DNA of 64,000 bases from Parcubacteria group bacterium. GTDB lineage: Bacteria; Patescibacteriota; Minisyncoccia; Moranbacterales; UBA2206. This document shows, one piece after another, positions 1-64,000 of the stretch. The stretch spans positions 35,493-99,492 of the forward strand of contig JBAZUU010000001.1 of the NCBI GenBank assembly GCA_041661275.1, read 5' to 3'. Positions within the stretch are counted from its first letter, which is position 1. Every line of letters begins with the position of its first letter. The notes beneath the pieces are model-generated. The model made no database searches, was not told the origin of the DNA, and worked only from the letters and a program-made list of their open reading frames with translations. A program made the translations under genes and the position numbers.

Positions 1-290
1 ACAATGAAATGGTTGGATTTACACTCCCTCAATCCAAATTTCATATCATTTCTCTTCTTGATGAGAAAGATCACGCGCAAAACAAAAAAAGATTTTCTAT
101 CACTGCTAATATCTTAAAGAAAAAAGGCATAGGAACAACTATTATCAAGATGCCCAATGATAATATTTTCCATACTATTTTTTCAACAATGGTGCTCGGT
201 GATTGGGTTTCCTATTATCTGGCCTTGGAATATGGCCAGGATCCAACTCCGGTCGATATAGTGGAAGACCTGAAAAAGGAACTGGAATAA
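1..290 (+). CDS. C-terminal fragment of bifunctional phosphoglucose/phosphomannose isomerase-like protein (5' end outside window)
   Basis: ORF runs in from the window edge. The C-terminal motif LGDWVSYYLALEYGQDPTPVDIVEDLK is typical of PGI/PMI family C-termini. Confidence 0.5.
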   Translation, partial: NEMVGFTLPQSKFHIISLLDEKDHAQNKKRFSITANILKKKGIGTTIIKMPNDNIFHTIFSTMVLGDWVSYYLALEYGQDPTPVDIVEDLKKELE

Positions 291-310
291 AAAACTTTTA
301 ACATAATCTT

Positions 311-790
311 ATGCAAAAGAAAAAGCGCAAAAAAATTGTCGTGGCGGTGAGTGGCGGGTTCGACCCTATTCATGCCGGACACATCAGAATGTTTTATGAA
401 GCCAAAGCGCTTGGAGATGAATTGGTTGTGATTTTGAATAATGACAATTGGTTTGGAATTAAAGGGCGAACTCTTTTTATGCCCGAACAGGAACGTAAAG
501 AAATTATCGAAGCCCTAAAGCCGGTAGACAGAGTCATAATCAGCAAACATAAAAAGTCCAAGAAAAAATTTGATCGCACCACAAGAGAATACAGTGTTTG
601 CCAGGAACTGGAAGAACTAAAACCGGATATTTTTGCTAATGGTGGCGACCGCTTCAAGGATGATGTTCCGGAAGTTGAAACCTGCAAAAAAATTGGTTGC
701 AAAACGGTTTTCAATATCGGCCATGGCGGCAAAGTTCAATCCAGCTCATGGCTTTTGGGGAAATACGTGAAAAAAGCCAAGAAAAAATAG
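311..790 (+). CDS. cytidylyltransferase-like nucleotidyltransferase (HIGH motif, RfaE domain II / glycerol-3-P cytidylyltransferase-like)
   Basis: N-terminal VAVSGGFDPIHAGHIRM is the (H/T)xGH nucleotidyltransferase signature. Size is about 159 aa. Confidence 0.6.
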   Translation: MQKKKRKKIVVAVSGGFDPIHAGHIRMFYEAKALGDELVVILNNDNWFGIKGRTLFMPEQERKEIIEALKPVDRVIISKHKKSKKKFDRTTREYSVCQELEELKPDIFANGGDRFKDDVPEVETCKKIGCKTVFNIGHGGKVQSSSWLLGKYVKKAKKK

Positions 791-829
791 TAGAATAAGG
801 CTTAAGTTAGGCATAATTAGGACTTGGGC

Positions 830-858
830 TTGACAAATTCTCGCGAGTAGTGTAATAT
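830..858 (+). promoter_or_regulatory. sigma70-like promoter (TTGACA-17-TAATAT) in front of a long rnj leader
   Basis: TTGACA at 830-835, a 17-nt spacer, TAATAT at 853-858. No ORF follows before rnj. Confidence 0.4.
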
Positions 859-1119
859 TATGTGTTATACTACTTGTACTATAAGCATTCTTCTTTTTCC
901 CTTACCCTTCTTGATAACCTTGTCTTTTAATTTGAAAGGCTAAATTTGAAATTTTACCTGCCTACCGGCAGGCAGGAGTCAATTTTAATTGAATTTTTAA
1001 TTCAGATTTAAATCAGTTTATATTTGAATTAAAATTTTAAATTAAAAATTTAAAATTTCTTCTTAAATAATTAATCAATCGCTCATTTTATAATGAGCAA
1101 TCTTGTTACCAATTTTATG

Positions 1120-1222
1120 CCCGGTGGTACAACTGCCGAGCACATAACATAACTTGATATTTAACTTAATCAACTCGAACGATTTATTATATTTAATAAA
1201 TTATCGTAGTTGTACCACCGGG
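1120..1222 (+). promoter_or_regulatory. 15-bp inverted repeat (cccggtggtacaact / agttgtaccaccggg) forming a long stem that ends 1 nt before the rnj ATG
   Basis: Arms at 1120-1134 and 1208-1222 are perfectly complementary. The second arm abuts start codon 1224. Confidence 0.4.
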
Positions 1223-1223
1223 T

Positions 1224-3014
1224 ATGTTTAGAAAACAAAATATGAATCCGGCTCCGGCCGTGAGTGCGCCTGTGTCTAGCAGCGCGTTTTCGCCGAAAGC
1301 GGATTTCCAGAGACGTCCCCAGCCTATCGGCATCGGGCACGCCAGACACAATTTAAGGATCATTCCTCTCGGAGGTCTGGAAGAAGTCGGTCGCAATATG
1401 ACCATCTTTGAGTATGGCCAAGATATCATTATCGTGGACATGGGACTGCAATTCCCTGATGAAGATATGCCAGGAATCGATTATATCATTCCTGATATAA
1501 CCTACCTCAAAGGAAAAGAAAAAAATATCCGCGGCGTAATCATCACCCACGGACACTATGACCACATCGGCGCTATTCCTCACCTTATGGAGGCGTTGGG
1601 CAATCCACCGATATATATGACGGAGCTGACGCGTGGAATCGTCATGAAGCGCCAGGATGACTATAAGGACAAACAGCCTTTGAATATCCACACTGTGAAA
1701 AAAATTGACCGGATACGATTAGGTTCGTTTAACATCGAATTTTTTCATGTTAACCATACTATTCCGGATGCGGTTGGTCTTGCTATTAATTCTCCAGTGG
1801 GAACCGTCATCCATACCGGCGACTTCAAGTTCGACCATTCCCCCATTTCTGACGCGCCGGCTGATGTGGCCAAGATTGCGCGACTAGGCAGCGAAAATAT
1901 TTTGGCTCTCATGTCCGATTCCACCGATTCCAAAACTCCGGGATATTCTTTGAGTGAGTCAAAAATTGCGGAAACGCTCGATGATATTTTCGAGCAAACT
2001 AATGACGGACGACTAATCTTCGCTACATTCTCCTCGCTAATTTCCCGTATCCAATCGGTAGTAGCGGCCGCGGAAAAACACGGACGCAAAGTGGCCGTTG
2101 ATGGCTATTCTATGAAAACTAACGTGGAAATTGCGAGAACACTTGGATATTTGCAGACTAAAAAAGGAACATTCATTCCGATCAACAAAGTCAATGAATT
2201 TCCAGATAATAAGGTGGCTATTCTTTGCACCGGCTCTCAAGGCGAATCAAACGCCGTGCTTATGCGTATCGTCAACGGTGAGCATAGATTCGTGAAAGTG
2301 CATAAAAATGACACTTTCGTCCTTTCTTCTTCGGTCATTCCCGGAAACGAGAGAACAGTCCAGTCTATTATGGATACGATTTATCGGAAAGATGCCAAGG
2401 TGATAAATTACAAAATGATGGACGTCCACGCCGGAGGTCACGCGCGTCAGGAAGACTTGAAAATGATGATCAATCTTGTTCGCCCCAAATATCTTATTCC
2501 CGTTCACGGCAACTATTATATGCTCAAACTCCATGGAGATTTGGGCAAGGCCGTGGGAATGGAAGAAAAAAACATTCTCATTGGTGAGAACGGAAAAGTG
2601 ATCGAGTTCGACTATCGTCAGAACGGAAAAGTCACTTCAGAAAAAGTACCAACCAACCACATAATGGTGGACGGACTGGGTGTCGGCGACATCGGACAAG
2701 TAGTCCTTCGCGATCGCCAAGTTCTCGCCAAAGACGGAATGTTTGTCATTATTACGATAGTTGACGGAAAAACCAAAAAAATCATTGGAAAACCCCAAGT
2801 GACTTCTCGTGGATTTATTTTCGTCAAAGAAAATTTTGATCTGGTGAACGCTACTAAGAAAAAGGTAGAAGAAGTCATCGCCGCCAAAACCAAACCCGGT
2901 GAACCGGCTAACTGGGATTATGTGAAAAACAATATCCGGGAAGTGGTCGGACAATTCTTGTATACTAAAACTCAAAGAAGACCAATGGTTCTGCCGGTGG
3001 TGATTGAGGTGTAA
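1224..3014 (+). CDS. rnj: ribonuclease J (metallo-beta-lactamase / beta-CASP RNase)
   Basis: HGHYDHIGAIPHL is the HxHxDH motif. N-terminal LRIIPLGGLEEVGRNM is present. The 596-aa size matches RNase J. Confidence 0.9.
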   Translation: MFRKQNMNPAPAVSAPVSSSAFSPKADFQRRPQPIGIGHARHNLRIIPLGGLEEVGRNMTIFEYGQDIIIVDMGLQFPDEDMPGIDYIIPDITYLKGKEKNIRGVIITHGHYDHIGAIPHLMEALGNPPIYMTELTRGIVMKRQDDYKDKQPLNIHTVKKIDRIRLGSFNIEFFHVNHTIPDAVGLAINSPVGTVIHTGDFKFDHSPISDAPADVAKIARLGSENILALMSDSTDSKTPGYSLSESKIAETLDDIFEQTNDGRLIFATFSSLISRIQSVVAAAEKHGRKVAVDGYSMKTNVEIARTLGYLQTKKGTFIPINKVNEFPDNKVAILCTGSQGESNAVLMRIVNGEHRFVKVHKNDTFVLSSSVIPGNERTVQSIMDTIYRKDAKVINYKMMDVHAGGHARQEDLKMMINLVRPKYLIPVHGNYYMLKLHGDLGKAVGMEEKNILIGENGKVIEFDYRQNGKVTSEKVPTNHIMVDGLGVGDIGQVVLRDRQVLAKDGMFVIITIVDGKTKKIIGKPQVTSRGFIFVKENFDLVNATKKKVEEVIAAKTKPGEPANWDYVKNNIREVVGQFLYTKTQRRPMVLPVVIEV

Positions 3015-3049
3015 TCATTTCCTAAAACCTGGTTTTAGGATTAAAAAAA

Positions 3050-3072
3050 GGCGCGCCAACCCGCGTCTTTTT
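3050..3072. terminator. GC hairpin plus T-run (A-run upstream) after rnj; possibly bidirectional
   Basis: Stem ggcgcg/cgcgtc with one wobble pair, followed by ttttt at 3068-3072. Confidence 0.4.
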
Positions 3073-3114
3073 ACAGTCGGTTGACATGGTTTGCACGCAT
3101 GATAAAATAGCATT

Positions 3115-3471
3115 ATGGAAAATGACAAATTAGAAAATGAATATATAACTAAGAAGGATTTGGAAGAACAAACCCAAGTCATTCTTACTGCTGTTGATTC
3201 TGTTCTGGACAAGCGCTTGACTGAAAACCTGAAAAAAGTTGAAGATAATTTACGTAGCGAAATATATATCGTAAGAAATGAGTTGAATGAAAAAATTGAC
3301 GGCGCAAAAAACGAATTGAAACATGATATAAATAATGTTCAAACCTTGATAGATGGATATGTGAAAGAGCAGGAGGAGTTTAAGCAAGAATTTGTTATCA
3401 TGAAAGAGGAAATGAAGCAGATAAAGCAGATCATAAAAGAAAAGCTTGGGATAGAAATACAGGCGATCTGA
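3115..3471 (+). CDS. hypothetical coiled-coil protein
   Basis: 118-aa ORF, charged, heptad-like. Flanked by terminators. Confidence 0.45.
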   Translation: MENDKLENEYITKKDLEEQTQVILTAVDSVLDKRLTENLKKVEDNLRSEIYIVRNELNEKIDGAKNELKHDINNVQTLIDGYVKEQEEFKQEFVIMKEEMKQIKQIIKEKLGIEIQAI

Positions 3472-3507
3472 TTCTTATTTTTATAATTTATTTTTATAAT
3501 TTTTTTG

Positions 3508-3531
3508 AGGCGCGAGCAATCGCGCCTTTTT
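3508..3531. terminator. bidirectional rho-independent terminator between convergent genes
   Basis: aggcgcga-gcaa-tcgcgcct gives a perfect 8-bp stem, then ttttt. Confidence 0.6.
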
Positions 3532-3550
3532 GCTGCCAAAAAAAGTACGG

Positions 3551-3904
3551 CTAAGAGACTTTCCTAAACGTAATTTTATACACCGGCTCGTAGGCATTAT
3601 TATATTCATCTTTCAGCGCCACAGTTTTGCCGTCCATGAGCGTAGTCATAGCGATATCGGTCACCATCTGATCCAGTTCCGCCGCCTTGGCTTTCAGTTT
3701 TTCATATTCATCCCAACGCGCGCCCAATCGCGATTGCGTCATAGTTTCAATTTGCTTTTTCTTCTCGCGCAATTCTTTCACTTTCGCAGTCGTCTCTTCA
3801 TATTCATTGGCATTGACCAACGCGTCTTTATACTCTTTCCTTATCCCCTTTTGCGATTTCTTATTCTCTTGCAACTCATTGTAGACTTCTTGAATGTCCC
3901 GCAT
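3551..3904 (-). CDS. hypothetical protein (charged, coiled-coil)
   Basis: 117-aa ORF with clean intergenic boundaries. Confidence 0.45.
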   Translation of the reverse strand: MRDIQEVYNELQENKKSQKGIRKEYKDALVNANEYEETTAKVKELREKKKQIETMTQSRLGARWDEYEKLKAKAAELDQMVTDIAMTTLMDGKTVALKDEYNNAYEPVYKITFRKVS

Positions 3905-4226
3905 TTTTGTATTTTTAATAAATTAAAATAAGCCGGGTGGGCTACGAAGACAATTTTAGCATAGAATTATTATTTCTTAAAATCTACCTCATCCGCCCCG
4001 ATAAGAATCGGGGCACCTTCTCCTTATAAAGGAGAAAGAAATAATGTAACGTATCCTCCCTCTCCTTTATAAGGAGAGGGATTATGGGTGAGGTCGAGGG
4101 AGTCACTTGCTACTTTATACTTGCTACTTTATACTAAAATCATATGAAAAACCCCGTAAAGAAATTTGCCAAAAAAGTTTGTCTACAGGGTTGATCTAGA
4201 AAAATAACCAAGAAAAATCTATCTTT

Positions 4227-5222
4227 ATGGCCAGTCAAATTTCTAACGGGGCGCGGCGCATCTTTTCCGGCATACAGCCGAGTGGAAACTTACATTTAGG
4301 CAATTATCTGGGCGCCATCAAAAATTGGGTCAAACTCCAGGATGAGTATGATTCTATTTTTTGCGTGGTTGATCTTCACGCCATCACCGTTCCGCAAGAC
4401 CCGGAGAAATTACGCCAGCAAACCTTAGAAGTGGCAAAGGTATATTTGGCGTCCGGAATAGATCCGGAAAAATGTTCATTGTTTGTTCAATCTCATGTTA
4501 GTGAACACACGGAATTGATGTGGATCCTAAATACTATTACAAAAATAGCCGAGCTGGAAAGGATGACTCAATTTAAAGATAAATCTGCCAAGTCCGGAGT
4601 GGACGCGGGACTCTTAAATTATCCCGTTCTTATGGCCGCTGATATTATTCTATACGACACAAATTTAGTTCCCGTCGGAAAAGATCAGTTGCAACATATT
4701 GAAATTACCAGAACACTGGCTAATCGTTTTAACAAAAAATTCGGTGATACTTTTGTGGTTCCTGAACCTTATATCACCAAAGAAGGCATGAGAATTATGG
4801 GCTTGGATGATCCAACAAAGAAAATGTCCAAATCCGCCGCGTCTGATTATAACTATATTGCCCTCACCGATGACGAAGAAACCGTACGAAGAAAAATCAA
4901 AAAAGCCGTCACTGATTCCGGATCAGAAATTGTTTATAGCGGAGATAGGCCTGCTCTGATGAATCTCATCAACATCTATTCCCTACTGTCCGATATGCCA
5001 ACCAAAGAAATCGAAGAAAAATTCAAAGACAAGGGTTACGCTGATTTTAAAGCCGATTTAGCTGATGTAATAGTAAATTTCCTAAAACCGTTGCAAGAAA
5101 AAATCGCCGATTTGTCAGACGAAAAAGTTTTGGAAATTCTGAAGGCTGGAGCCAAAAAAGTCCAGCCAATTGCCAAAGCAAAGTTGAACGAAGTAAAAAA
5201 GAAAATCGGTTTCATCCTGTAA
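4227..5222 (+). CDS. trpS: tryptophanyl-tRNA synthetase
   Basis: Class I HIGH-like motif (GNLHLGNYLG) and KMSKS are both present. Length is 331 aa. Confidence 0.9.
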   Translation: MASQISNGARRIFSGIQPSGNLHLGNYLGAIKNWVKLQDEYDSIFCVVDLHAITVPQDPEKLRQQTLEVAKVYLASGIDPEKCSLFVQSHVSEHTELMWILNTITKIAELERMTQFKDKSAKSGVDAGLLNYPVLMAADIILYDTNLVPVGKDQLQHIEITRTLANRFNKKFGDTFVVPEPYITKEGMRIMGLDDPTKKMSKSAASDYNYIALTDDEETVRRKIKKAVTDSGSEIVYSGDRPALMNLINIYSLLSDMPTKEIEEKFKDKGYADFKADLADVIVNFLKPLQEKIADLSDEKVLEILKAGAKKVQPIAKAKLNEVKKKIGFIL

Positions 5223-5241
5223 AATATTATTAGAAGCTAAA

Positions 5242-5267
5242 GAGAGCCTCTCGGCTCCCTTTTTTTA
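5242..5267. terminator. hairpin plus T7 after trpS (convergent with 5265..5504)
   Basis: gagcc-tctc-ggctc followed by ttttttt. Confidence 0.5.
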
Positions 5268-5504
5268 TCCACATTTAGACTCACTATCGAATTCATTATT
5301 CATCCGACTCTCTTTTTCCCGACAAAACCAACAGGGACATCCCAAGCCCTTCTTCTGGACATGCATCCCGTCACAAAGACCGTTCGGGTCTTTAGTCCCT
5401 CCGCAGGAACAAAGCGACAGTTCTGCTCCGTCTTCAGCAAGAAGACTATGCGGCAAATGTCCCGTGCCGCTCTCACTCATCGCGTACTTTTTTTCCGAAT
5501 CCAT
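5265..5504 (-). CDS. small Cys-rich protein, CDGSH-type iron-sulfur domain-like
   Basis: CSCGGTKDPNGLCDGMH resembles the CDGSH motif (CxC..S/T...PxCDGxH). A further GCPCWFC cluster follows. Confidence 0.4.
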   Translation of the reverse strand: MDSEKKYAMSESGTGHLPHSLLAEDGAELSLCSCGGTKDPNGLCDGMHVQKKGLGCPCWFCREKESRMNNEFDSESKCG

Positions 5505-5529
5505 ATTTTAAAGTTTAATGATTAATCCA

Positions 5530-6285
5530 TTATGACATCTCCTTAATAATCTGTCGCATCATTAGGTCTGCGGGTAAAAATTCTCCCTCCAGAGGGACAA
5601 AAAAATCTCCTTCCACTCTGGTTTTATCGGCAGAAACAGACACTCCAGCCGCGTCAATCATTTCCTTGTCATTAAGATTATCTCCGATCGCTAAGACATT
5701 TTCTTTTTTTAAATTGAGATAATTTTGCAGAGCAGTTAGACCGACAGCTTTGTTTTGAATGTCCCTGACTCCTACATCATACGCCTCTCCATTCCAAAGA
5801 CAGTACAGTTTGTCATACTTGGCCACAACTTCTTCAATTTTTTCTACCCTATCATCACAGTGAATCGTCATAATAAATTCCTTGGGTTCGAATCCTTTGA
5901 CATTCTTTTCTTTTTCAATACCTCTTAATTCTAAAAACAAATCAGAAAGATATTCAAAACTATTGATATGCTGGACTATTTTCCCTTCAATCCAAGTCGC
6001 ACTACCATTTTCATAAGTTATACTGGCAAATGGTAATATCCCTCTAAACACTTCTTGCAGCATATACAACCCCCTCCCAGAATTTATGTTTATATAAAAA
6101 CCGAGTTCTTTTAATTTTTTTATCTGTTCGATTTGCTTCGGATCTATATGCTTAGTTTGCAAGGTCGTAATATCATTTTCTTGCTTTATTTTTGTCCCTC
6201 TTGGCACAAGCACACCATCAACATCAAAAACGATCATTTTTATATCCTTCAAAACTTCTTTGGTTAATTCGTTTATCGGTTTCAT
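5530..6285 (-). CDS. HAD-superfamily hydrolase (Cof/IIB-like sugar phosphatase)
   Basis: N-terminal IVFDVDGVLV is the DxDG motif. About 250 aa. Adjacent to the phosphohexomutase. Confidence 0.65.
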   Translation of the reverse strand: MKPINELTKEVLKDIKMIVFDVDGVLVPRGTKIKQENDITTLQTKHIDPKQIEQIKKLKELGFYININSGRGLYMLQEVFRGILPFASITYENGSATWIEGKIVQHINSFEYLSDLFLELRGIEKEKNVKGFEPKEFIMTIHCDDRVEKIEEVVAKYDKLYCLWNGEAYDVGVRDIQNKAVGLTALQNYLNLKKENVLAIGDNLNDKEMIDAAGVSVSADKTRVEGDFFVPLEGEFLPADLMMRQIIKEMS

Positions 6286-6312
6286 AGTATATTGTGTGTT
6301 TTAAAAAATAAT

Positions 6313-7707
6313 TTATTCTACCGCTCTCTCTGGCTCAACGGCGAACTGACTCAAATAATCAACCAGTTCTTTGTTTTTTTCTTCTAAAAGTTCTTTGGAA
6401 TTTGCTTCCAGATTCAATCTCATCACTGGCGCACTCTCGGAAATTATCAAGGTAAACCACCAGTCCGGAAATTCAACCGCAAGCCCGTCAATCTTACTAA
6501 TTTTTGCTCCAACTTTTTTGTATTTTTCCTCCAATTCAGCGGAAATGGAAATGATTTTATCACGACTTGCCAAGGGAAAGTTAGTTTCTTCTATAGTAAA
6601 ATATTTCGACTTGAATTTATCTATTATCTGTTCTAGAGTTTCTTCTCGTACCGACAGCGCCTGCAAAAAAATTAAAAAGCCTAGAATGCCATCGTCAACA
6701 CTATAAAAATCAGCCAGCATAAGGTGCCCGGAAGTTTCTCCTCCAAAAATGATGTTTTTATCCCTCCTCATTTCTAATTTCAGAGGAATGGTCCAGTGCG
6801 GAAGGACTGTCAATTTTCCGCCGAGTTTTTTTACTAAATCTTTTACCACTCGGGAAGTTTTTACTTCGACAGCTATCCCGTTTCTTGAAGATCCCTTGAT
6901 CAGATATTCACTAATAATAGCAATAAGCAAGCTTGGGTCAATTAGTTCTCCATTTCTGTTAACAGCTGAAAAACGATCCGCATCACCGTCAAAAAATATG
7001 CCCAGATCCGCGTCCACCTCTTTCATTTTTTCTATACCATATTGACGATTTTCCGCTACTCTTGGGTTGGCGGTATGATTGGGGAAAGTTCCGTCAGGCT
7101 CCATAAAAAGTGGGATAATTTCTATGTTTGAGTCAGTAAAAATTTTATCAAAATAAAGACCTGCCATACCGTTGCCGCTATCAACAACGACCTTCAAAGG
7201 CTTAAAGGGAGCTTTAATAAAATTTTTAATTTCTCTTATGTACTTTTCTGTTAAATCTTTAAGTTCTATTTTTCCTTTTTCAACATTTTCAATAAAATCT
7301 TTTTCTAAGACATCTTTTTTAAATTCCAATATTTGTTCCTTGGTGAAAGGAACTGATTTTTTGAACATTGGCTTCATACCGTTGAATTCCTTACTCATGT
7401 GAGACGCGGTTATCATGAATCCAGCATCAGCTTCTGGCGAAACTGCTAAAGAGTAGTAAAAATAAGGCGTACTTGCCAATCCGATATCAATGACATCCGC
7501 GCCTTGACTGATTATCCCATTGATTAGCGCGTCAGAAAGCGGCTTGGATGAAAGTCTGATATCGCGTGCCACCATAATTTTTTTAGCGTTAAAGAACTCA
7601 ACTGATGCTTGCCCAATTTTGTATGCCGCTTCCTCATTAATTTCTTCGGGATAAACTCCCCTGATATCATAGGCTTTGAAAATGTTCGGATTTATTGTTT
7701 TTTCCAT
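6313..7707 (-). CDS. phosphoglucomutase/phosphomannomutase family protein
   Basis: Has ITASHM (TASHNP-like phosphoserine loop) and FGGETSGH (sugar-binding GEESGH-like). Length 464 aa. Confidence 0.8.
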   Translation of the reverse strand: MEKTINPNIFKAYDIRGVYPEEINEEAAYKIGQASVEFFNAKKIMVARDIRLSSKPLSDALINGIISQGADVIDIGLASTPYFYYSLAVSPEADAGFMITASHMSKEFNGMKPMFKKSVPFTKEQILEFKKDVLEKDFIENVEKGKIELKDLTEKYIREIKNFIKAPFKPLKVVVDSGNGMAGLYFDKIFTDSNIEIIPLFMEPDGTFPNHTANPRVAENRQYGIEKMKEVDADLGIFFDGDADRFSAVNRNGELIDPSLLIAIISEYLIKGSSRNGIAVEVKTSRVVKDLVKKLGGKLTVLPHWTIPLKLEMRRDKNIIFGGETSGHLMLADFYSVDDGILGFLIFLQALSVREETLEQIIDKFKSKYFTIEETNFPLASRDKIISISAELEEKYKKVGAKISKIDGLAVEFPDWWFTLIISESAPVMRLNLEANSKELLEEKNKELVDYLSQFAVEPERAVE

Positions 7708-7800
7708 AAAATTAGTTTAATTATTACTGCTTTTATTCTAGCATAAAGCCGTCGGATATTTCCAATAGAAGTTGTGTTTTAGTATTATAATAGAGGATTT

Positions 7801-7848
7801 AGAGGTTCGACCTCTAACACGCTCTAACGCTTTAGAGGTCGAACCTCT
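7801..7848. promoter_or_regulatory. pair of mutually inverted 15-bp palindromes (agaggttcgacctct / agaggtcgaacctct) in the divergent pgm-ychF region
   Basis: Each is itself a palindrome, and the second is the reverse complement of the first. Confidence 0.4.
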
Positions 7849-7900
7849 AAAAAGCACCCGTTGATAAAACCATTATACTATACTACTATTCGTACATTGG

Positions 7901-7930
7901 TATATTCGTATTAAATTCGTAATTCGTAAA
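7901..7930 (+). promoter_or_regulatory. TTCGTA-array motif (tatattcgta-N4-aattcgtaattcgta) immediately upstream of ychF
   Basis: Nearly identical 30-mer recurs at 10241-10270 upstream of rpsR. Confidence 0.4.
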
Positions 7931-7932
7931 GT

Positions 7933-9012
7933 ATGAAAATAGGAATAGTTGGCCTCCCCAATGTCGGGAAATCAACCCTTTTCAAAGCCCTGACTAAAAC
8001 GCCAGTGGATATTAATAATTATCCATTTTGCACTATTGAACCGAATGTTGGAATTGTTAAGGTACCCGACGAGAGGTTGGATAAGCTGGCTGAGATGTCT
8101 AAATCAAAAAAGGTGGTACCGGCTATCATTGAATTTGTGGATATCGCGGGACTAGTGAAAGGCGCTTCCACCGGAGAAGGATTGGGCAATAAATTTCTGG
8201 CCAACATCCATGAAGTGGACGCTATCGTCCATGTAGTTCGAGCCTTTCAAAATCCCAGTATTATTCACGTACATAATGAAATTAATCCCCTATCGGATAT
8301 TGAGGTGATAAATACGGAATTAATTTTGGCAGATCTAGAAACAGTCAAGAAAGTGAGAGTGCGTTTGGAAAAAGATGTCCGGGGGAACAAGAAAGGCGCG
8401 GATGTTCAACTGGCCATTCTTGAAAAGATACAGAAAACCTTAGAAAATGGAAATCTTGCCAATTCTCTGGTAGAGACGCCCCGTCGGGGCGTCTCTACGG
8501 AGCAATTGGATCTGTCAGAAGATAACACTAAAATTATTTACCGAGAATTATCCCTTCTTACTGCTAAACCTTTCATTTACGCCTATAATGTAAGCGATAT
8601 TTCGGAAAAATTATCAGACGATCTTGAAAATAAAAACCACGTGAAATTGGATATTAAGATAGAAGAAGAACTGATTGAAATGAGCGCGGAAGAAGCGTTG
8701 GAGTTGGAAATAAAGTCTAATTTAAACGAGCTTATCGTAAAAGCGTATTATACCCTCGGATTGATTACATTTCTCACGACCGGCGAAGACGAATCCCGCG
8801 CTTGGACTATACTGAAAGATTCCACCGCGCCTATTGCCGGCGCTGCTATCCACAATGATTTCAAGGACCGTTTCATCCGCGCCGAAGTCATCGCCTGGGA
8901 TAAACTCCTTGAAATCGGTTCCTGGTCAAAAGCGCGAGAACTGGGAAAACTGCAATTAGAGGGAAAAGAATATGTTGTGCAAGATGGTGATGTCATTGAA
9001 TTTAAGATATAG
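7933..9012 (+). CDS. ychF: ribosome-binding ATPase YchF (Obg-family GTPase)
   Basis: IGIVGLPNVGKSTLF P-loop. C-terminal TGS-like region. Length 359 aa. Confidence 0.9.
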   Translation: MKIGIVGLPNVGKSTLFKALTKTPVDINNYPFCTIEPNVGIVKVPDERLDKLAEMSKSKKVVPAIIEFVDIAGLVKGASTGEGLGNKFLANIHEVDAIVHVVRAFQNPSIIHVHNEINPLSDIEVINTELILADLETVKKVRVRLEKDVRGNKKGADVQLAILEKIQKTLENGNLANSLVETPRRGVSTEQLDLSEDNTKIIYRELSLLTAKPFIYAYNVSDISEKLSDDLENKNHVKLDIKIEEELIEMSAEEALELEIKSNLNELIVKAYYTLGLITFLTTGEDESRAWTILKDSTAPIAGAAIHNDFKDRFIRAEVIAWDKLLEIGSWSKARELGKLQLEGKEYVVQDGDVIEFKI

Positions 9013-9156
9013 CTATTGACTAATGATCAATTAGCTATTATACTTATTTTAATCTAGAAAGCCCATAGTTTTCTCGCCCCGACGTGCGTCGGGGATAAGA
9101 AAACACCATCCGCCATGGGACTTTCTATTGGCGGTTTAATCATTTATAATCAAACT

Positions 9157-9636
9157 ATGCGATACGAACTGTTTTATCTCATCGGTGCTTCCCGCGAAGC
9201 TGACGCTGAAAAAATCAAAGAAGACATCATGAAACTGGTTACCGAAGCCGGTGGTGTTTTCGAGGAGAAGGAAACCATAGAAAAACGAAGACTAGCCTAC
9301 CAGATCAAGCACGAAACCCATGGGATCTTCATTGCTCAAAGATTCGAGCTGGACACGGAAAAAATTCCGGAGTTGAGTAAAAAAATAAACCTCTACCCCA
9401 ACCTCACTCGATTCATAATCAGCAAGGCTAACGAACTACCGGAACTAAAAACTAAAGAGGAAAGAATAAGTGAATCAATGACCAGACCTGCGCCGGTAAA
9501 AGAAGTGGAAAAGAAAATCGAAACTCCAGCCAAAAAAGAAGAAGTAAAAGAAGACACTAAAAAAGAAGAGTCGAAAGAAAAGCCGGCCAGCGACGATGAT
9601 ATTGATAAAAAATTAGAAGAAATACTAAATATATAA
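9157..9636 (+). CDS. rpsF: 30S ribosomal protein S6 with lysine/acidic C-terminal tail
   Basis: MRYELFYLI... matches S6 N-termini. Start moved to the internal ATG at 9157 (the ORF track starts at 9115). Confidence 0.8.
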   Translation: MRYELFYLIGASREADAEKIKEDIMKLVTEAGGVFEEKETIEKRRLAYQIKHETHGIFIAQRFELDTEKIPELSKKINLYPNLTRFIISKANELPELKTKEERISESMTRPAPVKEVEKKIETPAKKEEVKEDTKKEESKEKPASDDDIDKKLEEILNI

Positions 9637-9707
9637 ATTTTAAGTTTTAAATTTAAAATTTGAAATTGAATTTTAAGTAACTTAATTTTAAATTAAAAAT
9701 TAATCTT

Positions 9708-10184
9708 ATGAATGTCAATAAAGTTCTTCTCGTGGGAAGACTGACTCGCGATCCGGAGTTGAGAACTACGTCGACCGGTCAGACTGTCGCCTCCATCTCT
9801 ATGGCGACCAACAGATTCTGGAAAGACAAAAACGGACAAAGACAGGATCAGACTGAATTTCACAATATTGTTCTTTGGGGAAGACTGGGTGAGATCGCCG
9901 GGCAATATCTGACTAAGGGCCAGGAATGCTATATCGAAGGAAGGATGCAGACTAGAAAATATACCGCCAAGGACGGCCAGGAAAGAAGAGCGACGGAAGT
10001 TGTCGCTGAAAATATGCAACTTGGCTCACGTCCGCAAGGACAAGGATCAGCGCCACGTTCCGGAGGATTCACTCCATCGGCTCCCGCCCAAAATCAAGCC
10101 GCGCAATCTGCTCCAGCCGAAGCACTTCCGACCATTAATCTTGATGAGGAGGAGGAAGTAAAAATTGAAGACGTACCGTTCTAA
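9708..10184 (+). CDS. ssb: single-stranded DNA-binding protein
   Basis: OB-fold N-terminus (LVGRLTRDPELR), Gly/Gln-rich linker, acidic C-terminus ending DVPF. Confidence 0.9.
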   Translation: MNVNKVLLVGRLTRDPELRTTSTGQTVASISMATNRFWKDKNGQRQDQTEFHNIVLWGRLGEIAGQYLTKGQECYIEGRMQTRKYTAKDGQERRATEVVAENMQLGSRPQGQGSAPRSGGFTPSAPAQNQAAQSAPAEALPTINLDEEEEVKIEDVPF

Positions 10185-10240
10185 TCTCTACTAATTACTA
10201 ATCAAATACTAATATACCAATCTCTTTTATTTGTAATTAG

Positions 10241-10270
10241 TATATTCGTACAAAATTCGTAATTCGTAGA
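10241..10270 (+). promoter_or_regulatory. TTCGTA-array motif upstream of rpsR
   Basis: tatattcgtacaaaattcgtaattcgtagag differs at 3 of 31 positions from the 7901-7930 element. Confidence 0.4.
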
Positions 10271-10291
10271 GAAAGAATTAATTTATTGTAA

Positions 10292-10519
10292 ATGAACCAT
10301 ATGAACGAAGTTAACGAAAAAAAGCTTTGCCATTTCTGCCAGAATAAAATAGACAAAATCGATTTTAAGGATGCCTATCTCATCCGTCGTTTTATGAATT
10401 CCCAGGGAAAGATCTATCCTCCCAAAAAACATGGGACCTGCGCTAAGCATCAAAGAACGCTGGCTAACGCCATCAAAAAAGCGCGAACCATGGCTCTTGT
10501 GCCATTTGTCGCCCGATAA
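10292..10519 (+). CDS. rpsR: 30S ribosomal protein S18
   Basis: CHFC...IDFKDAYLIRRF....PPKKHGTCAKHQRTLANAIKKAR is the S18 signature. Confidence 0.9.
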   Translation: MNHMNEVNEKKLCHFCQNKIDKIDFKDAYLIRRFMNSQGKIYPPKKHGTCAKHQRTLANAIKKARTMALVPFVAR

Positions 10520-10523
10520 TTTT

Positions 10524-11081
10524 ATGCTGAATATTTCTGAAATAAAAACAGGAAAGAATATAGTTTGGAATGACATTCCCTATGTCGTCCTCCATCATGA
10601 ACATTCCAAGACCGGCCGGGCTGGCGCGGTTCTGCGCACCCGATTAAAAAATCTTTTGACCGGAGCGGTGATGGAAAAAACATTTCAGGGTTCAGAAGCT
10701 GTGACCGAAGCAGACATCACCAAGTCTAAAGCACAGTATACCTATCGCGAAGGCAATGATTATAATTTCATGGACAATGAATCCTTCGAACAATTTTCTC
10801 TTTCCAAAGATGTCCTGGTCGATAGCGCTGACTATCTAATCGAGGGAACAGAAGTGACACTTCTAAATTTCAACGGGCTACCTATCAATATCGAGTTGCC
10901 AATAAAAGTAAAATTAGTCGTGATAGAAGCTCCCCCGGGAATAAAAGGTAATACCGTTTCTACCGGAGGAAAAGTAGTGAAATTGGAAACAGGGTTGAGG
11001 GTTAGCACGCCTCTTTTTGTTCGGGAGGGAGATGAAATAATAGTTAATACGGAAAAAGGCGAATATGTTTCACGAGCCTAA
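10524..11081 (+). CDS. efp: elongation factor P
   Basis: EF-P-like N-terminus (ISEIKTGKNIVWNDIPYVVL..HSKTGRAGA). Start placed at the ATG at 10524 just after the rpsR stop. Confidence 0.85.
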   Translation: MLNISEIKTGKNIVWNDIPYVVLHHEHSKTGRAGAVLRTRLKNLLTGAVMEKTFQGSEAVTEADITKSKAQYTYREGNDYNFMDNESFEQFSLSKDVLVDSADYLIEGTEVTLLNFNGLPINIELPIKVKLVVIEAPPGIKGNTVSTGGKVVKLETGLRVSTPLFVREGDEIIVNTEKGEYVSRA

Positions 11082-11527
11082 TGACTACATTTTCTATAAA
11101 TAAAAGAGCCCATTTCGACTATGAGATCCTGGAAAAATACGAGGCCGGATTGGTATTAGCAGGACACGAAGTGAAATCGATAAAAACGGGACACGTGAGC
11201 TTGAAAGAAAGTTTTGTCACAATACACGGGGAGGAGTTATATCTGACCAATGCCCACATACCGCCATATAAGCACGCCGGAAAAATTGCCGATTATGATC
11301 CGACGCGACCGCGAAAATTACTCCTCAAAAAATCTGAAATCAAGCATTTGATAGGACAAGCGCGCACAAAAGGCTTGACACTCGTGCCAATTCGAATGTA
11401 TACTAAAAGACGACTCTTGAAGCTGGAATTCGGCTTGGGTAAGGGAAAAAAGGAATATGATAAGAGAAATAAGATCAAAAAGAGAGAGGACGAAAAAGGG
11501 ATGAGGAGAATGATGAAAAATTTGTAG
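11081..11527 (+). CDS. smpB: SsrA-binding protein SmpB
   Basis: 148 aa with SmpB-like motifs. Sits immediately upstream of tmRNA. Confidence 0.9.
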   Translation: MTTFSINKRAHFDYEILEKYEAGLVLAGHEVKSIKTGHVSLKESFVTIHGEELYLTNAHIPPYKHAGKIADYDPTRPRKLLLKKSEIKHLIGQARTKGLTLVPIRMYTKRRLLKLEFGLGKGKKEYDKRNKIKKREDEKGMRRMMKNL

Positions 11528-11590
11528 TTTTTAATTTGAAATTTGGAAATTAAAAATTGGAAATTAAAAATTCGAGCGAAGCGAGTATCC

Positions 11591-11985
11591 GGGGATGAAC
11601 TGGTTTCGACAGATTGTACATTTAAAATATGCAAGCCGGGCCGAATACCCGTAAAAATATTCAAAATGTTATAAGTGCAAACTTACTAACGAAGGCAAAA
11701 ACTGTATTCGCGCAAGCGTTTACTTCAAATTTTGCTTACGCTACAGCCTAATTAATTTTAGACAGTAGCCATCGAACTGTCGAAGTCTCATAGACAGAAC
11801 TTGGTGTCAAACATGAGAATAGCGCGGATTGCATTTCCTTGGCAATATGCGTAAAATAAACATAGGGATAAGTTGAAGTAATTTTTTCTATTTTTATCTT
11901 TAACTGAAATTACCAAATAGGATAAGCTTGTAGATTATTTTGAATGAATAATTTTGGACGCGAGTTCGATTCTCGCCATCTCCAC
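11591..11985 (+). ncRNA. ssrA: tmRNA (SsrA)
   Basis: 5' GGGGATGAACTGGTTTCGAC. 3' GGACGCGAGTTCGATTCTCGCCATCTCCA is the tRNA-like T-arm/acceptor. Internal tag ORF is ...NFAYATA followed by TAA. Confidence 0.8.
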
Positions 11986-12000
11986 ATAGCGATGCCAATC

Positions 12001-12070
12001 TACGAATGCATGCGAATGTCACGAATAGTTCGCATCATTCGCATGTGGTTCGTATCGTTCGTATCGCTAC
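12001..12070 (+). promoter_or_regulatory. nested palindromes rich in TTCGCA/TTCGTA units in the infC leader
   Basis: atgcgaatg...cattcgcat and cgaatagttcg palindromes. Candidate operator for the infC-rpmI-rplT operon. Confidence 0.35.
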
Positions 12071-12170
12071 TAATTAGTAACATAAATATATCAGACGAAC
12101 ATTTCAGAGAAGGCCTTTTGTAAAAAAGGAACCTCTAACCAGGATCAATGAGCGAATTTGGGCGCGCGAA

Positions 12171-12635
12171 GTGCGTGTTATCGGCGCGGAAGGTGAACAA
12201 TTAGGTGTTATGCCGCCCCAACAGGCAATCCTCATTGCCAAGGAAAACGGCTTGGATCTTGTTGAAGTTTCTCCTAAAGCCGTGCCTCCAGTTTGCCGCA
12301 TCATGGATTTTGGAAAATTTCAATATCAAAAATCGAGACAGGAAAGACAAAATAAATCCAAGCAGAAGAAATTTGAGATAAAGGGAATCCGCTTGGGAGT
12401 CAGGACTGATGACCATGATTTGAATTTTAAAAAAGATCAAGCCGATAAATTTCTGAAAAAAGGAAATAAGGTGAAGATTGAGATAATCCTGCGAGGTCGT
12501 GAAAAGGCTCATCAGGATCTCGCCAGAACCAATCTTATAAACTTTTTGAAATCCATTGTTACTGATTATAAAGTCGAACAGGATATAAAAAGATTCCCAG
12601 GAGGATTCAATGTAATAATAACCCCCAATAACTAA
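12171..12635 (+). CDS. infC: translation initiation factor IF-3; true start probably an upstream non-AUG codon (ATC/ATT near 12144)
   Basis: In-frame upstream codons encode INERIWAREVRVIGAEGEQLGV, matching IF3 N-termini. There is no ATG. The tracked ORF begins at GTG 12171. Confidence 0.85.
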   Translation: MRVIGAEGEQLGVMPPQQAILIAKENGLDLVEVSPKAVPPVCRIMDFGKFQYQKSRQERQNKSKQKKFEIKGIRLGVRTDDHDLNFKKDQADKFLKKGNKVKIEIILRGREKAHQDLARTNLINFLKSIVTDYKVEQDIKRFPGGFNVIITPNN

Positions 12636-12639
12636 CAAC

Positions 12640-12837
12640 ATGCCAAAGCTAAAAACTCACAAAGCCCTGATAAAAAGAATAAAGATATCCAAAAGAAGAA
12701 AGGTGCTGAAGCGCGCCACCGGGCAGAATCACTATAATTCCAAGGAAACGGGAAAGGCGGGACGAGCCAAAAAAAGCGATAATCGACTTTTTAAGGCCGA
12801 CGAAAAGAATGTCCTCAACGCTTTGCCATACGCTTAA
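12640..12837 (+). CDS. rpmI: 50S ribosomal protein L35
   Basis: MPKLKTHKALIKRIK... Length 65 aa. Confidence 0.9.
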   Translation: MPKLKTHKALIKRIKISKRRKVLKRATGQNHYNSKETGKAGRAKKSDNRLFKADEKNVLNALPYA

Positions 12838-12861
12838 ATTATAATTACCTAATACCTCTAT

Positions 12862-13206
12862 ATGACACGAGTGAAACGCGGTGTTGCCGCTAAAAAAAGA
12901 AGAAAAAATCTTTTGGCTGATGCCAAGGGTTATCGCTGGAAAAGAAAATCACACTATAGGACTGCCAAGCAGGCAGTGATAAAGGCTGGCCGATATGCCC
13001 TTCGCGATCGCCGCGCCAAGAAAAGAACAATGCGAGCACTTTGGATAACCCGACTTAACATCGCTCTTCGAGAACATGGGCTGAAATATAGCACATTCAT
13101 CAAAACCTTGAGCGACAAGAAAATTGAAGTCGACAGGAAAGTTATGTCGCAGATGGCTATGGATGATCCAAAGGTTTTCGTGAAATTCCTGGAAGCGGTA
13201 AAATAA
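12862..13206 (+). CDS. rplT: 50S ribosomal protein L20
   Basis: MTRVKRGVAAKKRRK...ALRDRRAKKR. Length 114 aa. Confidence 0.9.
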   Translation: MTRVKRGVAAKKRRKNLLADAKGYRWKRKSHYRTAKQAVIKAGRYALRDRRAKKRTMRALWITRLNIALREHGLKYSTFIKTLSDKKIEVDRKVMSQMAMDDPKVFVKFLEAVK

Positions 13207-13228
13207 ACCGACATTTACAATACATAAA

Positions 13229-13258
13229 AAAACTCCCGCTTATTTGCGGGTGTTTTTT
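13229..13258 (+). terminator. rho-independent terminator after rplT
   Basis: cccgc-ttatttg-cggg followed by tttttt. Confidence 0.5.
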
Positions 13259-13274
13259 ATTCGTACATTTGTAG

Positions 13275-13460
13275 TTACTTCTTCAAAATAACCTCCCTTA
13301 TTAATCTTTGCAAGGCGTAAAATGGCAACCAAATCCATTTGGTTTTTCCAGCCCACTTATCCATAAAGGCATTGGGATTGGTCATAGTCAGATCAACAAC
13401 AAGATAGATTATGAATATTGGAATTATTATGATTATGGCCAGAATTATATACGGATTCAT
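13275..13460 (-). CDS. small membrane protein (hypothetical)
   Basis: 61 aa, hydrophobic. Its start overlaps the upstream HAD gene stop in an ATGA overlap, which suggests coupling. Confidence 0.4.
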   Translation of the reverse strand: MNPYIILAIIIIIPIFIIYLVVDLTMTNPNAFMDKWAGKTKWIWLPFYALQRLIREVILKK

Positions 13461-14170
13461 ATGGTTTGATTAGTTTTAATAGAATTGTTTATTTCATAGA
13501 TAACATCCTTTTTCTCAACCACAATTTTCCAACCTTTTTCCAGAGCCATAGCATGTAAATTGGAATTGGGATTAAAGGCAATGGGGTTTTCGACAATCTC
13601 CAAAAATTTAGCGTCTGATTCCGTATCGCCTACTCCATAAGAACCTTCAAAGGTCAATTTATTTTCCATAACATATTGTTTGACCACGTGACCCTTGTGG
13701 ATAGTCGGCTCAAAAAGGGCTTTTCCAGTATAATACCCGTCTTCGTCCGTTTCATAGACAGAACCAAAAACAGCATTAAATCCCAGATATTTATTATATT
13801 CTTCCACTATCTCAATGGGCGATCCGGAAACAGCGATGATATGATAATCTTCTTTTTTCAATTTATCAATCAGCTGGTTGGCATAAATATATGACCTGTC
13901 CTTATAGAATGGCATGGCTTCCCGACTGGCTTCTATTATATCAGATTTTTTGCATCCTTTGAGATTTTCAGCGTAAAGAATAACCAATGCCTTCCTGTAT
14001 TCTTCGTATGTTCCTTTATGATCCAGCCAGCGAGTGTAAAGGCTGATGAGTGTTTTCCTCACCTTTTTGTCAAAAATATTCATCCAGGCCAATTGATCAA
14101 TCAGCTCAAAAGCCAGGTTTTTCCTGAAAATTGTTCCGTCTATATCAAATATGGCGATTTTTTGAGTCAT
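13457..14170 (-). CDS. HAD-IB hydrolase (phosphoserine-phosphatase-like)
   Basis: IAIFDIDGTIF is the DxDGT motif. Length 237 aa. Confidence 0.7.
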   Translation of the reverse strand: MTQKIAIFDIDGTIFRKNLAFELIDQLAWMNIFDKKVRKTLISLYTRWLDHKGTYEEYRKALVILYAENLKGCKKSDIIEASREAMPFYKDRSYIYANQLIDKLKKEDYHIIAVSGSPIEIVEEYNKYLGFNAVFGSVYETDEDGYYTGKALFEPTIHKGHVVKQYVMENKLTFEGSYGVGDTESDAKFLEIVENPIAFNPNSNLHAMALEKGWKIVVEKKDVIYEINNSIKTNQTI

Positions 14171-14340
14171 ATAATTCTAAACTATCATGAAATAATACGG
14201 AAGATAAAAAATTTGAAAAAATACTGTTTGAGAGTTCCAATTTTCCCCAAAATTTTCCTTCGGCAGCCGTCGATTGAGGGGAAATTTTGGCAGGAAAATT
14301 GAGAGCTCGAGTTTATTTTTGAAAATTTTTTATCTTCTGG

Positions 14341-14826
14341 CTATGCCATAAGTTGGTACATAGCGATTCCTGCTGACACGGAAACATTAAGCGATTCCTT
14401 TTTCCCGCGCATAGGAATTTCGAGAACCACATCCGCCTTTTTTATTATATCTTTGTCCAATCCCCTCACCTCATTGCCTAAGATCAGGGCACAAGGAAAA
14501 GTCGGTTTATATTTATTTATAGCCACGCTATTTTTTGCCTGCTCCAGGGCTATAATTTTTACTTTTTCTTTTTTCAGTTTTTCTATAACTACGCTAATAT
14601 TTTTGGCCCTTTCCCAACTCACTGTTTTTTCCGCGCCGAGTGCTGTTTTAGCCATCATCTTTTGCGCGGTAGTCGGATAAGCTTCTTTTCGAGCATCATA
14701 TGGCGCCGGTGAAAACCCGGTCAAAAATATTTTTGACACCCCCGCGCCATCAGCAGTCCGAAAAATAGAGCCGACGTTATAGGCGCTTCGAACATTATGT
14801 ATTATGACGTATAATCTTTTATCCAT
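14341..14826 (-). CDS. SpoU/TrmH-family RNA 2'-O-methyltransferase (TrmL-like)
   Basis: 161 aa. Has the SPOUT knot motifs (NVGSIFRTA, LILGNEVRGL). Confidence 0.75.
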   Translation of the reverse strand: MDKRLYVIIHNVRSAYNVGSIFRTADGAGVSKIFLTGFSPAPYDARKEAYPTTAQKMMAKTALGAEKTVSWERAKNISVVIEKLKKEKVKIIALEQAKNSVAINKYKPTFPCALILGNEVRGLDKDIIKKADVVLEIPMRGKKESLNVSVSAGIAMYQLMA

Positions 14827-14829
14827 TAC

Positions 14830-15003
14830 TTAAACTGTTCGCACCTTAACATAAAGTCCATAAATAGCCAAAGCGACAGCAATAAGGATCCACTGTGTTC
14901 CGGCTAAATTTAGAAGATCTCCTTTGACCAAAAAATCGTATCCGGCAAAAAGCACCGCCAGAATCGACAGTCCCATAAGAATATCCGGTAATTTATTCAT
15001 CAT
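14830..15003 (-). CDS. small hydrophobic protein (57 aa), hypothetical
   Basis: Manually translated: MMNKLPDILMGLSILAVLFAGYDFLVKGDLLNLAGTQWILIAVALAIYGLYVKVRTV. Not in the ORF track because it is under 60 aa. Confidence 0.3.
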   Translation of the reverse strand: MMNKLPDILMGLSILAVLFAGYDFLVKGDLLNLAGTQWILIAVALAIYGLYVKVRTV

Positions 15004-15058
15004 AATACACCTGCCTTTCTAATTCTATACCTATTTTCTTTATAGTAATTATAACATA

Positions 15059-15922
15059 CTATCTTTGCAATTTCTTTTTCTCCTGACTTTTCAGAAAATT
15101 TCCGCTAGTAATGACTTTTCTCCCGGTTTTTTGTTCCAAATCGATTCTTGCTTTTTTGGCAATTCTGCCACCTCTTTTGCCAGCAACTTTGTTTTCATCC
15201 ATACCTCTCGCTTCTGTTGTTTCGGCAATTTGTCTGGTAGAAAATTCGGCTAAGGCTGTAAAAATCAATTCCGCTTCACTCATATGATCACGCAGGTTTT
15301 GTGTTTTCAACCCTTTTAGGTTTTTATGCTCTTTTACCGTTAAGTCCGACCACTCTTGATGAATAATATTAGTAAGAATGGCAAATTCTTCTTTTTCTTT
15401 GATATCATTGGCGCTCCAATAGTCCGTCAGCTTGTTTCTTGTTTCTTGCCCCATCATTCTTCGCTGTATCCATTGTTGATTGCGCCCATGTTTTTTCCAA
15501 TTTTCCCGGGCGCGATTGAGCGACTTTTCCGGATCAGCTAATTCTTGAATTCTTTCATATCCAACTTTAGCTAACCACAATTTGATTGGCTCAGCCTTTT
15601 TTGACGGAACTGATTGAATAAGACGGAGGATGGTTTCCGGATTAGCCGCATCCGTAAGATACTTTTTACCATCAGCGGCTTCCAATTTCAGTTGGTTACA
15701 TTCCGTAACCGACTGATTTCCTTCCGTTTTCAAGCGATTTTTCAGCACTTTCCAATAATTTCTAGCTAATTGAAAATCCTTTTGATCAATCAGTACAGCA
15801 ATGATGTCGATTACAGAAAAATACCATACCTCCTCTTTTTCATTATAAAGACGTCGAATTTCAAAATTTTCAAAAATAGCTATTTCGTGGTTTATGTTTT
15901 TTTCCTTTGTTTTCTTTTTCAT
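15059..15922 (-). CDS. Bro-N / DNA-damage-inducible protein D (DinD)-like protein
   Basis: N-terminal Bro-N-like region (FENFEIRRLYNEKEEVWYFSVIDI). Overall resembles DinD/antirepressor family proteins. Confidence 0.6.
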   Translation of the reverse strand: MKKKTKEKNINHEIAIFENFEIRRLYNEKEEVWYFSVIDIIAVLIDQKDFQLARNYWKVLKNRLKTEGNQSVTECNQLKLEAADGKKYLTDAANPETILRLIQSVPSKKAEPIKLWLAKVGYERIQELADPEKSLNRARENWKKHGRNQQWIQRRMMGQETRNKLTDYWSANDIKEKEEFAILTNIIHQEWSDLTVKEHKNLKGLKTQNLRDHMSEAELIFTALAEFSTRQIAETTEARGMDENKVAGKRGGRIAKKARIDLEQKTGRKVITSGNFLKSQEKKKLQR

Positions 15923-15923
15923 T

Positions 15924-16922
15924 TTATTTTTTCATCCCTTTCTTTAACAACTTTTTTACTTCCCGATCAAAATCAGAGATATAATTTTTGTCTTGGTTCA
16001 CGCGATATTTTTCATATTCTTCCAGTGCCTTCTTTTCAGCCTGTTTCGCACTTACCTTGCCGGATGAATGCAATAAATCCTTTTCCGAAATGGTCAAAAA
16101 TTCATCCAGTTTTCTGATCCAATCCTGCATTTTCATCAAACGGCCACTACTGGCTTGCAACTCTGCGAAATCGATATAGAGCGAAACAATGAGATTCAGC
16201 TGATTTATTTCCCGTTCAGTTAGATAGTTTTTTGCGACAACAATGTCATCGGTCGTAATATAATCACTTCTGAAACTCGTGAGTCCCATCAGGGGTTTCT
16301 TACTATCGGCACGCCGGGCGACGATTTCAGCCGCCGTATGTCCATGCACCGCGTAATGCATCTTGTTCTGCACCGTAGCAAAGAATTTTTGTGTCAACTC
16401 GGCATCAATTTTATAGTCGATGCTTGTCGCATAAATATCAGTAACTTTCTGATAAAACCTTCGCTCACTACTCCTGATGTCGCGCACTCGTTGCAATAGT
16501 TCTTGGAAATAGCGTGCTCGACCACCAACTTGTTTGAGTCGTTCGTCGTCCATTGTAAAACCCTTAATCAGATACTCTCTCAGCCTTTCTGTCGCCCATT
16601 TGCGAAATTGCATCCCCCTATCCGATCGTACACAATAGCCAACAGCCAGAATTACATCTAAATCGTAGTGTTTTGCGTTATAACTTTTGCCATCCGCGGC
16701 AGTTATTCGGAAATTCCTAATAACTGAATTTTCGTCCAATTCACCATCTCCAAATATATTTTTCAAATGTTCGTTGACCGTGGGAACGCTCACATCAAAA
16801 AGCTCAGCAATCAGTTTTTGCGTCAACCAAACATTTTCTCCTTCAATTCTAACATGAATTTTTTGCTCATCGCCAAGAGCTTGATAGATGGCAATTTGCG
16901 GTTTTTTATTCTCCTTTTTCAT
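15924..16922 (-). CDS. RhuM-family protein (virulence/anti-defense associated, HTH)
   Basis: VWLTQKLIAELFDVSVPTVNEHLKNIF...VGYCVRSDRGMQFRKWATERLREYLIKGFTMDDERLK matches RhuM family signature blocks. Confidence 0.75.
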   Translation of the reverse strand: MKKENKKPQIAIYQALGDEQKIHVRIEGENVWLTQKLIAELFDVSVPTVNEHLKNIFGDGELDENSVIRNFRITAADGKSYNAKHYDLDVILAVGYCVRSDRGMQFRKWATERLREYLIKGFTMDDERLKQVGGRARYFQELLQRVRDIRSSERRFYQKVTDIYATSIDYKIDAELTQKFFATVQNKMHYAVHGHTAAEIVARRADSKKPLMGLTSFRSDYITTDDIVVAKNYLTEREINQLNLIVSLYIDFAELQASSGRLMKMQDWIRKLDEFLTISEKDLLHSSGKVSAKQAEKKALEEYEKYRVNQDKNYISDFDREVKKLLKKGMKK

Positions 16923-16939
16923 ATTATTCTGCTAACGGT

Positions 16940-18037
16940 TTATAGTGATATAATATCACTATAACCCTCCCTGTCCAGCTCACTGCTGTGGATAACTTTT
17001 ATCTTCCTCGTAATTCCATGCCCGTTGCAGTGTTTCAAAATCCCCGAATACGACTGCAAGCTCTGGCCAAACGATTCTCTGGAAACTAATTTTTCTCGAA
17101 ACATCTTATGTTTCAGTGATAACTTATGGAATATCCGCCTCTTTGTTTTTGTCCTCAAAACTCTATGGTGCGGTAAAACTATATATCCCAGAAAATCAAT
17201 TCCTTGCCTTAGTTTTCTGATAATAATTTTATCAGGATGCAGTTTTAATTTTAATTCCTGTTCGAGAAACTTTCCTATTTCTGGAATTAATTTTTCTAAA
17301 TATTTTTTGTCTTCCAACAAAATAATGAAGTCATCGCAATACCGCAGATAGTATTTTTCTTTTAGCTTATGTTTAATAAACTGATCGAGTTCATTGAGAT
17401 AAATATTGGCAAATATCTGGCTGGTCACGTTGCCCAGCGGCAATCCTGAATCGAAACTTTTGATAATTGTTTCAATAAGCCAAATAGCATTTTTATCGTC
17501 AATCTTCTTTTGAATAAGTTCCAATAATATTTCCTGGTCAATCGAATCAAAAAACCTTTTGATATCGCATTTGAGCGCGTAAATATTTCTATTATTATTT
17601 CGACTGGCTTTCCGACAAAATTGCTCTAATCTTAGAACCGCCCGGTGCGTTCCTTTTTCTACTCGGCAGGAATATGAATCAAAAATGAAAATTTTGTCGA
17701 AAATGGGGTATAATATTCTGAAAATGGCGTGGTGCAGAACGCGATCTCGCACGCAAGCTTTATGAATTCGCCGCAATTTTGGATCGTGCACGTTAAATGC
17801 GGTATAATGGGAATGTTGGTAGGTTTTGTTTTTTAGCTCGCAGTGGAGTTGAAACAAGTTATCTTCCAGACTAAATTCAAGTTCCTGAACGTCTGGCTTA
17901 TTTTTTTTGCCATTTCGAAATTCCTGCCAGGCTAAAAACAAATTTTCCAAGCTAATAATTTTTTCAAATATATTATGACAAATTTCGTCCCCACTAAAGC
18001 CCCCCCCCAAGGAGTTTCCGGTATTAATGTTGTTCAT
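16940..18037 (-). CDS. diversity-generating retroelement (DGR) reverse transcriptase
   Basis: RT domain with the YCDD active site. Motif 4 reads LGNVTSQ, the DGR-specific [I/L/V]GxxxSQ form, in place of QGxxSP. Located 330 bp from a TR/VR pair. Confidence 0.85.
   Translation of the reverse strand: MNNINTGNSLGGGFSGDEICHNIFEKIISLENLFLAWQEFRNGKKNKPDVQELEFSLEDNLFQLHCELKNKTYQHSHYTAFNVHDPKLRRIHKACVRDRVLHHAIFRILYPIFDKIFIFDSYSCRVEKGTHRAVLRLEQFCRKASRNNNRNIYALKCDIKRFFDSIDQEILLELIQKKIDDKNAIWLIETIIKSFDSGLPLGNVTSQIFANIYLNELDQFIKHKLKEKYYLRYCDDFIILLEDKKYLEKLIPEIGKFLEQELKLKLHPDKIIIRKLRQGIDFLGYIVLPHHRVLRTKTKRRIFHKLSLKHKMFREKLVSRESFGQSLQSYSGILKHCNGHGITRKIKVIHSSELDREGYSDIISL
16941..16998 (-). promoter_or_regulatory. 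promoter/operator element A: 23-bp palindrome tatagtgatataatatcactata (extended -10 TGaTATAAT / TGaTATTAT), upstream TGGACA -35, and 13-mer AAGTTATCCACAG
   Basis: Palindrome at 16941-16963. On the minus strand it reads TGGACA-16-TGaTATTAT ahead of the rhuM start 16922. ctgtggataactt at 16986-16998 is the reverse complement of AAGTTATCCACAG. Confidence 0.55.
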
Positions 18038-18373
18038 AAAAATAGCAAGCCTAAATTATTTATTGACCTTGAAAAATTATACGGCGACTGCTATGATCGC
18101 GTAAAAAATTTTCCCAAGCTGGATAAAAATCTCCTTGGAAAAGAAATTTTACAATTTTTGAACGATACGCACAAAGCCTCTTTGATCTCAATCTACGCTC
18201 CTTCTTATCTTCCTTTAGCCAGCGCTAATTTCGATCTGTTCAAAAAATCATTGCGGATTGCCGTGGACAAAAAATTCATTTCCTGCGGCTGGTATTCGGC
18301 TCATTTTGAAATTATCGTTTCCATTGGAAGAGATATCGGAAAATGGCTAAAAACAAAACGCCCGAAGTGCTAG
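17975..18373 (+). CDS. 132-aa ORF antisense to the RT-TR spacer; possible accessory (Avd-like?) protein or spurious
   Basis: An unusually long open frame for an AT-rich genome. Has a weak DCYD match to the Bordetella Avd N-terminus. It overlaps the RT 5' end and sits on the opposite strand. Confidence 0.2.
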   Translation: MTNFVPTKAPPQGVSGINVVHKNSKPKLFIDLEKLYGDCYDRVKNFPKLDKNLLGKEILQFLNDTHKASLISIYAPSYLPLASANFDLFKKSLRIAVDKKFISCGWYSAHFEIIVSIGRDIGKWLKTKRPKC

Positions 18374-18470
18374 GGCGAGGCGCAACCGGTTGACGCTGTT
18401 GGAGTTGTCGGCATCGTTCGAGTTGAGGTTGAACTCGCTGTCGTACGAGTCGGCAATGCCACACGAGACA
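18373..18470 (-). repeat. DGR template repeat (TR)
   Basis: 98 bp aligning with 18825-18922 at offset 452. Carries A (coding strand) at all 14 mismatch positions. The coding-strand 3' 32 bp are invariant (IMH-like). Confidence 0.8.
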
Positions 18471-18693
18471 AAATAGCGCTGTTCCGTCCTTTTTTCAAAA
18501 AGAAAAAATTTATTTCTTTTTATATCCTGTTTTTCAGGACTCCGTTTGGACGCTAACATAAATTCATTTTTCTCCGTCCCTGGAACCGCGCTGAACTTCG
18601 GGTTTTTGTATGAGGAGGATTCCGCGTACGGAAATCCTGCTGGACTCAAGGTTATTCTATCATCATTTTTCTGAAATTGAAATACTTATTGCG

Positions 18694-18728
18694 ATAAAAA
18701 AACCCCCGCAATGTTTCCATTGCGGGGT
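18694..18728 (-). terminator. rho-independent terminator downstream of DGR target gene
   Basis: ccccgcaatg-tttc-cattgcgggg is a perfect 10-bp stem. It is followed by a T-run on the minus strand (A-run 18694-18702 on plus). Confidence 0.5.
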
Positions 18729-18819
18729 TGAAATCAATCCGGAATCCAGAATCCATTTTCCGCTTCGCGGAAAAATCCTTTCCATCCCGAAGCGGGACGG
18801 AAAATCTGAACCCGAAATT

Positions 18820-19845
18820 CTATAGGGCGAGGCGCAACCGGTTGACGCTGTTGGAGCTGCCGGCACCGCACGAGCCGAGGCCGAACCCGCCGCCGCACGA
18901 GCCGGCAATGCCACACGAGACACCGGGATTCGTACCTTTGTCGCGATGGTCAACGACATTTCTCAGCCAATCCCACGTTTTGGGAGCCAGATATGTTTTG
19001 TTCTTCGCGTAACGCTGGCATGCCAGAATCATTTCTTCTTCCGCTGAAACTACTCTTACTTTCCGCTCGATCGCCGAAATGTATGAGCAATCGCGAAGTT
19101 CGACGATCCGGCCATCCTTGTTGACGATGGTCTGATTGGTGGAGATGTCCTGGGCGCTGTTGGTAAAAATGAGATCCACCATACCAGGAATGACCAAAAG
19201 TGGTCGCTTCCCGATAATCAGCCGAATTATTTCCGCCACCCACGCATTTTTGAAGTCGTCACTATTAAATTCCTCCGGCTCGACAGATATACCTCTTTCA
19301 AGAAGTTCTGCGAGCGTGAGTTTCGTCCACCGGTCAGTGCCGTTCTCCGCCCAGACCCTGAAGCCTTCTTTTTTGAGCGGTTTCATAATCCGCTCGTAGA
19401 AAAACCGGGCGCCAGTCATCTGCGCTTCCGTATCGGACAAGATTAGCGGCGTAGCTTTGACTTCGGCGTAGCTGAGACAGCCCGCTTCTAGCCCGGCTTT
19501 GATGGCCGGCATCCTGTTCGGGTCAATGGAGATTTTCTTGAAATCGATACGGAAATCATCGCCGTAAAACTGGCGATAAAAAACTTCCTGCTCGGCGATC
19601 TGGCCCATCAATCCGCCTGACAGTTTCGACTCCAGCTTATTCTTCTTGAGCCAGAGCAAAAACTTTTTGAGGTTGAGGTTTTTTCTGACAGGGATGATGC
19701 CGGAATTTCTTTCTCGTTCTTCTTTTTTCAAATTGAGAAACCATTCCAGCTCCTCCAAAGACAACTCTCCTTTACGAAGCTTGGAGAGCAGGTCGATTTG
19801 CAGACCAGCCAATCTGGCCGTTTCTGCTCCGATGATCACACTCAT
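18820..19845 (-). CDS. DGR target (variable) protein, 341 aa, VR-encoded C-terminus GSCGGGFGLGSCGAGSS
   Basis: In-frame through the VR. The TR reading in the same frame has AAC/GAC codons where the VR has GGC/TGC/AGC. No obvious signal peptide. Confidence 0.7.
   Translation of the reverse strand: MSVIIGAETARLAGLQIDLLSKLRKGELSLEELEWFLNLKKEERERNSGIIPVRKNLNLKKFLLWLKKNKLESKLSGGLMGQIAEQEVFYRQFYGDDFRIDFKKISIDPNRMPAIKAGLEAGCLSYAEVKATPLILSDTEAQMTGARFFYERIMKPLKKEGFRVWAENGTDRWTKLTLAELLERGISVEPEEFNSDDFKNAWVAEIIRLIIGKRPLLVIPGMVDLIFTNSAQDISTNQTIVNKDGRIVELRDCSYISAIERKVRVVSAEEEMILACQRYAKNKTYLAPKTWDWLRNVVDHRDKGTNPGVSCGIAGSCGGGFGLGSCGAGSSNSVNRLRLAL
18825..18922 (-). repeat. DGR variable repeat (VR) at 3' end of target gene
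   Basis: Differs from TR at 14 sites, all at TR coding-strand adenines (13 A>G, 1 A>T). Encodes the Gly/Cys-rich C-terminus. Confidence 0.8.
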
Positions 19846-20129
19846 CGTTTTCTCCCTTCCTATAACTATAAATTTAAAAAGGTACTTCTTTTTCTCTCAA
19901 TTACCGGCCAATCCGGCAATTCAAGAAAGCATAGCACAAAAGCCGCCCGGAGTCAAACCTGGAGTCAAATTTGGGGCGGTAAAATGGCGTTTTTTGGCTT
20001 GAATAAGCAATAAAATTAGCTATTGCAATAAAATTGGTTCTATGCTAGTATTAATTTACAGAAAGTTCCCGGCCCAGGGTCTACAAGCACCCTACAATGG
20101 CGGGGAATTTTTTTGTGTTTATTTTTTAC

Positions 20130-20546
20130 TTATGACGGAGGAAAGCAAGACATAAAAAATTTGCGTTTGGTTTTAGAATCTTCTTTTATTTGCACAAAAA
20201 AGAGCAATCCTTCTTCGGTTAGCCCTGCAAATCTATAGAAAGTTTCTTTGGGTTTATTGGGATTATTTTTTATAAACGGTTTATTTCTTGAATTTTTAAC
20301 GAGTTCTACCGACGCGCAAAAATACTTAAGCCTCTCTAATCTGTCTTTGTACGGCTTTTGCCGCAAATGATCCCAAAAGTAGTCAAAAAATATTTTTTCT
20401 TTTTTGAAATAAGCACTACGGACATATGGCCTTCTTTTACTTTTTCTTTTTACTTCTGAAAATATATTTAAAGCGTTTCTATATACTTCCGTACGGCTGG
20501 TTCCAGGAACCTTTCTTGATTTTGTCTGATATGGAATAACCTCCAT
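20130..20546 (-). CDS. hypothetical basic protein (about 138 aa) downstream of the DGR target
   Basis: Start chosen at the internal ATG 20546 (MEVIPYQ...), directly behind promoter element B. Lys/Arg-rich. Confidence 0.45.
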   Translation of the reverse strand: MEVIPYQTKSRKVPGTSRTEVYRNALNIFSEVKRKSKRRPYVRSAYFKKEKIFFDYFWDHLRQKPYKDRLERLKYFCASVELVKNSRNKPFIKNNPNKPKETFYRFAGLTEEGLLFFVQIKEDSKTKRKFFMSCFPPS

Positions 20547-20566
20547 TGAATTATTTTTGTTTTTAT

Positions 20567-20625
20567 TATAGTGATATAATATCACTATAAATAATCCTTG
20601 TCCACCCCTACTCCACAATTATCAT
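20567..20625 (-). promoter_or_regulatory. promoter/operator element B: palindrome identical to A (23/23), with TGGACA-17-TGaTATTAT on the minus strand
   Basis: tatagtgatataatatcactata at 20567-20589. TGGACA lies 17 nt upstream on the minus strand. A degenerate box follows (ctccacaattatc). Confidence 0.55.
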
Positions 20626-21807
20626 CGCCTTCCGGCCTTCGGTGATCTTGTCGCGATTTCCCGGGAAATCGTGGATGGCGTTATAAAGAGTGTTGATGTT
20701 ATAGCGATAGCCGGCTCCTTTCCTGGTGCCGGAATCATTGGTGATTATCGTATCACCGTCATAACCGATCAAGACCACGGCATGGTACGGCGGACCGGGA
20801 TATTTGAAATTAGGATTGCCCAGCATCTGCCCTGCCGCCGGAATGATGATCGGTTTTCCCCGCGCCAGATATTTTTTCAAATCTTCTTTTTTGAAATCAT
20901 AAACGACTTTCATATTATTTATTCCATAAAAATCACGTGCCAGAGTCACGATTTCCTGAGCGCTGCTATCGATATAATTGTCATATTTTGTTATCTCGAA
21001 CTTTATCATTTTTTGGATTTCATTTTCAGCCGTGTTTGGATCCAGCGGCTTTCCATCCAAAAAATATTTCACCATAATAAGAGCTGTTTCCTCACAAGCT
21101 TCTTCATGAAATTGATCCCATTGGGCGAATGGTGCTTGCGGAGTAAAAGGAACCTTAATCAGCACTCTTTCGGGAATAGGCGCATTGGTATTGGCATTAA
21201 TATTGGCATTATTATCATTACTGCTTTGACTACCGGTAACACCAACATTTTTATTTTCATTATTGCTGGTAACAATATTATTCTGATTTTGAGAAGAATC
21301 AACCGGACTGGAAAAAACAACCGTATTTTTGGCAATATTATTTCCTTCTTCGATCATCTGGAAAGTAAGACCGGAAATAGCCAGAGCGATGATTGCGACA
21401 ATAAAAATCGTATGCTTTTTCAACTGTCCTGTTATTTTCGTCACAATTATCTGCGTAGCCAGAAGCGCGCTCAAAAAATCAAAAACTACATCAATGAAAC
21501 GTCCGGATCGGCCGGGAATAAAAGTTTGGTGAAACTCATCGCTAGTGGCATAAAAGAGTACTGCTGCTAGAGTCAAAACAAGCGCGTCACGCATAACAAG
21601 ATTCCAGGAATAATAGAAAATACGCCAAACGAGCCAAAGAAGAATGGCATATTCCGCCAGGTGTCCCGCTTTTCGCGCCACTACTTCCAGTGTCACGTTA
21701 GACGATCCCATATTAAGATCAGGAATGGAAGAAAGATAAAAGATCAAAACCATCCAAGTAAAAGCCGGGAGATAATATTTGAAAAAGTTTATAATTTTTG
21801 AATTCAT
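20608..21807 (-). CDS. VanZ-like membrane domain fused to C39-like papain-fold peptidase domain protein
   Basis: N-terminal VanZ motifs (ARKAGHLAEYAILLWLVWR, DEFHQTFIPGRSGRFIDVVFD). The C-terminal half has a C39-like fold (..HAVVLIGYDGDTIITNDSG). Confidence 0.55.
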   Translation of the reverse strand: MNSKIINFFKYYLPAFTWMVLIFYLSSIPDLNMGSSNVTLEVVARKAGHLAEYAILLWLVWRIFYYSWNLVMRDALVLTLAAVLFYATSDEFHQTFIPGRSGRFIDVVFDFLSALLATQIIVTKITGQLKKHTIFIVAIIALAISGLTFQMIEEGNNIAKNTVVFSSPVDSSQNQNNIVTSNNENKNVGVTGSQSSNDNNANINANTNAPIPERVLIKVPFTPQAPFAQWDQFHEEACEETALIMVKYFLDGKPLDPNTAENEIQKMIKFEITKYDNYIDSSAQEIVTLARDFYGINNMKVVYDFKKEDLKKYLARGKPIIIPAAGQMLGNPNFKYPGPPYHAVVLIGYDGDTIITNDSGTRKGAGYRYNINTLYNAIHDFPGNRDKITEGRKAMIIVE

Positions 21808-21810
21808 CGG

Positions 21811-22974
21811 TTAATATATAATGACTGGCGTACCAACATCTGTCCATTCAAAGGCTTGCTTGGCCGGGCCGACTCCCAGTCGGATACAGCCGTGTGACAC
21901 CGGGATACCCAAATGATTAGCGCCCTCTTTATATCCCCCCGGCCATTCCGGAAGTTCATGGATACCGAAACTGCCGTCGCTAGCCACCGCCATCCAATAC
22001 GGCATGTAGAGTCCGTATCTTTTCGACCACACTCTTGGCGCTTTGTTATGAATAGTAAATTCGCCCTTTGTCGTTTCCATCCCTCTTTTGCCGGAAGAGA
22101 TCATGCTGGACATGACTATTTTTCCATTTTCAAAAAGAGAAAGAACCTGGGCTTCCAGATTGACGTCGATATATTTTCCTTCTTCGATCTTGGCCTTGGT
22201 GAAACGTTTGGCCTGCTCAAGTCTCGCCGTGAAATCCTTTTCCCATGATAGGGGTTCCGGCGGCAAAGTAGAAAAAGAACTTCGGAAAATTTCCCGATAA
22301 TTATCGTCTGTGTCTTTGGAAAATTTAGCATAGATGACCAATTTGTATTCCTGCCCTTCCTTTATTTTTTCCTGAGGAAGAATTTTGAACTGCGTCTTAT
22401 CTTCGTTGTTTTTGTAGGACATCGGGCTATCGGGAGTCAGGGAAAATTTCAGAAAAAATCCTTCAGTCGACTGATCGAAATTGACAACTATAGGATCTTC
22501 GATATCTAACGCAACGTCTTTGGCGCTGTCCTCCGGAATTATTTTTGTAACCCGAGGAAACTTGATAGTGGAAAAAGTTATATCCTGCGCGTCAATTCCC
22601 GCCAGCATGGCATTTTTTCCATCTGGAAGCGACAGTGTATATTGGGTTTCTGGCCGCCAAAAGTTCTTTGGCATGATGATCAGTTTCTTTCCGGAATTTT
22701 CCCAGGTGTATTCCATTTCGGTTTCCGGCAGCACTTTTATTCCAGTGCTATAATTTTGCGTCATGACCGGTTGGGAAAAATTGATAACGATGGGATCTAA
22801 CGGCTTCACATTTTCCCTATTTTCCATCGCGATTTCCGTTTTGAAAACCTGCGGGTAAGCTTCGATACTGTAGGCTGATCCGAATACTCCGGCAGCCATT
22901 ATAGACAGCACAAAAACAAAAACTTTCCAGCTGGTTATGTGATGGGTGCCGACATGTTTTTTTATCCTGTCCAT
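21811..22974 (-). CDS. L,D-transpeptidase (YkuD domain) with N-terminal Ig-like repeats
   Basis: C-terminal SHGCIRLG catalytic motif. N-terminal signal/TM. Confidence 0.8.
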   Translation of the reverse strand: MDRIKKHVGTHHITSWKVFVFVLSIMAAGVFGSAYSIEAYPQVFKTEIAMENRENVKPLDPIVINFSQPVMTQNYSTGIKVLPETEMEYTWENSGKKLIIMPKNFWRPETQYTLSLPDGKNAMLAGIDAQDITFSTIKFPRVTKIIPEDSAKDVALDIEDPIVVNFDQSTEGFFLKFSLTPDSPMSYKNNEDKTQFKILPQEKIKEGQEYKLVIYAKFSKDTDDNYREIFRSSFSTLPPEPLSWEKDFTARLEQAKRFTKAKIEEGKYIDVNLEAQVLSLFENGKIVMSSMISSGKRGMETTKGEFTIHNKAPRVWSKRYGLYMPYWMAVASDGSFGIHELPEWPGGYKEGANHLGIPVSHGCIRLGVGPAKQAFEWTDVGTPVIIY

Positions 22975-22978
22975 ATAT

Positions 22979-23998
22979 TTATTTTACCACAGATTTTCCA
23001 TTAAATAATTCCCGCGCGCTGTTCCACAGCTCCGGATGATCTTTTTCCACTTTCAGCCAATACCACCATTCCACGCCCCATAAATACATTTCAGGAAATC
23101 CGACACGCCTCGCGAACGATACATTATCTACTAATTTTTCTTTGTTCATTGATTTAAACTGTTCGTCCAGTGGACATTCAGTCGTGTAGCCGGAAATCCA
23201 TGGTTCAGCTTGAAGCTCGATAACAATAGCCCTATCTTGATTGGCAAAAGTTTTAATCAGCCAATGCTTAAACCAGAAAAATCGGGGTCCTATTGGATAA
23301 TCAAAATATCCCAATCCTTTTTTATATATCGTCCGATACATGGTCGTTCCAAAAATATCGGCGCGTTTGGCCGCCTGTATCCAGAGGCTCAATTCCCCAC
23401 TGTCAGTAACAATTACCGGGCGAGACGGATCCTTAGCTTTGACCAGCGCTATTTCGCTATCAAGAAGATTAGTGTCGAGCGCGGGACAAATGCCAAAGGA
23501 CAAAAATGGCTCATTTTCTACCTGCCAGGCTTCAATATTGCTATAACTTTTCAAATTATCTATTGCTTTATCAATAAATTTAAGAAGGCTTCCTTTTCTT
23601 TTTTGATCATCATTTTTCGCCCATTCCGGGATGGCGCATTCCGGCCAACGCGGCACTTTCTGTCCGACTACCAAAATTACATCGGCATTCCTCTTTTTTG
23701 CCTCATCCAACTGCCAGGCGATATCGGAAAAATCATATTGGCCTTCCTGTTTTTCCACTAGATCCCAATAGATGGGAATCCTCACTTTTTTTACGCCAAG
23801 GTCATCAAGCATGGCGATATACGCCTCCTTCCAGTTGAGCATGATATCCCCGGCATAACGGGAAGAGAAAGTTACTCCCAGCTTGGCATCCGCATTTTCT
23901 TTGGCGACAGGAATATTGAAATAAATTAGAAGTATAATTGCCAAACCCAAAATTATGCCCAGCGTCCAGAGTATGAATTTTAATATTTTTTTTATCAT
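22979..23998 (-). CDS. membrane-anchored glycoside hydrolase (clan GH-A TIM-barrel, NEP motif)
   Basis: WQVENEP acid/base motif. N-terminal TM helix. Length 339 aa. Confidence 0.5.
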   Translation of the reverse strand: MIKKILKFILWTLGIILGLAIILLIYFNIPVAKENADAKLGVTFSSRYAGDIMLNWKEAYIAMLDDLGVKKVRIPIYWDLVEKQEGQYDFSDIAWQLDEAKKRNADVILVVGQKVPRWPECAIPEWAKNDDQKRKGSLLKFIDKAIDNLKSYSNIEAWQVENEPFLSFGICPALDTNLLDSEIALVKAKDPSRPVIVTDSGELSLWIQAAKRADIFGTTMYRTIYKKGLGYFDYPIGPRFFWFKHWLIKTFANQDRAIVIELQAEPWISGYTTECPLDEQFKSMNKEKLVDNVSFARRVGFPEMYLWGVEWWYWLKVEKDHPELWNSARELFNGKSVVK

Positions 23999-24001
23999 TT
24001 A

Positions 24002-24928
24002 TTATCTTTTGGAAACTAAAAATACTCCTATGGCAATAATCAAAATGGCTGATATTTTTTGAATCGTGCTTCTGGCATCTCTTTTTTCTTCAAAAAATCC
24101 GGGAAACCACAAGGAAAATAGCACTCCCAGAATGAAAACAAACACATATTCTATAGCCACTATGGCATTGACAATTGTCACACTGGCCAGAATTAGTGAT
24201 GTCGCGTATTCCTTAAGAATAGAGCCACCGCCACCGATAGCTCTAGCCATAACAAATAATAATCCTGATTTTTTGTGCTCCCTTTCCGGTTCTTTGAATT
24301 TAAAAACGGATGCTAAAATTACTTTCCGCCACCTCGGAACAAAAAGAAGGGTAAGAACACCAAAAAATGACCCGACCACTCTCCAGACATAAACGTTGAT
24401 AAAATTATCGTGGCTATAGAATCCTTTGAGCGTAACGGCGGAGATAGCCAAAAGCGTTCCGGCCAGGATAGACCAATAAAAACCATCAAACAATTTAATT
24501 TTTTTGACGCTTGTCAGGTCATATGATATCCAAAGCCCGCCGATAACGAGAAAAAATATTCCTGTTATCTGACCCGGTTTTAGATGCTCGTTGAGAAATA
24601 TGGCGGCTAAAAAAAGCGCCAAGATCGGCACGACGACTCCGACGACCGGAACAACCCGACTGGCTTCGCTTTTGGCGATAGCGGAAAAAAGAGAAAACAT
24701 CCCATAAATAAAAATTACTCCGGCTACGAAGCGAAGAAAGGCATCCGAATAACTCAAAGCATGGACGCCAAAAGGAATAAAAAACAAAGCAAAAAGCCCC
24801 AGCGCTCCGGCATAAAAAGTGTATATGGCCGGATGGGAAACGCGCCTGCTCGAAAGTAAAAATTTATCCAAAACCACTTCCAGCGCCAGCAAAAAATATG
24901 CAACTGTTGAAATGGCCAACCAATTCAT
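24002..24928 (-). CDS. polytopic membrane protein (EamA/DMT-like transporter?)
   Basis: 308 aa with about 10 hydrophobic segments. Confidence 0.4.
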   Translation of the reverse strand: MNWLAISTVAYFLLALEVVLDKFLLSSRRVSHPAIYTFYAGALGLFALFFIPFGVHALSYSDAFLRFVAGVIFIYGMFSLFSAIAKSEASRVVPVVGVVVPILALFLAAIFLNEHLKPGQITGIFFLVIGGLWISYDLTSVKKIKLFDGFYWSILAGTLLAISAVTLKGFYSHDNFINVYVWRVVGSFFGVLTLLFVPRWRKVILASVFKFKEPEREHKKSGLLFVMARAIGGGGSILKEYATSLILASVTIVNAIVAIEYVFVFILGVLFSLWFPGFFEEKRDARSTIQKISAILIIAIGVFLVSKR

Positions 24929-25282
24929 GACTTTTGGGTTTTTATATTTATATTCTACCTATATTCTACAATGAAAAGTAAAAGCCCGCCACGATGTGAG
25001 CAGGCTTTTAGCAGACCCTTCCTTTTAAAGATCTACTTTTGTTATTTAGCGACGCCATTGCCATTCCTGCTGGCATCCCCAATCATTCGTATATAAATAA
25101 AACCATTACTTTCTGGATGGGTGCCAATCCTAATTCTTCTCTTTCTCATTTTTGCGACTTCCTTACAATTTCGAGGAAATACAAAACCCAGTTCATTTCT
25201 GACAACCGCCTCGGTAATTTCAACATAATTCATAACCCATCTCCTTGAAGAAAAGTTCAGAGCAAATACCGATAAAGAACAA

Positions 25283-25315
25283 ATAAAAATCCACCCTTCG
25301 GGGGTGGTTCTTTTT
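25283..25315. terminator. bidirectional hairpin terminator
   Basis: ccaccc-ttcgg-gggtgg flanked by A-run and T-run. Confidence 0.45.
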
Positions 25316-25456
25316 CTTTCCTCTATCCTTATGGATTAGCGAGTCGATTCAAAAACCACCGCCGTATGAGCGCTGGATGACCCGCCTCCGCAAACGATTT
25401 GGTTTTTAGCTCGTAGTTCCATAGTGATAATAATATAACGGATGGAAGAAAAAATG

Positions 25457-25705
25457 TCAAGCTCGGTTTTTTATTATCTTCATCTTTTCATATCTCGTCA
25501 AATTCTTTATCCGATATTCTTCTTTTAGGGCCTTTGATCTGGTCTTGATTTTTTTGGAGTATACTAACTTCACCGGCCTTCGGCCTCGGGTATATTTCGC
25601 GCCCAACTTTCCGCTGTTATGCCCGTTTATTCTTTTCTTGAGATCGACCGCGATTCCGGTATAAAAAGTTTTGTCTGAACATTGAAGAATATACAGATGA
25701 TACAT
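25457..25705 (-). CDS. GIY-YIG nuclease family protein (YhbQ/UPF0213-like)
   Basis: YILQCSDKTFYTGIAVDLKKRINGHNSG is the GIY-YIG signature. Length 82 aa. Confidence 0.75.
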   Translation of the reverse strand: MYHLYILQCSDKTFYTGIAVDLKKRINGHNSGKLGAKYTRGRRPVKLVYSKKIKTRSKALKEEYRIKNLTRYEKMKIIKNRA

Positions 25706-25743
25706 TAATATCTGTTTAAATATTTAACAGTATAGCTACCTTC

Positions 25744-25911
25744 TTTAGCGTTGCGCCATGGCGCTGACGGCGAGACCGATGTAATACGGCCAGAGAACAA
25801 TCGCCAGCACACCTTGCCAGAAGGCCAGATGCAAGAATCCGATGGTGAACAGCCACCCGGCGAACCAGGAGAAGGCCGTAAAACCATGTTGTTCTACTTT
25901 TATCTTTTGCA
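25744..25911 (-). CDS. GC-rich small membrane protein ORF (55 aa), hypothetical
   Basis: Manual translation MQKIKVEQHGFTAFSWFAGWLFTIGFLHLAFWQGVLAIVLWPYYIGLAVSAMAQR. Local GC is far above the genome background. Confidence 0.3.
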
Positions 25912-26062
25912 TACCCGGTAGTAGAATTTTGACTTTAATTTAGTTAAAATCAAACTCTAAAAATAGGTTTATTAATTAATCTATCTTTTACTCAATAGTA
26001 ATCCGTTGGCCGAAGGCCAGTCAAAATTTCACTACCGGGCATATATTTAAAAATTACGATTG

Positions 26063-26788
26063 TTATTTCGCCATCGCCTTGGCTTTCAAATTTTTTGGCA
26101 TTTTCTCGATGGCATAGCGAAGGGCTGTCCGCGGCATTTTCTTTTTGTTCTTCATGACATAGTCAAAAACTTCCTTTTCGTGCGCCTGGCTCGCCACTTT
26201 CAACATCCATCCGTAACCTTTTTGTACCATATCATCCGGATCTAGCAATAGTATATCAGAAATTTGAAAAATATCTGGCAAAAATTTTCCACGCTTTCCA
26301 GGAACGATGAGGGAGACGGCCGAGGCGCGGCGCATCCAACGATTTTTTGACTGCGCCCATTTTTTCAGACTTTTTACATACTCCGGATATCGAACCAAAA
26401 ATTCGCCGACCGTATGGTTGCAAAAAGTATCACACGCCGCCCAATTGCTGACATAAATTTCTATCCAGCTTTCAAACACTTTAAAATCTTTCGGCTCGTA
26501 ATATTTTCTGACATAATATGACCAGTTACAAGCGATGAAAGCTTCTTCCATATAGCCGGACTTCCACAACTCTTCGCACAAGCCAAAAATTTCTTTTTTA
26601 TTCTGACTTTTAATTTCCTTGAAATTTTCTCTCCCGATCATACTGACGGTTGCCGTCTTCACACCATAAAGCTTGATCTTTTCTTTGAAAAACCTTTCGC
26701 CGCTTTTCCTCACTTTCTCATCGGCATTCTTTTTCAGCTCGCGCCGTATTTTTTGGACAATTTCACTCATTTGTCTATTAAACTTCAA
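26063..26788 (-). CDS. DNA alkylation repair enzyme (AlkC/AlkD-like HEAT-repeat glycosylase family)
   Basis: 241 aa. Conserved W/Y-rich helical repeats (WSYYVRKYY, VSNWAACDTFC, WMRRASAVSL) resemble the PF08713 family. Confidence 0.7.
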   Translation of the reverse strand: MKFNRQMSEIVQKIRRELKKNADEKVRKSGERFFKEKIKLYGVKTATVSMIGRENFKEIKSQNKKEIFGLCEELWKSGYMEEAFIACNWSYYVRKYYEPKDFKVFESWIEIYVSNWAACDTFCNHTVGEFLVRYPEYVKSLKKWAQSKNRWMRRASAVSLIVPGKRGKFLPDIFQISDILLLDPDDMVQKGYGWMLKVASQAHEKEVFDYVMKNKKKMPRTALRYAIEKMPKNLKAKAMAK

Positions 26789-27446
26789 AAGTCATTCTCT
26801 TATACACCTCCCGCGTGCATTCTACATCCCGCTTACAATATTCGCAGATATCTTTCGTTTTTCCGGCTTTATAGAAAGAATATACCTGTGAACCGTCAAT
26901 TCCGTCTTTGGGTGTCGGAATCCCCAAGGCCAGGGCGACATGTTCGAGACCAATATTGCTGTTGGCCCATTTGACCCATTCTTTCATCGTATCGTATATC
27001 GGATAGTTTCTATAACGGGTGAAAGGAAGTTCATAGGCCGGCTTGACTTTATTGATAATAGAACGCTGGTAGATGAACCGCAGATCAAAATCCATGACAT
27101 TGTGCCCGATGAACTGTACGCCATAATCCGGCTGATAAGAATTATGGTTTGGAGAAACACTAATAGACTCAACAATGTCCCAGAATTTTTCGATCATCCT
27201 GGCTTCATCAACGCTCCCGTCCAAAACTTCCACTGGCTCATCATCGATAGCATAAGCGATGCAAAGAATCCGTCCGAACGACCCATCAAAAGAAGTTCCT
27301 AAAAGATACTGCTCAAAATCAGTATGGTCGTCACAATTTTCTTTCTTATTCTTCTTGGCTTTTTTTTTCTCAAACAAAAATTTCAGCGCCTCGTGCTGCT
27401 CATCTCCCGCCGGCAAAGTCTCGATGTCCAGGTACAATCTTCGCAT
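26778..27446 (-). CDS. DEDD-type 3'-5' exonuclease (PolB-exo-like, PF10108-like)
   Basis: Exo I YLDIETLP, Exo II GHNVMDFDLRFI, Exo III YCKRDVECTREVY. Confidence 0.7.
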   Translation of the reverse strand: MRRLYLDIETLPAGDEQHEALKFLFEKKKAKKNKKENCDDHTDFEQYLLGTSFDGSFGRILCIAYAIDDEPVEVLDGSVDEARMIEKFWDIVESISVSPNHNSYQPDYGVQFIGHNVMDFDLRFIYQRSIINKVKPAYELPFTRYRNYPIYDTMKEWVKWANSNIGLEHVALALGIPTPKDGIDGSQVYSFYKAGKTKDICEYCKRDVECTREVYKRMTFEV

Positions 27447-27559
27447 AATTTTTTGTTACAATAGTTAATCTGTTTCAATTATATCAGTCCCTAAAAACAA
27501 AAACCAGCCCACGAGGACTGGAAAACTCGCCAGTTTTTTTAATTTCTGTAATATCTAAT

Positions 27560-27787
27560 CTATAAATGACTTTCCGCTTCAGCGAAGGCCTTGGAAAAAT
27601 CAGCAAAATGATCTTTGAACAACATTATCCGATTAGTTACCCTTTCTCCGTCTTTTTTCTTATACAGTTCAGCGATTGTCAGATAGTGACTGCCGTTAGA
27701 CGCTTTTTTGACATCGAAGAAATAATTTTTGCCTCCCGCTCGAACCATCTGGGAGTGCACTTTCTCCGGCATGTTTTGTCCCTCCAT
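27560..27787 (-). CDS. PUR-alpha-like ssDNA/RNA-binding protein (DUF3276 family)
   Basis: MVRAGGKNYFFDVKKASNGSHYLTIAE...MLFKDHFADFSKAF matches the DUF3276 pattern. Confidence 0.6.
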   Translation of the reverse strand: MEGQNMPEKVHSQMVRAGGKNYFFDVKKASNGSHYLTIAELYKKKDGERVTNRIMLFKDHFADFSKAFAEAESHL

Positions 27788-27907
27788 AATTTTTTGGTAC
27801 GCGTCTTTTAAATTTTTCCATTAGTCTTATGTTAGCTGCAGCTAGATAAAACTTTTGGCGTGACGCATACATATTAAGTATTAGCGCGAGGGTCTTTTTC
27901 CACTCGC

Positions 27908-27963
27908 AGTGATATTCTATCACTGATGATATACCACTGCAAGTACTACCCTGTGGATAACTT
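27908..27963 (-). promoter_or_regulatory. promoter/operator element C: palindrome agtgata-ttc-tatcact with extended -10 (TGaTAGAAT), -35 TTGCAG, box AAGTTATCCACAG
   Basis: Minus strand reads AAGTTATCCACAG-8 nt-TTGCAG-17-TGaTAGAAT, upstream of the gene at 27787. Confidence 0.55.
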
Positions 27964-28013
27964 TACACCATAGCCTACTTGCCCGCCCTTGGAGAGACCC
28001 ATTTTCCTTCTCT

Positions 28014-28328
28014 CTATTTTGAAATGAACAAGATAGCCAGTGCTATGATCAAAAAAAGAAGAAGGCAGCCTAATGTGAGGATGAATAGTTTGACTGCCTC
28101 TTTCTTCTGGCCGTCAAAATAAAGCGTGGCTGGTTTTCCCAAGATCAGAGCGCCCGAAACAGCGGCAGAGAGAACTAAAAGAAGGAGGAGCGTTATTGGA
28201 GCGAAAATAGTATCAGGTTTTTGGCTAAGATATTTTTCAGCGTTTCTAAAGAAAGTTGCGACAAGAATTATATAAACCACTTCGCCCAAAGCGCATAAGA
28301 AAGCAATTTTGAATAATTTTTTTGTCAT
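28014..28328 (-). CDS. small membrane protein (3 TM), hypothetical
   Basis: 104 aa, hydrophobic. Confidence 0.4.
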   Translation of the reverse strand: MTKKLFKIAFLCALGEVVYIILVATFFRNAEKYLSQKPDTIFAPITLLLLLVLSAAVSGALILGKPATLYFDGQKKEAVKLFILTLGCLLLFLIIALAILFISK

Positions 28329-28501
28329 AGTGTTTTTTTGTAAGTTTACCCCGTTAAATTGGTTTTTTATTTAATGGGGTAATTAATTACGTAATTAAAT
28401 GTACCTGACTCCCTCATTCCCCTTATTCTTTATTAGATTAGTGGGATATAAAGTTTGTCTAAAAGTTTGTCTAATGGTTTGTCTAAAATATCGGATTTTA
28501 G

Positions 28502-30160
28502 CTAAACTTTCTGCCACTTGGGATATCTACTTGTGCCCTTGTTTATTATCGTTTTATCCTTTTTAGACATAGCATAAACAATGTTTCTTATTTTATTTTT
28601 CTTTTGTTGTTCATCTAAAATTTTTGGAAGTATATCTAAAATTAATTTTTCAATATCATTTTTAGATGCTTCTTTATACTTCTCTAGATATTCAAGTATC
28701 ATTTTTTTATAATGATCGTCCTTAAATCCTCTCATTTTAATGTATTCGCTCTTTTCTCCAGTTTTAACCGCAACTTTCGAAGAAATGTATATGTTGGGAC
28801 TTCGACCCTCTATGAGATCCCTCCTTCTAAGTTCCTTCGCTTCATATGTGTTTAATTCTTTTCTTTTCTGAACTTTATCCAGAGCGATGATTATTTTCAA
28901 ACCCAGATCGGGAATTTGCGCAAGTTTTTTGGCATATTGTACATCTAGCACTTTTCCTATAATAGTAAGCTTGACTTTCCCGCCAGATAAATCATATTCT
29001 GGAAGAGGGAAAAATTTATTTTTTTGCGATATAAACATCTTTTTTATTCCACTTCCTATTGTGTCAATCATATTTACATTGACCATAGCATCGACAAGAA
29101 ACTTGTTCCTATAATACTCAGACGGTGAATCTGCCTCTATGACATTCTCGATTGTCCCTGGAATAAAAGCACCGAGATTTGAAAATATCAAACTGTCATC
29201 TTCATTTTCAACAACGTTTATTTTTCCTCCAAACTCATAGTCTTGATGAGCAATGCAATTATTAATCGCTTCTCTGATAGTAGTTGGATCATACCTATCA
29301 ATTTCCTCTGGAAAAAGCGTCCTATAAGATATATATCTATAACGCAAATTTCTAATTTTTTTATAAACATTTTCGACAGCTAAAATAAATGGACAACTAA
29401 AATGTTCGTAATCTTTTTCAATGCCATCCTTATCCTTTAAAATCCAAGAGATTTTTGCACAAGCCGGATTAATAAAATGCTCCGCTTCTGTTTTTCCTAA
29501 TAGCACAATGGCTGTTCGTGTAATCTTGCCATTAATCGTAACTCTTGCTTTGTTTAGAAATATCTCGTTGCTCCAACTTTCAATTTCTTTCTTATCAATC
29601 TTGGGATTCTTACGCCCAAATCCTTCTCTCGCTTTCTGTATCGCCCCGCGGTCTAAATCTTCAATTGTAGCACCGTCACAAATTTTAGCACTCCAGTCTT
29701 CCAGCTTTGATTGCAATCGGATTCTCTCAATTTTTTCTATGCTTAACGGAACAAGATCTTCATTTTCTCGAGCATAATAGAATCCTTGCCAGGCAATCGG
29801 AATCCCTTTTGGAGCAGGAGGGATTTCGAATAGAACAACTCTCTTCCCTACCCTTCTCACTTCATAAACATCGATGAAAGATATCCCTCCAGTGGTTTGT
29901 TTAGCTATCTCCGATTTTAAACTGTTTAATTTTACAGGATCTTTTCTATAATTTGTTCCAACAATATTTTTGTTATTTTTTATACCCAAAACCAACCAGG
30001 CTGATTTTATCTTTTTTAAATTTGCTTCGTTGCTAAGTGCGCTAAAATATTTGCCTAGTTTTCTGAAATCAAAATCCGTCTTAGCTTCTTTCCATTCGAC
30101 TACTTCATTTTCAGCCGGAAGTGAAAGAATATAATCAAGTTGTTCTTCTATTTTTTTCAT
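28502..30160 (-). CDS. AlbA_2 (Schlafen-like divergent AAA) DNA-binding domain protein with C-terminal HATPase-like region
   Basis: N-terminal VVEWKEAKTDF...LSNEANLKKIKSAWLVLGIKNNKNIVGT matches the PF04326 pattern. Length 552 aa. Confidence 0.6.
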   Translation of the reverse strand: MKKIEEQLDYILSLPAENEVVEWKEAKTDFDFRKLGKYFSALSNEANLKKIKSAWLVLGIKNNKNIVGTNYRKDPVKLNSLKSEIAKQTTGGISFIDVYEVRRVGKRVVLFEIPPAPKGIPIAWQGFYYARENEDLVPLSIEKIERIRLQSKLEDWSAKICDGATIEDLDRGAIQKAREGFGRKNPKIDKKEIESWSNEIFLNKARVTINGKITRTAIVLLGKTEAEHFINPACAKISWILKDKDGIEKDYEHFSCPFILAVENVYKKIRNLRYRYISYRTLFPEEIDRYDPTTIREAINNCIAHQDYEFGGKINVVENEDDSLIFSNLGAFIPGTIENVIEADSPSEYYRNKFLVDAMVNVNMIDTIGSGIKKMFISQKNKFFPLPEYDLSGGKVKLTIIGKVLDVQYAKKLAQIPDLGLKIIIALDKVQKRKELNTYEAKELRRRDLIEGRSPNIYISSKVAVKTGEKSEYIKMRGFKDDHYKKMILEYLEKYKEASKNDIEKLILDILPKILDEQQKKNKIRNIVYAMSKKDKTIINKGTSRYPKWQKV

Positions 30161-30170
30161 ATACCTACCT

Positions 30171-30602
30171 TTAATTATCTCGATATTTTTTTATAATTTC
30201 CAAACAATCCTCGTAAGCCTCGGCTTTTCCGCCGATAAATTTATTGAGTCCGTATTCTTCGATTTTTTCACTTTCCCACAATTCCTCTTTCCATTCTTTT
30301 CTATAATTTTTTGCTAATGTTGCAATATGATTTTCCAGCGATTTTCCTGTAATTTTTTCAATAAAACCTTTCGACATCAATCGAACTGTGTCCGGATATA
30401 ATTGTTGCAAATTTTCCCAAAGTTCAAATGTTTGATATTTGTCATCTCCACTAATCATTTCCCACTCTTCCGGCTCGATTTCCACAAAATCATCATCTTC
30501 TTCCGTATATTCTTGGCACATAACCAGAAATGGAAAATAAAAATCTTTATACTCATCTAAATATTTCAATATTTTTATTGCCAGCTCTCTTGATATTTTC
30601 AT
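30171..30602 (-). CDS. hypothetical acidic protein
   Basis: 143-aa ORF packed tightly between the AlbA_2 and DpnI-like genes. Confidence 0.4.
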   Translation of the reverse strand: MKISRELAIKILKYLDEYKDFYFPFLVMCQEYTEEDDDFVEIEPEEWEMISGDDKYQTFELWENLQQLYPDTVRLMSKGFIEKITGKSLENHIATLAKNYRKEWKEELWESEKIEEYGLNKFIGGKAEAYEDCLEIIKKYRDN

Positions 30603-30662
30603 AAAATTGGTCAGGATTTAATTTTTATTCCTGATCAATTTTTGATCGGTTTCGTAATTGTG

Positions 30663-31433
30663 TCAAATCGTCAATTTATACCTCCCTTTTCCAATAAATT
30701 CCAAGTATCCGTTGTCCCTCAAGACTTGCAATTGCTGACGAAGTTTATCCTTTATAAAGTTATTTTGGGGATGATTCTTTTTCAGCTCTTTTTCAAAAAA
30801 ATACACCTCATCGAGAGAAAACTCTTTTTTGCCAAGTTTATCGATACAATTCATTGTATCTAAAATCCACCCCTTGGCTGATATTTCTTTCTCATCTCTT
30901 ATAAATAATGTTTTTCGCCAATTTTCCAAAACATTTTTCTTCGTCTCCGCTTTCCTATCTTTGACATAAAATATTTTTCCCGTCTGTGGTATACCAACAA
31001 GTGAAATATTGCACCCTATCCATCCAGCTCGTCTGGCATTTTCCGAAAGTGGTCTTCTTTTTTCAATAATGTCCGGAATAAAAAAATGTTTAGGAATAAC
31101 CAAAAAATTTAGAATCTCGAGATTTTTCAAATCATAATTAAGCAAAAAGAAGTTTGGATTATTGCTACACTGCAATCTTTCAATCATCGTCCGATAAGCA
31201 CCATCAACAATTTTCGTTCCGATTGAATTCTTTTTACTTTTTAGTTCATACTCTTCGGCACAACTCGGACAAAAAAAATCAGCAACTGGCCGATTATTTT
31301 CATAGCTGCTAACATTAGTTCCGCAATTCGGACAATAAATTTCGTTATCAACCCAGCTTTCAGTTAAAACTCTAATTTTTTGCGAGTTACTATTATAGTT
31401 TTCAGCAATTTTAACATCTAGAGCTATTTGCAT
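30663..31433 (-). CDS. DpnI-like methylation-dependent (Type IIM) restriction endonuclease
   Basis: Long collinear similarity to DpnI as I recall it: YNSNSQKIRVLTESWV..YCPNCG..ENNRPVADFFCPSC.EEYELKSKK..DGAYRTM..NNPNFFLL..ARRAGWIGCNI..LNCIDK..IKDKLRQQLQVLRD. Confidence 0.7.
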   Translation of the reverse strand: MQIALDVKIAENYNSNSQKIRVLTESWVDNEIYCPNCGTNVSSYENNRPVADFFCPSCAEEYELKSKKNSIGTKIVDGAYRTMIERLQCSNNPNFFLLNYDLKNLEILNFLVIPKHFFIPDIIEKRRPLSENARRAGWIGCNISLVGIPQTGKIFYVKDRKAETKKNVLENWRKTLFIRDEKEISAKGWILDTMNCIDKLGKKEFSLDEVYFFEKELKKNHPQNNFIKDKLRQQLQVLRDNGYLEFIGKGRYKLTI

Positions 31434-31546
31434 ATTTTAACAAAATTATCCTTTTTGAAATAAGGTTTGTTTTTTATCTCAGACAATATCTTTCTCTGCT
31501 GTGCAACTGTAACCATAGTTTGTAAATTATAACATACGTCCTCCAT

Positions 31547-31603
31547 AGTGATATGGCAACACTACTACAATATCACTGCAATACGCTCGCCTGTGGATAA
31601 CTT
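31547..31603 (-). promoter_or_regulatory. promoter/operator element D: agtgatat-N15-atatcact inverted repeat plus box AAGTTATCCACAG upstream of the DpnI-like gene
   Basis: ctgtggataactt at 31591-31603. Inverted repeat arms at 31547-31554 and 31570-31577. Confidence 0.5.
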
Positions 31604-32252
31604 AATTTTCCCTAAATCTATTATAAAACAACTTCTCGCCTTCTCCGACCACTTTAATTTCATCATCGATGATCGCAACTGCCTGTTGATCAGTAAGGGC
31701 AACTATAGGTAAATTGGTTTTTTTCGCGCCTTCCTGGATAGCTTCAGAAAAATCTTTGGTATAGTGCGCAGTGAGTAAAAAAGGCACAAGATTCAGACCA
31801 GTGAGATCTTTTAGTCCAACCACATCCCTATCCTGATTTTTCCAATGTGACATTTCTATAGTTGGGCAGGCAACATAGCTTCCGGCGCTGACGCCTACAT
31901 AAATTTTTCCTTCGTCCAGAAGTTTTCCAATAATTTTGTCAAAACCACTCTTCCTGGCCCAATCGAGAAGATAAAAAGAATTTCCGCCGTTTACATATAC
32001 AATATCGCAGACTGATAGTTTTTCATATAACGATTCTTCATTCTCTTTTTCCAGATAAACTTCGTCAATTTCCATGCCCATTTCTTTCAACTCATCCTTT
32101 GCTTCCTCGACATAATCCCTGATAACTTCCGGATAGGCGGCTGTAGGAATAAAGCCAACCTTAAGACCACGAGGGTCTTTATCTAAAAAATCCAAAAAAT
32201 ATTTTCTGGTTTCTTCAGGCAATCCGGCCGATGTTAGAAATAATTTTCTCAT
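31602..32252 (-). CDS. peptidase E-like (S51 family) dipeptidase
   Basis: VYVNGGNSFYLL and VGVSAGSYV are S51 signatures. Confidence 0.7.
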   Translation of the reverse strand: MRKLFLTSAGLPEETRKYFLDFLDKDPRGLKVGFIPTAAYPEVIRDYVEEAKDELKEMGMEIDEVYLEKENEESLYEKLSVCDIVYVNGGNSFYLLDWARKSGFDKIIGKLLDEGKIYVGVSAGSYVACPTIEMSHWKNQDRDVVGLKDLTGLNLVPFLLTAHYTKDFSEAIQEGAKKTNLPIVALTDQQAVAIIDDEIKVVGEGEKLFYNRFREN

Positions 32253-32257
32253 AAAAG

Positions 32258-32806
32258 TTAATAAATAAACGGGAATAATTTATAGGGAGTGGTTCTAGTA
32301 TAGGCCTGCCATTCATCCTTATAAAATTCAGCCAGCATTTTTTCTTCTTTGTTTATCTGTTGATTAATAATTCCAAGAATAAAAACGCTAAAAATTATCC
32401 AATAGCTGTTCATAGCAAGCTGGAAGCCGATAATCGCCAAAAGGGAACCAAGATAGGATGGATGCCGCACAATTTTATAGATCCCGTCTGTCACTAAACT
32501 TTCCGGTAAACTGGCAGCGGGCGCGGGAACATAGTTAGATTTAAGCTTGATCCTCGCCACACTGGAAAATGCCGCCCCTCCTATAGACAAAATTGCTCCG
32601 ATATAAGTCACGCTCAAAGGTGCTTTATACACAAAATAATCATAATTGACCAGCTGCATAATGATGGTAATCAGCGCCAATATCTCAGCGATCATCATCG
32701 GCCGGTCAATTTTATTTTTCAGAACACGCTTAATCACGCTTCGCCGCAAACGGATGGCATAAAAAATAATAATAGCGACGATTAGGATTGATTTAATAGT
32801 GAACAT
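32258..32806 (-). CDS. isoprenylcysteine carboxyl methyltransferase (ICMT/PEMT) family membrane methyltransferase
   Basis: VRHPSYLGSLL....EEKMLAEFYKDEW matches the C-terminal family motif. Confidence 0.65.
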   Translation of the reverse strand: MFTIKSILIVAIIIFYAIRLRRSVIKRVLKNKIDRPMMIAEILALITIIMQLVNYDYFVYKAPLSVTYIGAILSIGGAAFSSVARIKLKSNYVPAPAASLPESLVTDGIYKIVRHPSYLGSLLAIIGFQLAMNSYWIIFSVFILGIINQQINKEEKMLAEFYKDEWQAYTRTTPYKLFPFIY

Positions 32807-32816
32807 GAATATACTT

Positions 32817-32850
32817 CAATCCTACGTCAAAACCGGCGCTTTGGCAAAAG
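32817..32850 (-). promoter_or_regulatory. conserved promoter element R1 (TTGCCA-17-TAGGAT with internal GTTTTGACG)
   Basis: One of three near-identical copies. The others are at 33650-33684 and 34619-34653. Confidence 0.4.
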
Positions 32851-32857
32851 AAAAGCC

Positions 32858-33454
32858 CTATTTCAGGCTTTCCAAAAGAAGGGCGCTCATGTAGTGGTCT
32901 ACTTGAAAGTCAGTATTTTTGATAAACTTTTCGATTTCTTTCTTTTCTTTTTTCAGATAAACTATTTTCCCCATCTCAGGCACTAGCCCTTTTTCAGCCA
33001 GGCTTTTTTCAAAATTTTCATAGTGCTTTTTGAATTCATCGCTACTAATTTTGAGCTTTAAAAGAAATATGGCAGCAGCAGTATTCCGCTTTGGAGAATA
33101 TTTTAGATACTTAAGTTCCAGAGAGGAAACTATTTTCTGGTCATCCACTTCTATTCCCACTTCTTCCATAAGTTCTTTTTTAATATTGTGAGAGAGATCA
33201 ATCCTATTTCCACGGATGTCTTTTTTATCCAATCCTCCCCCAACACACTGAACACTACCGGAAATGGCCGTATCGCGACCCATAATTCCAAATATTAAAA
33301 CCTTATCAGAAGTTTCAATGAGGCAAGAAGTATGCAGATTTTTGCAGGCATATTTTTCAGGAAGGCCGATCTTGCGAGTGTAGAGATAATGAGCATAATC
33401 GGAGATGGCTAGAGATGTTTTTATGTCATTACCGTTTTCACTAGTTCCCGTCAT
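32858..33454 (-). CDS. NUDIX hydrolase
   Basis: Nudix box G..(x)..KKELMEEVGIEV. Length 198 aa. Confidence 0.6.
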   Translation of the reverse strand: MTGTSENGNDIKTSLAISDYAHYLYTRKIGLPEKYACKNLHTSCLIETSDKVLIFGIMGRDTAISGSVQCVGGGLDKKDIRGNRIDLSHNIKKELMEEVGIEVDDQKIVSSLELKYLKYSPKRNTAAAIFLLKLKISSDEFKKHYENFEKSLAEKGLVPEMGKIVYLKKEKKEIEKFIKNTDFQVDHYMSALLLESLK

Positions 33455-33649
33455 AGAAAAAACCTCACCACGAGTAAACTTTTTTCCACTAGAGATAAGA
33501 CTGTCCCAATAGGCGTCTACCTTTTCTTGGATATCACTTGGAAGCTCGACTTTCTGGTCAAGATATTCTACTACTAATTGTTTTTTAAGAGTGATTATTT
33601 TATCCGATAGTATAGGGGTTTTAATTATATTTTACTATTATTTGCATTT

Positions 33650-33709
33650 CTATCCTACGCCAAAACCAAAAAATTGGCAAAAAAAGCGGGCTGGCACTGG
33701 CCAGTCCGC
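33650..33709 (-). promoter_or_regulatory. promoter element R2 plus adjacent terminator hairpin (33686-33709)
   Basis: TTGCCA-17-TAGGAT on the minus strand. The gcgggctggc/gccagtccgc stem with A/T runs terminates the upstream gene. Confidence 0.4.
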
Positions 33710-33729
33710 AGGTTTATACGATGCATTTC

Positions 33730-34572
33730 TCAATGTGCTATGTCATCCGAAAAGAACTGGATACTCTCCTTGACTCCGAACGGCACGATGCCAGTGAGTC
33801 GAGTCATGAGTGAGGTGTCGAGCGACGTGTCGGGCGGATGTTTTTTGGGATCATCTGACTTGGACACGCCGACAACAAGAGAAGGATCATATCCCATCGC
33901 TTCCACGGCATCCCGGACAAATTCATAGACACTCATCCGGGGACCGGCGACATGGGCGATTCCCTGATATTCAGAATTGGCCAGCTGCACAGAAACTTTC
34001 GCCACTTGCCTGACATGCATGGGCGAACGGTACATATCACTGAACCATTCAACTCTATGCTTGACAGAAACTGTCTGCTTCACTCTGGAAAGCCTTGAAT
34101 CCAGTCTCGTCTTTTCCTCATCGGCATAGCCATAAATATAGCTTGGCCGGATGATGACATAATTGTGCGCTTCTTCCCGGACGATCTGCTCGCAAAGCGC
34201 CAGATTACCGCCATAGAGCGTCTTGGCATTCGGCGTCTCTATCTCTTTGTAATTTCCCTTAAGGCCGTCATAAATGCCGTCGCTCGAAAAATAGACGATC
34301 CGGCTTTTCCGGCAGGCCCGGACCAGATTACGCATGCCCATAAAAAGCGCGTGCGTTTCCTCGGTGAACTCTACTTTGGCCGTTATGAACACCAGATCGA
34401 CCGCTTCACCTCTCGATACGCTCCGGATGTCATCCTGAAGAATATCGAATAACTGCGAATCACCGCCCACCTGATGCTGATGATGGGTGATTATGGGATC
34501 GACACAAAATGCAGAGATTACTTCGCGGATCTGCGATCCCAGATAGCCCATACCGATAATTGCTACTTTCAT
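33730..34572 (-). CDS. NAD(P)-binding sugar-nucleotide reductase/epimerase (RmlD-like); GC-rich gene
   Basis: N-terminal Rossmann KVAIIGMGYLGSQI. IIRPSYIYG-type motif. Local GC is clearly higher than the surroundings. Confidence 0.6.
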   Translation of the reverse strand: MKVAIIGMGYLGSQIREVISAFCVDPIITHHQHQVGGDSQLFDILQDDIRSVSRGEAVDLVFITAKVEFTEETHALFMGMRNLVRACRKSRIVYFSSDGIYDGLKGNYKEIETPNAKTLYGGNLALCEQIVREEAHNYVIIRPSYIYGYADEEKTRLDSRLSRVKQTVSVKHRVEWFSDMYRSPMHVRQVAKVSVQLANSEYQGIAHVAGPRMSVYEFVRDAVEAMGYDPSLVVGVSKSDDPKKHPPDTSLDTSLMTRLTGIVPFGVKESIQFFSDDIAH

Positions 34573-34618
34573 CTATATCCTCCTTGTTTTGGTTAGGAAC
34601 ATTTGGATTGCTTGTGTT

Positions 34619-34653
34619 TTATCCTACGTCAAAACTTGAATTTTGGCAAAAGA
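34619..34653 (-). promoter_or_regulatory. promoter element R3
   Basis: TTGCCA-17-TAGGAT on the minus strand, upstream of the RmlD-like gene start 34572. Confidence 0.4.
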
Positions 34654-34693
34654 AAATCCCTGCCGAAGTAGATAGGGTTTTTATCGAAAATAT

Positions 34694-35452
34694 TTACGAT
34701 ATCAACTTACTCCAATATGTCCTCACCGCGCCGATCCAGCTGGCAACATTTTCTGGTCGATCCCAGGAGCAAGAAGAACCGCATTTCCAAACGACCATTC
34801 GTTCAGGCGTATTAAGACCCTTATGAGTCAACTCATCAATTCTTCCGCCGACTACTTCCACCGCCTGCTCTGGAGAATCAAAACAGGAATAACCCATAGA
34901 TAATTTGTAATTTCCTTTATATCCCCAGTAGTTATAGCAATCTACGCCAGACTTGGACGGAGCATGCTTTCCCCAATCACTTTCTTTTTTAGCGATAGCC
35001 ACCAGGAAGGCGGCTGTTTCTTTGTCTTTTTGTCCGATAGCTTCGATCATTTTTTCCATCGGGTAGCCGGAAAGAATTTCCCGGATCTTTTTGTCCCGCG
35101 GGTCATTTCCCTTGCTATCTTTCTTATTATTTTTGTCTAGTTTTTCTGAAATCACTGATTTATTTTCCGGCATAACTTCAGCGCAGATTTTTTCGTCTTT
35201 CGCATCTTCCTCGGTCCGGATCTTTTCCATCGGATCGATATTTTCAAGATCAATATCCGTTTTTATCTCTGTCTGTTTAGCCCAAGCCTTTTCTCCAAAA
35301 TGGACTGAAAAAAACAGCCTCGTAATGATTACGAGAGATATTATGACAAGTATTATAAATTTTTTTGTCCTTACCCCCCTAAATCTGTCCCTCCAGGTTT
35401 TCAGATCCGACCCGACAAAGGTTCGAGTCTTCTTCAGGAAATAATCCAACAT
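34694..35452 (-). CDS. membrane-anchored protein with conserved Cys-containing C-terminal domain (paralog of 35764..36843)
   Basis: Shared blocks IAKKESDWGKH, NYWG(Y/F)..., CFDS..AV, VWKCG..CSWD. Confidence 0.5.
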   Translation of the reverse strand: MLDYFLKKTRTFVGSDLKTWRDRFRGVRTKKFIILVIISLVIITRLFFSVHFGEKAWAKQTEIKTDIDLENIDPMEKIRTEEDAKDEKICAEVMPENKSVISEKLDKNNKKDSKGNDPRDKKIREILSGYPMEKMIEAIGQKDKETAAFLVAIAKKESDWGKHAPSKSGVDCYNYWGYKGNYKLSMGYSCFDSPEQAVEVVGGRIDELTHKGLNTPERMVVWKCGSSCSWDRPENVASWIGAVRTYWSKLIS

Positions 35453-35763
35453 TCGGTTCTATCAATTTCCCGGTTCTTTCGGCATATTCTTTTCTTTCCA
35501 AATTCCAGATTTCAGGCAAACACACGGTATTTCGGCCAGCGGCCAGAGATAATTGATTTTTCCCCTTTTTTAGATTGTTAACTCGCATTTTTTGGCTTGT
35601 AAAAGCCATAATTTTGAGCCCCTTAAACACATCTCAATTCAACACCATATTATGCTATCAGATATGGCTTTTCCTGTCAAACCTGCCTGCCGGCAAGGCA
35701 GGGAAGATATCCACAAACAAAAAAAGAGGATCCGAGCCTCTTTTTGGAATATTTTTTCCGATA

Positions 35764-36843
35764 TTATGATTTCTTGAAACCCTCCACCTCATCAAAATAT
35801 CCATCAACATCCGTGACCCATTTCTTGACCGCCGTTTTGGAATCCCAGGAACAGTCATAGCCGCATTTCCAGACCGTCACCATGCCTTCCGGCGTCTTTA
35901 TTTGTTCATTCTCAATGATACTCTTTATCCTTTTAGCCACGCTCTGCACGGCATCGCTGTTACTGTCAAAACAAGTGTGCCCACCTGTCCCCATCTTGTC
36001 CCGCTTGGCTCGAAAGCCCCAATAATTTTTGCAATCCTTGCCATCAAGAACCGGCACGTGCTTTCCCCAGTCGCTTTCCTTTTTGGCAATACCGATAAGA
36101 AAAGCAGCTACAATTTTATCTTGTCGGGCAATATCCGGCGCCATTTTTTCAATTGGGTAGCCCTTGGTCATCGCCCGAATCTTTCCTTCAAAGGAGTCTT
36201 TTTCCGCTTCTTCTCTGATTTTGGTATGTTCTTCCAGGATCTGAGCAGCGATCTGATCTTCTATTTCTTTATTCTTTTTTTCATCTTCCGCGCTCAATAC
36301 TTGCGCTTGTGGAGCATCGGCTTTAGACGCTTTCTCCCCGGCTGACGCACCTTGTCCCAGATAGCGGTACATCATGGTCATCAGAAACATCCCGAAAATA
36401 AGCGAGCTGACAATGGAAACGTTCCACATCCGCACCGTACTGACACCTTCTACGGAATTGCGGAAAAAATCTTTGACAAAATTGATCGGATCAAGGTATC
36501 TTTCTCTTATTTTTTCAAAATCCAGATATTCTTTTTTAGAATAGACAAAATTAGTCTGGACATAGCTGATGCTTCGGTAGTGACGGGATATAGCGCTATC
36601 CAATATCTTCTCCGAGCGCAAAATTTTCTCCCCTCTTCGCGTTCTCGCCAGTTCTTCCTGGGAAAGATACAGTTTGGAATCGGACGTAAAAAAATCGTCT
36701 GTCCTCCCGTGTCGGGAAAACAAAACAGAATTCCGTTTATTTTTTTGAACAAATCTGGCTAAAGGTAAATCAAAAAACCCGATCCTTTGTTTCACCGCCC
36801 GATTCAGCCCATCCAGGCTTTTTTCTTTTGGTATTTGGATCAT
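35764..36843 (-). CDS. membrane-anchored paralog of 34694..35452 with longer N-terminal region
   Basis: Same C-terminal domain blocks. N-terminal TM segment. Confidence 0.5.
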   Translation of the reverse strand: MIQIPKEKSLDGLNRAVKQRIGFFDLPLARFVQKNKRNSVLFSRHGRTDDFFTSDSKLYLSQEELARTRRGEKILRSEKILDSAISRHYRSISYVQTNFVYSKKEYLDFEKIRERYLDPINFVKDFFRNSVEGVSTVRMWNVSIVSSLIFGMFLMTMMYRYLGQGASAGEKASKADAPQAQVLSAEDEKKNKEIEDQIAAQILEEHTKIREEAEKDSFEGKIRAMTKGYPIEKMAPDIARQDKIVAAFLIGIAKKESDWGKHVPVLDGKDCKNYWGFRAKRDKMGTGGHTCFDSNSDAVQSVAKRIKSIIENEQIKTPEGMVTVWKCGYDCSWDSKTAVKKWVTDVDGYFDEVEGFKKS

Positions 36844-36867
36844 TATTTGAAAATATTCGATTGTTTT

Positions 36868-37803
36868 TTACTTTTTTTCTGACTTAATTATACCACTTTT
36901 TTTCGTATTTAGAAACACCAGAAAAGCCGTCGGAACCATCAATAAACTGTAAAATTGTCCCAGTGTTAAAAATCCGATCCAGCCGTCAGGATCGCGGAAA
37001 AATTCCGATATTATTCTGGCAATTGCATAACCAGATAGATAGAACGCCAGCATATTATCTTTCGCCCATTTTTTGTTTCGAAGTAGCCATAGTATGACAA
37101 AGAGTATTATCCCTTCTAAAAAGGCTTCGTATAATTGGGATGGGTTACGTAATTCATGCATATAATCATTCGGAAAATACATTCCCCACCACCCTGTTGT
37201 CGCTCGACCATAAAGTTCGCCATTGATAAAATTACCGATGCGGCCAAAAAAATATCCGGCCGGGATAGCTGGCACAATAAAATTAAACCAATTCAGTAGA
37301 TTAATATTATTTTTTTTCGCCCATAGCCAACCGGCAATGACCACACCGATCAATCCACCGTGATAACTCATCCCATATATGCCGATAAATCTATGCGTCA
37401 CCGGATCAAATGGAGAAATGATTTGGATAGGATGCGCTGCATAATATGAAAAATTATAGAAAAAAACTTCTCCCAGCCTCGCACCAACGATCAGTCCAAC
37501 GAATGCGTATAATAAAAAATCCAATAAATACTCTGAATTTTGAATTTTGAATTTTGAATTTTGAAATAATTTTGAATGATTTAATTTCGAAATTGAACAT
37601 TCTGTCATTTGATCTTTATTCGAAATTCGAAATTCGAAATTCGAAATTTCATTCTTCTTTATCCTATATTTCACTAATAGATATACCACTAGAAATGTTA
37701 CCAAATACATAATTGAGTACCACGAAAAAGATATAAACCCGAAAGAAATATTCGGGTTTATGTGTTCGGGTAAATGCTGATAGAATTGTATGTATCTGTC
37801 CAT
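36868..37803 (-). CDS. lgt: prolipoprotein diacylglyceryl transferase, with an in-frame about 45-aa insertion encoded by heptanucleotide tandem repeats
   Basis: GGLIG and FGRIGNFINGELYG are the Lgt signature. The insertion ISNFEFRISNKDQ...FQNSKFKIQNSEY maps onto the repeat arrays. Confidence 0.8.
   Translation of the reverse strand: MDRYIQFYQHLPEHINPNISFGFISFSWYSIMYLVTFLVVYLLVKYRIKKNEISNFEFRISNKDQMTECSISKLNHSKLFQNSKFKIQNSEYLLDFLLYAFVGLIVGARLGEVFFYNFSYYAAHPIQIISPFDPVTHRFIGIYGMSYHGGLIGVVIAGWLWAKKNNINLLNWFNFIVPAIPAGYFFGRIGNFINGELYGRATTGWWGMYFPNDYMHELRNPSQLYEAFLEGIILFVILWLLRNKKWAKDNMLAFYLSGYAIARIISEFFRDPDGWIGFLTLGQFYSLLMVPTAFLVFLNTKKSGIIKSEKK
37545..37577. repeat. tandem heptanucleotide repeat (gaatttt)x4 inside lgt coding sequence
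   Basis: Read directly from the sequence. Confidence 0.85.
37617..37649. repeat. tandem heptanucleotide repeat (attcgaa)x4 inside lgt coding sequence
   Basis: Read directly from the sequence. A partial fifth copy lies at 37584-37598. Confidence 0.85.
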
Positions 37804-38129
37804 TATTTTTCTAATTTTTCTGCTTTTTCCAGTTTTTTATCCAGTCTTTTTTCTTCTTTCTTAAATATCTTGACCAGATACAAAGATATCAAAACAACGA
37901 TGATAGTGAGGACTGTGGCATAAATAAATTTAGCCCAAACAGTGTTTTCTTTGGCCGGAAAAAAATTTTCAATTAGTGTCTTGACTGCATCGTTCCAGGC
38001 AAGTCCCGCTACTAGCCCAAGAGCTGTCACGATGTATCCTACAGTTTTATTTCTAATTTCCTCCCTTACTCCTGATATTTCTTTTTTTATTTTTGTTTTT
38101 ATTATAGCCATAAAATTATTATTTCCCAT
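37803..38129 (-). CDS. small membrane protein, hypothetical
   Basis: 108 aa. ATGA overlap with the lgt start. Confidence 0.45.
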   Translation of the reverse strand: MGNNNFMAIIKTKIKKEISGVREEIRNKTVGYIVTALGLVAGLAWNDAVKTLIENFFPAKENTVWAKFIYATVLTIIVVLISLYLVKIFKKEEKRLDKKLEKAEKLEK

Positions 38130-38862
38130 TAAATATTTCGTTAATTATTAATCCAACCGTCGTCGCATACACATGATGGATGCCAAAACGATCGACTTCT
38201 TTTTGAATATTTTTATTATTATGTTCAACATGAAATTTTTCGCCTTTTTCCGTCCTTTCGTGATCCATAATGTGCCAGTCGCACTTTTCAAAAAAGCCAA
38301 ACGATTGTTTCCTGGCTCTGATATTTTTAAACATCTTTCTCAACTTAATATTATCACAATTTATAATTACCTGCCCATCACGCTTCGTCTTTCTGATAAG
38401 TGTTTTATATTCATCGGCCATATCGTTCATATCGGAAAAATTTTCGAGATATCTTTGTGTTATGTCGGTGATGACAGATATTTTTGGTTTAATTATGGAA
38501 AGCAAGTGTTTCATATCGCCGCGGCTTGACGCGCCCAATTCTAATATCAGAATAAGCGGAAAATCTTTTTGCCATAGGCTTAATATCGACCGATATAGCG
38601 TCGGCAGCCACTTTTTGTAATGGTTATACCCGCTGGGCAGGTCTAAGACCGCCAGAGGCAAACCTATTTCGGTATTAAAACTATTCTGATTAGCCCGAAC
38701 TTTCATACCTTTTTCTTCCAACACATGTTTTATCTCTTCTTTCACAAAAGTCTTATTGGTCGATCCGGCAATGGCGATTATTGTTGGACGATGGACAAAC
38801 AGCACCAGTTTGGTGATGTATTTGAGATAGTATTTTAGTAATGTTTTGAATACTAGTTTCAT
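38119..38862 (-). CDS. Mur ligase family protein (MurF-like central domain only; possibly truncated)
   Basis: IAIAGSTNKTFVKE is the Mur ligase ATP-binding GxxGKT/S-like motif. At only 247 aa it lacks the N- and C-terminal domains. Confidence 0.5.
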   Translation of the reverse strand: MKLVFKTLLKYYLKYITKLVLFVHRPTIIAIAGSTNKTFVKEEIKHVLEEKGMKVRANQNSFNTEIGLPLAVLDLPSGYNHYKKWLPTLYRSILSLWQKDFPLILILELGASSRGDMKHLLSIIKPKISVITDITQRYLENFSDMNDMADEYKTLIRKTKRDGQVIINCDNIKLRKMFKNIRARKQSFGFFEKCDWHIMDHERTEKGEKFHVEHNNKNIQKEVDRFGIHHVYATTVGLIINEIFNGK

Positions 38863-40103
38863 AAAAAAAGTTTTTCTATCCTATCAAATGCTTCGTTTAT
38901 CTCTCTTTTTCTTTTCCCGAAGCTTATACGGATATGGTTTTCACCATTTTCACCAAAAGCCACTCCGGGAACTGTCGCTACTTGCGCTTTCTCCAGTATC
39001 CAAAGAGCAAATTGCCAGGAGTTGCTTATATATAGATCGTCGTTTCTTCTGTCTATAGTGAACTTCTTGTTTGTTATGATTCTCGGAAAAACATAGTAAG
39101 CGCTGGTTGGTTTTACATAGCTGAAAACATTTGAAAGCCTATCGAGACGCTCGCATATTATATCGCGTCTTTTCTTGTATTTTTTATTGAATAATTTCAC
39201 GTCATCTTCCGCCATTTCCAGCGCCCCCATGGCCGCGTACTGCGATATTACCGGCGCGCAAGTGACCAAAGAATCATGGACTTTCAGAATTTCTTTGATG
39301 ATAGATTCGTCACTATGGACATAGCCTATCCGCCAGCCGGTCATAGCATAAGTTTTGGAAAAACTGAAAACACGAATGACCCGTTTTCGCAATTCTGGCA
39401 ATTCTGCTAAACTAAATATTTTTTGGACATCGGATGTCCAAACTTTGTTTTTCTTACCGTCTTGGACATCCGATGTCCCAGCGCTGTCAAAAACCAGATC
39501 TTTATACACTTCGTCAGAAATTAGATATAAATTATGCTTTTCGGCCAGCTTTGCCAGTCCCAATAGTTGCTCCTTGGTATAAATCGTTCCAGTAGGATTA
39601 TTAGGATTGCAATAAAATATCGCTTTGGTTTTTGGCGTGATCGCTTGTTCATATTTTTCCAGTTCAAACGCCCAACCTTTTTCTTCATTAAGCGGCACAA
39701 AAACCGGTACGCATCCGGCCAGGGTTATCACTTCGCGATATGATGTATAGGTCGGCTCCGGAATGATGATCTCATCGCCCGGATTGGTAATGGCAAAAAT
39801 AGTCGCAGTTATGCCTTCAATGGAACCAGCAGTCACAATAATTTCTTTTTGCCAGTCATAGAACATATTCTCCCGAGCAAGATGTATTTCAATCAGTTCT
39901 CGCAGTTCCGGCAGTCCCGGAGAAAGTGAATATCTGGCTACTACGCCGTCTTTAAGCGCCCTTTCTACCCGGCGCTTAATACACGCTGGCGTATCAAAGC
40001 TTGGCACCCCTTGCGCCAAAGATATCACATCCGGAAACTTGGCCGCCCGCAGTTCCATCTGCTTTATGACTGATAATCGAAGGTTTTTAGTGCGTTCAAA
40101 CAT
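38859..40103 (-). CDS. class I/II PLP-dependent aminotransferase
   Basis: SFSKTYAMTGWRIGY holds the PLP-lysine. Length 414 aa. Contains an internal duplicated palindrome at 39423-39478. Confidence 0.8.
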   Translation of the reverse strand: MFERTKNLRLSVIKQMELRAAKFPDVISLAQGVPSFDTPACIKRRVERALKDGVVARYSLSPGLPELRELIEIHLARENMFYDWQKEIIVTAGSIEGITATIFAITNPGDEIIIPEPTYTSYREVITLAGCVPVFVPLNEEKGWAFELEKYEQAITPKTKAIFYCNPNNPTGTIYTKEQLLGLAKLAEKHNLYLISDEVYKDLVFDSAGTSDVQDGKKNKVWTSDVQKIFSLAELPELRKRVIRVFSFSKTYAMTGWRIGYVHSDESIIKEILKVHDSLVTCAPVISQYAAMGALEMAEDDVKLFNKKYKKRRDIICERLDRLSNVFSYVKPTSAYYVFPRIITNKKFTIDRRNDDLYISNSWQFALWILEKAQVATVPGVAFGENGENHIRISFGKRKREINEAFDRIEKLFL

Positions 40104-40190
40104 AATATTTCAGCATTTTAGGATTATATCAGACATTTTCTAAAAGAAAAAGACATCAAATAATGATATCTTTTCGTATTTCAAATCCTG

Positions 40191-41258
40191 TTATTTATAT
40201 CTCTTCAACGCTTCCCCAATCAACTTATCCAAAAACTCCGAAAATTCCATCCCGGCGGCTTTGGCCGCCTGCGGCGCCAAACTTGTCGCGGTCATTCCCG
40301 GAATGGTGTTGATTTCTAAAAAGTATATTTTATTCGCTTCGGTATCCCAAATAAAATCAGCTCTTGAAAGATCGGCACATCCAACCGCTTTAAAAACTTT
40401 GACAGCATAACGCTGTACTTTTTTCGTGATATCATCGGGAATTTGCGCCGGACAAACTTCTTCTGAACCTCCAGTCTGATATTTAGCTTTGTAGTCAAAA
40501 AATGTGGAAACTTTGGGAATAATTTCAATGACTGGTAAAGCTTTCGGAGACTTGTTTCCAAATACCGCCACAGTCAGTTCCCGACCTTTTATAAATTGCT
40601 CCAGCATTACTTCATTGCCATATTCCAGCGCTTTTTGGATGCCTACTTCCAATTCTTCTTTAGTTTTAGCAATATTTATTCCAACAGATGATCCAAGCTC
40701 AATGGGCTTTATGACGACTGGCAAATTTAGCTTAGCAATAATTTTATCTGAATTGTATTTTTTATTTTTATTAATTACTACTTCTTTAGCGATCTTCACT
40801 CCGGCACTTTTTGCCATCACTTTTGTTTTATGCTTATTCATCGCCAAGGCACTGGCTAAAGTTCCGGAAAAAACATACGGCATTCCTAGCATATCGAGCA
40901 TACCCTGTAATTTTCCATCTTCGACATACTGCCCATGAACGATGGGCATGACTAAATCTATTTTTACTCCAGCTTCTCCTTCGACAAAATCGAAATTATT
41001 ATTTTCAACCACACTCACCAATTTTTGCGATTGTTCCAGATCCACTCCACCTTCCGTTTGAGCCAGTGACAAATTTTCTTCCATATATTGCTTTCCCTTA
41101 TCACCAAGAAGCCAATTACCGCCTTTTGTTATGGCAATGGGAATAATATTATACTTTTCTGCATTTAGTGCGCTCATCACTTGACTCGCTGACTTGATAG
41201 ATACTTCATGCTCACCGGACTTGCCGCCAAAGATAACTGCCAGATTTAATTTTGCCAT
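40191..41258 (-). CDS. ddl: D-alanine--D-alanine ligase
   Basis: KLNLAVIFGGKSGEHEVSIKSA N-terminus. ATP-grasp C-terminus. Length 355 aa. Confidence 0.85.
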   Translation of the reverse strand: MAKLNLAVIFGGKSGEHEVSIKSASQVMSALNAEKYNIIPIAITKGGNWLLGDKGKQYMEENLSLAQTEGGVDLEQSQKLVSVVENNNFDFVEGEAGVKIDLVMPIVHGQYVEDGKLQGMLDMLGMPYVFSGTLASALAMNKHKTKVMAKSAGVKIAKEVVINKNKKYNSDKIIAKLNLPVVIKPIELGSSVGINIAKTKEELEVGIQKALEYGNEVMLEQFIKGRELTVAVFGNKSPKALPVIEIIPKVSTFFDYKAKYQTGGSEEVCPAQIPDDITKKVQRYAVKVFKAVGCADLSRADFIWDTEANKIYFLEINTIPGMTATSLAPQAAKAAGMEFSEFLDKLIGEALKRYK

Positions 41259-41341
41259 ATTTTTTTACCTCATGGAGTAATTTTTTCTTCAAAAAAATTA
41301 ATTTTGCGAAGCAAAATTTACTCCACGGGGTGAATTAATTA

Positions 41342-41878
41342 TTACTCAATGCAGCAATCAATCGCCTTTCGCACCAACTCTCCCATTTTTCCTAAAAATC
41401 CGGTCTTCGCCGTATCGTGTTTATTTACGGCTTTATCATCTATTTTTTTCACATCATCAGTTTTAATAATTTTCATATTCACTGCCCAAAAAAGAGAATA
41501 TAGATCATAGGCCTTTTGGAAAAGTTCTTGCGCTTGTTCCTTTTTCCCCATACCTTGCTGTTTAGTCCCCACTTCCATAAGTCGCATGGAAGCTGCCAGC
41601 AAGTGTTTTGATATGCACCATTGTTCTCCCTCCGGTTCTTTCACGATAAGGCGCAAAAGATCTCCGCGCATCTTTCTAACTTCTTGCAACAAATCATAAT
41701 ACTCCGGTTTTCCCAATTTGGCTCCAGTAAAAAAGAAATGCTCTTCAATACTCACCAGATTCATAATGGCGATGGACAAATCTTGATCGGATGACAAATC
41801 CATCTTGTCAGCCTTTTTCATATTATCAACCTTCTCGATAAGATCGTTGACGTTTTTTATCAAAGTTTCGTTTTCCAT
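41342..41878 (-). CDS. hypothetical protein
   Basis: 178-aa ORF with no recognised motif. Confidence 0.4.
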   Translation of the reverse strand: MENETLIKNVNDLIEKVDNMKKADKMDLSSDQDLSIAIMNLVSIEEHFFFTGAKLGKPEYYDLLQEVRKMRGDLLRLIVKEPEGEQWCISKHLLAASMRLMEVGTKQQGMGKKEQAQELFQKAYDLYSLFWAVNMKIIKTDDVKKIDDKAVNKHDTAKTGFLGKMGELVRKAIDCCIE

Positions 41879-41881
41879 ATT

Positions 41882-42409
41882 TTATTTGTTTAAAAAGTAA
41901 AAAAATATACTAGCAAAAATGAGTGGCACAATCGGCATCACTACTTTTTGGAACGGAAAATAGGCCCGGCCGCCATTTTTTTTCTTCAAATATTCATAAT
42001 ATTCGGCGCCTGAAAAAAACAGAATGCATCCGATGGCAATTCCCAAAAGCATCTTGTCTATTCCCCACATTTTATTCAGTTCCTTTCCTACTATTGGATA
42101 GCCTTTTATTTTTATAAAAAACAAAGGAACAATAATCATTAAAAAATACACGATAATCGTCACTGCTTTCATTTGAAAAAATTTGATATTTTTTCTAGAA
42201 AACCAATCTAGTGTCCAAGAAATCAAAGAAACAGTCAGCCCTCCGACCCATAGTCCGATGATCACATCGTCTACGCCAAATTCTTCGGCCAGTCCCACTC
42301 CGGCTCCGACGGCAATCGTGCATATCGGGCAAACAGCCAGGGCCTTAGGCGCGACACAAAAAACTCCCGTTAAAATAAAAGATGTTAACGTTATTATAAT
42401 CCTCCTCAT
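41882..42409 (-). CDS. membrane protein (hypothetical); start probably at 42409, not 42442
   Basis: The tracked N-terminus is encoded by TTCGTA/TTCGCA repeats. The internal ATG gives MRRIIITL... followed by TM segments. Confidence 0.45.
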   Translation of the reverse strand: MRRIIITLTSFILTGVFCVAPKALAVCPICTIAVGAGVGLAEEFGVDDVIIGLWVGGLTVSLISWTLDWFSRKNIKFFQMKAVTIIVYFLMIIVPLFFIKIKGYPIVGKELNKMWGIDKMLLGIAIGCILFFSGAEYYEYLKKKNGGRAYFPFQKVVMPIVPLIFASIFFYFLNK

Positions 42410-42442
42410 TCGTAGATTCGCATGCAATTCGTAGATTCGCAT
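42407..42442. promoter_or_regulatory. tandem attcgtagattcgcat x2 (TTCGTA-array motif)
   Basis: Read directly from the sequence. Related arrays at 42941-42980. Confidence 0.4.
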
Positions 42443-42444
42443 CG

Positions 42445-42807
42445 CTATTTTGTCTTATCCTGAAAATATTTAATGACATCTTCCTGGCCCTCATAACATT
42501 TTCCCCCGTCCCAAAGCATGGGCACGCCCATCTGTTTTTCGTCAGTTGTTCCGCAAGCCTTATATTTCTCCACCAGTATTGCGCTGTTGTCTTTGTTATG
42601 AAAAACCTCTACTTGGGTAAAGCTTACCTTTTGGGCAATATTGTTCTTATTTATAAAATCCTCAACAATCTGACAGTGTGGACATTCTTTGCCATAAAAA
42701 AGTAGGACGCCACTAGCGTTAGTCGCACTCGGACTTTTGCTAAAAAGCATATAGCCTAAGAACGCTAATATTAAAACAATAAGAATTACTAAAATTGCCT
42801 TCTTCAT
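42445..42807 (-). CDS. thioredoxin-fold thiol-disulfide oxidoreductase (CPHC), membrane-anchored
   Basis: YGKECPHCQ active site. N-terminal TM. Confidence 0.6.
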   Translation of the reverse strand: MKKAILVILIVLILAFLGYMLFSKSPSATNASGVLLFYGKECPHCQIVEDFINKNNIAQKVSFTQVEVFHNKDNSAILVEKYKACGTTDEKQMGVPMLWDGGKCYEGQEDVIKYFQDKTK

Positions 42808-42977
42808 AAAATGTTTTGGTTAATAATTCTACTTAATATTAGCAACAAAAACATTTTTAGCCAAGCAAACGGTATTAAGGATGTAAAAACAGCCCCGAGC
42901 TTGCGCCTAGGGCCATTTTTTATCTAGAAGATACTCTTTTATTCGTATGTGCGCGTTCGTAGTGCGCTATTCGCATA

Positions 42978-43307
42978 CTAGTATCTGTCTCTTCGTCCGC
43001 CTCCGAAACCACCTCTGTCTCCACCTCGATTGAAACCACCAGATCTCTGGGGTCGATCGCCTTGGGGACGAGCTTCGTTGACAGTCAGAGTTCTACCTTC
43101 GAATTCCTGTCCGTTGAACATTTCAACAGCTTTTTTGGCTTCCTCGTCAGTCGCCATTTCTACGAAGCCGAAGCCTCGAGAACGTCCGGACATTTTGTCC
43201 ATGATGATGGTAGCAGAGACAACTTGTCCAGCTCCAGCGAATAGAGAACCCAAGGAATCCTGGGTAGTATTGTAGGAAAGTCCTCCTACATACAACTTTT
43301 GACTCAT
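42978..43307 (-). CDS. glycine-rich RNA-binding protein (RRM)
   Basis: RNP2 LYVGGL, RNP1 RGFGFVEM, RGG-rich tail. Confidence 0.8.
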   Translation of the reverse strand: MSQKLYVGGLSYNTTQDSLGSLFAGAGQVVSATIIMDKMSGRSRGFGFVEMATDEEAKKAVEMFNGQEFEGRTLTVNEARPQGDRPQRSGGFNRGGDRGGFGGGRRDRY

Positions 43308-43449
43308 TGATTTTCTTATATGAATTTACTTTGTAAGGTGACCTTCTCTCTTGTTTACTCTGTTGCGGAATTTAACCGCTCACTTAGCTTACACTAACTT
43401 CATATAAGACTAAAAACGAGAAACGAATGCGAGAAAACTTACATTAATC

Positions 43450-43480
43450 CTAGTATACACTTTTGAGCCAAAATGTCAAC
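43450..43480 (-). promoter_or_regulatory. strong promoter (TTGACA-16-TGtTATACT) for the RRM gene, leaving an about 140-nt 5' UTR
   Basis: Read from the minus strand. Confidence 0.45.
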
Positions 43481-43514
43481 CCAAACAGCATAAATCCCCT
43501 GATATTGATTAACT

Positions 43515-43570
43515 AAAGCATTTATCCACAGTTTCCGATATTTGCCGGTTGACAGAAATCGGCTGCTCTG
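43515..43570 (+). promoter_or_regulatory. TTATCCACAG box plus consensus promoter TTGACA-17-TATACT
   Basis: Box at 43515-43524, -35 at 43542-43547, -10 at 43565-43570. Confidence 0.5.
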
Positions 43571-43589
43571 CTATACTGCCGGAGTAAGA

Positions 43590-43655
43590 TAAGATTATGA
43601 AAACAGCGAAACAAACATTCAAGCTAGTCTTTGGGATGTTGATTACCGTCATTGG
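43590..43655 (+). CDS. 21-aa hydrophobic peptide MKTAKQTFKLVFGMLITVIGR (type I toxin-like / membrane micropeptide candidate)
   Basis: GGAG sits 10 nt upstream of the ATG. A consensus promoter lies 20 nt upstream. A terminator hairpin follows at 43706-43732. Confidence 0.4.
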
Positions 43656-44774
43656 ACGATAAATTTTCGCTGGGAACATAGCATAAAAAAAATAGACAAA
43701 CGGATCCCGGCGAAAAGCGGGGTTTTTATTTTTCAAAGTTCCTTACAACACAAATTCTATTAGCCGGAGAGTGCGTAAAATTTAATTGTGCATTGTCCGG
43801 CAAACGGAATGATTTCCTTGAAAGAAAGATTCTTGAAAACTAATTTGCTTGAATTTTTGCCGACTCACTCGTTTAAATATGGCAGTGATGAATCAGGCTC
43901 TCCTAAAAGGAGAAAAAATAATTTTCAACAAACCGGTTTTCAATAAATTAATCAATCAAGGAAATCTTCTAGATGCCAATCTGCAAGAGGGGTAAGTCAT
44001 CCTACAACCGAAACGGATAGGGGGGAACATGAATCAGCCAAAGAAAGTGACCGAGAAAAGCTTGACCGGAAATAAAGGAAATCTCCTGAAATTTCCCGTT
44101 CCGATAGATGAACGGGAACCTGTCAAGCCACCGAGCTCTCATGAAATCAAGAGGGCTTTCTCTGAACTTTTTATGGCAAAAGCCGTCCAGACGACTTAAC
44201 TCAGTCCCATAAACTCCAAAAGAGTATGGGCATATCAACACAAGGGAGAGGTGCAATCCGCTTCTCCCTTCTCTCAAAAAATTTATTACTTTTTATATAA
44301 CCACCACACAAAAATGAATTTTATATTTCTCACAAATAGCATAATTATGATTATTAACCGACCAGCGTCGAGTTGATTTTGGTTTCCGAAAACTAATTAG
44401 GATCAACCCGACGCCAGTCGGTTTTTTTATTGATTAATAACAACATTATCCTCCTCTCCCTTCGGGAGAGGATGTCAGCCTAAATTTTTCTTAAAATTTT
44501 GGCTGACAGGAGAGGGAAAAGGAGATCTATCATGAAAAAACCGGAAGAAGAACAATGCAAGCTGTCAACTGAAAGCCAAAAGAGAATGCGAAGAATCGCT
44601 CAAAAAGAAGGCAAAAAAAGTGCGTGCGAACTTTGCATCCACAGGGAGAAATGTAAAAAATAAACCCCTAACTTTTTCCTAACATGGAATGAGTTGCAAG
44701 CCGAAAAGTAAAACATACTTTTTGGCACCAGCCGAGCTTACCCCCTTACAGCCCGGCCTTTTTATTGCACCTTA

Positions 44775-44803
44775 TTGACAAGATAAACTACATCTGCTAA
44801 ATT
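44775..44803 (+). promoter_or_regulatory. promoter TTGACA-17-TAAATT
   Basis: Read directly from the sequence. Confidence 0.4.
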
Positions 44804-44815
44804 AAGGGTACTGTT

Positions 44816-44890
44816 ATGAATCAAATTATAAACAACCTACTACTTCTATTGCTTAGCCCGCACGCGGTGGTTGTTTCGTTTCGTTCATAA
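44816..44890 (+). CDS. 24-aa hydrophobic peptide MNQIINNLLLLLLSPHAVVVSFRS (second micropeptide module)
   Basis: The promoter is directly upstream. A terminator (ccgcc-gtgtg-ggcgg plus T7) follows at 44918-44940. Confidence 0.35.
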   Translation: MNQIINNLLLLLLSPHAVVVSFRS

Positions 44891-45297
44891 GCAGTAGTTA
44901 AAACGAAGAAAAACATTCCGCCGTGTGGGCGGTTTTTTTATTTGCGGCTCCCTACATTATTCCCTTCTCCCTTTTAGGGAGAAGGTGGCTCGAGTCCCGC
45001 AATAGCGGACGAGAGACGGATGAGGGAAAACCATGGAATAGTGAGTTTATAAATTAAATTTTAATTTTTAAACTGGCTGTTTCAGAGGGTTCTTTCAACA
45101 ACTAACAGGAGAAAGAGTTATGATTTTTCTTAACGACATACCTCAAATAATCGAAGATTACGAAGCGGTAAGAAAGATTTACCGCAAAAGAGCAAAAAAA
45201 GAGCGGCTTCATCGATTTATCGTAAGATGCCGCATGTTTATTACTCGTTTTCCTTGGATTCACATTTAATTTCAAAGGTCAAAGAAAGGAAGGTACT

Positions 45298-45486
45298 ATG
45301 GACGCGACAGTTCTTTTAACGCAAGGCCTTAGACCACCGAAAGCAAGGGTTAAAGTCGATGAAAATCCCCCCTGCTGCAATTGTGGGGATAAAACACGCA
45401 GGGTCAACGATGCCCTGATCTGGTGTGAATCGTGCAACACAAAAATGAACCCGGCGGGTGAAGAAATAGAGGGATTTGTTTTTTAA
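45298..45486 (+). CDS. small zinc-ribbon protein (CCNCG...CESC)
   Basis: 62 aa. AGGAAGG RBS. A terminator hairpin follows. Confidence 0.4.
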   Translation: MDATVLLTQGLRPPKARVKVDENPPCCNCGDKTRRVNDALIWCESCNTKMNPAGEEIEGFVF

Positions 45487-45675
45487 ACAATACTGCAAAT
45501 CTTTCAAGAGGCGGCTGGATATCCACATCTCCAGACCGCCTTCTTTTTATCCCCCACTATTGATTTATCTGAAAGATTTGCTATAATCATCTTGTTATCT
45601 ATGTATAGTTCCGTAAGGAACTATTTTTCAGCCAGAGGCTGATCCGCCTATGGCGGAAAAAATTGAATATTACAA

Positions 45676-45750
45676 TCCGGCGTAGCTCAATGGTAGAGCA
45701 GTTGACTGTTAATCAATTGGTTGTAGGTTCGAGTCCTACCGCCGGAGCCA
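45676..45750 (+). tRNA. tRNA-Asn (anticodon GTT), CCA encoded
   Basis: Acceptor stem tccggcg/cgccgga. D-arm agctcaatggtagagc. Anticodon loop ctGTTaa. T-arm gtagg-ttcgagt-cctac. Confidence 0.85.
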
Positions 45751-47319
45751 CATGGGATTTGCGTCGCCGAAAGCGGCGCTTTTTCTTTTTCTGGAGCGGT
45801 TTTTAAGAGGTTCGAACGCGCTCAAATTTTCCTCTTCCGGATTTGAGACGAGAATCATCGGCAGAAGCGCGGAATCCGTGTTAATATCGACTTTTTTGTC
45901 TTTTAGGAGGAGGTTCGAACCTAAGGCGGATAAAATTATTTTTCGGGCATGCTGACCTCTCTCGGTGAAGGATTCCTGAGCGTCACTGGCAAATTTGAGA
46001 ACATTATCGGCCGTCTCCAGCCAGCTATCGACTCGGCTGTCCGTATCGTTCAAAAGTTCGTGCAGTTTCGCTTTTTCCTGATTGGTCTTTGATTTTTTGC
46101 GCGTAAATTCTTCTTCGCTGATTTCTCCGGCCGCGCGCATATCGATAAGCGCGTCGAGTTTCTGGACGCAGGCTTCGTAGTTTTTTTGTTGGTTGGCGAG
46201 AATGGCGTTTCGATCGTCAGCCTCTCGTCCGTTTTCATTTTGCAGCCACTTCATCGCCCAGTCATGAAATTCCTGCGGCGGTCGCACTTGAGACAAGGTG
46301 CTTTTAACTTGTCTTTCCAGTTCTTTCACTTCGATGCATTTCTGACTGCACGGACCTTTTCTTTTGGTGCAATGATAGTAAGTGTAATTATGAATATTCC
46401 CGTTCTTATTTTTCTTAACTTTATTTTCCGCCGTCACCATAGCTCCGCATTCGCCGCAACGGATCATGCCGGTATAAGCGAAAGTATGCGTTTCCGGTTT
46501 CGGTTTACTGCCTCGGCCGAGAAGCGCCTGGACGCGATCATATTCGTCGCGGGTGATCATCGGTTCGTGTTTGCCCTTGTGCCAATTCCCACTGCCTTGC
46601 GGCCATTCAAACCAGCCGTAATAAAATGGATTATATAGCACCCGATAGAATCCGCTTCGCGCCAGCTTTTTCAATCCCCATTTCTCGACAGCAATTTCAT
46701 GAACTCTCGGCGCCGTATAGGTGCCACTTAAAATCATGTCGAACATCTTTCGGACAAGCGGAAACATTTTCGAGTCTTTGCGAATTGTTTTAAAGCCTTT
46801 CTGTTTGTCAGGCGTATTCATATATCCGATCGGCGCCGGGCCCGGATGCCAACCGAGCTCCACCTTGCGTCGGAGCCCTCGTTTCACATCGATGCCTTTG
46901 TTATCATTTTCCAGCTTGGCCTGGCTGCAAAGAAGATTGAGCAGAAATTTATCGTTGGGCGTATTTTTGAAAGGCTGGCCGGGTGTTTTTATTTCCTGCA
47001 GTTTATTTTGATCCATTAAATAAACCAGATAACCAGTGTCAACAGAATTTCTGGAAAGCCGGTTGGGATGCCAAGCTAGAATTCCGTTGGCTTCGCCTTT
47101 CTCAATCCGTTTTATCATTTCATTGAAAATCTCCCGACCCGGCGCTTTGGCCGAATATGATTCTTCAAGCAGACTCACGATTTGGAGTTTTTCACGTCTG
47201 GCCAGCGCTTCCAGTTCACCCTTTTGCGAATCGATTGAAAGCACCTGGCGGTCTTCTTGCTCCGATGACTTTCGAGCGTAGAGAAAATATTTAAGTTTTG
47301 ATTGCACTTCCTGGTTCAT
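45736..47319 (-). CDS. large serine recombinase (resolvase catalytic domain, recombinase domain, Zn ribbon); 3' end overlaps the tRNA-Asn 3' end
   Basis: N-terminal YARKSSEQEDRQVLSIDSQ holds the catalytic serine. Length 527 aa. The stop codon lies inside the tRNA T-arm/acceptor. Confidence 0.85.
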   Translation of the reverse strand: MNQEVQSKLKYFLYARKSSEQEDRQVLSIDSQKGELEALARREKLQIVSLLEESYSAKAPGREIFNEMIKRIEKGEANGILAWHPNRLSRNSVDTGYLVYLMDQNKLQEIKTPGQPFKNTPNDKFLLNLLCSQAKLENDNKGIDVKRGLRRKVELGWHPGPAPIGYMNTPDKQKGFKTIRKDSKMFPLVRKMFDMILSGTYTAPRVHEIAVEKWGLKKLARSGFYRVLYNPFYYGWFEWPQGSGNWHKGKHEPMITRDEYDRVQALLGRGSKPKPETHTFAYTGMIRCGECGAMVTAENKVKKNKNGNIHNYTYYHCTKRKGPCSQKCIEVKELERQVKSTLSQVRPPQEFHDWAMKWLQNENGREADDRNAILANQQKNYEACVQKLDALIDMRAAGEISEEEFTRKKSKTNQEKAKLHELLNDTDSRVDSWLETADNVLKFASDAQESFTERGQHARKIILSALGSNLLLKDKKVDINTDSALLPMILVSNPEEENLSAFEPLKNRSRKRKSAAFGDANPMWLRR

Positions 47320-47322
47320 AGT

Positions 47323-48090
47323 TTAGTTATTTTTTAAAAGCGACAGTGTATTTTCATATTGCAGCAAGTTTCCGCTATTGGAGATAAACATGCGCACGGT
47401 CGGATATTTTGGTTCCGCTTCGAGCTCGACCGGAAGTTTATAATCCCGATCTTCATAGAGCCATTCCCAGCGATCATTCTTATCTTCTTTAGAAATTGGC
47501 TGTAATGTAAATTTATCTTTTACGGAAGAATATGTTTCGGGCATGGAGCGTTCGAGATATTTTTCGCCGATAGTTTTAATTTGTTCATTGCTTATCAAGG
47601 GAGAAAATAAGGCGCTTTTTGAATCATCGCAAGTTGATCTTCCTTTTGGATAAACCAGCCCAATGTTTACCACTTCGTGTGTTTTTGGATATACTTCGAA
47701 TCTGTAGATTTCGCAGGTATCAGCTACAAATTCTTTTGATTCATAAATGTTTACAGTCCGTTGCCATTCTTCGGGTGTGGTTATGTGACTGCCGCCACCT
47801 TTTGGAAGCGGTTCGCTTTTTCCGATTGTAAAATTCGATGGCGCTTGCGAACTTATAAAAGTCACCGGATAATTTTCATCGTCCATAAAATTGGCAATAA
47901 CTGTTTCGTCTTGCTTTAAGTCTTCCGGTGATATTATTGTCTCTTTTTGTTCCTGCTTCTGGGCTCCGGAATTGCCCGAAAGCGGTGTTTTCTTTGTTTC
48001 GAGGTTATAAACCCCGATGATCGCCCCAATGGCCGCCAGAACGGCAATTACGGCAATAACTTTTGTGTTTTTTGTCATACGCTTGTTCAT
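47323..48090 (-). CDS. secreted/membrane-anchored hypothetical protein
   Basis: N-terminal TM/signal IAVIAVLAAIGAIIG. Length 255 aa. Confidence 0.45.
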   Translation of the reverse strand: MNKRMTKNTKVIAVIAVLAAIGAIIGVYNLETKKTPLSGNSGAQKQEQKETIISPEDLKQDETVIANFMDDENYPVTFISSQAPSNFTIGKSEPLPKGGGSHITTPEEWQRTVNIYESKEFVADTCEIYRFEVYPKTHEVVNIGLVYPKGRSTCDDSKSALFSPLISNEQIKTIGEKYLERSMPETYSSVKDKFTLQPISKEDKNDRWEWLYEDRDYKLPVELEAEPKYPTVRMFISNSGNLLQYENTLSLLKNN

Positions 48091-48254
48091 TAATTATTAA
48101 TTCTCTACCCAAGCACAACATGGACCCAAAGCCGAAAGAAGTCAAATGCTTAAATTTCCTTTATTTTACTAGTTTTTTATAGGTCTTGTGTTTATTCTAC
48201 CTTAAATTCCGATGAAGTTTCAGTGAAGTGTTGATGAAGTGTTTTTTCTCAAAA

Positions 48255-48370
48255 TTTACCCCAATTTTACCCCAGTTTCACCCCGATTAATTTTCTCATA
48301 TTTTATCTCTCATTTTAATTGTATTCCTCTTAAAATCCACCCAAGTTTTGCCCAAGAGTTGCCCAACCCT
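48255..48370. repeat. iteron-like direct repeats (TT(T)ACCCCA x3; (A/T)TGCCCAA x3) at about 10-11 bp periodicity
   Basis: Read directly from the sequence. Adjacent to an HTH Rep-like ORF. Confidence 0.4.
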
Positions 48371-48483
48371 ATTTTGCTCCATTTTTTCAAAAAAATTGGT
48401 GTATTATTTATACTTTCTTATTATTTTTTTCTTATTGACTGCTTCTTATTATGGGGCTCATGGTGGTCTCCGGTCGGGGTTCT

Positions 48484-48897
48484 CTATGGACTTTGACCAG
48501 GGTTCACTATGAACCCTGGGCTTTTGAAGAGTTGGGGGTTGATCCGGTAAATCGTTCCGGATCGATGGCCGTGTTTGGAAGTGTTGGTTTTCGTTTCGAT
48601 CAGTTCCAGCTGCAGCAATTTTTTTCTGACACGCTTGCAAGTTGATTGGCTGAATCCGTAGGCGGCAAAACCGCGTTCTTTTTCTCCGTGAGTCATGAAC
48701 ATCTTGTCAGTATGCCAAAACCAGCCGTCTTTGGCGGCGTAGCGATTGGAAAGATGACAAAGCACCAGAAAAAAATCACGCTCGGCGTGCGTCAATGAAC
48801 GACGTATTTTTGCATCGTCGAAGGGAGCGTGCGGAACTAAGAAGAAGTTTACATTTTTAGCGGGTGTTTTCGGGCTCGATTGATTCATATGGTTCAC
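48484..48897 (-). CDS. HTH-containing protein, possible replication initiator / transcriptional regulator
   Basis: 137 aa. FSQSTCKRVRKKLLQLELIE is an HTH-like segment. Confidence 0.35.
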   Translation of the reverse strand: MNHMNQSSPKTPAKNVNFFLVPHAPFDDAKIRRSLTHAERDFFLVLCHLSNRYAAKDGWFWHTDKMFMTHGEKERGFAAYGFSQSTCKRVRKKLLQLELIETKTNTSKHGHRSGTIYRINPQLFKSPGFIVNPGQSP

Positions 48898-49165
48898 TAA
48901 TTATTTTGGCTACTTTTTCACTAATGGCAGTTTCGACTTGTCGGCCGACTGCCTGATCGATGGGATGAAAAATATTGATATTTTGATTGGTTACTTTTCG
49001 AGTTGGATAGACCAAGCGATATCCGCCGTCTCTTCGACTGAAAACAGCGACTGATCCCATCCAAAATTTTTCGTCCAACACAAACGAAACGAACCCGAGG
49101 AGGCCGTCCTTGGGTTTCACCGGATAAAATTGGATTTCGCTAATTTTAGTTTGATTGGTATTCAT
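48857..49165 (-). CDS. SpoVG-family nucleic-acid-binding protein
   Basis: ISEIQFYPVK...GFVSFVLDEKFWMGSVAVFSRRDGGYRLVYPTRK....IFHPIDQAVGRQVETAI aligns with conserved SpoVG blocks. Confidence 0.65.
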   Translation of the reverse strand: MNTNQTKISEIQFYPVKPKDGLLGFVSFVLDEKFWMGSVAVFSRRDGGYRLVYPTRKVTNQNINIFHPIDQAVGRQVETAISEKVAKIISEPYESIEPENTR

Positions 49166-49770
49166 AATTATTCGCTAAGTTTTCCCCTAAATCGTCGATT
49201 GAAGGTTCACCCATATAGGTGATTTTGTAGAGTTTAAAAAGATTATTGGCCCGCGAGCTCGCTTCCTCATCGGAAAGATGCACGCCGTAGCGTTTTTCAT
49301 AGAGTCTCTTAAATTCTTCAATGGCTTCTTGAGGTAACATAAAAAGGCTGGCCCAAACGGGACTAGCCTTTATATTTCTTCTCAAGTTCTAATCAGTTCA
49401 ATGCGAGGCACCTTAGTTTGCGTTGGGAAACAAAAAAACGAGACTACAACTTATGCCATCAAAACCCGACCGACAATTCGGTCAAATGTTTTTGATAACA
49501 GAAGTCATAGCCCCGTCTCGTTTAGTTCCGAACAATCGGAACGCCGTCAGGCAAACTTTCTGGATTTGTGATTTTATTTTAGCAAATCATGTCATGCTGT
49601 CAACTCTCTCTCTGTCATATGCCTCGATTTTGGAAAATAAAGGGCTTGTTGATGGGAAAGCTGAAAGGATAAAGGCTTTAATTGAGAAATAAAAAAAACG
49701 GCTGCGAGATATGCCGTAAGGCAAATTTCTCGCAACCGTCTGTTTCTTGAATAGAGGCTAGTGATTCTTC

Positions 49771-50355
49771 TTACTCGTAGTCAACCCTGCCATCCACTTC
49801 GCGGACCGGACGACCCTGATTCTCGATCTCATACTGGTCACGACCAAATCGTGCGATCTGCGGACCTTGCTCATCTTCCTCATGACAGGCATCGCAGATG
49901 CTTTCTCCGTCAAAAGTTTGATGCAGCTCGTCCACTGGTACGGATTTCTTGCACCAATCGCAGGCAATCATTGACACAGATTTGCTAATCTCGCCCTTCA
50001 TTAATCGATATGCCCGAATAGTCCCATTGATTAAAATCGAAGGGTGAGCCTTTATCCAGTTCTGAATCCACGTTTTGAAATAATACACAAGGTTATCATC
50101 CCATTGGCCATCAATTTCAGGGCAACCGAACTGTCGAAGAACAGTCAGCTCATATTTCCCGATGCACGGCTTAATTGCCAATGCGTAGGTGTAACTTTCT
50201 CCTGGAAGATCTCGCGCTTCTGTCCACGCAAGTGCGAAGACATAGTGTTTTGATTTCAGATATCCTTGAGCTTCAAATGGATCATCGAGCAAATGAAACA
50301 AAAGGGGCGGTAAGGACGAGCTGCCAATTTTGGAAACAAATTCTTCAAAGTTCAT
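49771..50355 (-). CDS. hypothetical protein with C-terminal Zn-ribbon (CDWC...CDAC)
   Basis: 194-aa ORF. Confidence 0.4.
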   Translation of the reverse strand: MNFEEFVSKIGSSSLPPLLFHLLDDPFEAQGYLKSKHYVFALAWTEARDLPGESYTYALAIKPCIGKYELTVLRQFGCPEIDGQWDDNLVYYFKTWIQNWIKAHPSILINGTIRAYRLMKGEISKSVSMIACDWCKKSVPVDELHQTFDGESICDACHEEDEQGPQIARFGRDQYEIENQGRPVREVDGRVDYE

Positions 50356-50484
50356 TTTGCATCTCCTTTTTCTTGTCGACTTTATTGCCCATTCGACAAG
50401 ATAAGCCAGGGCGGGCTAATTAAATTAGAAAAAAACAGGCCTCTTCTACTAACGTCGCCAGTCGATGCTGACTTGCTATATTAG

Positions 50485-50545
50485 CACAAAACCAGCCCTG
50501 GGTCAATGGCTGGCTGATTTTAAGAATATTTTGCTTTATATAAGC
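50485..50545. repeat. 61-nt intergenic repeat copy E1 (terminator-like hairpin ccagcc..ggctgg plus conserved tail)
   Basis: About 85% identical to 52740-52800, in the same orientation. Confidence 0.6.
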
Positions 50546-50560
50546 TGTTTTACTAACGGA

Positions 50561-50953
50561 TTATTTTGAATAATATTCTTCCTTGGCTTCTTCTGGTTCT
50601 TCAAGAGTGTTATAATCGACAGTTATTTCTTCCCCCGCTGGAATATCGCGCAAAGCATAGTAATTGTAATTTTTATGATAAGTATTTGGTGTTTTGGAAT
50701 GGTTAATATACCAGCCGATTTCCATATGGCCAAAATTTCGCGGACAACTTAGCATATCGCCCCTGTCTGCGCAAAATTGTCTAAAAAATTCAGGAACATC
50801 TTCTTTCTTTCTGGTAACTGCTATTCTTCCTTCGTCTTCTTCACGGAACAATCGCAAATACGTTCCTTTTTTAATATCGTGAGCGGCAAAAACACCAACG
50901 CCATGCTCGGTTGGTTTTAAAACAAATGAAAATTCTGTCGTTTTTTGATTCAT
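50561..50953 (-). CDS. SET-domain protein (putative protein lysine methyltransferase)
   Basis: GVGVFA..., NHSKTPN (NHSCxPN-like) and EEITVDY (ELxxDY-like). Start placed at the internal Met (MNQKTTEF). Confidence 0.65.
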   Translation of the reverse strand: MNQKTTEFSFVLKPTEHGVGVFAAHDIKKGTYLRLFREEDEGRIAVTRKKEDVPEFFRQFCADRGDMLSCPRNFGHMEIGWYINHSKTPNTYHKNYNYYALRDIPAGEEITVDYNTLEEPEEAKEEYYSK

Positions 50954-50987
50954 TTTTTTAGTAGTATCTCTTAAGTTAATCTTCGAG

Positions 50988-51809
50988 CTAAGCGTGATGA
51001 TTATTTTTGTCCCTGGTAAATACATAATAATACTGTTTCTCCAAAACCGGCCCCAATTCTTTTTTGAATTGAATAAGCCCCGGGTCATGACAGCCTGTCC
51101 CCAGTGAAAATAAATCGCGGTCAGAAAACAACTTGGCTCGTTCATGGTGAAGAAATCTGCTCAGCCCCTTGTAATCATAATTCGCCTTTAGGTGAAGACC
51201 TGCCCAGTTGTGATCTGAATGACCAACGCCCCAAGCAAATCCGGCTAATTTACCATCAATTTCTACGTATATTTGCTTGATGTCATATTTTTCCAGGTTT
51301 TCCAAACAGAAGAAAAAGAACTCAGTGCTTTCTTTTTCAAATAAATCTGACGATCTTTCTTTTTGCCCTTCCCAAAGATTATAAAATTCAGTAAGTTTGG
51401 TTTTGGAATAATTGTTTAAAATATTATAATCATAGCTTTTGTTAAATTGATTTACCCGGTTTTTCATTTTGCTTTTAGGATCAAGAAAGCCGCTGGTTTT
51501 ATAATAATATTCCGTTTCAGTCGGATTTTGATTGGCAATTTCTATATCTTCTTTTTTAATCTTTTTTACCTCTTCCTCGGTTATCATGGACATGGAAGCC
51601 ATTGCCCAATTATCTTTGTTTTTAGGCAGAAAAAGAGAAGGAAAATCGTGGAGATAAGAAGGATCCTGGGTGACGATCAGGTCTTCGCCATTGCGTTTAA
51701 AAGTATAAGCACAAAAATCAAGATAAAGAGGCAATGATACATAGGAAAAAGGCAAATCATTTATTAGCTTGATATGTTTTTTCGAATCAAATTTTTCCAT
51801 GGTTTTCAA
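50988..51809 (-). CDS. hypothetical protein (possible GNAT-fold DUF2156-like domain)
   Basis: 273-aa ORF. Weak resemblance only. Confidence 0.35.
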   Translation of the reverse strand: MKTMEKFDSKKHIKLINDLPFSYVSLPLYLDFCAYTFKRNGEDLIVTQDPSYLHDFPSLFLPKNKDNWAMASMSMITEEEVKKIKKEDIEIANQNPTETEYYYKTSGFLDPKSKMKNRVNQFNKSYDYNILNNYSKTKLTEFYNLWEGQKERSSDLFEKESTEFFFFCLENLEKYDIKQIYVEIDGKLAGFAWGVGHSDHNWAGLHLKANYDYKGLSRFLHHERAKLFSDRDLFSLGTGCHDPGLIQFKKELGPVLEKQYYYVFTRDKNNHHA

Positions 51810-51897
51810 TAAATTTCACTATCATTATTATACACTATACTACAAAAAAAGAACCGCTGATGTCACGTGGGCATCAGCGGTAAGTTCGAGGTTACGA

Positions 51898-52665
51898 TCA
51901 TATAGAAAGGATGTTTGCCAGAGGAGACCATGTTTTTTTGGATTTGATCTCTTCTTCGTGAAAAACTCCACTCTTCCAGAAAACTTTGAAGGCTTTTCCT
52001 CCTTTCCTGAAATTTATAACTCGATAGACTTGGTCGACTATTTCCAGGGCGGAATAATCGCCAAGAGCAACGCCAATGTCGCCATATTCTCGCAGCATGC
52101 TTTTGAAAGCCGGCCTACGCCATTCACCCTCCGATTCGTAATGTGGGCAAAGAGCAAAAGGGAGAAATCCCAAGCCATCTACTTTGATGGGCATCCAGTT
52201 GCTTGGATCCCTGATGCGCAGAGAATCAGAGACACTCCATTTGGACCAGCAGATTGCTCCGGCAGAAAGCCCGGAAAGGACAGCGCCCCGTTCTCCGGCT
52301 TCGCGAAGCATTTCGCCGATGCCTCGCTTTTCCCATTCGCACATCATGAGAGCTGTGTCACCGCCGCCCACATAGATAATATCCGCCCGATTGATCTTTT
52401 TTTGGATCTGTCTGTCGGTCAGTCCTCCTTTCGAAAGTTTGAGGTAATCAAGCTTGCATCCCAAGCGCGTTCTATAGACCCTGTAAATTCCGTGGCAATA
52501 ATCGACATTATCACCGCTGGCCGTCGGGATAAAAAGAAAATTAGGCGAACGCGATTTTGCTATTCTCACCCTAGCCAGTTTGACGATCTCTCTATCTACC
52601 GATAGTGTTTGCGGCAGTCGACAAGGGATAGATATTTCTCCTCCACCAATAGCTACGATTTGCAT
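51898..52665 (-). CDS. S51 peptidase (cyanophycinase/peptidase E-like), GC-rich gene
   Basis: IYVGGGDTALMM and LSGLSAGAICW are S51 motifs. Confidence 0.65.
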   Translation of the reverse strand: MQIVAIGGGEISIPCRLPQTLSVDREIVKLARVRIAKSRSPNFLFIPTASGDNVDYCHGIYRVYRTRLGCKLDYLKLSKGGLTDRQIQKKINRADIIYVGGGDTALMMCEWEKRGIGEMLREAGERGAVLSGLSAGAICWSKWSVSDSLRIRDPSNWMPIKVDGLGFLPFALCPHYESEGEWRRPAFKSMLREYGDIGVALGDYSALEIVDQVYRVINFRKGGKAFKVFWKSGVFHEEEIKSKKTWSPLANILSI

Positions 52666-52739
52666 GATTATAGCTCCCGTGTATGAGTCTGTATAAAAGA
52701 ACGCGATTCTGTCAAATAAATGTTGACATACTATACTAT

Positions 52740-52800
52740 CACAAAACCAGCCCTAGGTCAATGGCTGGTTAGTTTTGGTAGTATTTTGCCCTATATAAGC
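52740..52800. repeat. 61-nt intergenic repeat copy E2
   Basis: See E1. Confidence 0.6.
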
Positions 52801-52804
52801 CTAT

Positions 52805-53575
52805 TTATGGATGGAACTCCATTGCCCATTTATCCTTTCCTTTCCAACTGTCAAAAACTTTGCCAAATCCCTCTTTTATCGCTAATTCTTCAACCATTTT
52901 TAGGAGTTCTTGCTGGGTTTCCAAATCGGCATTCTTCAATACTTTGGAAATTTTGTCTAACAGTTCTTTATTGCTTATTGGCAACTTTTCCAGCGGAGCA
53001 ACTTCTAGTTCTTTTGGCAGGTAGCCGTAAAATGGAGCCAGCCTTTTGTGCAAAGCAAAGAGAGTAATAATCAGATTAGGAATGGAGCTGGCAGATTCAA
53101 TGTGAGCACCCAAAAGATTACCGCTCCGAATACACTTCACTGACCGAAAAACACCGTTCAGATAGTCGTCTATTCTTTCTCCTGTAAATTTCTTCCACTC
53201 GTCTTCAGGTATGGTTCCTTTGGAATCAATCAAATTTTGAATTTCACCCGTTTTATCAATTATCGCCTTAACTCTCGCGAAATCATATCTATCCCAAGCA
53301 AAATCCGTTCCCCATTCGGCATACTCTCTAAATTCAGACAATGATTGAACTGATAAATCAATATCGGGATTGTCGATATTGGAATACTTGGTTTTATATT
53401 CCTCGGCGACTTCATCTTTTACAATTATTTTTATATCATAGTCGGACTTCCCGTTTTCAAATCCTTTTCCCCGCGAACCCTTGAGAAAAAGCCCGATGAT
53501 ATTGTCGTCATTTTTTGCTTCTTCTAAAATTTGATTGTATAAATTTTCCTTTTCCATAAGTTTTATTTTACGCAA
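52805..53575 (-). CDS. nucleotidyltransferase resembling aminoglycoside 6-adenylyltransferase (ANT(6)/AadK-like)
   Basis: LFLKGSRGKGFENGKSDYDIKIIVKD parallels the AadK N-terminal NTase block. Length 256 aa. Confidence 0.55.
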   Translation of the reverse strand: MRKIKLMEKENLYNQILEEAKNDDNIIGLFLKGSRGKGFENGKSDYDIKIIVKDEVAEEYKTKYSNIDNPDIDLSVQSLSEFREYAEWGTDFAWDRYDFARVKAIIDKTGEIQNLIDSKGTIPEDEWKKFTGERIDDYLNGVFRSVKCIRSGNLLGAHIESASSIPNLIITLFALHKRLAPFYGYLPKELEVAPLEKLPISNKELLDKISKVLKNADLETQQELLKMVEELAIKEGFGKVFDSWKGKDKWAMEFHP

Positions 53576-54360
53576 ACATAAAATATAGGCGACTTATAAC
53601 AATTGAAGTCTTTTGACATCGACCCCTCCATCGCCTCGGCGTCTTCCTTGGATAATTCTCCCATCCTTTTTCTCATTACTAATGTAAATCCCGATTTTGC
53701 GATTATTTCTTCCATTTCCTTTTGGCTGGTGAAATGAATAAATTGATATCTTTTCTTCCCATCAACACGATAATTTCTTTCAAAAAACCAATCGCCAAAT
53801 TCGAGCTCTTGAAATTTAAATCCAAGAGGTTTTAAAATATAAAACTTAAGCCATTGCTTGACCCAGAGATACAGATAACTGCCGGAGTAATATCTTTGAT
53901 GGGCGGTGAGGATAAAATGGGATCCGGGTTTCAATACCCGATGGATTTCTTTCAAGGCCTTCAAACGATTGGAATGTCCTGGAATTTGCACCCAGCCATT
54001 GTTGGCAAATATCGCCCCATCAAAATAGTTATCTTCAAACTCCAATTTAGTTGCGTCTCCCACTCTGAAATCCACACTGGTTCCTTTTTCCAGTGCTACC
54101 CTTTTTGCTGTTTCAATCATGCCTGGGGTCAGATCAACTCCAATGACATCAAATCCCTTTTCGGATAAGACAAAGGCAGTCCTTCCTGAACCACAACCGA
54201 TATCAAGAATGTGGGAATTAGGTTTGAAATATTTTTTGATTAAAATATCTTCACTTTTCCATAATCCCTTTTTGGCAATTCTCAAATATTGCTCCTGGGT
54301 ATTCTTAGACCCGAATTCATCGATGCTTTCTTTTTTAATTTTTTCTATTGAGTTTTTCAT
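53563..54360 (-). CDS. class I SAM-dependent methyltransferase
   Basis: HILDIGCGSGRTAFVLSEKGFDVIGVDLTPGMIE is motif I/II. Confidence 0.75.
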   Translation of the reverse strand: MKNSIEKIKKESIDEFGSKNTQEQYLRIAKKGLWKSEDILIKKYFKPNSHILDIGCGSGRTAFVLSEKGFDVIGVDLTPGMIETAKRVALEKGTSVDFRVGDATKLEFEDNYFDGAIFANNGWVQIPGHSNRLKALKEIHRVLKPGSHFILTAHQRYYSGSYLYLWVKQWLKFYILKPLGFKFQELEFGDWFFERNYRVDGKKRYQFIHFTSQKEMEEIIAKSGFTLVMRKRMGELSKEDAEAMEGSMSKDFNCYKSPIFYVCVK

Positions 54361-55841
54361 AGTTCTCTAATATTAAGTGATAATATATTTTTCTCTGCTT
54401 CAAGAATATCTTTCATCTGGAAACTTTCTTCGCCCCACAATAGAACTTCCACTGGGCCGATAAAATAATTTCGTTGAAGCATAAAGTCTTTTAAAACGTT
54501 CCTCTCCTTCTGTATTAGTGGACGAATAGATTCGTATGCCTGAATAAAAGATTTGATTAGGCTATAACTCTTATTTTTCTTTAATATGGACCAAGCCACA
54601 ACTGCGACATCGCTGATCAAATAAGAATAATGGAGGTCGTCGAAGTCCAAAATACCAACCAATTTTTCACCGACGAATAGTGTATTCATAATGGTGAAAT
54701 CCGAATGAATATAAGCGGCAGGCCATTGTCCATAAATGGGCTTAAAATCTTTTGCTCTTTCTAAAAATTTAATCACAGACTTATTTTTTAATTTCGAAAA
54801 ATCAATTTTTGCCAATAGTTCGTTTTCATATTTTGACACTGATTCGTTTCCATTCTTCTGTTTGATATATTTCTGACTAACCAAATGCATTTTAGCAAGT
54901 GCTATACCAAATTCTCTGGCGGTTGATTCAGAATATTTCTCGATATGTTGGCCTCCAATAAATTCCATTAGCAGACTTTTCCAAGCAACATCATTAATAT
55001 TAGTAACATTAGCTGCCTTCCCCAGATTATTAAAAATTATTTGAGGAACGGGCAATCCTTCTTCTCTAAGAAAATTGACGAATCTCGCCTCTTCTTCAAT
55101 CCACTCCAACGGTTCATCAATATTATTCGGATAAATTCTTAAAACATACTTTTTATCGGAAACTATTTTGATGCTAGTGTTTTCAACGCCATATGGAATG
55201 ACTTCCATTGAAAAGTTACTGATATTCCAATTGGTCAACATCAAACCAATATTTTCCTTCGTCGGATTTATTTGATTTTCAGGAGAAATTTTTACAATCG
55301 GCCGCGTCTGAAACTCCTCTTTGGTCAATTCCATCTTCACTGTGCCGCTTAAAATCCATTCGCCGTTATGAAAAACAGTCCTGTCGTTATTTATTAAGTC
55401 GGCTTGTTTAAACCCCATTTTTTTATAAAACCCAATCGCTCTTTCATGTAGTTCACTAGTATCAAGCGTAACATTATCCACGTTTAATGTCCTGAAAGCA
55501 TAATCCAAAGTTAGTCTCGTCGCTTCACTTGCTACGCCTGTTCCCCAATAGCTTTTATTTAAAATAAAAACACTAAATTCACTCTCATTTCCTTCTCTTA
55601 TGCTTGATAAGGAAGTATACCCGATAAAATTATCTTCCTTATCATAAATCTCAAAAACTGGCCCACTTTCAATTTCATCAAGCAAAGACTTAAGTTCATC
55701 AATATTTTTTAGTTCCAGGGCTTGTTTAGCAAAACTGAAATATTGTACCACTTCCAATTCTTTAAACCATTTCAAAAGTAAAGGATAATTTTCCTCTGCC
55801 AACCCATCATTGAGATAAACTTTTTCTCCCTGCAATGTCAT
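54357..55841 (-). CDS. fusion protein: N-terminal GNAT acetyltransferase (RimJ/L-like) plus C-terminal APH/homoserine-kinase-II-like phosphotransferase
   Basis: GNAT segment YWGTGVASEA...GFYKKMGF. Kinase segment HSDFTIMN (HxDxxxxN) and ILDFDD (DFD). Confidence 0.65.
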   Translation of the reverse strand: MTLQGEKVYLNDGLAEENYPLLLKWFKELEVVQYFSFAKQALELKNIDELKSLLDEIESGPVFEIYDKEDNFIGYTSLSSIREGNESEFSVFILNKSYWGTGVASEATRLTLDYAFRTLNVDNVTLDTSELHERAIGFYKKMGFKQADLINNDRTVFHNGEWILSGTVKMELTKEEFQTRPIVKISPENQINPTKENIGLMLTNWNISNFSMEVIPYGVENTSIKIVSDKKYVLRIYPNNIDEPLEWIEEEARFVNFLREEGLPVPQIIFNNLGKAANVTNINDVAWKSLLMEFIGGQHIEKYSESTAREFGIALAKMHLVSQKYIKQKNGNESVSKYENELLAKIDFSKLKNKSVIKFLERAKDFKPIYGQWPAAYIHSDFTIMNTLFVGEKLVGILDFDDLHYSYLISDVAVVAWSILKKNKSYSLIKSFIQAYESIRPLIQKERNVLKDFMLQRNYFIGPVEVLLWGEESFQMKDILEAEKNILSLNIREL

Positions 55842-55844
55842 TCC

Positions 55845-56435
55845 CTATATCAAAACCATATTCCCATCTTCGACGAAGATAGCTTGGTCATCAGTTAGTT
55901 TGATTACTGATCCTTCTTTTCGTTTTGCTTTAAACTCCTCAATCATTTTCTCTTCTATCGGAGTATAGTGCGGAGATACGATATATTTAACCAGATTAAG
56001 ACCAGCCAAATCATTGAGGTTAATGTCGTTTATATCACCGATTCCCGCCACTTCAATATCCGGACCGGGAATAATGCTTCCGGCACTGACACCCAGATAA
56101 AATTTCTCCCGTTTTACCGCGTTGATCAAGACCTTGTCCATACCAGTTTTTCTCATTCGATCAAGGATATAAAAAGTGTTGCCACCGCATACATAGTAAA
56201 TATCATACTCTTTCAGATTTACAAAATTATTTTCTTCCGAAATGTTTATTTTGTCATATCGCAATCCGATTTCCCCCAGCTCTTTATCATATTGCTCGAG
56301 CCACTGCCAATCACTTTCTTCTCTGATAGTAAAAATCAAACAAGCTTTCTTGTCACTAAGCGTATCGAATTGTGAAATGAAAAAATCTCGTACTTTTTTA
56401 TTTTCTAATCCTGTTGAGGTTAGTAATAATTTCAT
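55845..56435 (-). CDS. S51 peptidase E-like protein
   Basis: YYVCGGNTFYIL and LGVSAGSII. Confidence 0.65.
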   Translation of the reverse strand: MKLLLTSTGLENKKVRDFFISQFDTLSDKKACLIFTIREESDWQWLEQYDKELGEIGLRYDKINISEENNFVNLKEYDIYYVCGGNTFYILDRMRKTGMDKVLINAVKREKFYLGVSAGSIIPGPDIEVAGIGDINDINLNDLAGLNLVKYIVSPHYTPIEEKMIEEFKAKRKEGSVIKLTDDQAIFVEDGNMVLI

Positions 56436-56459
56436 ATTTTATAATTTTTTATTTTAAAA

Positions 56460-57389
56460 CTATTTCTCTATTATGTTTTTGGTCTTTTTGCAAGTTACTA
56501 TAGTATATGGAATTTGCCAAGCATATGGCTCTTCGTGATGAGTAAGTACGCCTTGCAATCCTTCAATGTTTTGCCGAATATACTCTTTCGCTTCTTTCAT
56601 CTGTTCTTCTGGGGCGTTGATACGCCGAACAAAGAATTCATCGAATGTTTCATAAAGAGTAGGGCCATCTGCGATTTCTTCAATTTTATCAAATATTTTT
56701 CTGTGCAAATCTATCCCCTCTTCTTTTCCACAAAAATTTACCCTTCTTTTCGCAACATCAAACAGTCCATTAAAGCAATTCGCTTGTTCTTGAGTGTCAT
56801 AAGAACAAAATTGGCTAACTAGAATTCCGCCGGGTTTCAATATTCGTTTAATTTCTTCCAATATCTTAGCTTGATATTTGGGCTCTACATACTGTAAAAC
56901 GCTACGCAAAATAACTAAATCGGCGGTTTCACTAGCTAATGGCGTTTCCATTAGACTAGCTTCAATTTTTTCAGCCTGTACTGAGCTTTGCTTCATTGCT
57001 ACGGCATTTGTGTCAATCATAACCAATCTAGCATCAGAACCATTTTTTCTAAATTTTTCACGCACATAATTTCCAAGTGTCCCCTGGCTCGATCCCGCAT
57101 CAACTATTGTCGCATTTTCCCTATCATATATTTCATTTGGAATATGTCGAGCAAAAATTTCACAATTTTCCTCACTTCCAAAAAAACCTTGGTATAACTC
57201 CTCCAAAGCTCTTGCCTTCCCCTCTCCTGCTCTTGTCGCCAATTCTATATCCTGTTTCATTCCAGATTCAACATTTTCACTCTCTTGCTTTTTTATAGAT
57301 GATTCTTTTTTGTGTTCGAAATTCATATTTTGATTATACACAGACGCTTCATTTTTTCCGATATCTTCAGATACAGGAAATTGACTCAC
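56460..57389 (-). CDS. class I SAM-dependent methyltransferase
   Basis: VDAGSSQGTL...ILKPGGILV. Confidence 0.65.
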   Translation of the reverse strand: MSQFPVSEDIGKNEASVYNQNMNFEHKKESSIKKQESENVESGMKQDIELATRAGEGKARALEELYQGFFGSEENCEIFARHIPNEIYDRENATIVDAGSSQGTLGNYVREKFRKNGSDARLVMIDTNAVAMKQSSVQAEKIEASLMETPLASETADLVILRSVLQYVEPKYQAKILEEIKRILKPGGILVSQFCSYDTQEQANCFNGLFDVAKRRVNFCGKEEGIDLHRKIFDKIEEIADGPTLYETFDEFFVRRINAPEEQMKEAKEYIRQNIEGLQGVLTHHEEPYAWQIPYTIVTCKKTKNIIEK

Positions 57390-57443
57390 TGCAATTTAAT
57401 TTATGGATAATTTAAATATCGTACCAATCTCGAGGAAATATTG

Positions 57444-58322
57444 TCAGGACTGAGATAATATCATTTTTAGTTTCTTTATTATCCTAGTCATGCCTTCTGA
57501 TTTTTTATTTTTTTGATAAAACCAAAACCAATTCATCATCGCTATAATAGTATCCTCCTTAATCTGGAAAAATAAATCATCATTTTTGGCACCATAATAA
57601 TTCAGAATATCTTTCAAAAACTGATCATTACTTTTTTTATTAAAATCAACCAAATCCATAAAATCCATCGCCGGTATGCCGAGCCCCGCTTCTGCCCAAT
57701 CCAAGATGCCGGTAATTATTTTCTTATCCGGATCCCAAAGAATGTTGTTGAAATATAAATCGCCGTGTATAATTGTTGCTGGATTTTCAAAATTACTAGG
57801 ATTATTGGCAATAGCTTTCAGCTTGGCGTTGAGAATCTTAAGCTCATCAGCACTCAAGTATTGTGCTATCAACTTGGGACAAGATCTATAATCACTTTTT
57901 CTCATCACTAAGTATCCAGTGTCGAAATTAATTTTTTTGTCTTTAAATCCGTGGAGTGCTTTTAAAAACAAGCCGAGCTGTTTTGCGATTTTGAGCCTTT
58001 CTTTCGGAGCAAGTTTTTCGATGTCAGATGGGCGAGGGTGTTTTCCAGGTATCTTTTTATAACCAATAAAACCATCGCCAAGGTATTTTGGTGCCGGCAC
58101 TGCCAGAGGAGACACCTTAGAAAATGAGACTAAGAAATCCAATCTTTTTTCCATTTTTTCTTTAGCGTCGTCGTTTCTGGGAAATCGAAAAATCCATTTT
58201 TCATTAACTTCAATAATCAGACTTTCCGTGCCTCTATTTACTGCCTTGTATGAATTGATCTTGAGACCTGTAGCCATTCTTATCTCTTCGATTCTTGCGG
58301 CGATTGATTTTTGCTTTGTCAT
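57444..58322 (-). CDS. aminoglycoside/choline-kinase-family phosphotransferase (APH-like)
   Basis: IIHGDLYFNNILW (HGDxxxxN) and GILDWAEAG. Confidence 0.7.
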   Translation of the reverse strand: MTKQKSIAARIEEIRMATGLKINSYKAVNRGTESLIIEVNEKWIFRFPRNDDAKEKMEKRLDFLVSFSKVSPLAVPAPKYLGDGFIGYKKIPGKHPRPSDIEKLAPKERLKIAKQLGLFLKALHGFKDKKINFDTGYLVMRKSDYRSCPKLIAQYLSADELKILNAKLKAIANNPSNFENPATIIHGDLYFNNILWDPDKKIITGILDWAEAGLGIPAMDFMDLVDFNKKSNDQFLKDILNYYGAKNDDLFFQIKEDTIIAMMNWFWFYQKNKKSEGMTRIIKKLKMILSQS

Positions 58323-58384
58323 AGTTTATCTAAGTTGATCTATGACCATTCTACCATAAACCGGCCATAATCCTATATGCGTAT

Positions 58385-60208
58385 CTACTTTTGCACAATA
58401 TTCTCCAGCCTTTCTTTTCCCATTATATGCAACTCCGATATAGCGCGAGTAAGCGCCACATAAAGAAGATCTTTGTTAATTCTCTTTTTCTCTTCAGCTA
58501 AATCAACATGCCCCTTATCTTGATAATCAGCAAACATTTCTTTGCTGACGCCCACAATAATAACAACGTCAAACTCCACTCCCTGCGCTTCATTCATCGT
58601 CATTGCATGCACTTTGTTGTTATCGCTAAAAGTACTTTTGAACTGAGTCAAATAATTCTCTTCTTTGGCTAATATTCCGACACTGGAAAAATTATTTGTC
58701 GCAATGATTTTTTTGATTTGTTCGATTTCTTCATCCTTGCTTTGAAAAATATATTCTTCCACCGCTTTTCCTTCCTTTAGCTGATCGAGTATTTCAATGT
58801 CATATCCCAATTTTTTGATATATCGCAAAATGTTTTTTGTGTTCCGATAAACTTTTTGCAGCGTTACCTTTCGTTCCTCTTCCATTTTTTCCTCGATATC
58901 TTCCCAATGGCGGATCGTTCCCAGCTTCACTTGCTGAGCCATATCTCCGACATAAACCGTTGATTGGCTTTTCTCGCTGATACAAGATTTTATAAGCCGC
59001 AATTGATCCGGCAAATAGTTTTGGAATTCGTCGATTACCGCTAAGGAATATTCCAAGGGTACCGCTTCCTTCTTCTTTTTTATGGATCCGTTCCTTTGCT
59101 GGATATATCGATCTCTAATCACACTTAAACCCTCGCTGCTCGCGTAAGATATTTTCAGAAGTAAGGTTAAGTCAATTCTGTCATACGCCCTCTCTTCCTT
59201 TTGACGCTGAAACAAAGTTTTTTTCTCGTTGTTCAAATACTTTCCATAAACTTTTTCAAGTATTGAGTGCGAATCTGATTTTGCATATGTCTGCTTGGAT
59301 AAATTATTCAAAGCTTTCAATTTGTAAAACTCATATAAGTCCTTCTCGTACTCACTATCTCCGTATCTTTCCGTAAAATTACCATCCATGCCAAGAATCT
59401 CAAACGCCCATTCGGAAAAAGTAACGATTTTGACATCATCGATACCGAGCTCCGGCAGAAGATGGGAGAAATACTCCTTGGTGCCGTTATCCTGAACGAA
59501 GACTATGATGGATTTGCTGGTGTAGATGTCGGCCAAGTCCGGAGATTGAACAAGATAGGCCACCCGATGAAGAGCCAGGGTGGTCTTGCCGCTTCCAGCC
59601 GGACCGGAGATCAAAAACGATCCTTTATGATAAGCGCGAATTACCTGATCCTGCGCCTTTTCCATTTGAGCCACAATTTCTGGAAGAATGAAGCCTGTTT
59701 TTTTGGTGGAAAAATATTCTTCATATATCAGTTCCCGCGGCTCGGATATCGTTTCCGAAGACAGAAATTTTATTTTTCTATCAACAATCATAAATTGATC
59801 TTTCCTGAGCAGTTTTACTTTCTGTATCATTCCGTCCGGACGCTTATAGCTCACGTCGCCCGGCTTTTCAAACCGAATCACTGAAGCCGGAGTTATCCAG
59901 GAATAAATATCCCTGTCGCTGAATCCAAACTTGCCAAAGTAGATTCTGTTTTCTTTTTCTTCCCCGCTAAACACAATATCGCAGCGCACAAAATAGGGCG
60001 AGCCTTTTAAATGCTTCAGCTCATTGATTCTTTTTTCATTGTTGGCGATGATCGTACTCTCTACCATCTGGTCGGCGTAGGAAAGCGTGCTGAACCTCTC
60101 CTTGCTTAATTTGAGTGACTTCTCCACTTTAGCAAGACCATTTTTCAGGCTCATACAAACAGACGCCAAATGTTCCCTGGCGAGGGATAGAATTTTTTCT
60201 TTGTCCAT
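58385..60208 (-). CDS. UvrD/Rep-family SF1 DNA helicase (HelD-like)
   Basis: Walker A GPAGSGKTTLALHRVAYL, VYVGDMAQQV, ALTRAISEL. Confidence 0.7.
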   Translation of the reverse strand: MDKEKILSLAREHLASVCMSLKNGLAKVEKSLKLSKERFSTLSYADQMVESTIIANNEKRINELKHLKGSPYFVRCDIVFSGEEKENRIYFGKFGFSDRDIYSWITPASVIRFEKPGDVSYKRPDGMIQKVKLLRKDQFMIVDRKIKFLSSETISEPRELIYEEYFSTKKTGFILPEIVAQMEKAQDQVIRAYHKGSFLISGPAGSGKTTLALHRVAYLVQSPDLADIYTSKSIIVFVQDNGTKEYFSHLLPELGIDDVKIVTFSEWAFEILGMDGNFTERYGDSEYEKDLYEFYKLKALNNLSKQTYAKSDSHSILEKVYGKYLNNEKKTLFQRQKEERAYDRIDLTLLLKISYASSEGLSVIRDRYIQQRNGSIKKKKEAVPLEYSLAVIDEFQNYLPDQLRLIKSCISEKSQSTVYVGDMAQQVKLGTIRHWEDIEEKMEEERKVTLQKVYRNTKNILRYIKKLGYDIEILDQLKEGKAVEEYIFQSKDEEIEQIKKIIATNNFSSVGILAKEENYLTQFKSTFSDNNKVHAMTMNEAQGVEFDVVIIVGVSKEMFADYQDKGHVDLAEEKKRINKDLLYVALTRAISELHIMGKERLENIVQK

Positions 60209-60509
60209 AGTTAATAAAAAAACGACTTATAGTATAAGCTGGAAATTGCGTTTTTGGATACAATTTGACCCTGCTTATGTAAGTCGGTTTTCGCTAGAAG
60301 TAGGTAATATTGGCTGGTTTCAAGTGTTTTTGTATTTTCAGTATATCACATATTGGCGTTTTGGCAAATTAACGGCTGCTTATTAGTCTTCTAAAGATAA
60401 GAGTTGACAATAATCTGACAGCCTACACTTAGCTCAGCTCTTGCGTTAATGTCGATTATACTATATAATTTAACTGGAAAGGGACTTAAACACCCCTTTC
60501 AGACAATAT

Positions 60510-61127
60510 ATGAACAAAATACCAACAAAAGGTGAATATTTAGAGGTCTTATTAAGATCTCCCAAAACCGTCTTTTCTACAAAAGATGCGGCTTTATTAT
60601 GGAACGAGACCGATAATGCCGTGGTTACTGACCGATTAAAAAAATATGTTAAAGCTGGAAAGTTAGTTCGACCATATCGCGGTTTGTATGCCAAAGATAA
60701 AAATTATAATCGCTTTGAAATTGCAACGCGAATCTATACTCCTTCTTACATCAGTTTCGAAACTGTTTTGACGAGAGCTGGAATCAACTTTCAATTCTAT
60801 AGCAATATTTTTGTGGCTTCATACGTAACTCGAGATATTCAAGCTGGCGATCAGTCGATTTCATTTGTCCGAATGAAAGACTATGTTTTAAGTAACACGG
60901 TCGGCATTGAACATTCGGACGGAATTGCCATGGCTACCAAAGAGCGCGCGTTCTTGGACAGAATTTATGTGAGCAAAGATTATCATTTTGATAATTTAAA
61001 CGCCTTGGATTGGGACAAGGTGTTTGAGATTTTGCCGATCTATAACAATAAGCGAATGGAAAAGAAGGTTGATGAGTATTTCGATCACTACAAAAGCGAT
61101 CAACCAATTAAACCAGAAAAAATATGA
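60510..61127 (+). CDS. AbiEi-like antitoxin/transcriptional regulator (type IV TA, abortive infection)
   Basis: N-terminal wHTH-like region. 4-nt overlap with the downstream AbiEii gene. Confidence 0.6.
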   Translation: MNKIPTKGEYLEVLLRSPKTVFSTKDAALLWNETDNAVVTDRLKKYVKAGKLVRPYRGLYAKDKNYNRFEIATRIYTPSYISFETVLTRAGINFQFYSNIFVASYVTRDIQAGDQSISFVRMKDYVLSNTVGIEHSDGIAMATKERAFLDRIYVSKDYHFDNLNALDWDKVFEILPIYNNKRMEKKVDEYFDHYKSDQPIKPEKI

Positions 61128-61819
61128 AATTAGATTATTCAAAACACAAAAATATCTTACTGCAGATTTTAAAGGACATTTATTCCGATACGTCTATTGC
61201 TCCCCATTTAGGATTTAAGGGTGGAACGGCCGCTTTATTGTTCTATGGATTAACTCGTGATTCGGTTGATTTGGATTTGGACTTGCTGAACGAAGAAAAA
61301 GAAATAGAAGTATTTGAAAAAATACAAAAAATTATCGCCAATTATGGGACGGTCGTCGATTCGAGAATTAAGAAATTCAATTTGCTTAACGTTCTTTCGT
61401 ATGCGCCCGGTGCGCAAAAAATAAAAGTCGAGGTCAACCGAAGACAGTTTGGCTCGAAATATGATCTTAAAACTTTGCTTGGCATATCAATGCTGGTCAT
61501 GATTGAGGAAGATATGTTTGCCCATAAGCTGATGGCCATGCATGAACGGATCGGCAAAACAAGTCGGGATGTTTATGATGTTTGGTTTTTCTTGGAAAAC
61601 CGCTGGCCCATTAACAAAGAAATTGTCGAACAACGTTCCGGTAAAACTTTCAAAAAAGTGCTGAAAATGACGGCTGAACAGTTGGAAAAGCTGGATAATA
61701 AACACGTATTGGATGGACTGGGTGATTTCCTGACAGATCCACAAAAAGATTGGGCTCGCGCCAAACTGAAAAGTGAAACGATATTTTTACTAAAAGCTCG
61801 AGCGGAGAGTGAAAAATAA
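61124..61819 (+). CDS. AbiEii/AbiGii-family nucleotidyltransferase toxin (DUF1814)
   Basis: LGFKGGTAALLFYGLTRDSVDLDLDL is the family signature. Confidence 0.75.
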   Translation: MKLDYSKHKNILLQILKDIYSDTSIAPHLGFKGGTAALLFYGLTRDSVDLDLDLLNEEKEIEVFEKIQKIIANYGTVVDSRIKKFNLLNVLSYAPGAQKIKVEVNRRQFGSKYDLKTLLGISMLVMIEEDMFAHKLMAMHERIGKTSRDVYDVWFFLENRWPINKEIVEQRSGKTFKKVLKMTAEQLEKLDNKHVLDGLGDFLTDPQKDWARAKLKSETIFLLKARAESEK

Positions 61820-61877
61820 TAAAGGCAGATGCGTTTGGAATTAAACTCGATGATTTTAATGAAATAAAAATACTGAT

Positions 61878-63266
61878 ATGGAAAAACAAATATTTACAAT
61901 CGGATATACAATACCGACATTTGATGAAAATTATGTTGATTTTTACGATGAGTTATCATTAATGGATGCTGATATTTTATTGATTTCGCCCGACTCGTTA
62001 GAGCCAAGGGGAGATTGGGTAAGTTTCACTACAAGCGATGGAGGTTGTTATAATGTTGCGGCATCAAAAACATACAAACAGAAGGTATTTACTTTAAGAA
62101 AAGAGATCGAAGACTATTTGAATGCAGGGAAGAATGTTTTTGTGCTTTTAACTAAAACAGAAGAATATCAACTCGCAAGCGGTGTATCTTCGGAGAGGAA
62201 AGGTCAAAATACTTTTCATACTGAGATGTATGGCAATTATAATTTCTTGCCTACTAAAATTGGCACATTAACATCAGTTTCCGGAAAGCATGTTGAATTT
62301 TCTGGAAACCCAGTATTTAGTGATTTTTATCAAAAATTTAAGGAAAATTTGGAATACCAACTTTATATAGAGAACCTAAGTGGAGCCCAGATAATTTTTA
62401 CAGGCAAAGATAAGACGAAAGTTCTTGGAGCAATTTACAAGGTAGGAAATGGACACCTCGTGGTATTACCTTTTATAAAATACAATAGGAAGAAATTTAT
62501 CACATATAAGAAAAAAGAAGATAAGAGTTACTGGACAAATGAGGCGATAAAATTTGGAAAATCGTTAGTTAAATCATTTGTTGATATAGATAAGGCTCTC
62601 CAAAAGGGCGGAGACAGAACCCCTCCTCCTGATTGGACAGGTGAAGTGAATTTTCAGTTAGCCCAAGAGCAAGTTTTACAGGAAGATATCAAGCAGAAAT
62701 CAAATGAAATCGAAAATCTTATTTTGCAAAAAAATGAGTTGCTATCAAAAATAGATCAAGAGGTTCAGTTAAGAGATTTGCTTTTTGAGAAAGGAAAAAC
62801 ACTTGAAAATGCGATTAATTTGGCACTGGAAGTTTTGGGATATAAGGCGGAAAATTACAATGACGGAAATCTTGAGATAGATCATGTTATCACCTCACCG
62901 GAAGGAGACCGTTTTATTGGTGAGGCTGAAGGCAAAGATACTTCTGCTATAAATATTGATAAGTTTAGACAATTATCAACGAACATTCAGGAAGATTTAC
63001 AAAGAGAAGAAGTTGAAAATCCTGCAGTGGGTATTTTATTCGGGAATGGCTTCCGACTTACAAAGCCAACTGAAAGAGCGGAGCAGTTCACGACTAAATG
63101 TATCAATACAGCAAAATCGTCAAATTGCGTTTTGATTAGGACCGTCGACCTTTTTAGGGTTGCAAAATATACAAAAGAATCAAGGAATAAAATTTATGCA
63201 AAAAATTGCCGAGATACAATAAATGATAGTCTTGGTAAAATTGTCGAGTTTCCGCCATTGCCTTAA
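61878..63266 (+). CDS. unknown 462-aa protein: N-terminal alpha/beta domain, coiled coil, C-terminal region with a possible PD-(D/E)xK nuclease motif
   Basis: EIDHVITSPEGDRFIGEAEGKD shows D...E.K spacing. Sits directly downstream of abiEi/Eii. Confidence 0.4.
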   Translation: MEKQIFTIGYTIPTFDENYVDFYDELSLMDADILLISPDSLEPRGDWVSFTTSDGGCYNVAASKTYKQKVFTLRKEIEDYLNAGKNVFVLLTKTEEYQLASGVSSERKGQNTFHTEMYGNYNFLPTKIGTLTSVSGKHVEFSGNPVFSDFYQKFKENLEYQLYIENLSGAQIIFTGKDKTKVLGAIYKVGNGHLVVLPFIKYNRKKFITYKKKEDKSYWTNEAIKFGKSLVKSFVDIDKALQKGGDRTPPPDWTGEVNFQLAQEQVLQEDIKQKSNEIENLILQKNELLSKIDQEVQLRDLLFEKGKTLENAINLALEVLGYKAENYNDGNLEIDHVITSPEGDRFIGEAEGKDTSAINIDKFRQLSTNIQEDLQREEVENPAVGILFGNGFRLTKPTERAEQFTTKCINTAKSSNCVLIRTVDLFRVAKYTKESRNKIYAKNCRDTINDSLGKIVEFPPLP

Positions 63267-63306
63267 ACATAAAAATCCAAGCCATGGCCAATATTGGCCT
63301 AAAAAT

Positions 63307-63588
63307 ATGGAGAAAGAAACAAAACAACAAATTCTTGAACGGCAAAAAGAAATTGAGCAGGAAATCATGGAAATGCTCAAGGAAACAGGGAGTGCTTTTG
63401 CGCTGAAAGATATTAAAGACGCGATTTTCAACGAAGCAGAGCGGGATGATTTTACACATGTTGTCGCTATGTTCGATCGAGGCGGCGACGCTTCGGAATT
63501 GGAGAATGTGCTTGAACTCGTAACCGATGCCTGGAATTATTTTCCGCACAAAGCCCTGGGTGGCATTTCCCCAGCCGAAAAGGCGTAA
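63307..63588 (+). CDS. small hypothetical protein (start placed at the internal Met MEKETKQQ)
   Basis: The ORF overlaps the 3' end of the previous gene in another frame. Confidence 0.3.
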   Translation: MEKETKQQILERQKEIEQEIMEMLKETGSAFALKDIKDAIFNEAERDDFTHVVAMFDRGGDASELENVLELVTDAWNYFPHKALGGISPAEKA

Positions 63589-63612
63589 GCATATCAGTAA
63601 AAAGGAAGAGAT

Positions 63613-64000
63613 ATGACAACATTTGTTAAGATATTTAGAACTATTTTAACCGCAGACAAAGATGCCAGTCGCAAGGCGGCACGCGAGGTGCGGAAATTTT
63701 TGTATCGATCGCATAGCAACAGGAATAATTATGATGATATTAAAAATATCATCAACAACGCGCCAATTGAGTATTCTGAAATTTCCGAGGATTGGCGGCA
63801 AGAAAATTTTGTCATAGCTGTGTCGGTTATTTATTATTTGCACGACAAAGAAAACCGGCCGGATTTTCTTTTCCCATGGCTGTTTCATCTGCTTTGGCAT
63901 AAAAATGGCAACATCCGCCATGCGGCGGTGAGAATGATCGAGCATGAGCTCGGACCACTCACCTATCACCTTCGCTGTCCTGGCAAAAAATCTTCATTTC
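63613..64000 (+). CDS. hypothetical protein, 5' partial only (runs off the window)
   Basis: AAAGGAAGAG RBS then ATG at 63613. Open frame to the window end. Preferred over the antisense ORF at 63646..63969. Confidence 0.4.
   Translation, partial: MTTFVKIFRTILTADKDASRKAAREVRKFLYRSHSNRNNYDDIKNIINNAPIEYSEISEDWRQENFVIAVSVIYYLHDKENRPDFLFPWLFHLLWHKNGNIRHAAVRMIEHELGPLTYHLRCPGKKSSF

Follow-up and report, generated by a model that had tools for sequence, protein, structure and literature searches.

A lineage-specific array of genes related to small-molecule-modifying enzymes beside a HelD-like gene in a Parcubacteria genome

In the aminoglycoside-resistance enzyme AAC(6')-Ie/APH(2'')-Ia (PDB 4qc6, 4ork), a GNAT acetyltransferase forms the N-terminal part and an APH-fold kinase the C-terminal part of a single polypeptide. 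The sections of Maatouk et al. 2021 (PMC8651080) that were consulted describe AAC-, APH- and ANT-like genes, 20–40% similar, in nearly all CPR genomes; they give per-gene counts, report no functional tests of the aminoglycoside-type matches, and mention neither the array described here, nor its pairing of S51 peptidase with GNAT, nor a series of GNAT fusions. CPR ‘resistance’ methyltransferases gave no resistance phenotype in E. coli (bioRxiv 10.64898/2026.07.13.738296). HelD and HelR proteins shield RNA polymerase against rifamycins (bioRxiv 10.1101/2021.05.10.443488; PMC12802891), and those of actinobacteria are found with rifamycin-inactivating enzymes.

The locus studied here lies on a contig of a tiny Parcubacteria (CPR) metagenome-assembled genome, within an analysed stretch of 64,000 nucleotides (the window). 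It shares with the CPR repertoire its divergent AAC-, APH- and ANT-like genes, and with the actinobacterial loci an RNA-polymerase-rescue helicase encoded beside small-molecule-modifying enzymes. However, none of these enzymes is an Rph, Arr, Rgt or Rox, and the HelD-like protein is short, scoring 148.9 bits against the NCBIfam HelD_BACSU cut-off of 419, with weaker, likewise sub-cut-off, HelR matches.

Gene layout and predicted transcription units

The interval 52805–58322 holds six ORFs, all on the minus strand (Table 1); each has a significant Pfam match and is also called as a gene in the publicly deposited copies of this contig. The original prediction had counted seven consecutive genes, a number reached only by including one of the two co-directional genes on the flanks (HelD-like upstream, the peptidase S51b downstream). 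Its domain calls (a GNAT+APH fusion, a stand-alone APH, an NTase, two class I methyltransferases and an S51 peptidase) are correct. One of its two ATGA start/stop overlaps, at 54357–54360 between the fusion stop and the MTase2 start, is present in the sequence; the other, at 53563–53575, is a 13-nt overlap that arises only with a TTG start at 53575, whereas public gene calls start the NTase at the ATG at 53557 and leave a 5-nt gap.

Table 1 Features of the array and its surroundings (window coordinates)
Feature	Position	Strand	Length	Basis or remarks
tRNA-Asn	45676-45750	+		ARAGORN
Large serine recombinase	45736-47319	-		Pfam Resolvase + Recombinase + Zn_ribbon_recom
SET-domain methyltransferase	within 50561-51145	-	130 aa (public gene call)	Pfam SET 50.7 bits
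DUF2156/LPG_synthase_C-like gene	50988-51809	-		Pfam LPG_synthase_C 27.1 bits (cut-off 27.5)
S51b, second S51 peptidase (cyanophycinase/PepE-like)	51898-52665	-	255 aa	Pfam Peptidase_S51 140.6 bits
Intergenic repeat (family D1)	52720-52807	-	88 nt	Second copy 50465-50552, 80% identity
NTase, two-domain Pol-beta type	52805-53575	-	250 aa (ATG at 53557)	Uncharacterised, mostly Patescibacteria family
MTase2, class I SAM-dependent	53563-54360	-	265 aa	Pfam Methyltransf_25/11 ~80 bits
GNAT (residues ~1-178) + APH-fold kinase (~183-494)	54357-55841	-	494 aa	Pfam Acetyltransf_3 62 bits, APH 82 bits
S51a, S51 (PepE-like) serine peptidase	55845-56435	-	196 aa	Pfam Peptidase_S51 105.7 bits
MTase1, class I SAM-dependent	56460-57389	-	309 aa (GTG start) or 288 aa (ATG at 57326)	Pfam Methyltransf_11/25/31
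Stand-alone APH-fold kinase, APH(2'')/Mph-like	57444-58322	-	292 aa	Pfam APH 91 bits
HelD-like superfamily-1 helicase/RNA-polymerase recycling factor	58385-60208	-	607 aa	Pfam UvrD-helicase/UvrD_C

The shared strand is nothing special for this genome, because nearly every gene from ~13 kb to 60 kb of the window lies on the minus strand (a run of ~47 kb) and 24 of the 57 co-directional gene pairs are separated by 25 nt or less. Co-transcription is indicated only by the very tight MTase1–S51a–fusion–MTase2–NTase junctions: with spacings of −4, 3, 5 and 24 nt, the 3 nt lying between S51a and the fusion, MTase1 through NTase are taken to be co-transcribed. The remaining gaps measure 62 nt and, depending on the MTase1 start codon, 54–117 nt; both versions of MTase1 exist in public records.

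The HelD-like gene is the first of its co-directional unit and is preceded by a promoter-like site (TTGCCA-16-TATACT with a TG, 60367–60340). After the NTase gene, the 88-nt repeat contains an 8-bp hairpin followed by UUUUGUG, together with a promoter-like TTGACC-17-TAGTAT; such sites lie at 52761–52733 and, in the second copy, 50506–50478. The repeat probably marks both the end of the HelD-to-NTase unit, which is predicted to be a single transcription unit, and the point at which the following unit, headed by S51b, begins.

Affiliations of the individual enzymes

Catalytic motifs are intact throughout the array (GNAT motif, both kinases, NTase, the S51 Ser–His pair and SAM motif I), and the enzymes are apparently cytoplasmic and catalytically competent.

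The fusion protein had been likened to bifunctional AAC–APH enzymes, and the likeness holds for its order of domains, GNAT then APH, but not for the kinase half. The GNAT half groups with SpeG (38.9–44 bits) and only weakly with the AAC(6')-Ie family, for which it scores 34.8 bits where the cut-off is 340. The kinase half falls with homoserine kinase II, amicoumacin kinase and aminopropanol kinase rather than with APH(2''): its match to homoserine kinase II (NF003558) reaches 97.5 bits, below the equivalog cut-off of 271, and its closest Foldseek relatives are a homoserine kinase type II (2ppq), the amicoumacin kinase AmiN and an aminopropanol kinase (6ef6), with TM-scores, normalised to the target, of 0.68–0.74. 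Structure-based identity to these is 16–20%, and unlike them the kinase is joined to a GNAT domain. Since this group mixes metabolic and resistance kinases, the function of the kinase half is left unsettled. No protein among the best 150 matches in a search of 1.84 billion representative proteins covers both halves, and the fusion appears to be unique. It arose independently of AAC(6')-Ie/APH(2'')-Ia, because relatives encode the two halves separately and elsewhere the GNAT is joined to other domains.

The call of a stand-alone APH is borne out, its nearest characterised relatives being APH(2'') and macrolide Mph kinases. Grouping with homoserine kinases, which according to the original prediction would speak against resistance, applies to the fusion kinase half but not to the stand-alone kinase. 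The top PDB match of the stand-alone kinase is APH(2'')-Id (E 3e-20), and its best NCBIfam match is APH(2'')-Ie/IVa (64.7 bits, cut-off 600), with Mph families next in rank. It can be aligned with APH(2'')-IVa/Id and Mph from end to end and retains HGDxxxxN and the Mg-binding Asp of a DFG-like DW motif; the fusion kinase half likewise has the Brenner HxDxxxxN and a DFG-like Asp. However, its identity to APH(2'')-IIa and Mph(E) from plasmids is only 25–28%, it scores ~65 bits where the curated cut-offs of the matched APH(2'')/Mph families are 475–650, and it has Arg in place of the beta3 Lys of APH(2'') (WIFRFPR for FIFKFPK).

The NTase, described previously as ANT(6)-like, has in its structural model the two-domain architecture of ANT(4')/Lnu/ANT(6) enzymes, but it does not belong to the ANT(6) family: its match to PF04439 (19.4 bits, cut-off 22) is sub-threshold and spans residues 9–54 only, and the model lies closer to LinB and ANT(4') than to ANT(6). 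Even a 53-sequence profile detected no significant sequence similarity to LinB/Lnu(B), ANT(4')-Ia/IIb or ANT(6)-Ia; the GS...DxD motif is intact, and unlike those enzymes the family has its own invariant residues Y91, N134, R138, K141 and E183.

Of the two methyltransferases, MTase1 reaches no NCBIfam family cut-off, and the UbiE/ArsM/TehB-type matches of MTase2 are all below theirs; neither displays an rRNA-methyltransferase signal in NCBIfam (Erm/16S-RMT for MTase1). S51a belongs to a family (914 homologs, 60–78% identical across Moranbacteria/Parcubacteria) in which Ser117 of GVSAGS and His156 are invariant. As candidates for true aminoglycoside-resistance genes, the array proteins were rejected: they are similar at fold level only, with scores below cut-offs.

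Neighbourhoods of relatives and genomic setting

The conserved gene that anchors the neighbourhood is S51a. It was found in 79 loci of CPR and DPANN genomes and, as this distribution and its proximity elsewhere to Xer and RsgA genes suggest, is housekeeping-like. Core synteny across relatives, which had been raised as an argument against the resistance or tailoring reading, is confined to this gene; the array as a unit is not conserved in related loci. Across 1.2 Mb of related loci, no counterpart of the stand-alone kinase, MTase1 or the DUF2156-like gene occurs near any relative of S51a, the GNAT, the kinase or the NTase, which means that the array in its entirety is not a selected unit. Its content is patchy and lineage-specific.

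The conserved nucleus instead pairs an S51 peptidase with a SpeG/RimL-type GNAT downstream, which lies directly after S51a in L004, L012, L015/L097 and L021. Elsewhere this GNAT family (46–78% identity) is stand-alone or fused, to a Pol-beta NTase in L003 and to an amidohydrolase in L004 and L012. This adjacency and these fusions indicate that parts of the array are functionally tied. Single elements recur as well: in L095/L096 a minimal NTase comes directly after the GNAT and an 81%-identical MTase2 homolog lies two genes after it; S51 adjoins homologs of the kinase half in L005 and L101; an 85%-identical NTase directly adjoins a SET gene (45% identity) in L085/L086; and L003 and L013 have HelD homologs (64–72% identity) close to S51/GNAT genes, L003 also with a 39%-identical S51b homolog between HelD and the GNAT::NTase fusion. 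Other neighbours of GNAT homologs are exporters (EamA in L010, L088 and L089; ABC-2 in L087; ArsP in L021), NUDIX/MazG proteins and methyltransferases.

Placement inside a putative integrated island, as originally proposed, is plausible because a large serine recombinase abuts tRNA-Asn, the 3' end of its gene overlapping the tRNA (45676–47319), and an AbiE toxin–antitoxin pair also flanks the region. The island may end at the tRNA-Asn/recombinase junction; a second MAG has the recombinase as ‘partial’, with its two sides on separate contigs. The DUF2156-like and SET genes are additional small modifying enzymes downstream of the array.

Possible roles of the array

Aminoglycoside-type resistance, the role proposed originally, survives at the level of folds only, no protein reaching any curated resistance-family cut-off. 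That the array is a bona fide resistance operon, with an AAC–APH bifunctional enzyme, an APH(2'') and an ANT(6), is very unlikely: the domain order of the fusion, its weak AAC(6')-Ie match, the APH(2'') families heading the list for the stand-alone kinase and the ANT-type architecture of the NTase all point that way, but scores are about one-tenth of the cut-offs (34.8 versus 340; 64.7 versus 600), the fusion kinase half and the NTase have closer relatives elsewhere, and the fusion formed independently from halves that occur apart. The suggested alternative of tailoring or self-immunity enzymes is unsupported because no biosynthetic core enzyme lies nearby. Methyltransferases, kinases, acetyltransferases and NTases do occur together in aminoglycoside and nucleoside antibiotic clusters. 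However, the flanks hold no PKS, NRPS, RiPP, terpene, cyclitol or sugar-nucleotide core enzyme, the neighbours being HelD, AbiE, the recombinase, hypothetical proteins and cell-wall housekeeping genes; related loci likewise lack a core, and the DegT aminotransferases near a distant kinase homolog in L101 are absent here. A natural-product cluster is the least credible of all these readings.

Better, though still unlikely, is the proposal that unrelated housekeeping, salvage or metabolite-repair enzymes are adjacent merely through the compactness of a co-directional CPR genome; a dipeptidase, a polyamine or amino-alcohol acetyltransferase/kinase and methyltransferases are the activities envisaged. 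The long minus-strand run with its short gaps, the wide distribution of S51a beside Xer, RsgA and Fic genes, the NUDIX, MazG, ASCH and GDSL house-cleaning-type enzymes of related arrays, and top matches to homoserine kinase II, aminopropanol kinase and the polyamine acetyltransferase SpeG are consistent with it. Against it, the recurrent S51–GNAT adjacency and repeated GNAT fusions (kinase, NTase, amidohydrolase) argue for functional coupling, and the exporters beside GNAT homologs, the patchy content with its unique fusion and the mobile-element genes in the flanks are not what it would lead one to expect. It is improbable that the array is a HelD-linked regulatory or conflict module modifying ribosomal or RNA-polymerase proteins, tRNA or rRNA. 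Such a module would suit the RimL/RimJ-type Acetyltransf_3 domain, the SET protein methyltransferase downstream (and beside the NTase in L085), Fic AMPylators directly upstream of S51a in L004, L013 and L021, a YbaK-like tRNA-editing domain upstream of GNAT in L089 and L092, the binding of RNA polymerase by HelD, and the protein kinases YihE and CotS/CotI among APH-fold relatives; but for both kinases and the NTase the top-scoring relatives act on small molecules, neither methyltransferase carries an rRNA-methyltransferase signature, and PADLOC returned generic methyltransferase and helicase matches only for the array proteins, with no defence system.

We tentatively favour a lineage-specific, co-transcribed accessory set of cytoplasmic enzymes that inactivate small molecules, while nothing singles out aminoglycosides as their substrates. 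The absence of any match at a curated cut-off, the ~25% identity to real resistance enzymes, and compact co-directional gene strings being the norm in this genome count against such a defence, as do the lack of conservation of the array as a unit, the housekeeping-like distribution of S51a and the two CPR studies cited at the outset. If correct, the array would be the chemical-defence toolkit of an episymbiont facing the antibiotics of other microbes. The GNAT of the conserved S51–GNAT nucleus has become fused in this lineage to a homoserine-kinase-II/AmiN-type kinase, and around this nucleus stand the APH(2'')/Mph-like kinase, the ANT(4')/Lnu-type NTase and two small-molecule methyltransferases, all group-transfer or hydrolytic enzymes of the kinds that inactivate amine- and hydroxyl-bearing compounds. 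Incoming toxic compounds could then be N-acetylated, O-phosphorylated, O-nucleotidylylated, methylated or hydrolysed, with HelD rescuing stalled RNA polymerase. The intact catalytic motifs, the tight junctions, the signals bounding the unit (the promoter-like site before the HelD-like gene, and the hairpin and U-tract after the NTase), the GNAT fusions and S51 neighbourhoods of related loci, the exporters beside GNAT homologs, the recurrence of HelD near S51/GNAT genes, the patchy distribution and the accessory-looking setting are consistent with the proposed inactivating set, as are the nearest characterised relatives, which are antibiotic modifiers or ambiguous (APH(2'')/Mph, LinB/ANT(4')/ANT(6), AmiN/HSK II and SpeG/AAC(6')-Ie).

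Gene order and transcription

All six genes of the array have significant Pfam matches and gene calls in public copies of the contig. Seven genes had originally been counted; six open reading frames lie within 52805-58322, and a seventh is reached only by taking in the flanking HelD-like gene or S51b, the second S51 peptidase gene. Of the two ATGA junctions in the original prediction, that at 54357-54360 is borne out; the sequence at 53563-53575 is not an ATGA; the two genes overlap there, by 13 nt, only if TTG serves as the start codon, and the ATG at 53557 preferred by gene callers leaves a 5-nt gap. The remaining junctions measure 3, 24, 54-117 and 62 nt. Because short gaps and long one-strand runs are common in this CPR organism (~39% GC), co-directionality alone says little: nearly every gene between ~13 kb and ~60 kb of the window lies on the minus strand, and gaps between co-directional genes have a median of 60 nt in the window, 24 of 57 being no longer than 25 nt.

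Features of the window, in window coordinates
Feature	Position	Strand	Remarks
tmRNA gene	11591-11985	+	Predicted tag peptide ANLLTKAKTVFAQAFTSNFAYATA
DpnI-family methyl-directed restriction endonuclease	30663-31433	-	Close to third S51 paralog
Third S51 paralog	31602-32252	-	216 aa; 136 bits
tRNA-Asn	45676-45750	+	
Large serine recombinase	45736-47319	-	Last 15 nt overlap tRNA-Asn 3' end
88-nt repeat, partial third copy	48711-48726		
88-nt intergenic repeat	50465-50552		80% identical to next copy
S51b peptidase	51898-52665		Downstream of array
88-nt intergenic repeat	52720-52807		NTase-side copy
Pol-beta-type NTase	52805-53575	-	256 aa; 250 aa from ATG 53557
Second SAM-MTase (MTase2)	53563-54360	-	265 aa
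GNAT-APH fusion	54357-55841	-	494 aa
S51 peptidase (S51a)	55845-56435	-	196 aa
Class I SAM-MTase (MTase1)	56460-57389	-	309 aa
APH-fold kinase, stand-alone	57444-58322	-	292 aa
HelD-like gene	58385-60208		Upstream of array
AbiEi-like gene	60510-61127	+	Abortive infection toxin-antitoxin pair
AbiEii gene	61124-61819	+	4-nt overlap with preceding gene

A promoter-like site lies 5' of the HelD-like gene (60367-60340), and the likely transcription unit runs from this gene through the NTase gene, with S51b opening a new one. Both full copies of the 88-nt repeat, which surfaced during a search for tRNA-Asn att-type repeats, stand upstream of genes: S51b in one case and a 194-aa gene in the other. 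On the minus strand of the repeat, UUUUGUG comes after an 8-bp hairpin, AACCAGCC...GGCUGGUU; the repeat also holds a promoter-like TTGACC-17-TA(G/A)TAT with TG (TTGACC-17-TAGTAT in the NTase-side copy, where the hairpin comes right after the NTase stop). It could represent a terminator/promoter cassette that is used more than once, or else a small mobile repeat. A scan for intrinsic terminators performed at chance level (12 sites against 12.6 expected) and overlooked the hairpin at the NTase end because its loop is 10 nt long; folding revealed it.

Enzyme families in the array

Membership in resistance families was judged by NCBIfam resistance-family HMM scores, as a proxy for phylogeny against CARD references. 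The nearest characterized relatives of the stand-alone kinase are APH(2'') and Mph enzymes, to which it aligns over its full length. Its top model is APH(2'')-Ie/IVa (64.7 bits, cut-off 600), followed by APH(2'')-IIa and then the Mph families (30-44 bits against cut-offs of 500-650); the best PDB match is APH(2'')-Id (E 3e-20, residues 19-247), and plasmid-borne APH(2'')-IIa and Mph(E) share 25-28% identity with it. The catalytic HGDxxxxN and DFG-like Asp are retained, HGD/LDW aligning with HND/IDF. The beta3 Lys is absent, being replaced by Arg in WIFRFPR (residues 43-49; FIFKFPK in APH(2'')-Id), as is presumably also the case in Mph(A). A similar conserved segment, KYVLRIY, occurs in the kinase family of the GNAT-APH fusion.

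The fusion, in which Pfam places Acetyltransf_3 at residues 16-145 and APH at 213-437, resembles the bifunctional AAC(6')-Ie/APH(2'')-Ia in combining a GNAT and an APH-fold kinase in one chain, with the GNAT N-terminal in both. However, its GNAT half reaches only 34.8 bits against the AAC(6')-Ie model NF033693 (cut-off 340), below the SpeG models (~39-44 bits). Nor does the kinase half belong to APH(2''): it is homoserine kinase II-like by both HMM and structure. Homoserine kinase II (97.5 bits, cut-off 271) and CotS lead the models, and the sole APH family to appear in NCBIfam is APH(3') (E 4e-4). The AlphaFold model has a pLDDT above 90 in the kinase half and is weaker in the GNAT half; the structural ranking for the kinase half is led by homoserine kinase 2ppq, the amicoumacin kinase AmiN and the aminopropanol kinase 6ef6, with APH(2'')-IVa at rank 43. 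The domain combination itself appears unique in the databases searched. A search of 5.8 billion proteins with the fusion returned identical copies alone, 8000 word-sharing candidates contained no other GNAT-kinase fusion, and none of the best 150 of 3322 HMMER matches (among 1.84 billion representatives) spanned both halves; in the longer database proteins P0356, P0396 and P0282, the extensions are of other kinds or lack annotation.

The NTase had been called ANT(6)-like, a label that does not hold: PF04439 scores 19.4 bits against a threshold of 22 and covers residues 9-54 only of a 279-position model, and comparison with the PDB by sequence and by a 53-sequence profile gave no significant match (ANT(6)-Ib, E 0.42). 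Structure comparison is the sole informative route here. The protein comprises a Pol-beta domain and a C-terminal helical domain, and its top structural matches are ANT(4')/Lnu/ANT(6) enzymes. Thus, the NTase has the architecture of antibiotic NTases, yet constitutes its own family of ~250 aa, found mostly in Patescibacteria.

S51a is a clear S51 peptidase (Pfam Peptidase_S51, 105.7 bits against 23.9), with Ser117 (in GVSAGS) and His156 invariant in 25 homologs; the PepE equivalog is not reached (60.3 bits against 156). Its family is widespread in CPR bacteria and DPANN archaea (914 homologs, 79 species-level loci), where frequent neighbors are Xer recombinases, Fic or RsgA, and sequence comparison indicates a family that spans both domains and is found mainly in ultra-small episymbionts. 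DPANN members, at 35-44% identity, come from Woesearchaeota, Pacearchaeota, Nanoarchaeota and Aenigmatarchaeota (loci L024-L057; for example, L024, L028, L036, L039 and L057). With the third paralog, which is ~20 kb from the array, three S51 genes lie inside 25 kb of one reduced genome. MTase1 and MTase2 are generic class I enzymes of the small-molecule type. The HelD-like helicase is similar to HelD at the family level only (HelD_BACSU, 148.9 bits, below the cut-off of 419; two stretches, the better at residues 56-289). Downstream of the array lie S51b, a protein whose likeness to DUF2156/LPG_synthase_C is borderline, and another with a SET domain.

Neighborhoods in related genomes and readings of the array

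Relatives of the fusion GNAT (46-78% identity) are usually stand-alone proteins of ~178 aa, and their company varies. In locus L003 the GNAT is fused to a Pol-beta NTase distantly like that of the window (27% identity, pairwise E 6e-8), and in L004 and L012 to an Amidohydro_2 domain; it lies immediately 3' of S51a in L004, L012, L015/L097 and L021, the same position as in the window. Exporters or permeases are among its recurrent neighbors: EamA in L010, L088 and L089, ABC-2 in L087 and ArsP in L021. The others are NUDIX or MazG enzymes, TehB-like MTases and YbaK-like editing domains. In L095/96 the GNAT neighborhood contains a minimal NTase followed by an MTase2 homolog of 81% identity, L005 has a separate kinase 60% identical to the fusion kinase half, preceded by an S51a fragment and the gene for an RsgA GTPase, and HelD homologs (64-72% identity) are found close to S51/GNAT genes in both L003 and L013. 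An NTase 85% identical to that of the window ends a different array in L085/L086: Xer, S51, S51, GDSL, MTase, NUDIX, ASCH, Zeta/AAA_33 kinase, Ser-hydrolase, SET, NTase.

Fic-domain (AMPylase-type) genes of ~350 aa stand directly 5' of S51a in L004 (89-1144), L013 (6925-7992) and L021 (6534-7607), preceded by a Xer-like tyrosine recombinase in the latter two; in L015 such a gene (9623-10684) lies two genes downstream of the GNAT.

Since the GNAT/S51a pairings recur while the other genes vary, the comparison points to a conserved S51-GNAT nucleus surrounded by small modifying enzymes whose makeup differs greatly between loci, the window array being one idiosyncratic assortment. A conserved operon was considered and rejected because, for three of the genes (the stand-alone kinase, MTase1 and the DUF2156-like one), neighborhood counterparts are missing from the related loci (tblastn with all array proteins, 102 loci, 1.2 Mb). 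The array is real and moderately interesting; new are the apparently unique GNAT-kinase fusion, the pairing of S51 and GNAT in which partner domains are interchangeable, and an uncharacterized family of NTases built like antibiotic NTases.

The most economical reading, which we favor tentatively, is a chemical-defense toolkit of accessory, co-transcribed cytoplasmic enzymes that modify small molecules. These would act as antibiotic- or xenobiotic-inactivating enzymes do, and the HelD RNA-polymerase rescue factor would belong to the same HelD-to-NTase unit; HelD/HelR proteins shield RNA polymerase from rifamycins (10.1101/2021.05.10.443488; PMC12802891). Functional coupling of the parts is inferential, drawn mainly from the series of GNAT fusions and adjacencies and from the neighboring exporters. 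Against a toolkit stand the housekeeping-like distribution of S51a, the compact genome and a similarity to bona fide resistance enzymes that exists at the fold level only. In addition, AR-like matches are reported to be pervasive in CPR genomes (PMC8651080), and CPR 'resistance' MTases produced no resistance phenotype when expressed (10.64898/2026.07.13.738296). That the array instead consists of unrelated salvage or repair genes that merely neighbor each other is somewhat unlikely; the same compactness and S51a distribution sit here beside the recurrent GNAT/S51a pairing. A macromolecule-modifying module is improbable: although SET and Fic domains in the wider neighborhoods speak for it, neither MTase gives an rRNA-MTase signal in Pfam or NCBIfam. 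The original aminoglycoside label is not supported, the domain likeness to AAC-APH and the kinase alignment with APH(2'') notwithstanding, and a true aminoglycoside-resistance operon is very improbable. Biosynthetic tailoring or self-immunity, also raised at the outset, is scarcely credible: no core scaffold-forming enzyme was found by Pfam in the flanks from ~30 to 63 kb, where several open reading frames carry no annotation.

An extension of the toolkit reading, which we consider unlikely, is an undescribed, S51-peptidase-anchored CPR locus for 'combinatorial detoxification', in which one GNAT family of the SpeG/RimL type would be re-paired time and again, by fusion or adjacency, with kinase, NTase, amidohydrolase, MTases and exporters. 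On this view the fusion would have re-invented AAC-APH convergently and would act on a non-aminoglycoside toxin of the amino-alcohol, polyamine or aminoacyl type, shielding a minimal-genome episymbiont from antibiotics of its host or neighbors. As a speculative substrate idea, MccE/MccF-like aminoacyl-nucleotide immunity would bring together a RimL-type GNAT, a peptidase and YbaK-domain neighbors. If the enzymes do inactivate antibiotics, they would provide a concrete, testable case of chemical self-defense in uncultured ultra-small CPR bacteria, whose 'resistome' to date is a list of weak sequence matches with a negative functional test for MTases, and would add both a GNAT-kinase bifunctional modifier that evolved independently of the first and a new family of NTases sharing the architecture of the antibiotic NTases. 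Otherwise, the array counsels caution: fold-level AAC/APH/ANT likeness and tight packing in a compact genome are not evidence of an aminoglycoside-resistance operon.

Putative island and defense context

The array had been placed inside an integrated island, which is plausible but unproven. The recombinase does adjoin a tRNA gene; no second boundary was found, and a search of 43-64 kb revealed no att-type repeat of the tRNA-Asn 3' end. Large serine recombinases are not known to need such a repeat. GC content in the putative island region is only slightly lower (0.34-0.38), and cell-wall housekeeping genes (Ddl, Mur ligase, Lgt) lie to the left of the tRNA. Another MAG of this species has an assembly break inside the recombinase, which is partial there, with its two sides on different contigs; proteins at least 90% identical to this recombinase occur on several other contigs.

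For the ten proteins scanned, PADLOC returned nothing beyond generic MTase and UvrD-helicase matches, so the array fits no known defense system. Scans of viral contigs with the NTase and GNAT alignments gave no relatives, and hence no indication that phages carry these families. What looks like a prophage directly follows the S51-anchored array in L085 (1-20753; GCA_043955455.1, JBINOE010001063.1), where two tyrosine integrases, a DNA MTase, ParB and a TerL terminase come after it. In the window itself, the AbiE pair lies just beyond the HelD-like gene and is divergent from it.

Follow-up and report, generated by a model that had tools for sequence, protein, structure and literature searches.

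A canonical AbiE pair beside a solitary predicted PD-(D/E)xK nuclease gene of a large unannotated family in a Parcubacteria group bacterium

Two independent neighbouring modules, an AbiE operon (60441-61819) and a solitary nuclease gene designated ORF3 (61878-63266), are the explanation that we favour, with some reservation, for this whole region of the window (the complete 64,000-nucleotide stretch of DNA that was analysed). The elements and genes of the region and its flanks are as follows.

60441..60469, + strand: promoter-like element of the abiE operon, with -35 TTGCGT at 60441-60446, a 17-nt spacer and -10 TATAAT at 60464-60469, read from the sequence
60473..60503, no strand: dyad-symmetric element of 31 bp, consensus ACTGGAA-N17-TTCCAGT with a conserved TTTAA centre; candidate AbiEi operator or 5'-UTR hairpin
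60510-61127, + strand: abiEi, 205 aa, antitoxin of a type IV toxin-antitoxin / abortive-infection system and repressor of its transcription
61124-61819, + strand: abiEii, 231 aa, DUF1814 nucleotidyltransferase toxin
61878-63266, + strand: ORF3, 462 aa
63286..63299, no strand: perfect 14-bp palindrome GGCCAATATTGGCC, 7 nt upstream of the next gene, recognised by its letters
63307..63588, + strand: 93-aa gene whose function was not assigned by the libraries, with no significant Pfam, PADLOC, NCBIfam or PHROG match
58385..60208, - strand: HelD-like superfamily-1 helicase, divergent; context only, outside the abiE/ORF3 unit

A preliminary description of this DNA had placed abiEi and abiEii at 60510-61819 with a 4-nt overlap, and both open reading frames were found exactly there on the + strand, overlapping in ATGA and forming a two-gene operon with the antitoxin first. 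The abiEi product was matched over nearly its full length (residues 9-191) by the PADLOC AbiEi model PDLC02255 at 4.1e-57; the Pfam AbiEi_4 (18.7 bits) and NCBIfam TAA_AbiEi (4e-08) matches fell below their cutoffs, and membership of the AbiEi family, which is characterised by an N-terminal winged helix and a C-terminal antitoxicity domain, therefore rests on the PADLOC subfamily model. The abiEii product was matched by Pfam AbiEii PF08843 (1.3e-16, 61.7 bits against a cutoff of 22.5) and by PADLOC PDLC02324 (1.6e-76, residues 5-227), and all four nucleotidyltransferase motifs, as defined by Dy et al. 2014 (PMC3985639), were recognised in it by eye: I/II as KGG-x14-DLD with R45, III as KLMAMHER and IV as RDVYD. 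These matches bear out the identities proposed earlier, and the pair is, as judged from its predicted products, a canonical AbiE type IV toxin-antitoxin and abortive-infection pair. At least 473 relatives of abiEi with 73-90 % identity were found on metagenome contigs, with abiEii following abiEi wherever sequence was available. The AbiE systems of S. agalactiae and Lactococcus (PMC3985639) are likewise bicistronic with the same 4-nt overlap, and have in common with the window pair a DUF1814 nucleotidyltransferase toxin with motifs I-IV, an AbiEi-family antitoxin and an inverted-repeat element at the promoter. The window pair differs from the studied systems in carrying a single 31-bp dyad 3' of the -10 box, which is not the repeat arrangement described for their promoters, and in belonging to a Patescibacteria-specific subfamily with 73-90 % identity across hundreds of metagenome contigs. 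By itself the pair is ordinary. In the proposed mechanism the AbiEii toxin would be neutralised by AbiEi, which by analogy with the S. agalactiae and M. tuberculosis proteins would repress its own promoter, probably by binding the conserved dyad that lies past the -10 box and ahead of the start codon.

The arrangement CTTG...N...(C)ATATAAT was found at an equal distance in most of 80 related abiE upstream regions; the element at 60441-60469 was not among the promoters listed by a generic promoter scan, so it is treated here as a putative promoter. A hairpin at 60486-60508, abutting the abiEi start, had been described as a candidate autorepressor operator. The hairpin exists, but its perfect 7-bp arms are GAAAGGG at 60477-60483 and CCCTTTC at 60494-60500 with a 10-nt spacer, and it ends 9 nt before the ATG; as the core of the conserved dyad it lies in the right place for the operator that was predicted. 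The window copy of the dyad, ACTGGAAAGGGACTTAAACACCCCTTTCAGA, matches the pattern at 60473-60503 with two mismatches in the right arm. The 322-nt intergenic region upstream of abiEi contains 11 inverted repeats of 7 nt or more and the RNA fold has a z-score of -2.4, and a 7-bp repeat alone is within chance; the significance of the hairpin comes only from its conservation in related loci. In 58 distinct related abiE loci the dyad keeps its place past the -10 box and ahead of the ATG. Across these 58 homologous upstream regions 79 % of cells were paired, against 24-51 % when the partner was slid; double-change cells numbered 94, where shuffles gave 51 (0/500), and at 0.298 the covariation score likewise exceeded the 0.165 of the shuffles (0/500). 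Conservation with covariation in 58 distinct loci makes the dyad a likely candidate for the AbiEi operator, and autoregulation by AbiEi through promoter inverted repeats has been published (PMC3985639, PMC7319586).

Action of the dyad as a 5'-UTR RNA hairpin affecting translation or stability, instead of as a DNA operator for AbiEi, is considered unlikely. The element lies 3' of the -10 box and is probably transcribed, its inner arms covary, the GGG/CCC subclass has an inner stem one position off the outer dyad axis, as suits a bulged hairpin, and a folding energy of -9.4 kcal/mol (z = -2.4) was computed for the window RNA. Conservation of the outer arms and of the TTTAA centre, however, extends to the sequence itself and not to pairing alone, and covariation is also expected where a symmetric operator serves a dimeric or cooperative repressor. 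RNAalifold found no consensus structure among the related dyads, an Rfam search of 58000-64000 at E<=1 gave no match, and a search for RNA elements in eight related loci returned tRNAs only. Promoter inverted repeats are bound by AbiEi proteins (PMC7319586). If the dyad is the AbiEi operator, its covarying arms, in a subfamily highly conserved across hundreds of Patescibacteria contigs, would form a natural series of operator variants for AbiEi specificity.

The second module begins 58 nt past abiEii. The 462-aa gene named in the preliminary description is present on the + strand exactly at 61878-63266; its homologues are full-length and dN/dS is about 0.05-0.14 in all three of its regions, and it is therefore a real functional gene under purifying selection. 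Diversifying selection was rejected, as dN/dS is about 0.1 in every domain, and the GC content of ORF3 (0.347, against 0.395 for the window) differs too little to be used as a compositional anomaly. The three regions are as follows.

61878..62612, + strand: residues 1-245, flavodoxin-like domain of the class-I-glutamine-amidotransferase type that lacks a catalytic triad; its presumed role is in sensing or regulation
62613..62783, + strand: residues 246-302, invariant TPPPxW hinge (P251, W253), then a 40-residue helix at 262-301, probable coiled coil
62784..63266, + strand: residues 303-462, PD-(D/E)xK (restriction-endonuclease-fold) nuclease domain

The AlphaFold model of ORF3 (pLDDT 88, with low confidence at hinge residues 245-249) comprises an alpha/beta N-domain, a long helix at residues 262-301 and an alpha/beta C-domain, and so far as modelling can tell agrees with the N-terminal alpha/beta domain, coiled coil and C-terminal domain proposed earlier; the specific glutamine-amidotransferase-like fold of the N-domain had been missed. 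A flavodoxin-like GATase1 fold is present in the N-domain, and no Cys-His-Glu triad was found in residues 1-245, where 36 diverse members share no invariant or near-invariant Cys or His (C57 occurs in 7/36); the domain is a GATase-like fold that is catalytically dead. Its structural relatives include the non-catalytic ThuA-like proteins, STM3548, the GH42 middle domain and the IFT52 N-terminal/GIFT domain, as well as GH164. None of the ThuA-like, STM3548, GH42 and IFT52/GIFT relatives is fused to a nuclease, unlike the ORF3 domain, which also differs in a long beta-hairpin insertion at residues 96-119 and in conserved residues of its own (D30, D32, S63, G84, P125, G136, G192 and P198). P251 and W253 are invariant in the family, the hinge and helix segment (246-302) is acidic with a pI of 4.3, and we infer that the helix at 262-301 mediates oligomerisation.

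Both parts of the C-terminal motif pointed out earlier are present, EIDHV at residues 333-337 and GEAEGK at 348-353, and they form the best-conserved part of the family. The C-domain has the alpha-beta-beta-beta-alpha-beta core fold of the PD-(D/E)xK superfamily and by structure comparison is nearest to Mrr/FokI/LlaBIII-type enzymes; with this nuclease-fold match, the proposed resemblance to restriction-endonuclease-fold nucleases stands, and the outcome that had been named as refuting it, no nuclease-fold match, is not what was found. The catalytic D...(D/E)xK residues of strands 2 and 3 are conserved: among the 36 members D335, E349 and E351 are invariant, as are K362 and Q365, and E310 is present in 35. 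At the position of the canonical ExK lysine, K353, 28 members have K, 7 have R and one has T. Catalysis may instead depend on K362, which is invariant and lies on the next helix, so that the active-site assignment is provisional. The C-terminus is thus assigned to the PD-(D/E)xK fold, its acidic catalytic core being intact, and is a predicted nuclease that is probably active.

At the sequence level ORF3 had no meaningful match in Pfam (E<=0.1), NCBIfam, PHROGs or PDB sequences, 35 diverse relatives had none in Pfam at E<=0.01, and 0 families of PADLOC-DB v2.0.0 matched at E<=0.1. The few matches that sequence searches, including profile searches, did return, to UpxZ, SMC and ribosomal protein L1, were weak and are put down to coiled-coil content or chance, and sequence-level membership was found in none of the named PD-(D/E)xK families (Mrr_cat, NERD, DUF4263, NucS and others). 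The earlier remark that single-gene defense proteins commonly combine these domains found no support: ORF3 has no PADLOC, Pfam or NCBIfam match. Family members are annotated only as "hypothetical", both in their source names and in the plasmid annotation. No description of the family came to light in a literature search on the amidotransferase-like, restriction endonuclease and defence architecture and on the plasmid protein accession, or in the DefensePredictor and metagenomic-selection papers, which does not prove its absence from the literature. The domain combination occurs in no searched library or solved structure. ORF3 is a concrete and cheap-to-test candidate for a new single-gene defence or restriction system.

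ORF3 shares the PD-(D/E)xK type of cleavage domain with FokI/Mrr/NucS/AF1548-type nucleases, but has no Pfam nuclease sequence match; its N-terminal module is glutamine-amidotransferase-like and not a DNA-recognition domain, between its domains stand the invariant TPPPxW hinge and the long helix, it lacks a methyltransferase partner, and its canonical Lys is partly replaced by Arg, the helix that follows bearing a Lys and a Gln that are both invariant. In Shedu (SduA), a defence nuclease that consists of one protein, the N-terminal regulatory domain is variable; ORF3 differs from Shedu in having no DUF4263 or PADLOC Shedu match, another N-domain, a coiled-coil linker and a defence role that is only proposed.

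The ORF3 family is large, with 566 word-indexed matches and at least 1098 clusters (50 % identity, E<1e-3); 393 of the clusters reach E<1e-30, nearly all about 460 aa long. It is spread patchily over at least 235 GTDB species in many bacterial phyla and two archaeal lineages. Homologues are 70-87 % identical across different CPR lineages, and seven Enterobacter IncF plasmids carry one (for example WP_049126869.1). No homologue was found in the phage collection, and none in the E. coli collection, the latter being weak evidence because that search was made at the DNA level only. DNA similarity between ORF3 and its relatives begins at the ATG and stops at the stop codon. A transposon-like cassette was considered and rejected, as similarity ends with the coding sequence, and terminal inverted repeats beyond chance were found only at loci L005 (21 bp) and L021 (14 bp), and not in the window or the other sampled loci.

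No conserved partner gene was found: in an all-against-all BLASTP of four neighbours per side at 82 distinct loci, no family occurred in more than 4 loci. No recurrent neighbour family provided a cognate methyltransferase at these 82 loci, N6_N4 methylases occurring in 2 of 79 upstream neighbours. Within the window's clade, L004, L174 and L175 share an EcoRI-like methyltransferase and GmrSD/HNH followed by ORF3, to which L175 adds Fic and a distant AbiE pair. Integrase, HerA-like, C5-MTase, HipA and HIRAN genes surround the homologue at L177, and Phage_CRI, HNH, MazG and NERD genes that at L176; a tRNA and a serine recombinase lie near the homologue at L001, and IS elements and toxin-antitoxin systems near that on plasmid L093. 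By raw counts, about 7-8 of the 11 annotated contexts in the clade carry restriction-modification, toxin-antitoxin, Abi or mobile-element genes. The immediate neighbours family-wide, again as raw counts, are mostly housekeeping genes with a defence-related minority, and the contexts at L005 and L010 are housekeeping only. Defence or mobile-element surroundings elsewhere, to which the preliminary description had looked, are thus seen at several loci.

In the explanation that we favour, the second module is a solitary gene of a large, unannotated and apparently horizontally mobile family, and its product would be an autonomous Mg2+-dependent DNA endonuclease with a FokI/Mrr/NucS-like domain whose metal-binding core is intact. 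Dimerisation would be through the helix, cutting of duplex DNA would need two catalytic domains, by analogy with the FokI cleavage domain, and the N-domain may gate or target cleavage. The presumed role of ORF3 is to act alone in restricting, or defending against, phages and plasmids; it would be Type IV-like or trigger-activated, because no cognate methyltransferase travels with it. Its place behind abiEii would reflect insertion into, or shuffling of, a small island of accessory genes. More tentatively, and at somewhat less than even odds in our judgement, ORF3 may found an undescribed and widespread family of stand-alone immune nucleases that combine a dead GATase/GIFT-like sensor, a coiled-coil dimer and FokI-like cleavage, in which case the sensed cue would be modified (possibly glycosylated) DNA or a phage protein. 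If true, this would be a new sensor-effector architecture, and the gene would be among the few defence genes that spread readily in genome-reduced Patescibacteria.

A DNA-repair or recombination nuclease, or a mobile-element nuclease serving maintenance or integration, is a rather improbable identity for ORF3. The patchy, horizontally transferred distribution, with high identity across CPR lineages and copies on plasmids, is atypical for core repair, and the absence of flanking inverted repeats from the window and from sampled loci other than L005 and L021, of phage copies and of a recombinase-type partner also speaks against this identity. Slightly less probable still, and a sub-case of the defence reading, is a Type IV modification-dependent restriction endonuclease whose GATase/GIFT-like N-domain reads a modified base, for example a sugar-modified one. 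ORF3 is solitary with no cognate methyltransferase at the 82 loci, its nuclease domain is closest to Mrr/FokI/LlaBIII-type enzymes, the relatives of the N-domain include accessory domains of carbohydrate enzymes (GH42, GH164) and IFT52-N, and homologues repeatedly adjoin GmrSD-type Type IV enzymes. However, this fold is in no known modified-base reader, the N-domain is only mildly basic (pI 8.3), Pfam Mrr_cat does not match ORF3, and the GmrSD adjacency may reflect one shared island lineage.

The adjacency of abiE and ORF3 appears to be incidental. The check for co-occurrence that had been proposed gave a negative answer: ORF3 was found in 0/80 close abiE loci, 46 of which have at least 1.4 kb of downstream sequence, and the window's abiE subfamily was found within about 10 kb of ORF3 homologues in 0/92 of the loci first sampled (82 distinct). 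At L175, a locus sampled later, a distant AbiE pair lies 3.6 kb upstream of the ORF3 homologue; it is only 26-27 % identical to the window pair, and Fic, a methyltransferase and GmrSD lie between it and the homologue. The 93-aa protein encoded downstream of ORF3 is 66 % identical to the product of L099:5353-5649 on a related contig, which begins 47 nt past the abiEii stop, so that at L099 abiEii is joined directly to the homologue of the 93-aa gene with no ORF3 between, and the presence of ORF3 in the window is therefore an insertion or deletion difference. The palindrome at 63286-63299 is missing from the matching L099 spacer; it is not followed by a T-run and was not called as a terminator. 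No terminator is predicted in the 58-nt spacer between abiEii and ORF3 either, so ORF3 may be read through from the abiE promoter. A single three-gene defence system, with the nuclease as an added effector under AbiE control, as the preliminary description had implied, is very improbable and largely refuted by this lack of co-occurrence and by the abiE block without ORF3 at L099, despite the shared strand, the short spacer without a predicted terminator and the L175 arrangement, whose pair is so distant and so separated. As a caution, neighbouring a toxin-antitoxin pair in one genome did not mean a functional link.

The UvrD-like helicase reported just upstream is there, but it lies on the opposite strand, is HelD-like and gives no evidence for a defence island. 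It was matched by NCBIfam HelD_BACSU at 1.4e-43 (below the equivalog cutoff), by HelR at 4.8e-20 and by Pfam UvrD-helicase and UvrD_C, and its best match is to HelD/HelR-type RNA-polymerase recycling motors. No homologue was found near the sampled abiE or ORF3 loci. In the window the gene closes a series of antibiotic-modifying-type genes, a resistance-like cluster.

Three co-oriented open reading frames were confirmed near the 3' end of the window from the ORF table and the raw sequence, at the positions and with the 4-nt abiEi/abiEii overlap of the preliminary description. The features discussed are as follows.

58385-60208, minus strand, helicase, best match HelD/HelR RNA-polymerase recycling motors
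60473-60503, window copy of a 31-bp dyad upstream of abiEi, right arm with two mismatches
60510-61127, plus strand, abiEi, 205 aa
61124-61819, plus strand, abiEii, 231 aa, ATGA overlap with abiEi
61878-63266, plus strand, ORF3, 462 aa

The AbiEi/AbiEii assignment was upheld for both genes by PADLOC (PDLC02255, 4e-57, and PDLC02324, 1.6e-76, respectively) and by the Pfam AbiEii model, against which the AbiEii protein scores above threshold. The toxin keeps four of four motifs as defined by Dy et al. 2014 (PMC3985639), with KGG-x14-DLD and a family-specific Arg as motifs I and II, KLMAMHER as motif III and RDVYD as motif IV, and the 4-nt gene overlap is identical to that of S. agalactiae abiE. 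A metagenome scan returned at least 473 AbiEi relatives, the best 80 of which are 73-90 % identical, and abiEii lies 3' of abiEi in all 79 of these 80 loci with sequence available; the contig of the remaining locus, L097, stops 19 nt past abiEi. By every sequence-level criterion the pair can be assigned to AbiE, and the operon is an ordinary one.

The hairpin previously placed at 60486-60508, abutting the abiEi start, exists but lies further upstream, with perfect arms GAAAGGG (60477-60483) and CCCTTTC (60494-60500), a 10-nt spacer and its 3' end 9 nt ahead of the abiEi ATG. By itself it is unremarkable: inverted repeats of 7 nt or more number 11 in the 322-nt intergenic region, and the RNA fold z-score is -2.4. 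It forms the core of the 31-bp dyad, which is part of an upstream architecture common to the best 80 abiE loci (CTTG..., 17 nt, (C)ATATAAT, dyad, 6-9 nt, ATG) and has the consensus ACTGGAA-N17-TTCCAGT with an invariant TTTAA centre. Across 58 distinct upstream sequences, whose core aligned gap-free, 79 % of cells at 13 symmetric positions were paired, compared with 24-51 % when the partner was slid by 1-3 columns; there were 94 double-change cells (51 in shuffles) and the covariation score was 0.298 (0.165 in shuffles), with 0/500 shuffles reaching the observed value in each case, and the inner positions exchange among AU, GC and UA. Since AbiEi proteins autoregulate via inverted repeats in their own promoters (PMC7319586), the best reading of the dyad is a candidate AbiEi operator, well supported by conservation, in keeping with the earlier suggestion of an autorepressor operator. 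A 5'-UTR RNA hairpin is possible because the dyad is downstream of the -10 box, but the arms and centre are conserved as sequence, RNAalifold gave no consensus structure and Rfam no match.

ORF3 is independent of AbiE and solitary in its genomic organisation. The co-occurrence with abiE that had been put forward as a check did not appear, as ORF3 was present in 0 of 80 abiE loci (46 with at least 1.4 kb of downstream sequence), and homologues of the window AbiEi, AbiEii, HelD-type helicase and 93-aa gene (63307-63588) were absent from the 92 ORF3 loci first sampled. Clustering of four neighbours per side at 82 distinct ORF3 loci gave no family in more than four loci. Contig L099 has an abiE block with 80 % DNA identity to window 60450-61819 and, 47 nt further on, a homologue of the 93-aa gene with 66 % amino-acid identity; similarity to the window breaks just past the abiEii stop and returns about 10 nt ahead of the next ATG. 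This pattern shows that the ORF3-bearing segment of about 1.48 kb is an insertion/deletion difference within an abiE-plus-93-aa block common to both. A three-gene abiEi-abiEii-ORF3 system is effectively refuted by the lack of co-occurrence in either direction and by the L099 block without ORF3. No terminator was predicted in the 58-nt abiEii-ORF3 spacer, so in this genome abiE and ORF3 may share a transcript, which would bring ORF3 incidentally under AbiEi control.

The 93-aa gene homologue in L099 (5353-5649) is directly 3' of abiEii, and the other 78 abiE loci lack the gene except for a weak partial match upstream in L168; window 9097-9270 gives a weak paralogue-like match (31 % identity, E 0.006). 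A perfect 14-bp palindrome, GGCCAATATTGGCC (63286-63299), is placed like the abiE dyad, 7 nt upstream of the 93-aa gene; it is not terminator-like and is absent from the equivalent L099 spacer. A further ORF, for which Pfam gave no match, runs from 63613 past the window end (64000) and encodes at least 129 aa.

ORF3 encodes an uncharacterised, widespread predicted nuclease whose domain combination is in none of the libraries searched and whose architecture was not found described in the literature. The exact protein sequence is already deposited as a hypothetical protein from a Parcubacteria-group MAG, and neither it nor a profile of 36 diverse relatives matched Pfam, PADLOC, NCBIfam, PHROG or PDB sequences. 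The AlphaFold2 model (39-sequence alignment, mean pLDDT 88) has an N-terminal alpha/beta domain (residues 1-245), a low-confidence hinge (245-249), a 40-residue helix (262-301) and, after the helix, a C-terminal alpha/beta domain, the layout described earlier, with the helix as a putative coiled coil. Foldseek agrees on both domains and found no solved chain spanning the two; BFVD matches cover the nuclease domain only. Among 36 relatives (30-46 % identity), D335, E349, E351, K362 and Q365 are present in 36/36 and E310 in 35/36, and position 353 is K in 28, R in 7 and T in 1. In the model these residues occupy the helix-strand-strand-helix elements where they would be expected, so the metal-binding core is intact, with an uncertain assignment of the catalytic lysine. 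Fold and catalytic residues make ORF3 a member of the PD-(D/E)xK superfamily, as had been surmised from its C-terminus, in no named family. In its mode of action it would come closest to single-chain nucleases of the FokI or Shedu type with a regulatory N-domain, but it has no DUF4263, DNA-recognition domain or methylase and falls outside both classes.

Structural relatives of the N-domain are class I glutamine-amidotransferase-like proteins (3rht, 10.6; STM3548, 10.5; ThuA-like, 9.8), GH42/GH164 middle domains and IFT52-N (9.6). Amidotransferase identity was rejected because no Cys or His is conserved among the 36 relatives (C57 in 7/36 only). The domain has conserved positions of its own (D30, D32, S63, G84, P125, G136, G192, P198), which, together with the invariant TPPPxW hinge, indicate that its role is conserved. 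The folds of both domains and the intact acidic catalytic core are shown; in the proposed mechanism ORF3 would act on DNA, helix 262-301 would form a dimeric coiled coil pairing two cleavage domains, as FokI requires, and the dead amidotransferase-like domain would gate or target cleavage. The N-domain is structurally related to carbohydrate-enzyme accessory domains and IFT52/GIFT, and homologues repeatedly adjoin GmrSD-type enzymes, which makes recognition of sugar-modified DNA an attractive speculation.

The family is a large one of uniform length (about 460 aa), with 566 word-indexed matches, many of them 70-87 % identical across different Patescibacteria lineages. At E<1e-3 it comprises 1098 clusters (50 % identity), of which 393 fall below 1e-30. 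It occurs in at least 235 GTDB species, among Patescibacteria, Bacteroidota, Proteobacteria, Planctomycetota, Acidobacteriota, Verrucomicrobiota, Cyanobacteria and two archaeal lineages. Seven Enterobacter IncF plasmids carry a homologue, labelled "hypothetical protein", between IS elements and toxin-antitoxin genes; none was found in the phage collection searched. Pairwise dN/dS against 12 close relatives was 0.05-0.14 overall and alike in all three regions, values that indicate a functional gene under purifying selection, not a diversifying one.

DNA similarity to relatives extends from ATG to stop codon and not beyond, and flanking inverted repeats exceed chance only in L005 and L021 among the sampled loci; a transposon-like structure as the vehicle of spread was rejected on these grounds. 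The repeats are 21 bp and perfect in L005 (~7916-7936 and ~9443-9463) and 14 bp in L021 (~610-623 and ~2067-2080), with the common sequence AATGAACAAATTT(TATTTTCG) and nothing comparable in the window or other sampled loci. Within 100 nt 3' of the ORF3 stop, G+C-rich, hairpin-forming non-coding sequence occurs in nine loci of otherwise AT-rich genomes (L001, L013, L014, L015, L017, L020, L005, L007, L051), with the motif cccgcccgcattcct common to L001, L014, L015 and L017, and cattcaccc..acccct to L005, L007 and L051. These sequences had no Rfam match at gathering thresholds and may be REP-like elements or terminators.

Contexts of ORF3 homologues in the clade containing the window ORF3, with neighbours annotated by Pfam or record, were as follows.

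L004: EcoRI-like methylase, GmrSD/HNH, ORF3, transposase, RhuM
L018: homologues of the two L004 genes 5' of ORF3, with their order kept and an additional ORF ahead of ORF3 (from similarity clustering alone, without Pfam annotation)
L174: HTH, EcoRI-like methylase, GmrSD, ORF3
L175: distant AbiE pair, Fic, EcoRI-like methylase, GmrSD/HNH, ORF3
L177: integrase, HerA-like, C5-methylase, HipA, HIRAN, ORF3
L176: Phage_CRI, ORF3, HNH, MazG, NERD
L001: tRNA, large serine recombinase, HTH, EamA, ORF3, GIY-YIG
L093 (plasmid): IS elements, toxin-antitoxin systems
L005, L010: plain housekeeping neighbours

Family-wide, the 221 immediate neighbours are heterogeneous and mostly metabolic or housekeeping singletons; those recurring include Fic (3), HNH (3), type I S subunits (2), DNA methylases (at least 3), Mrr_cat (2), AAA_21/AriA-like (2) and transposases (2). 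Enrichment for defence genes is suggestive and unquantified. Together with the patchy horizontal distribution, the carriage on plasmids and the lack of any partner methyltransferase, it speaks for an autonomous anti-MGE nuclease, which would be Type IV-like or trigger-activated and for which the chances appear roughly even, over a core repair enzyme, which is the less likely role.

The EcoRI-like adenine methylase, GmrSD (DUF262 with or without HNH) and ORF3 form a collinear trio in three Pfam-annotated Patescibacteria-type contigs (L004:298-3889, L174:2358-6655, L175:4821-8419) and, by L004 similarity only and with the extra ORF, in L018:317-5736. Their ORF3 proteins share 71-84 % identity with that of the window, and the trio may represent either a single island lineage or a functional group. 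Small GIY-YIG genes (~90 aa) occur no more than a few kb from the ORF3 homologue in four loci (L001:9632-9904, L010:7494-7766, L175:12793-13071, L005:2508-2858) and may simply be abundant in CPR genomes. At L001:4903-6637 a large serine recombinase ORF with Resolvase, Recombinase and Zn_ribbon_recom domains directly adjoins a tRNA gene (4903-4987). HTH-EamA-ORF3 lies about 1.4 kb downstream, an arrangement suggestive of an integrated island bearing the homologue.

A UvrD-like helicase had been reported just upstream of abiE; a helicase is indeed there, but on the opposite strand and of HelD/HelR type (NCBIfam HelD_BACSU, 1.4e-43, below the equivalog cutoff). It closes a minus-strand run of aminoglycoside-phosphotransferase, GNAT, methyltransferase, nucleotidyltransferase and S51-peptidase genes, which makes it part of a resistance-like cluster, so that it cannot serve as evidence for a defence island. 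HelR-type proteins are tied to rifamycin resistance. The contiguous antibiotic-modifying-type genes (51898-60208, minus strand) comprise two S51 peptidases, a Pol-beta/streptomycin-adenylyltransferase-like NTase, two SAM methyltransferases, a GNAT-APH fusion, an APH kinase and the helicase. Such a resistance-like island in a Parcubacteria genome is in line with a report that resistance-type genes are abundant in CPR (10.64898/2026.07.13.738296). ARAGORN placed a tmRNA at 11591-11985 and a tRNA-Asn at 45676-45750, neither adjoining abiE or ORF3.
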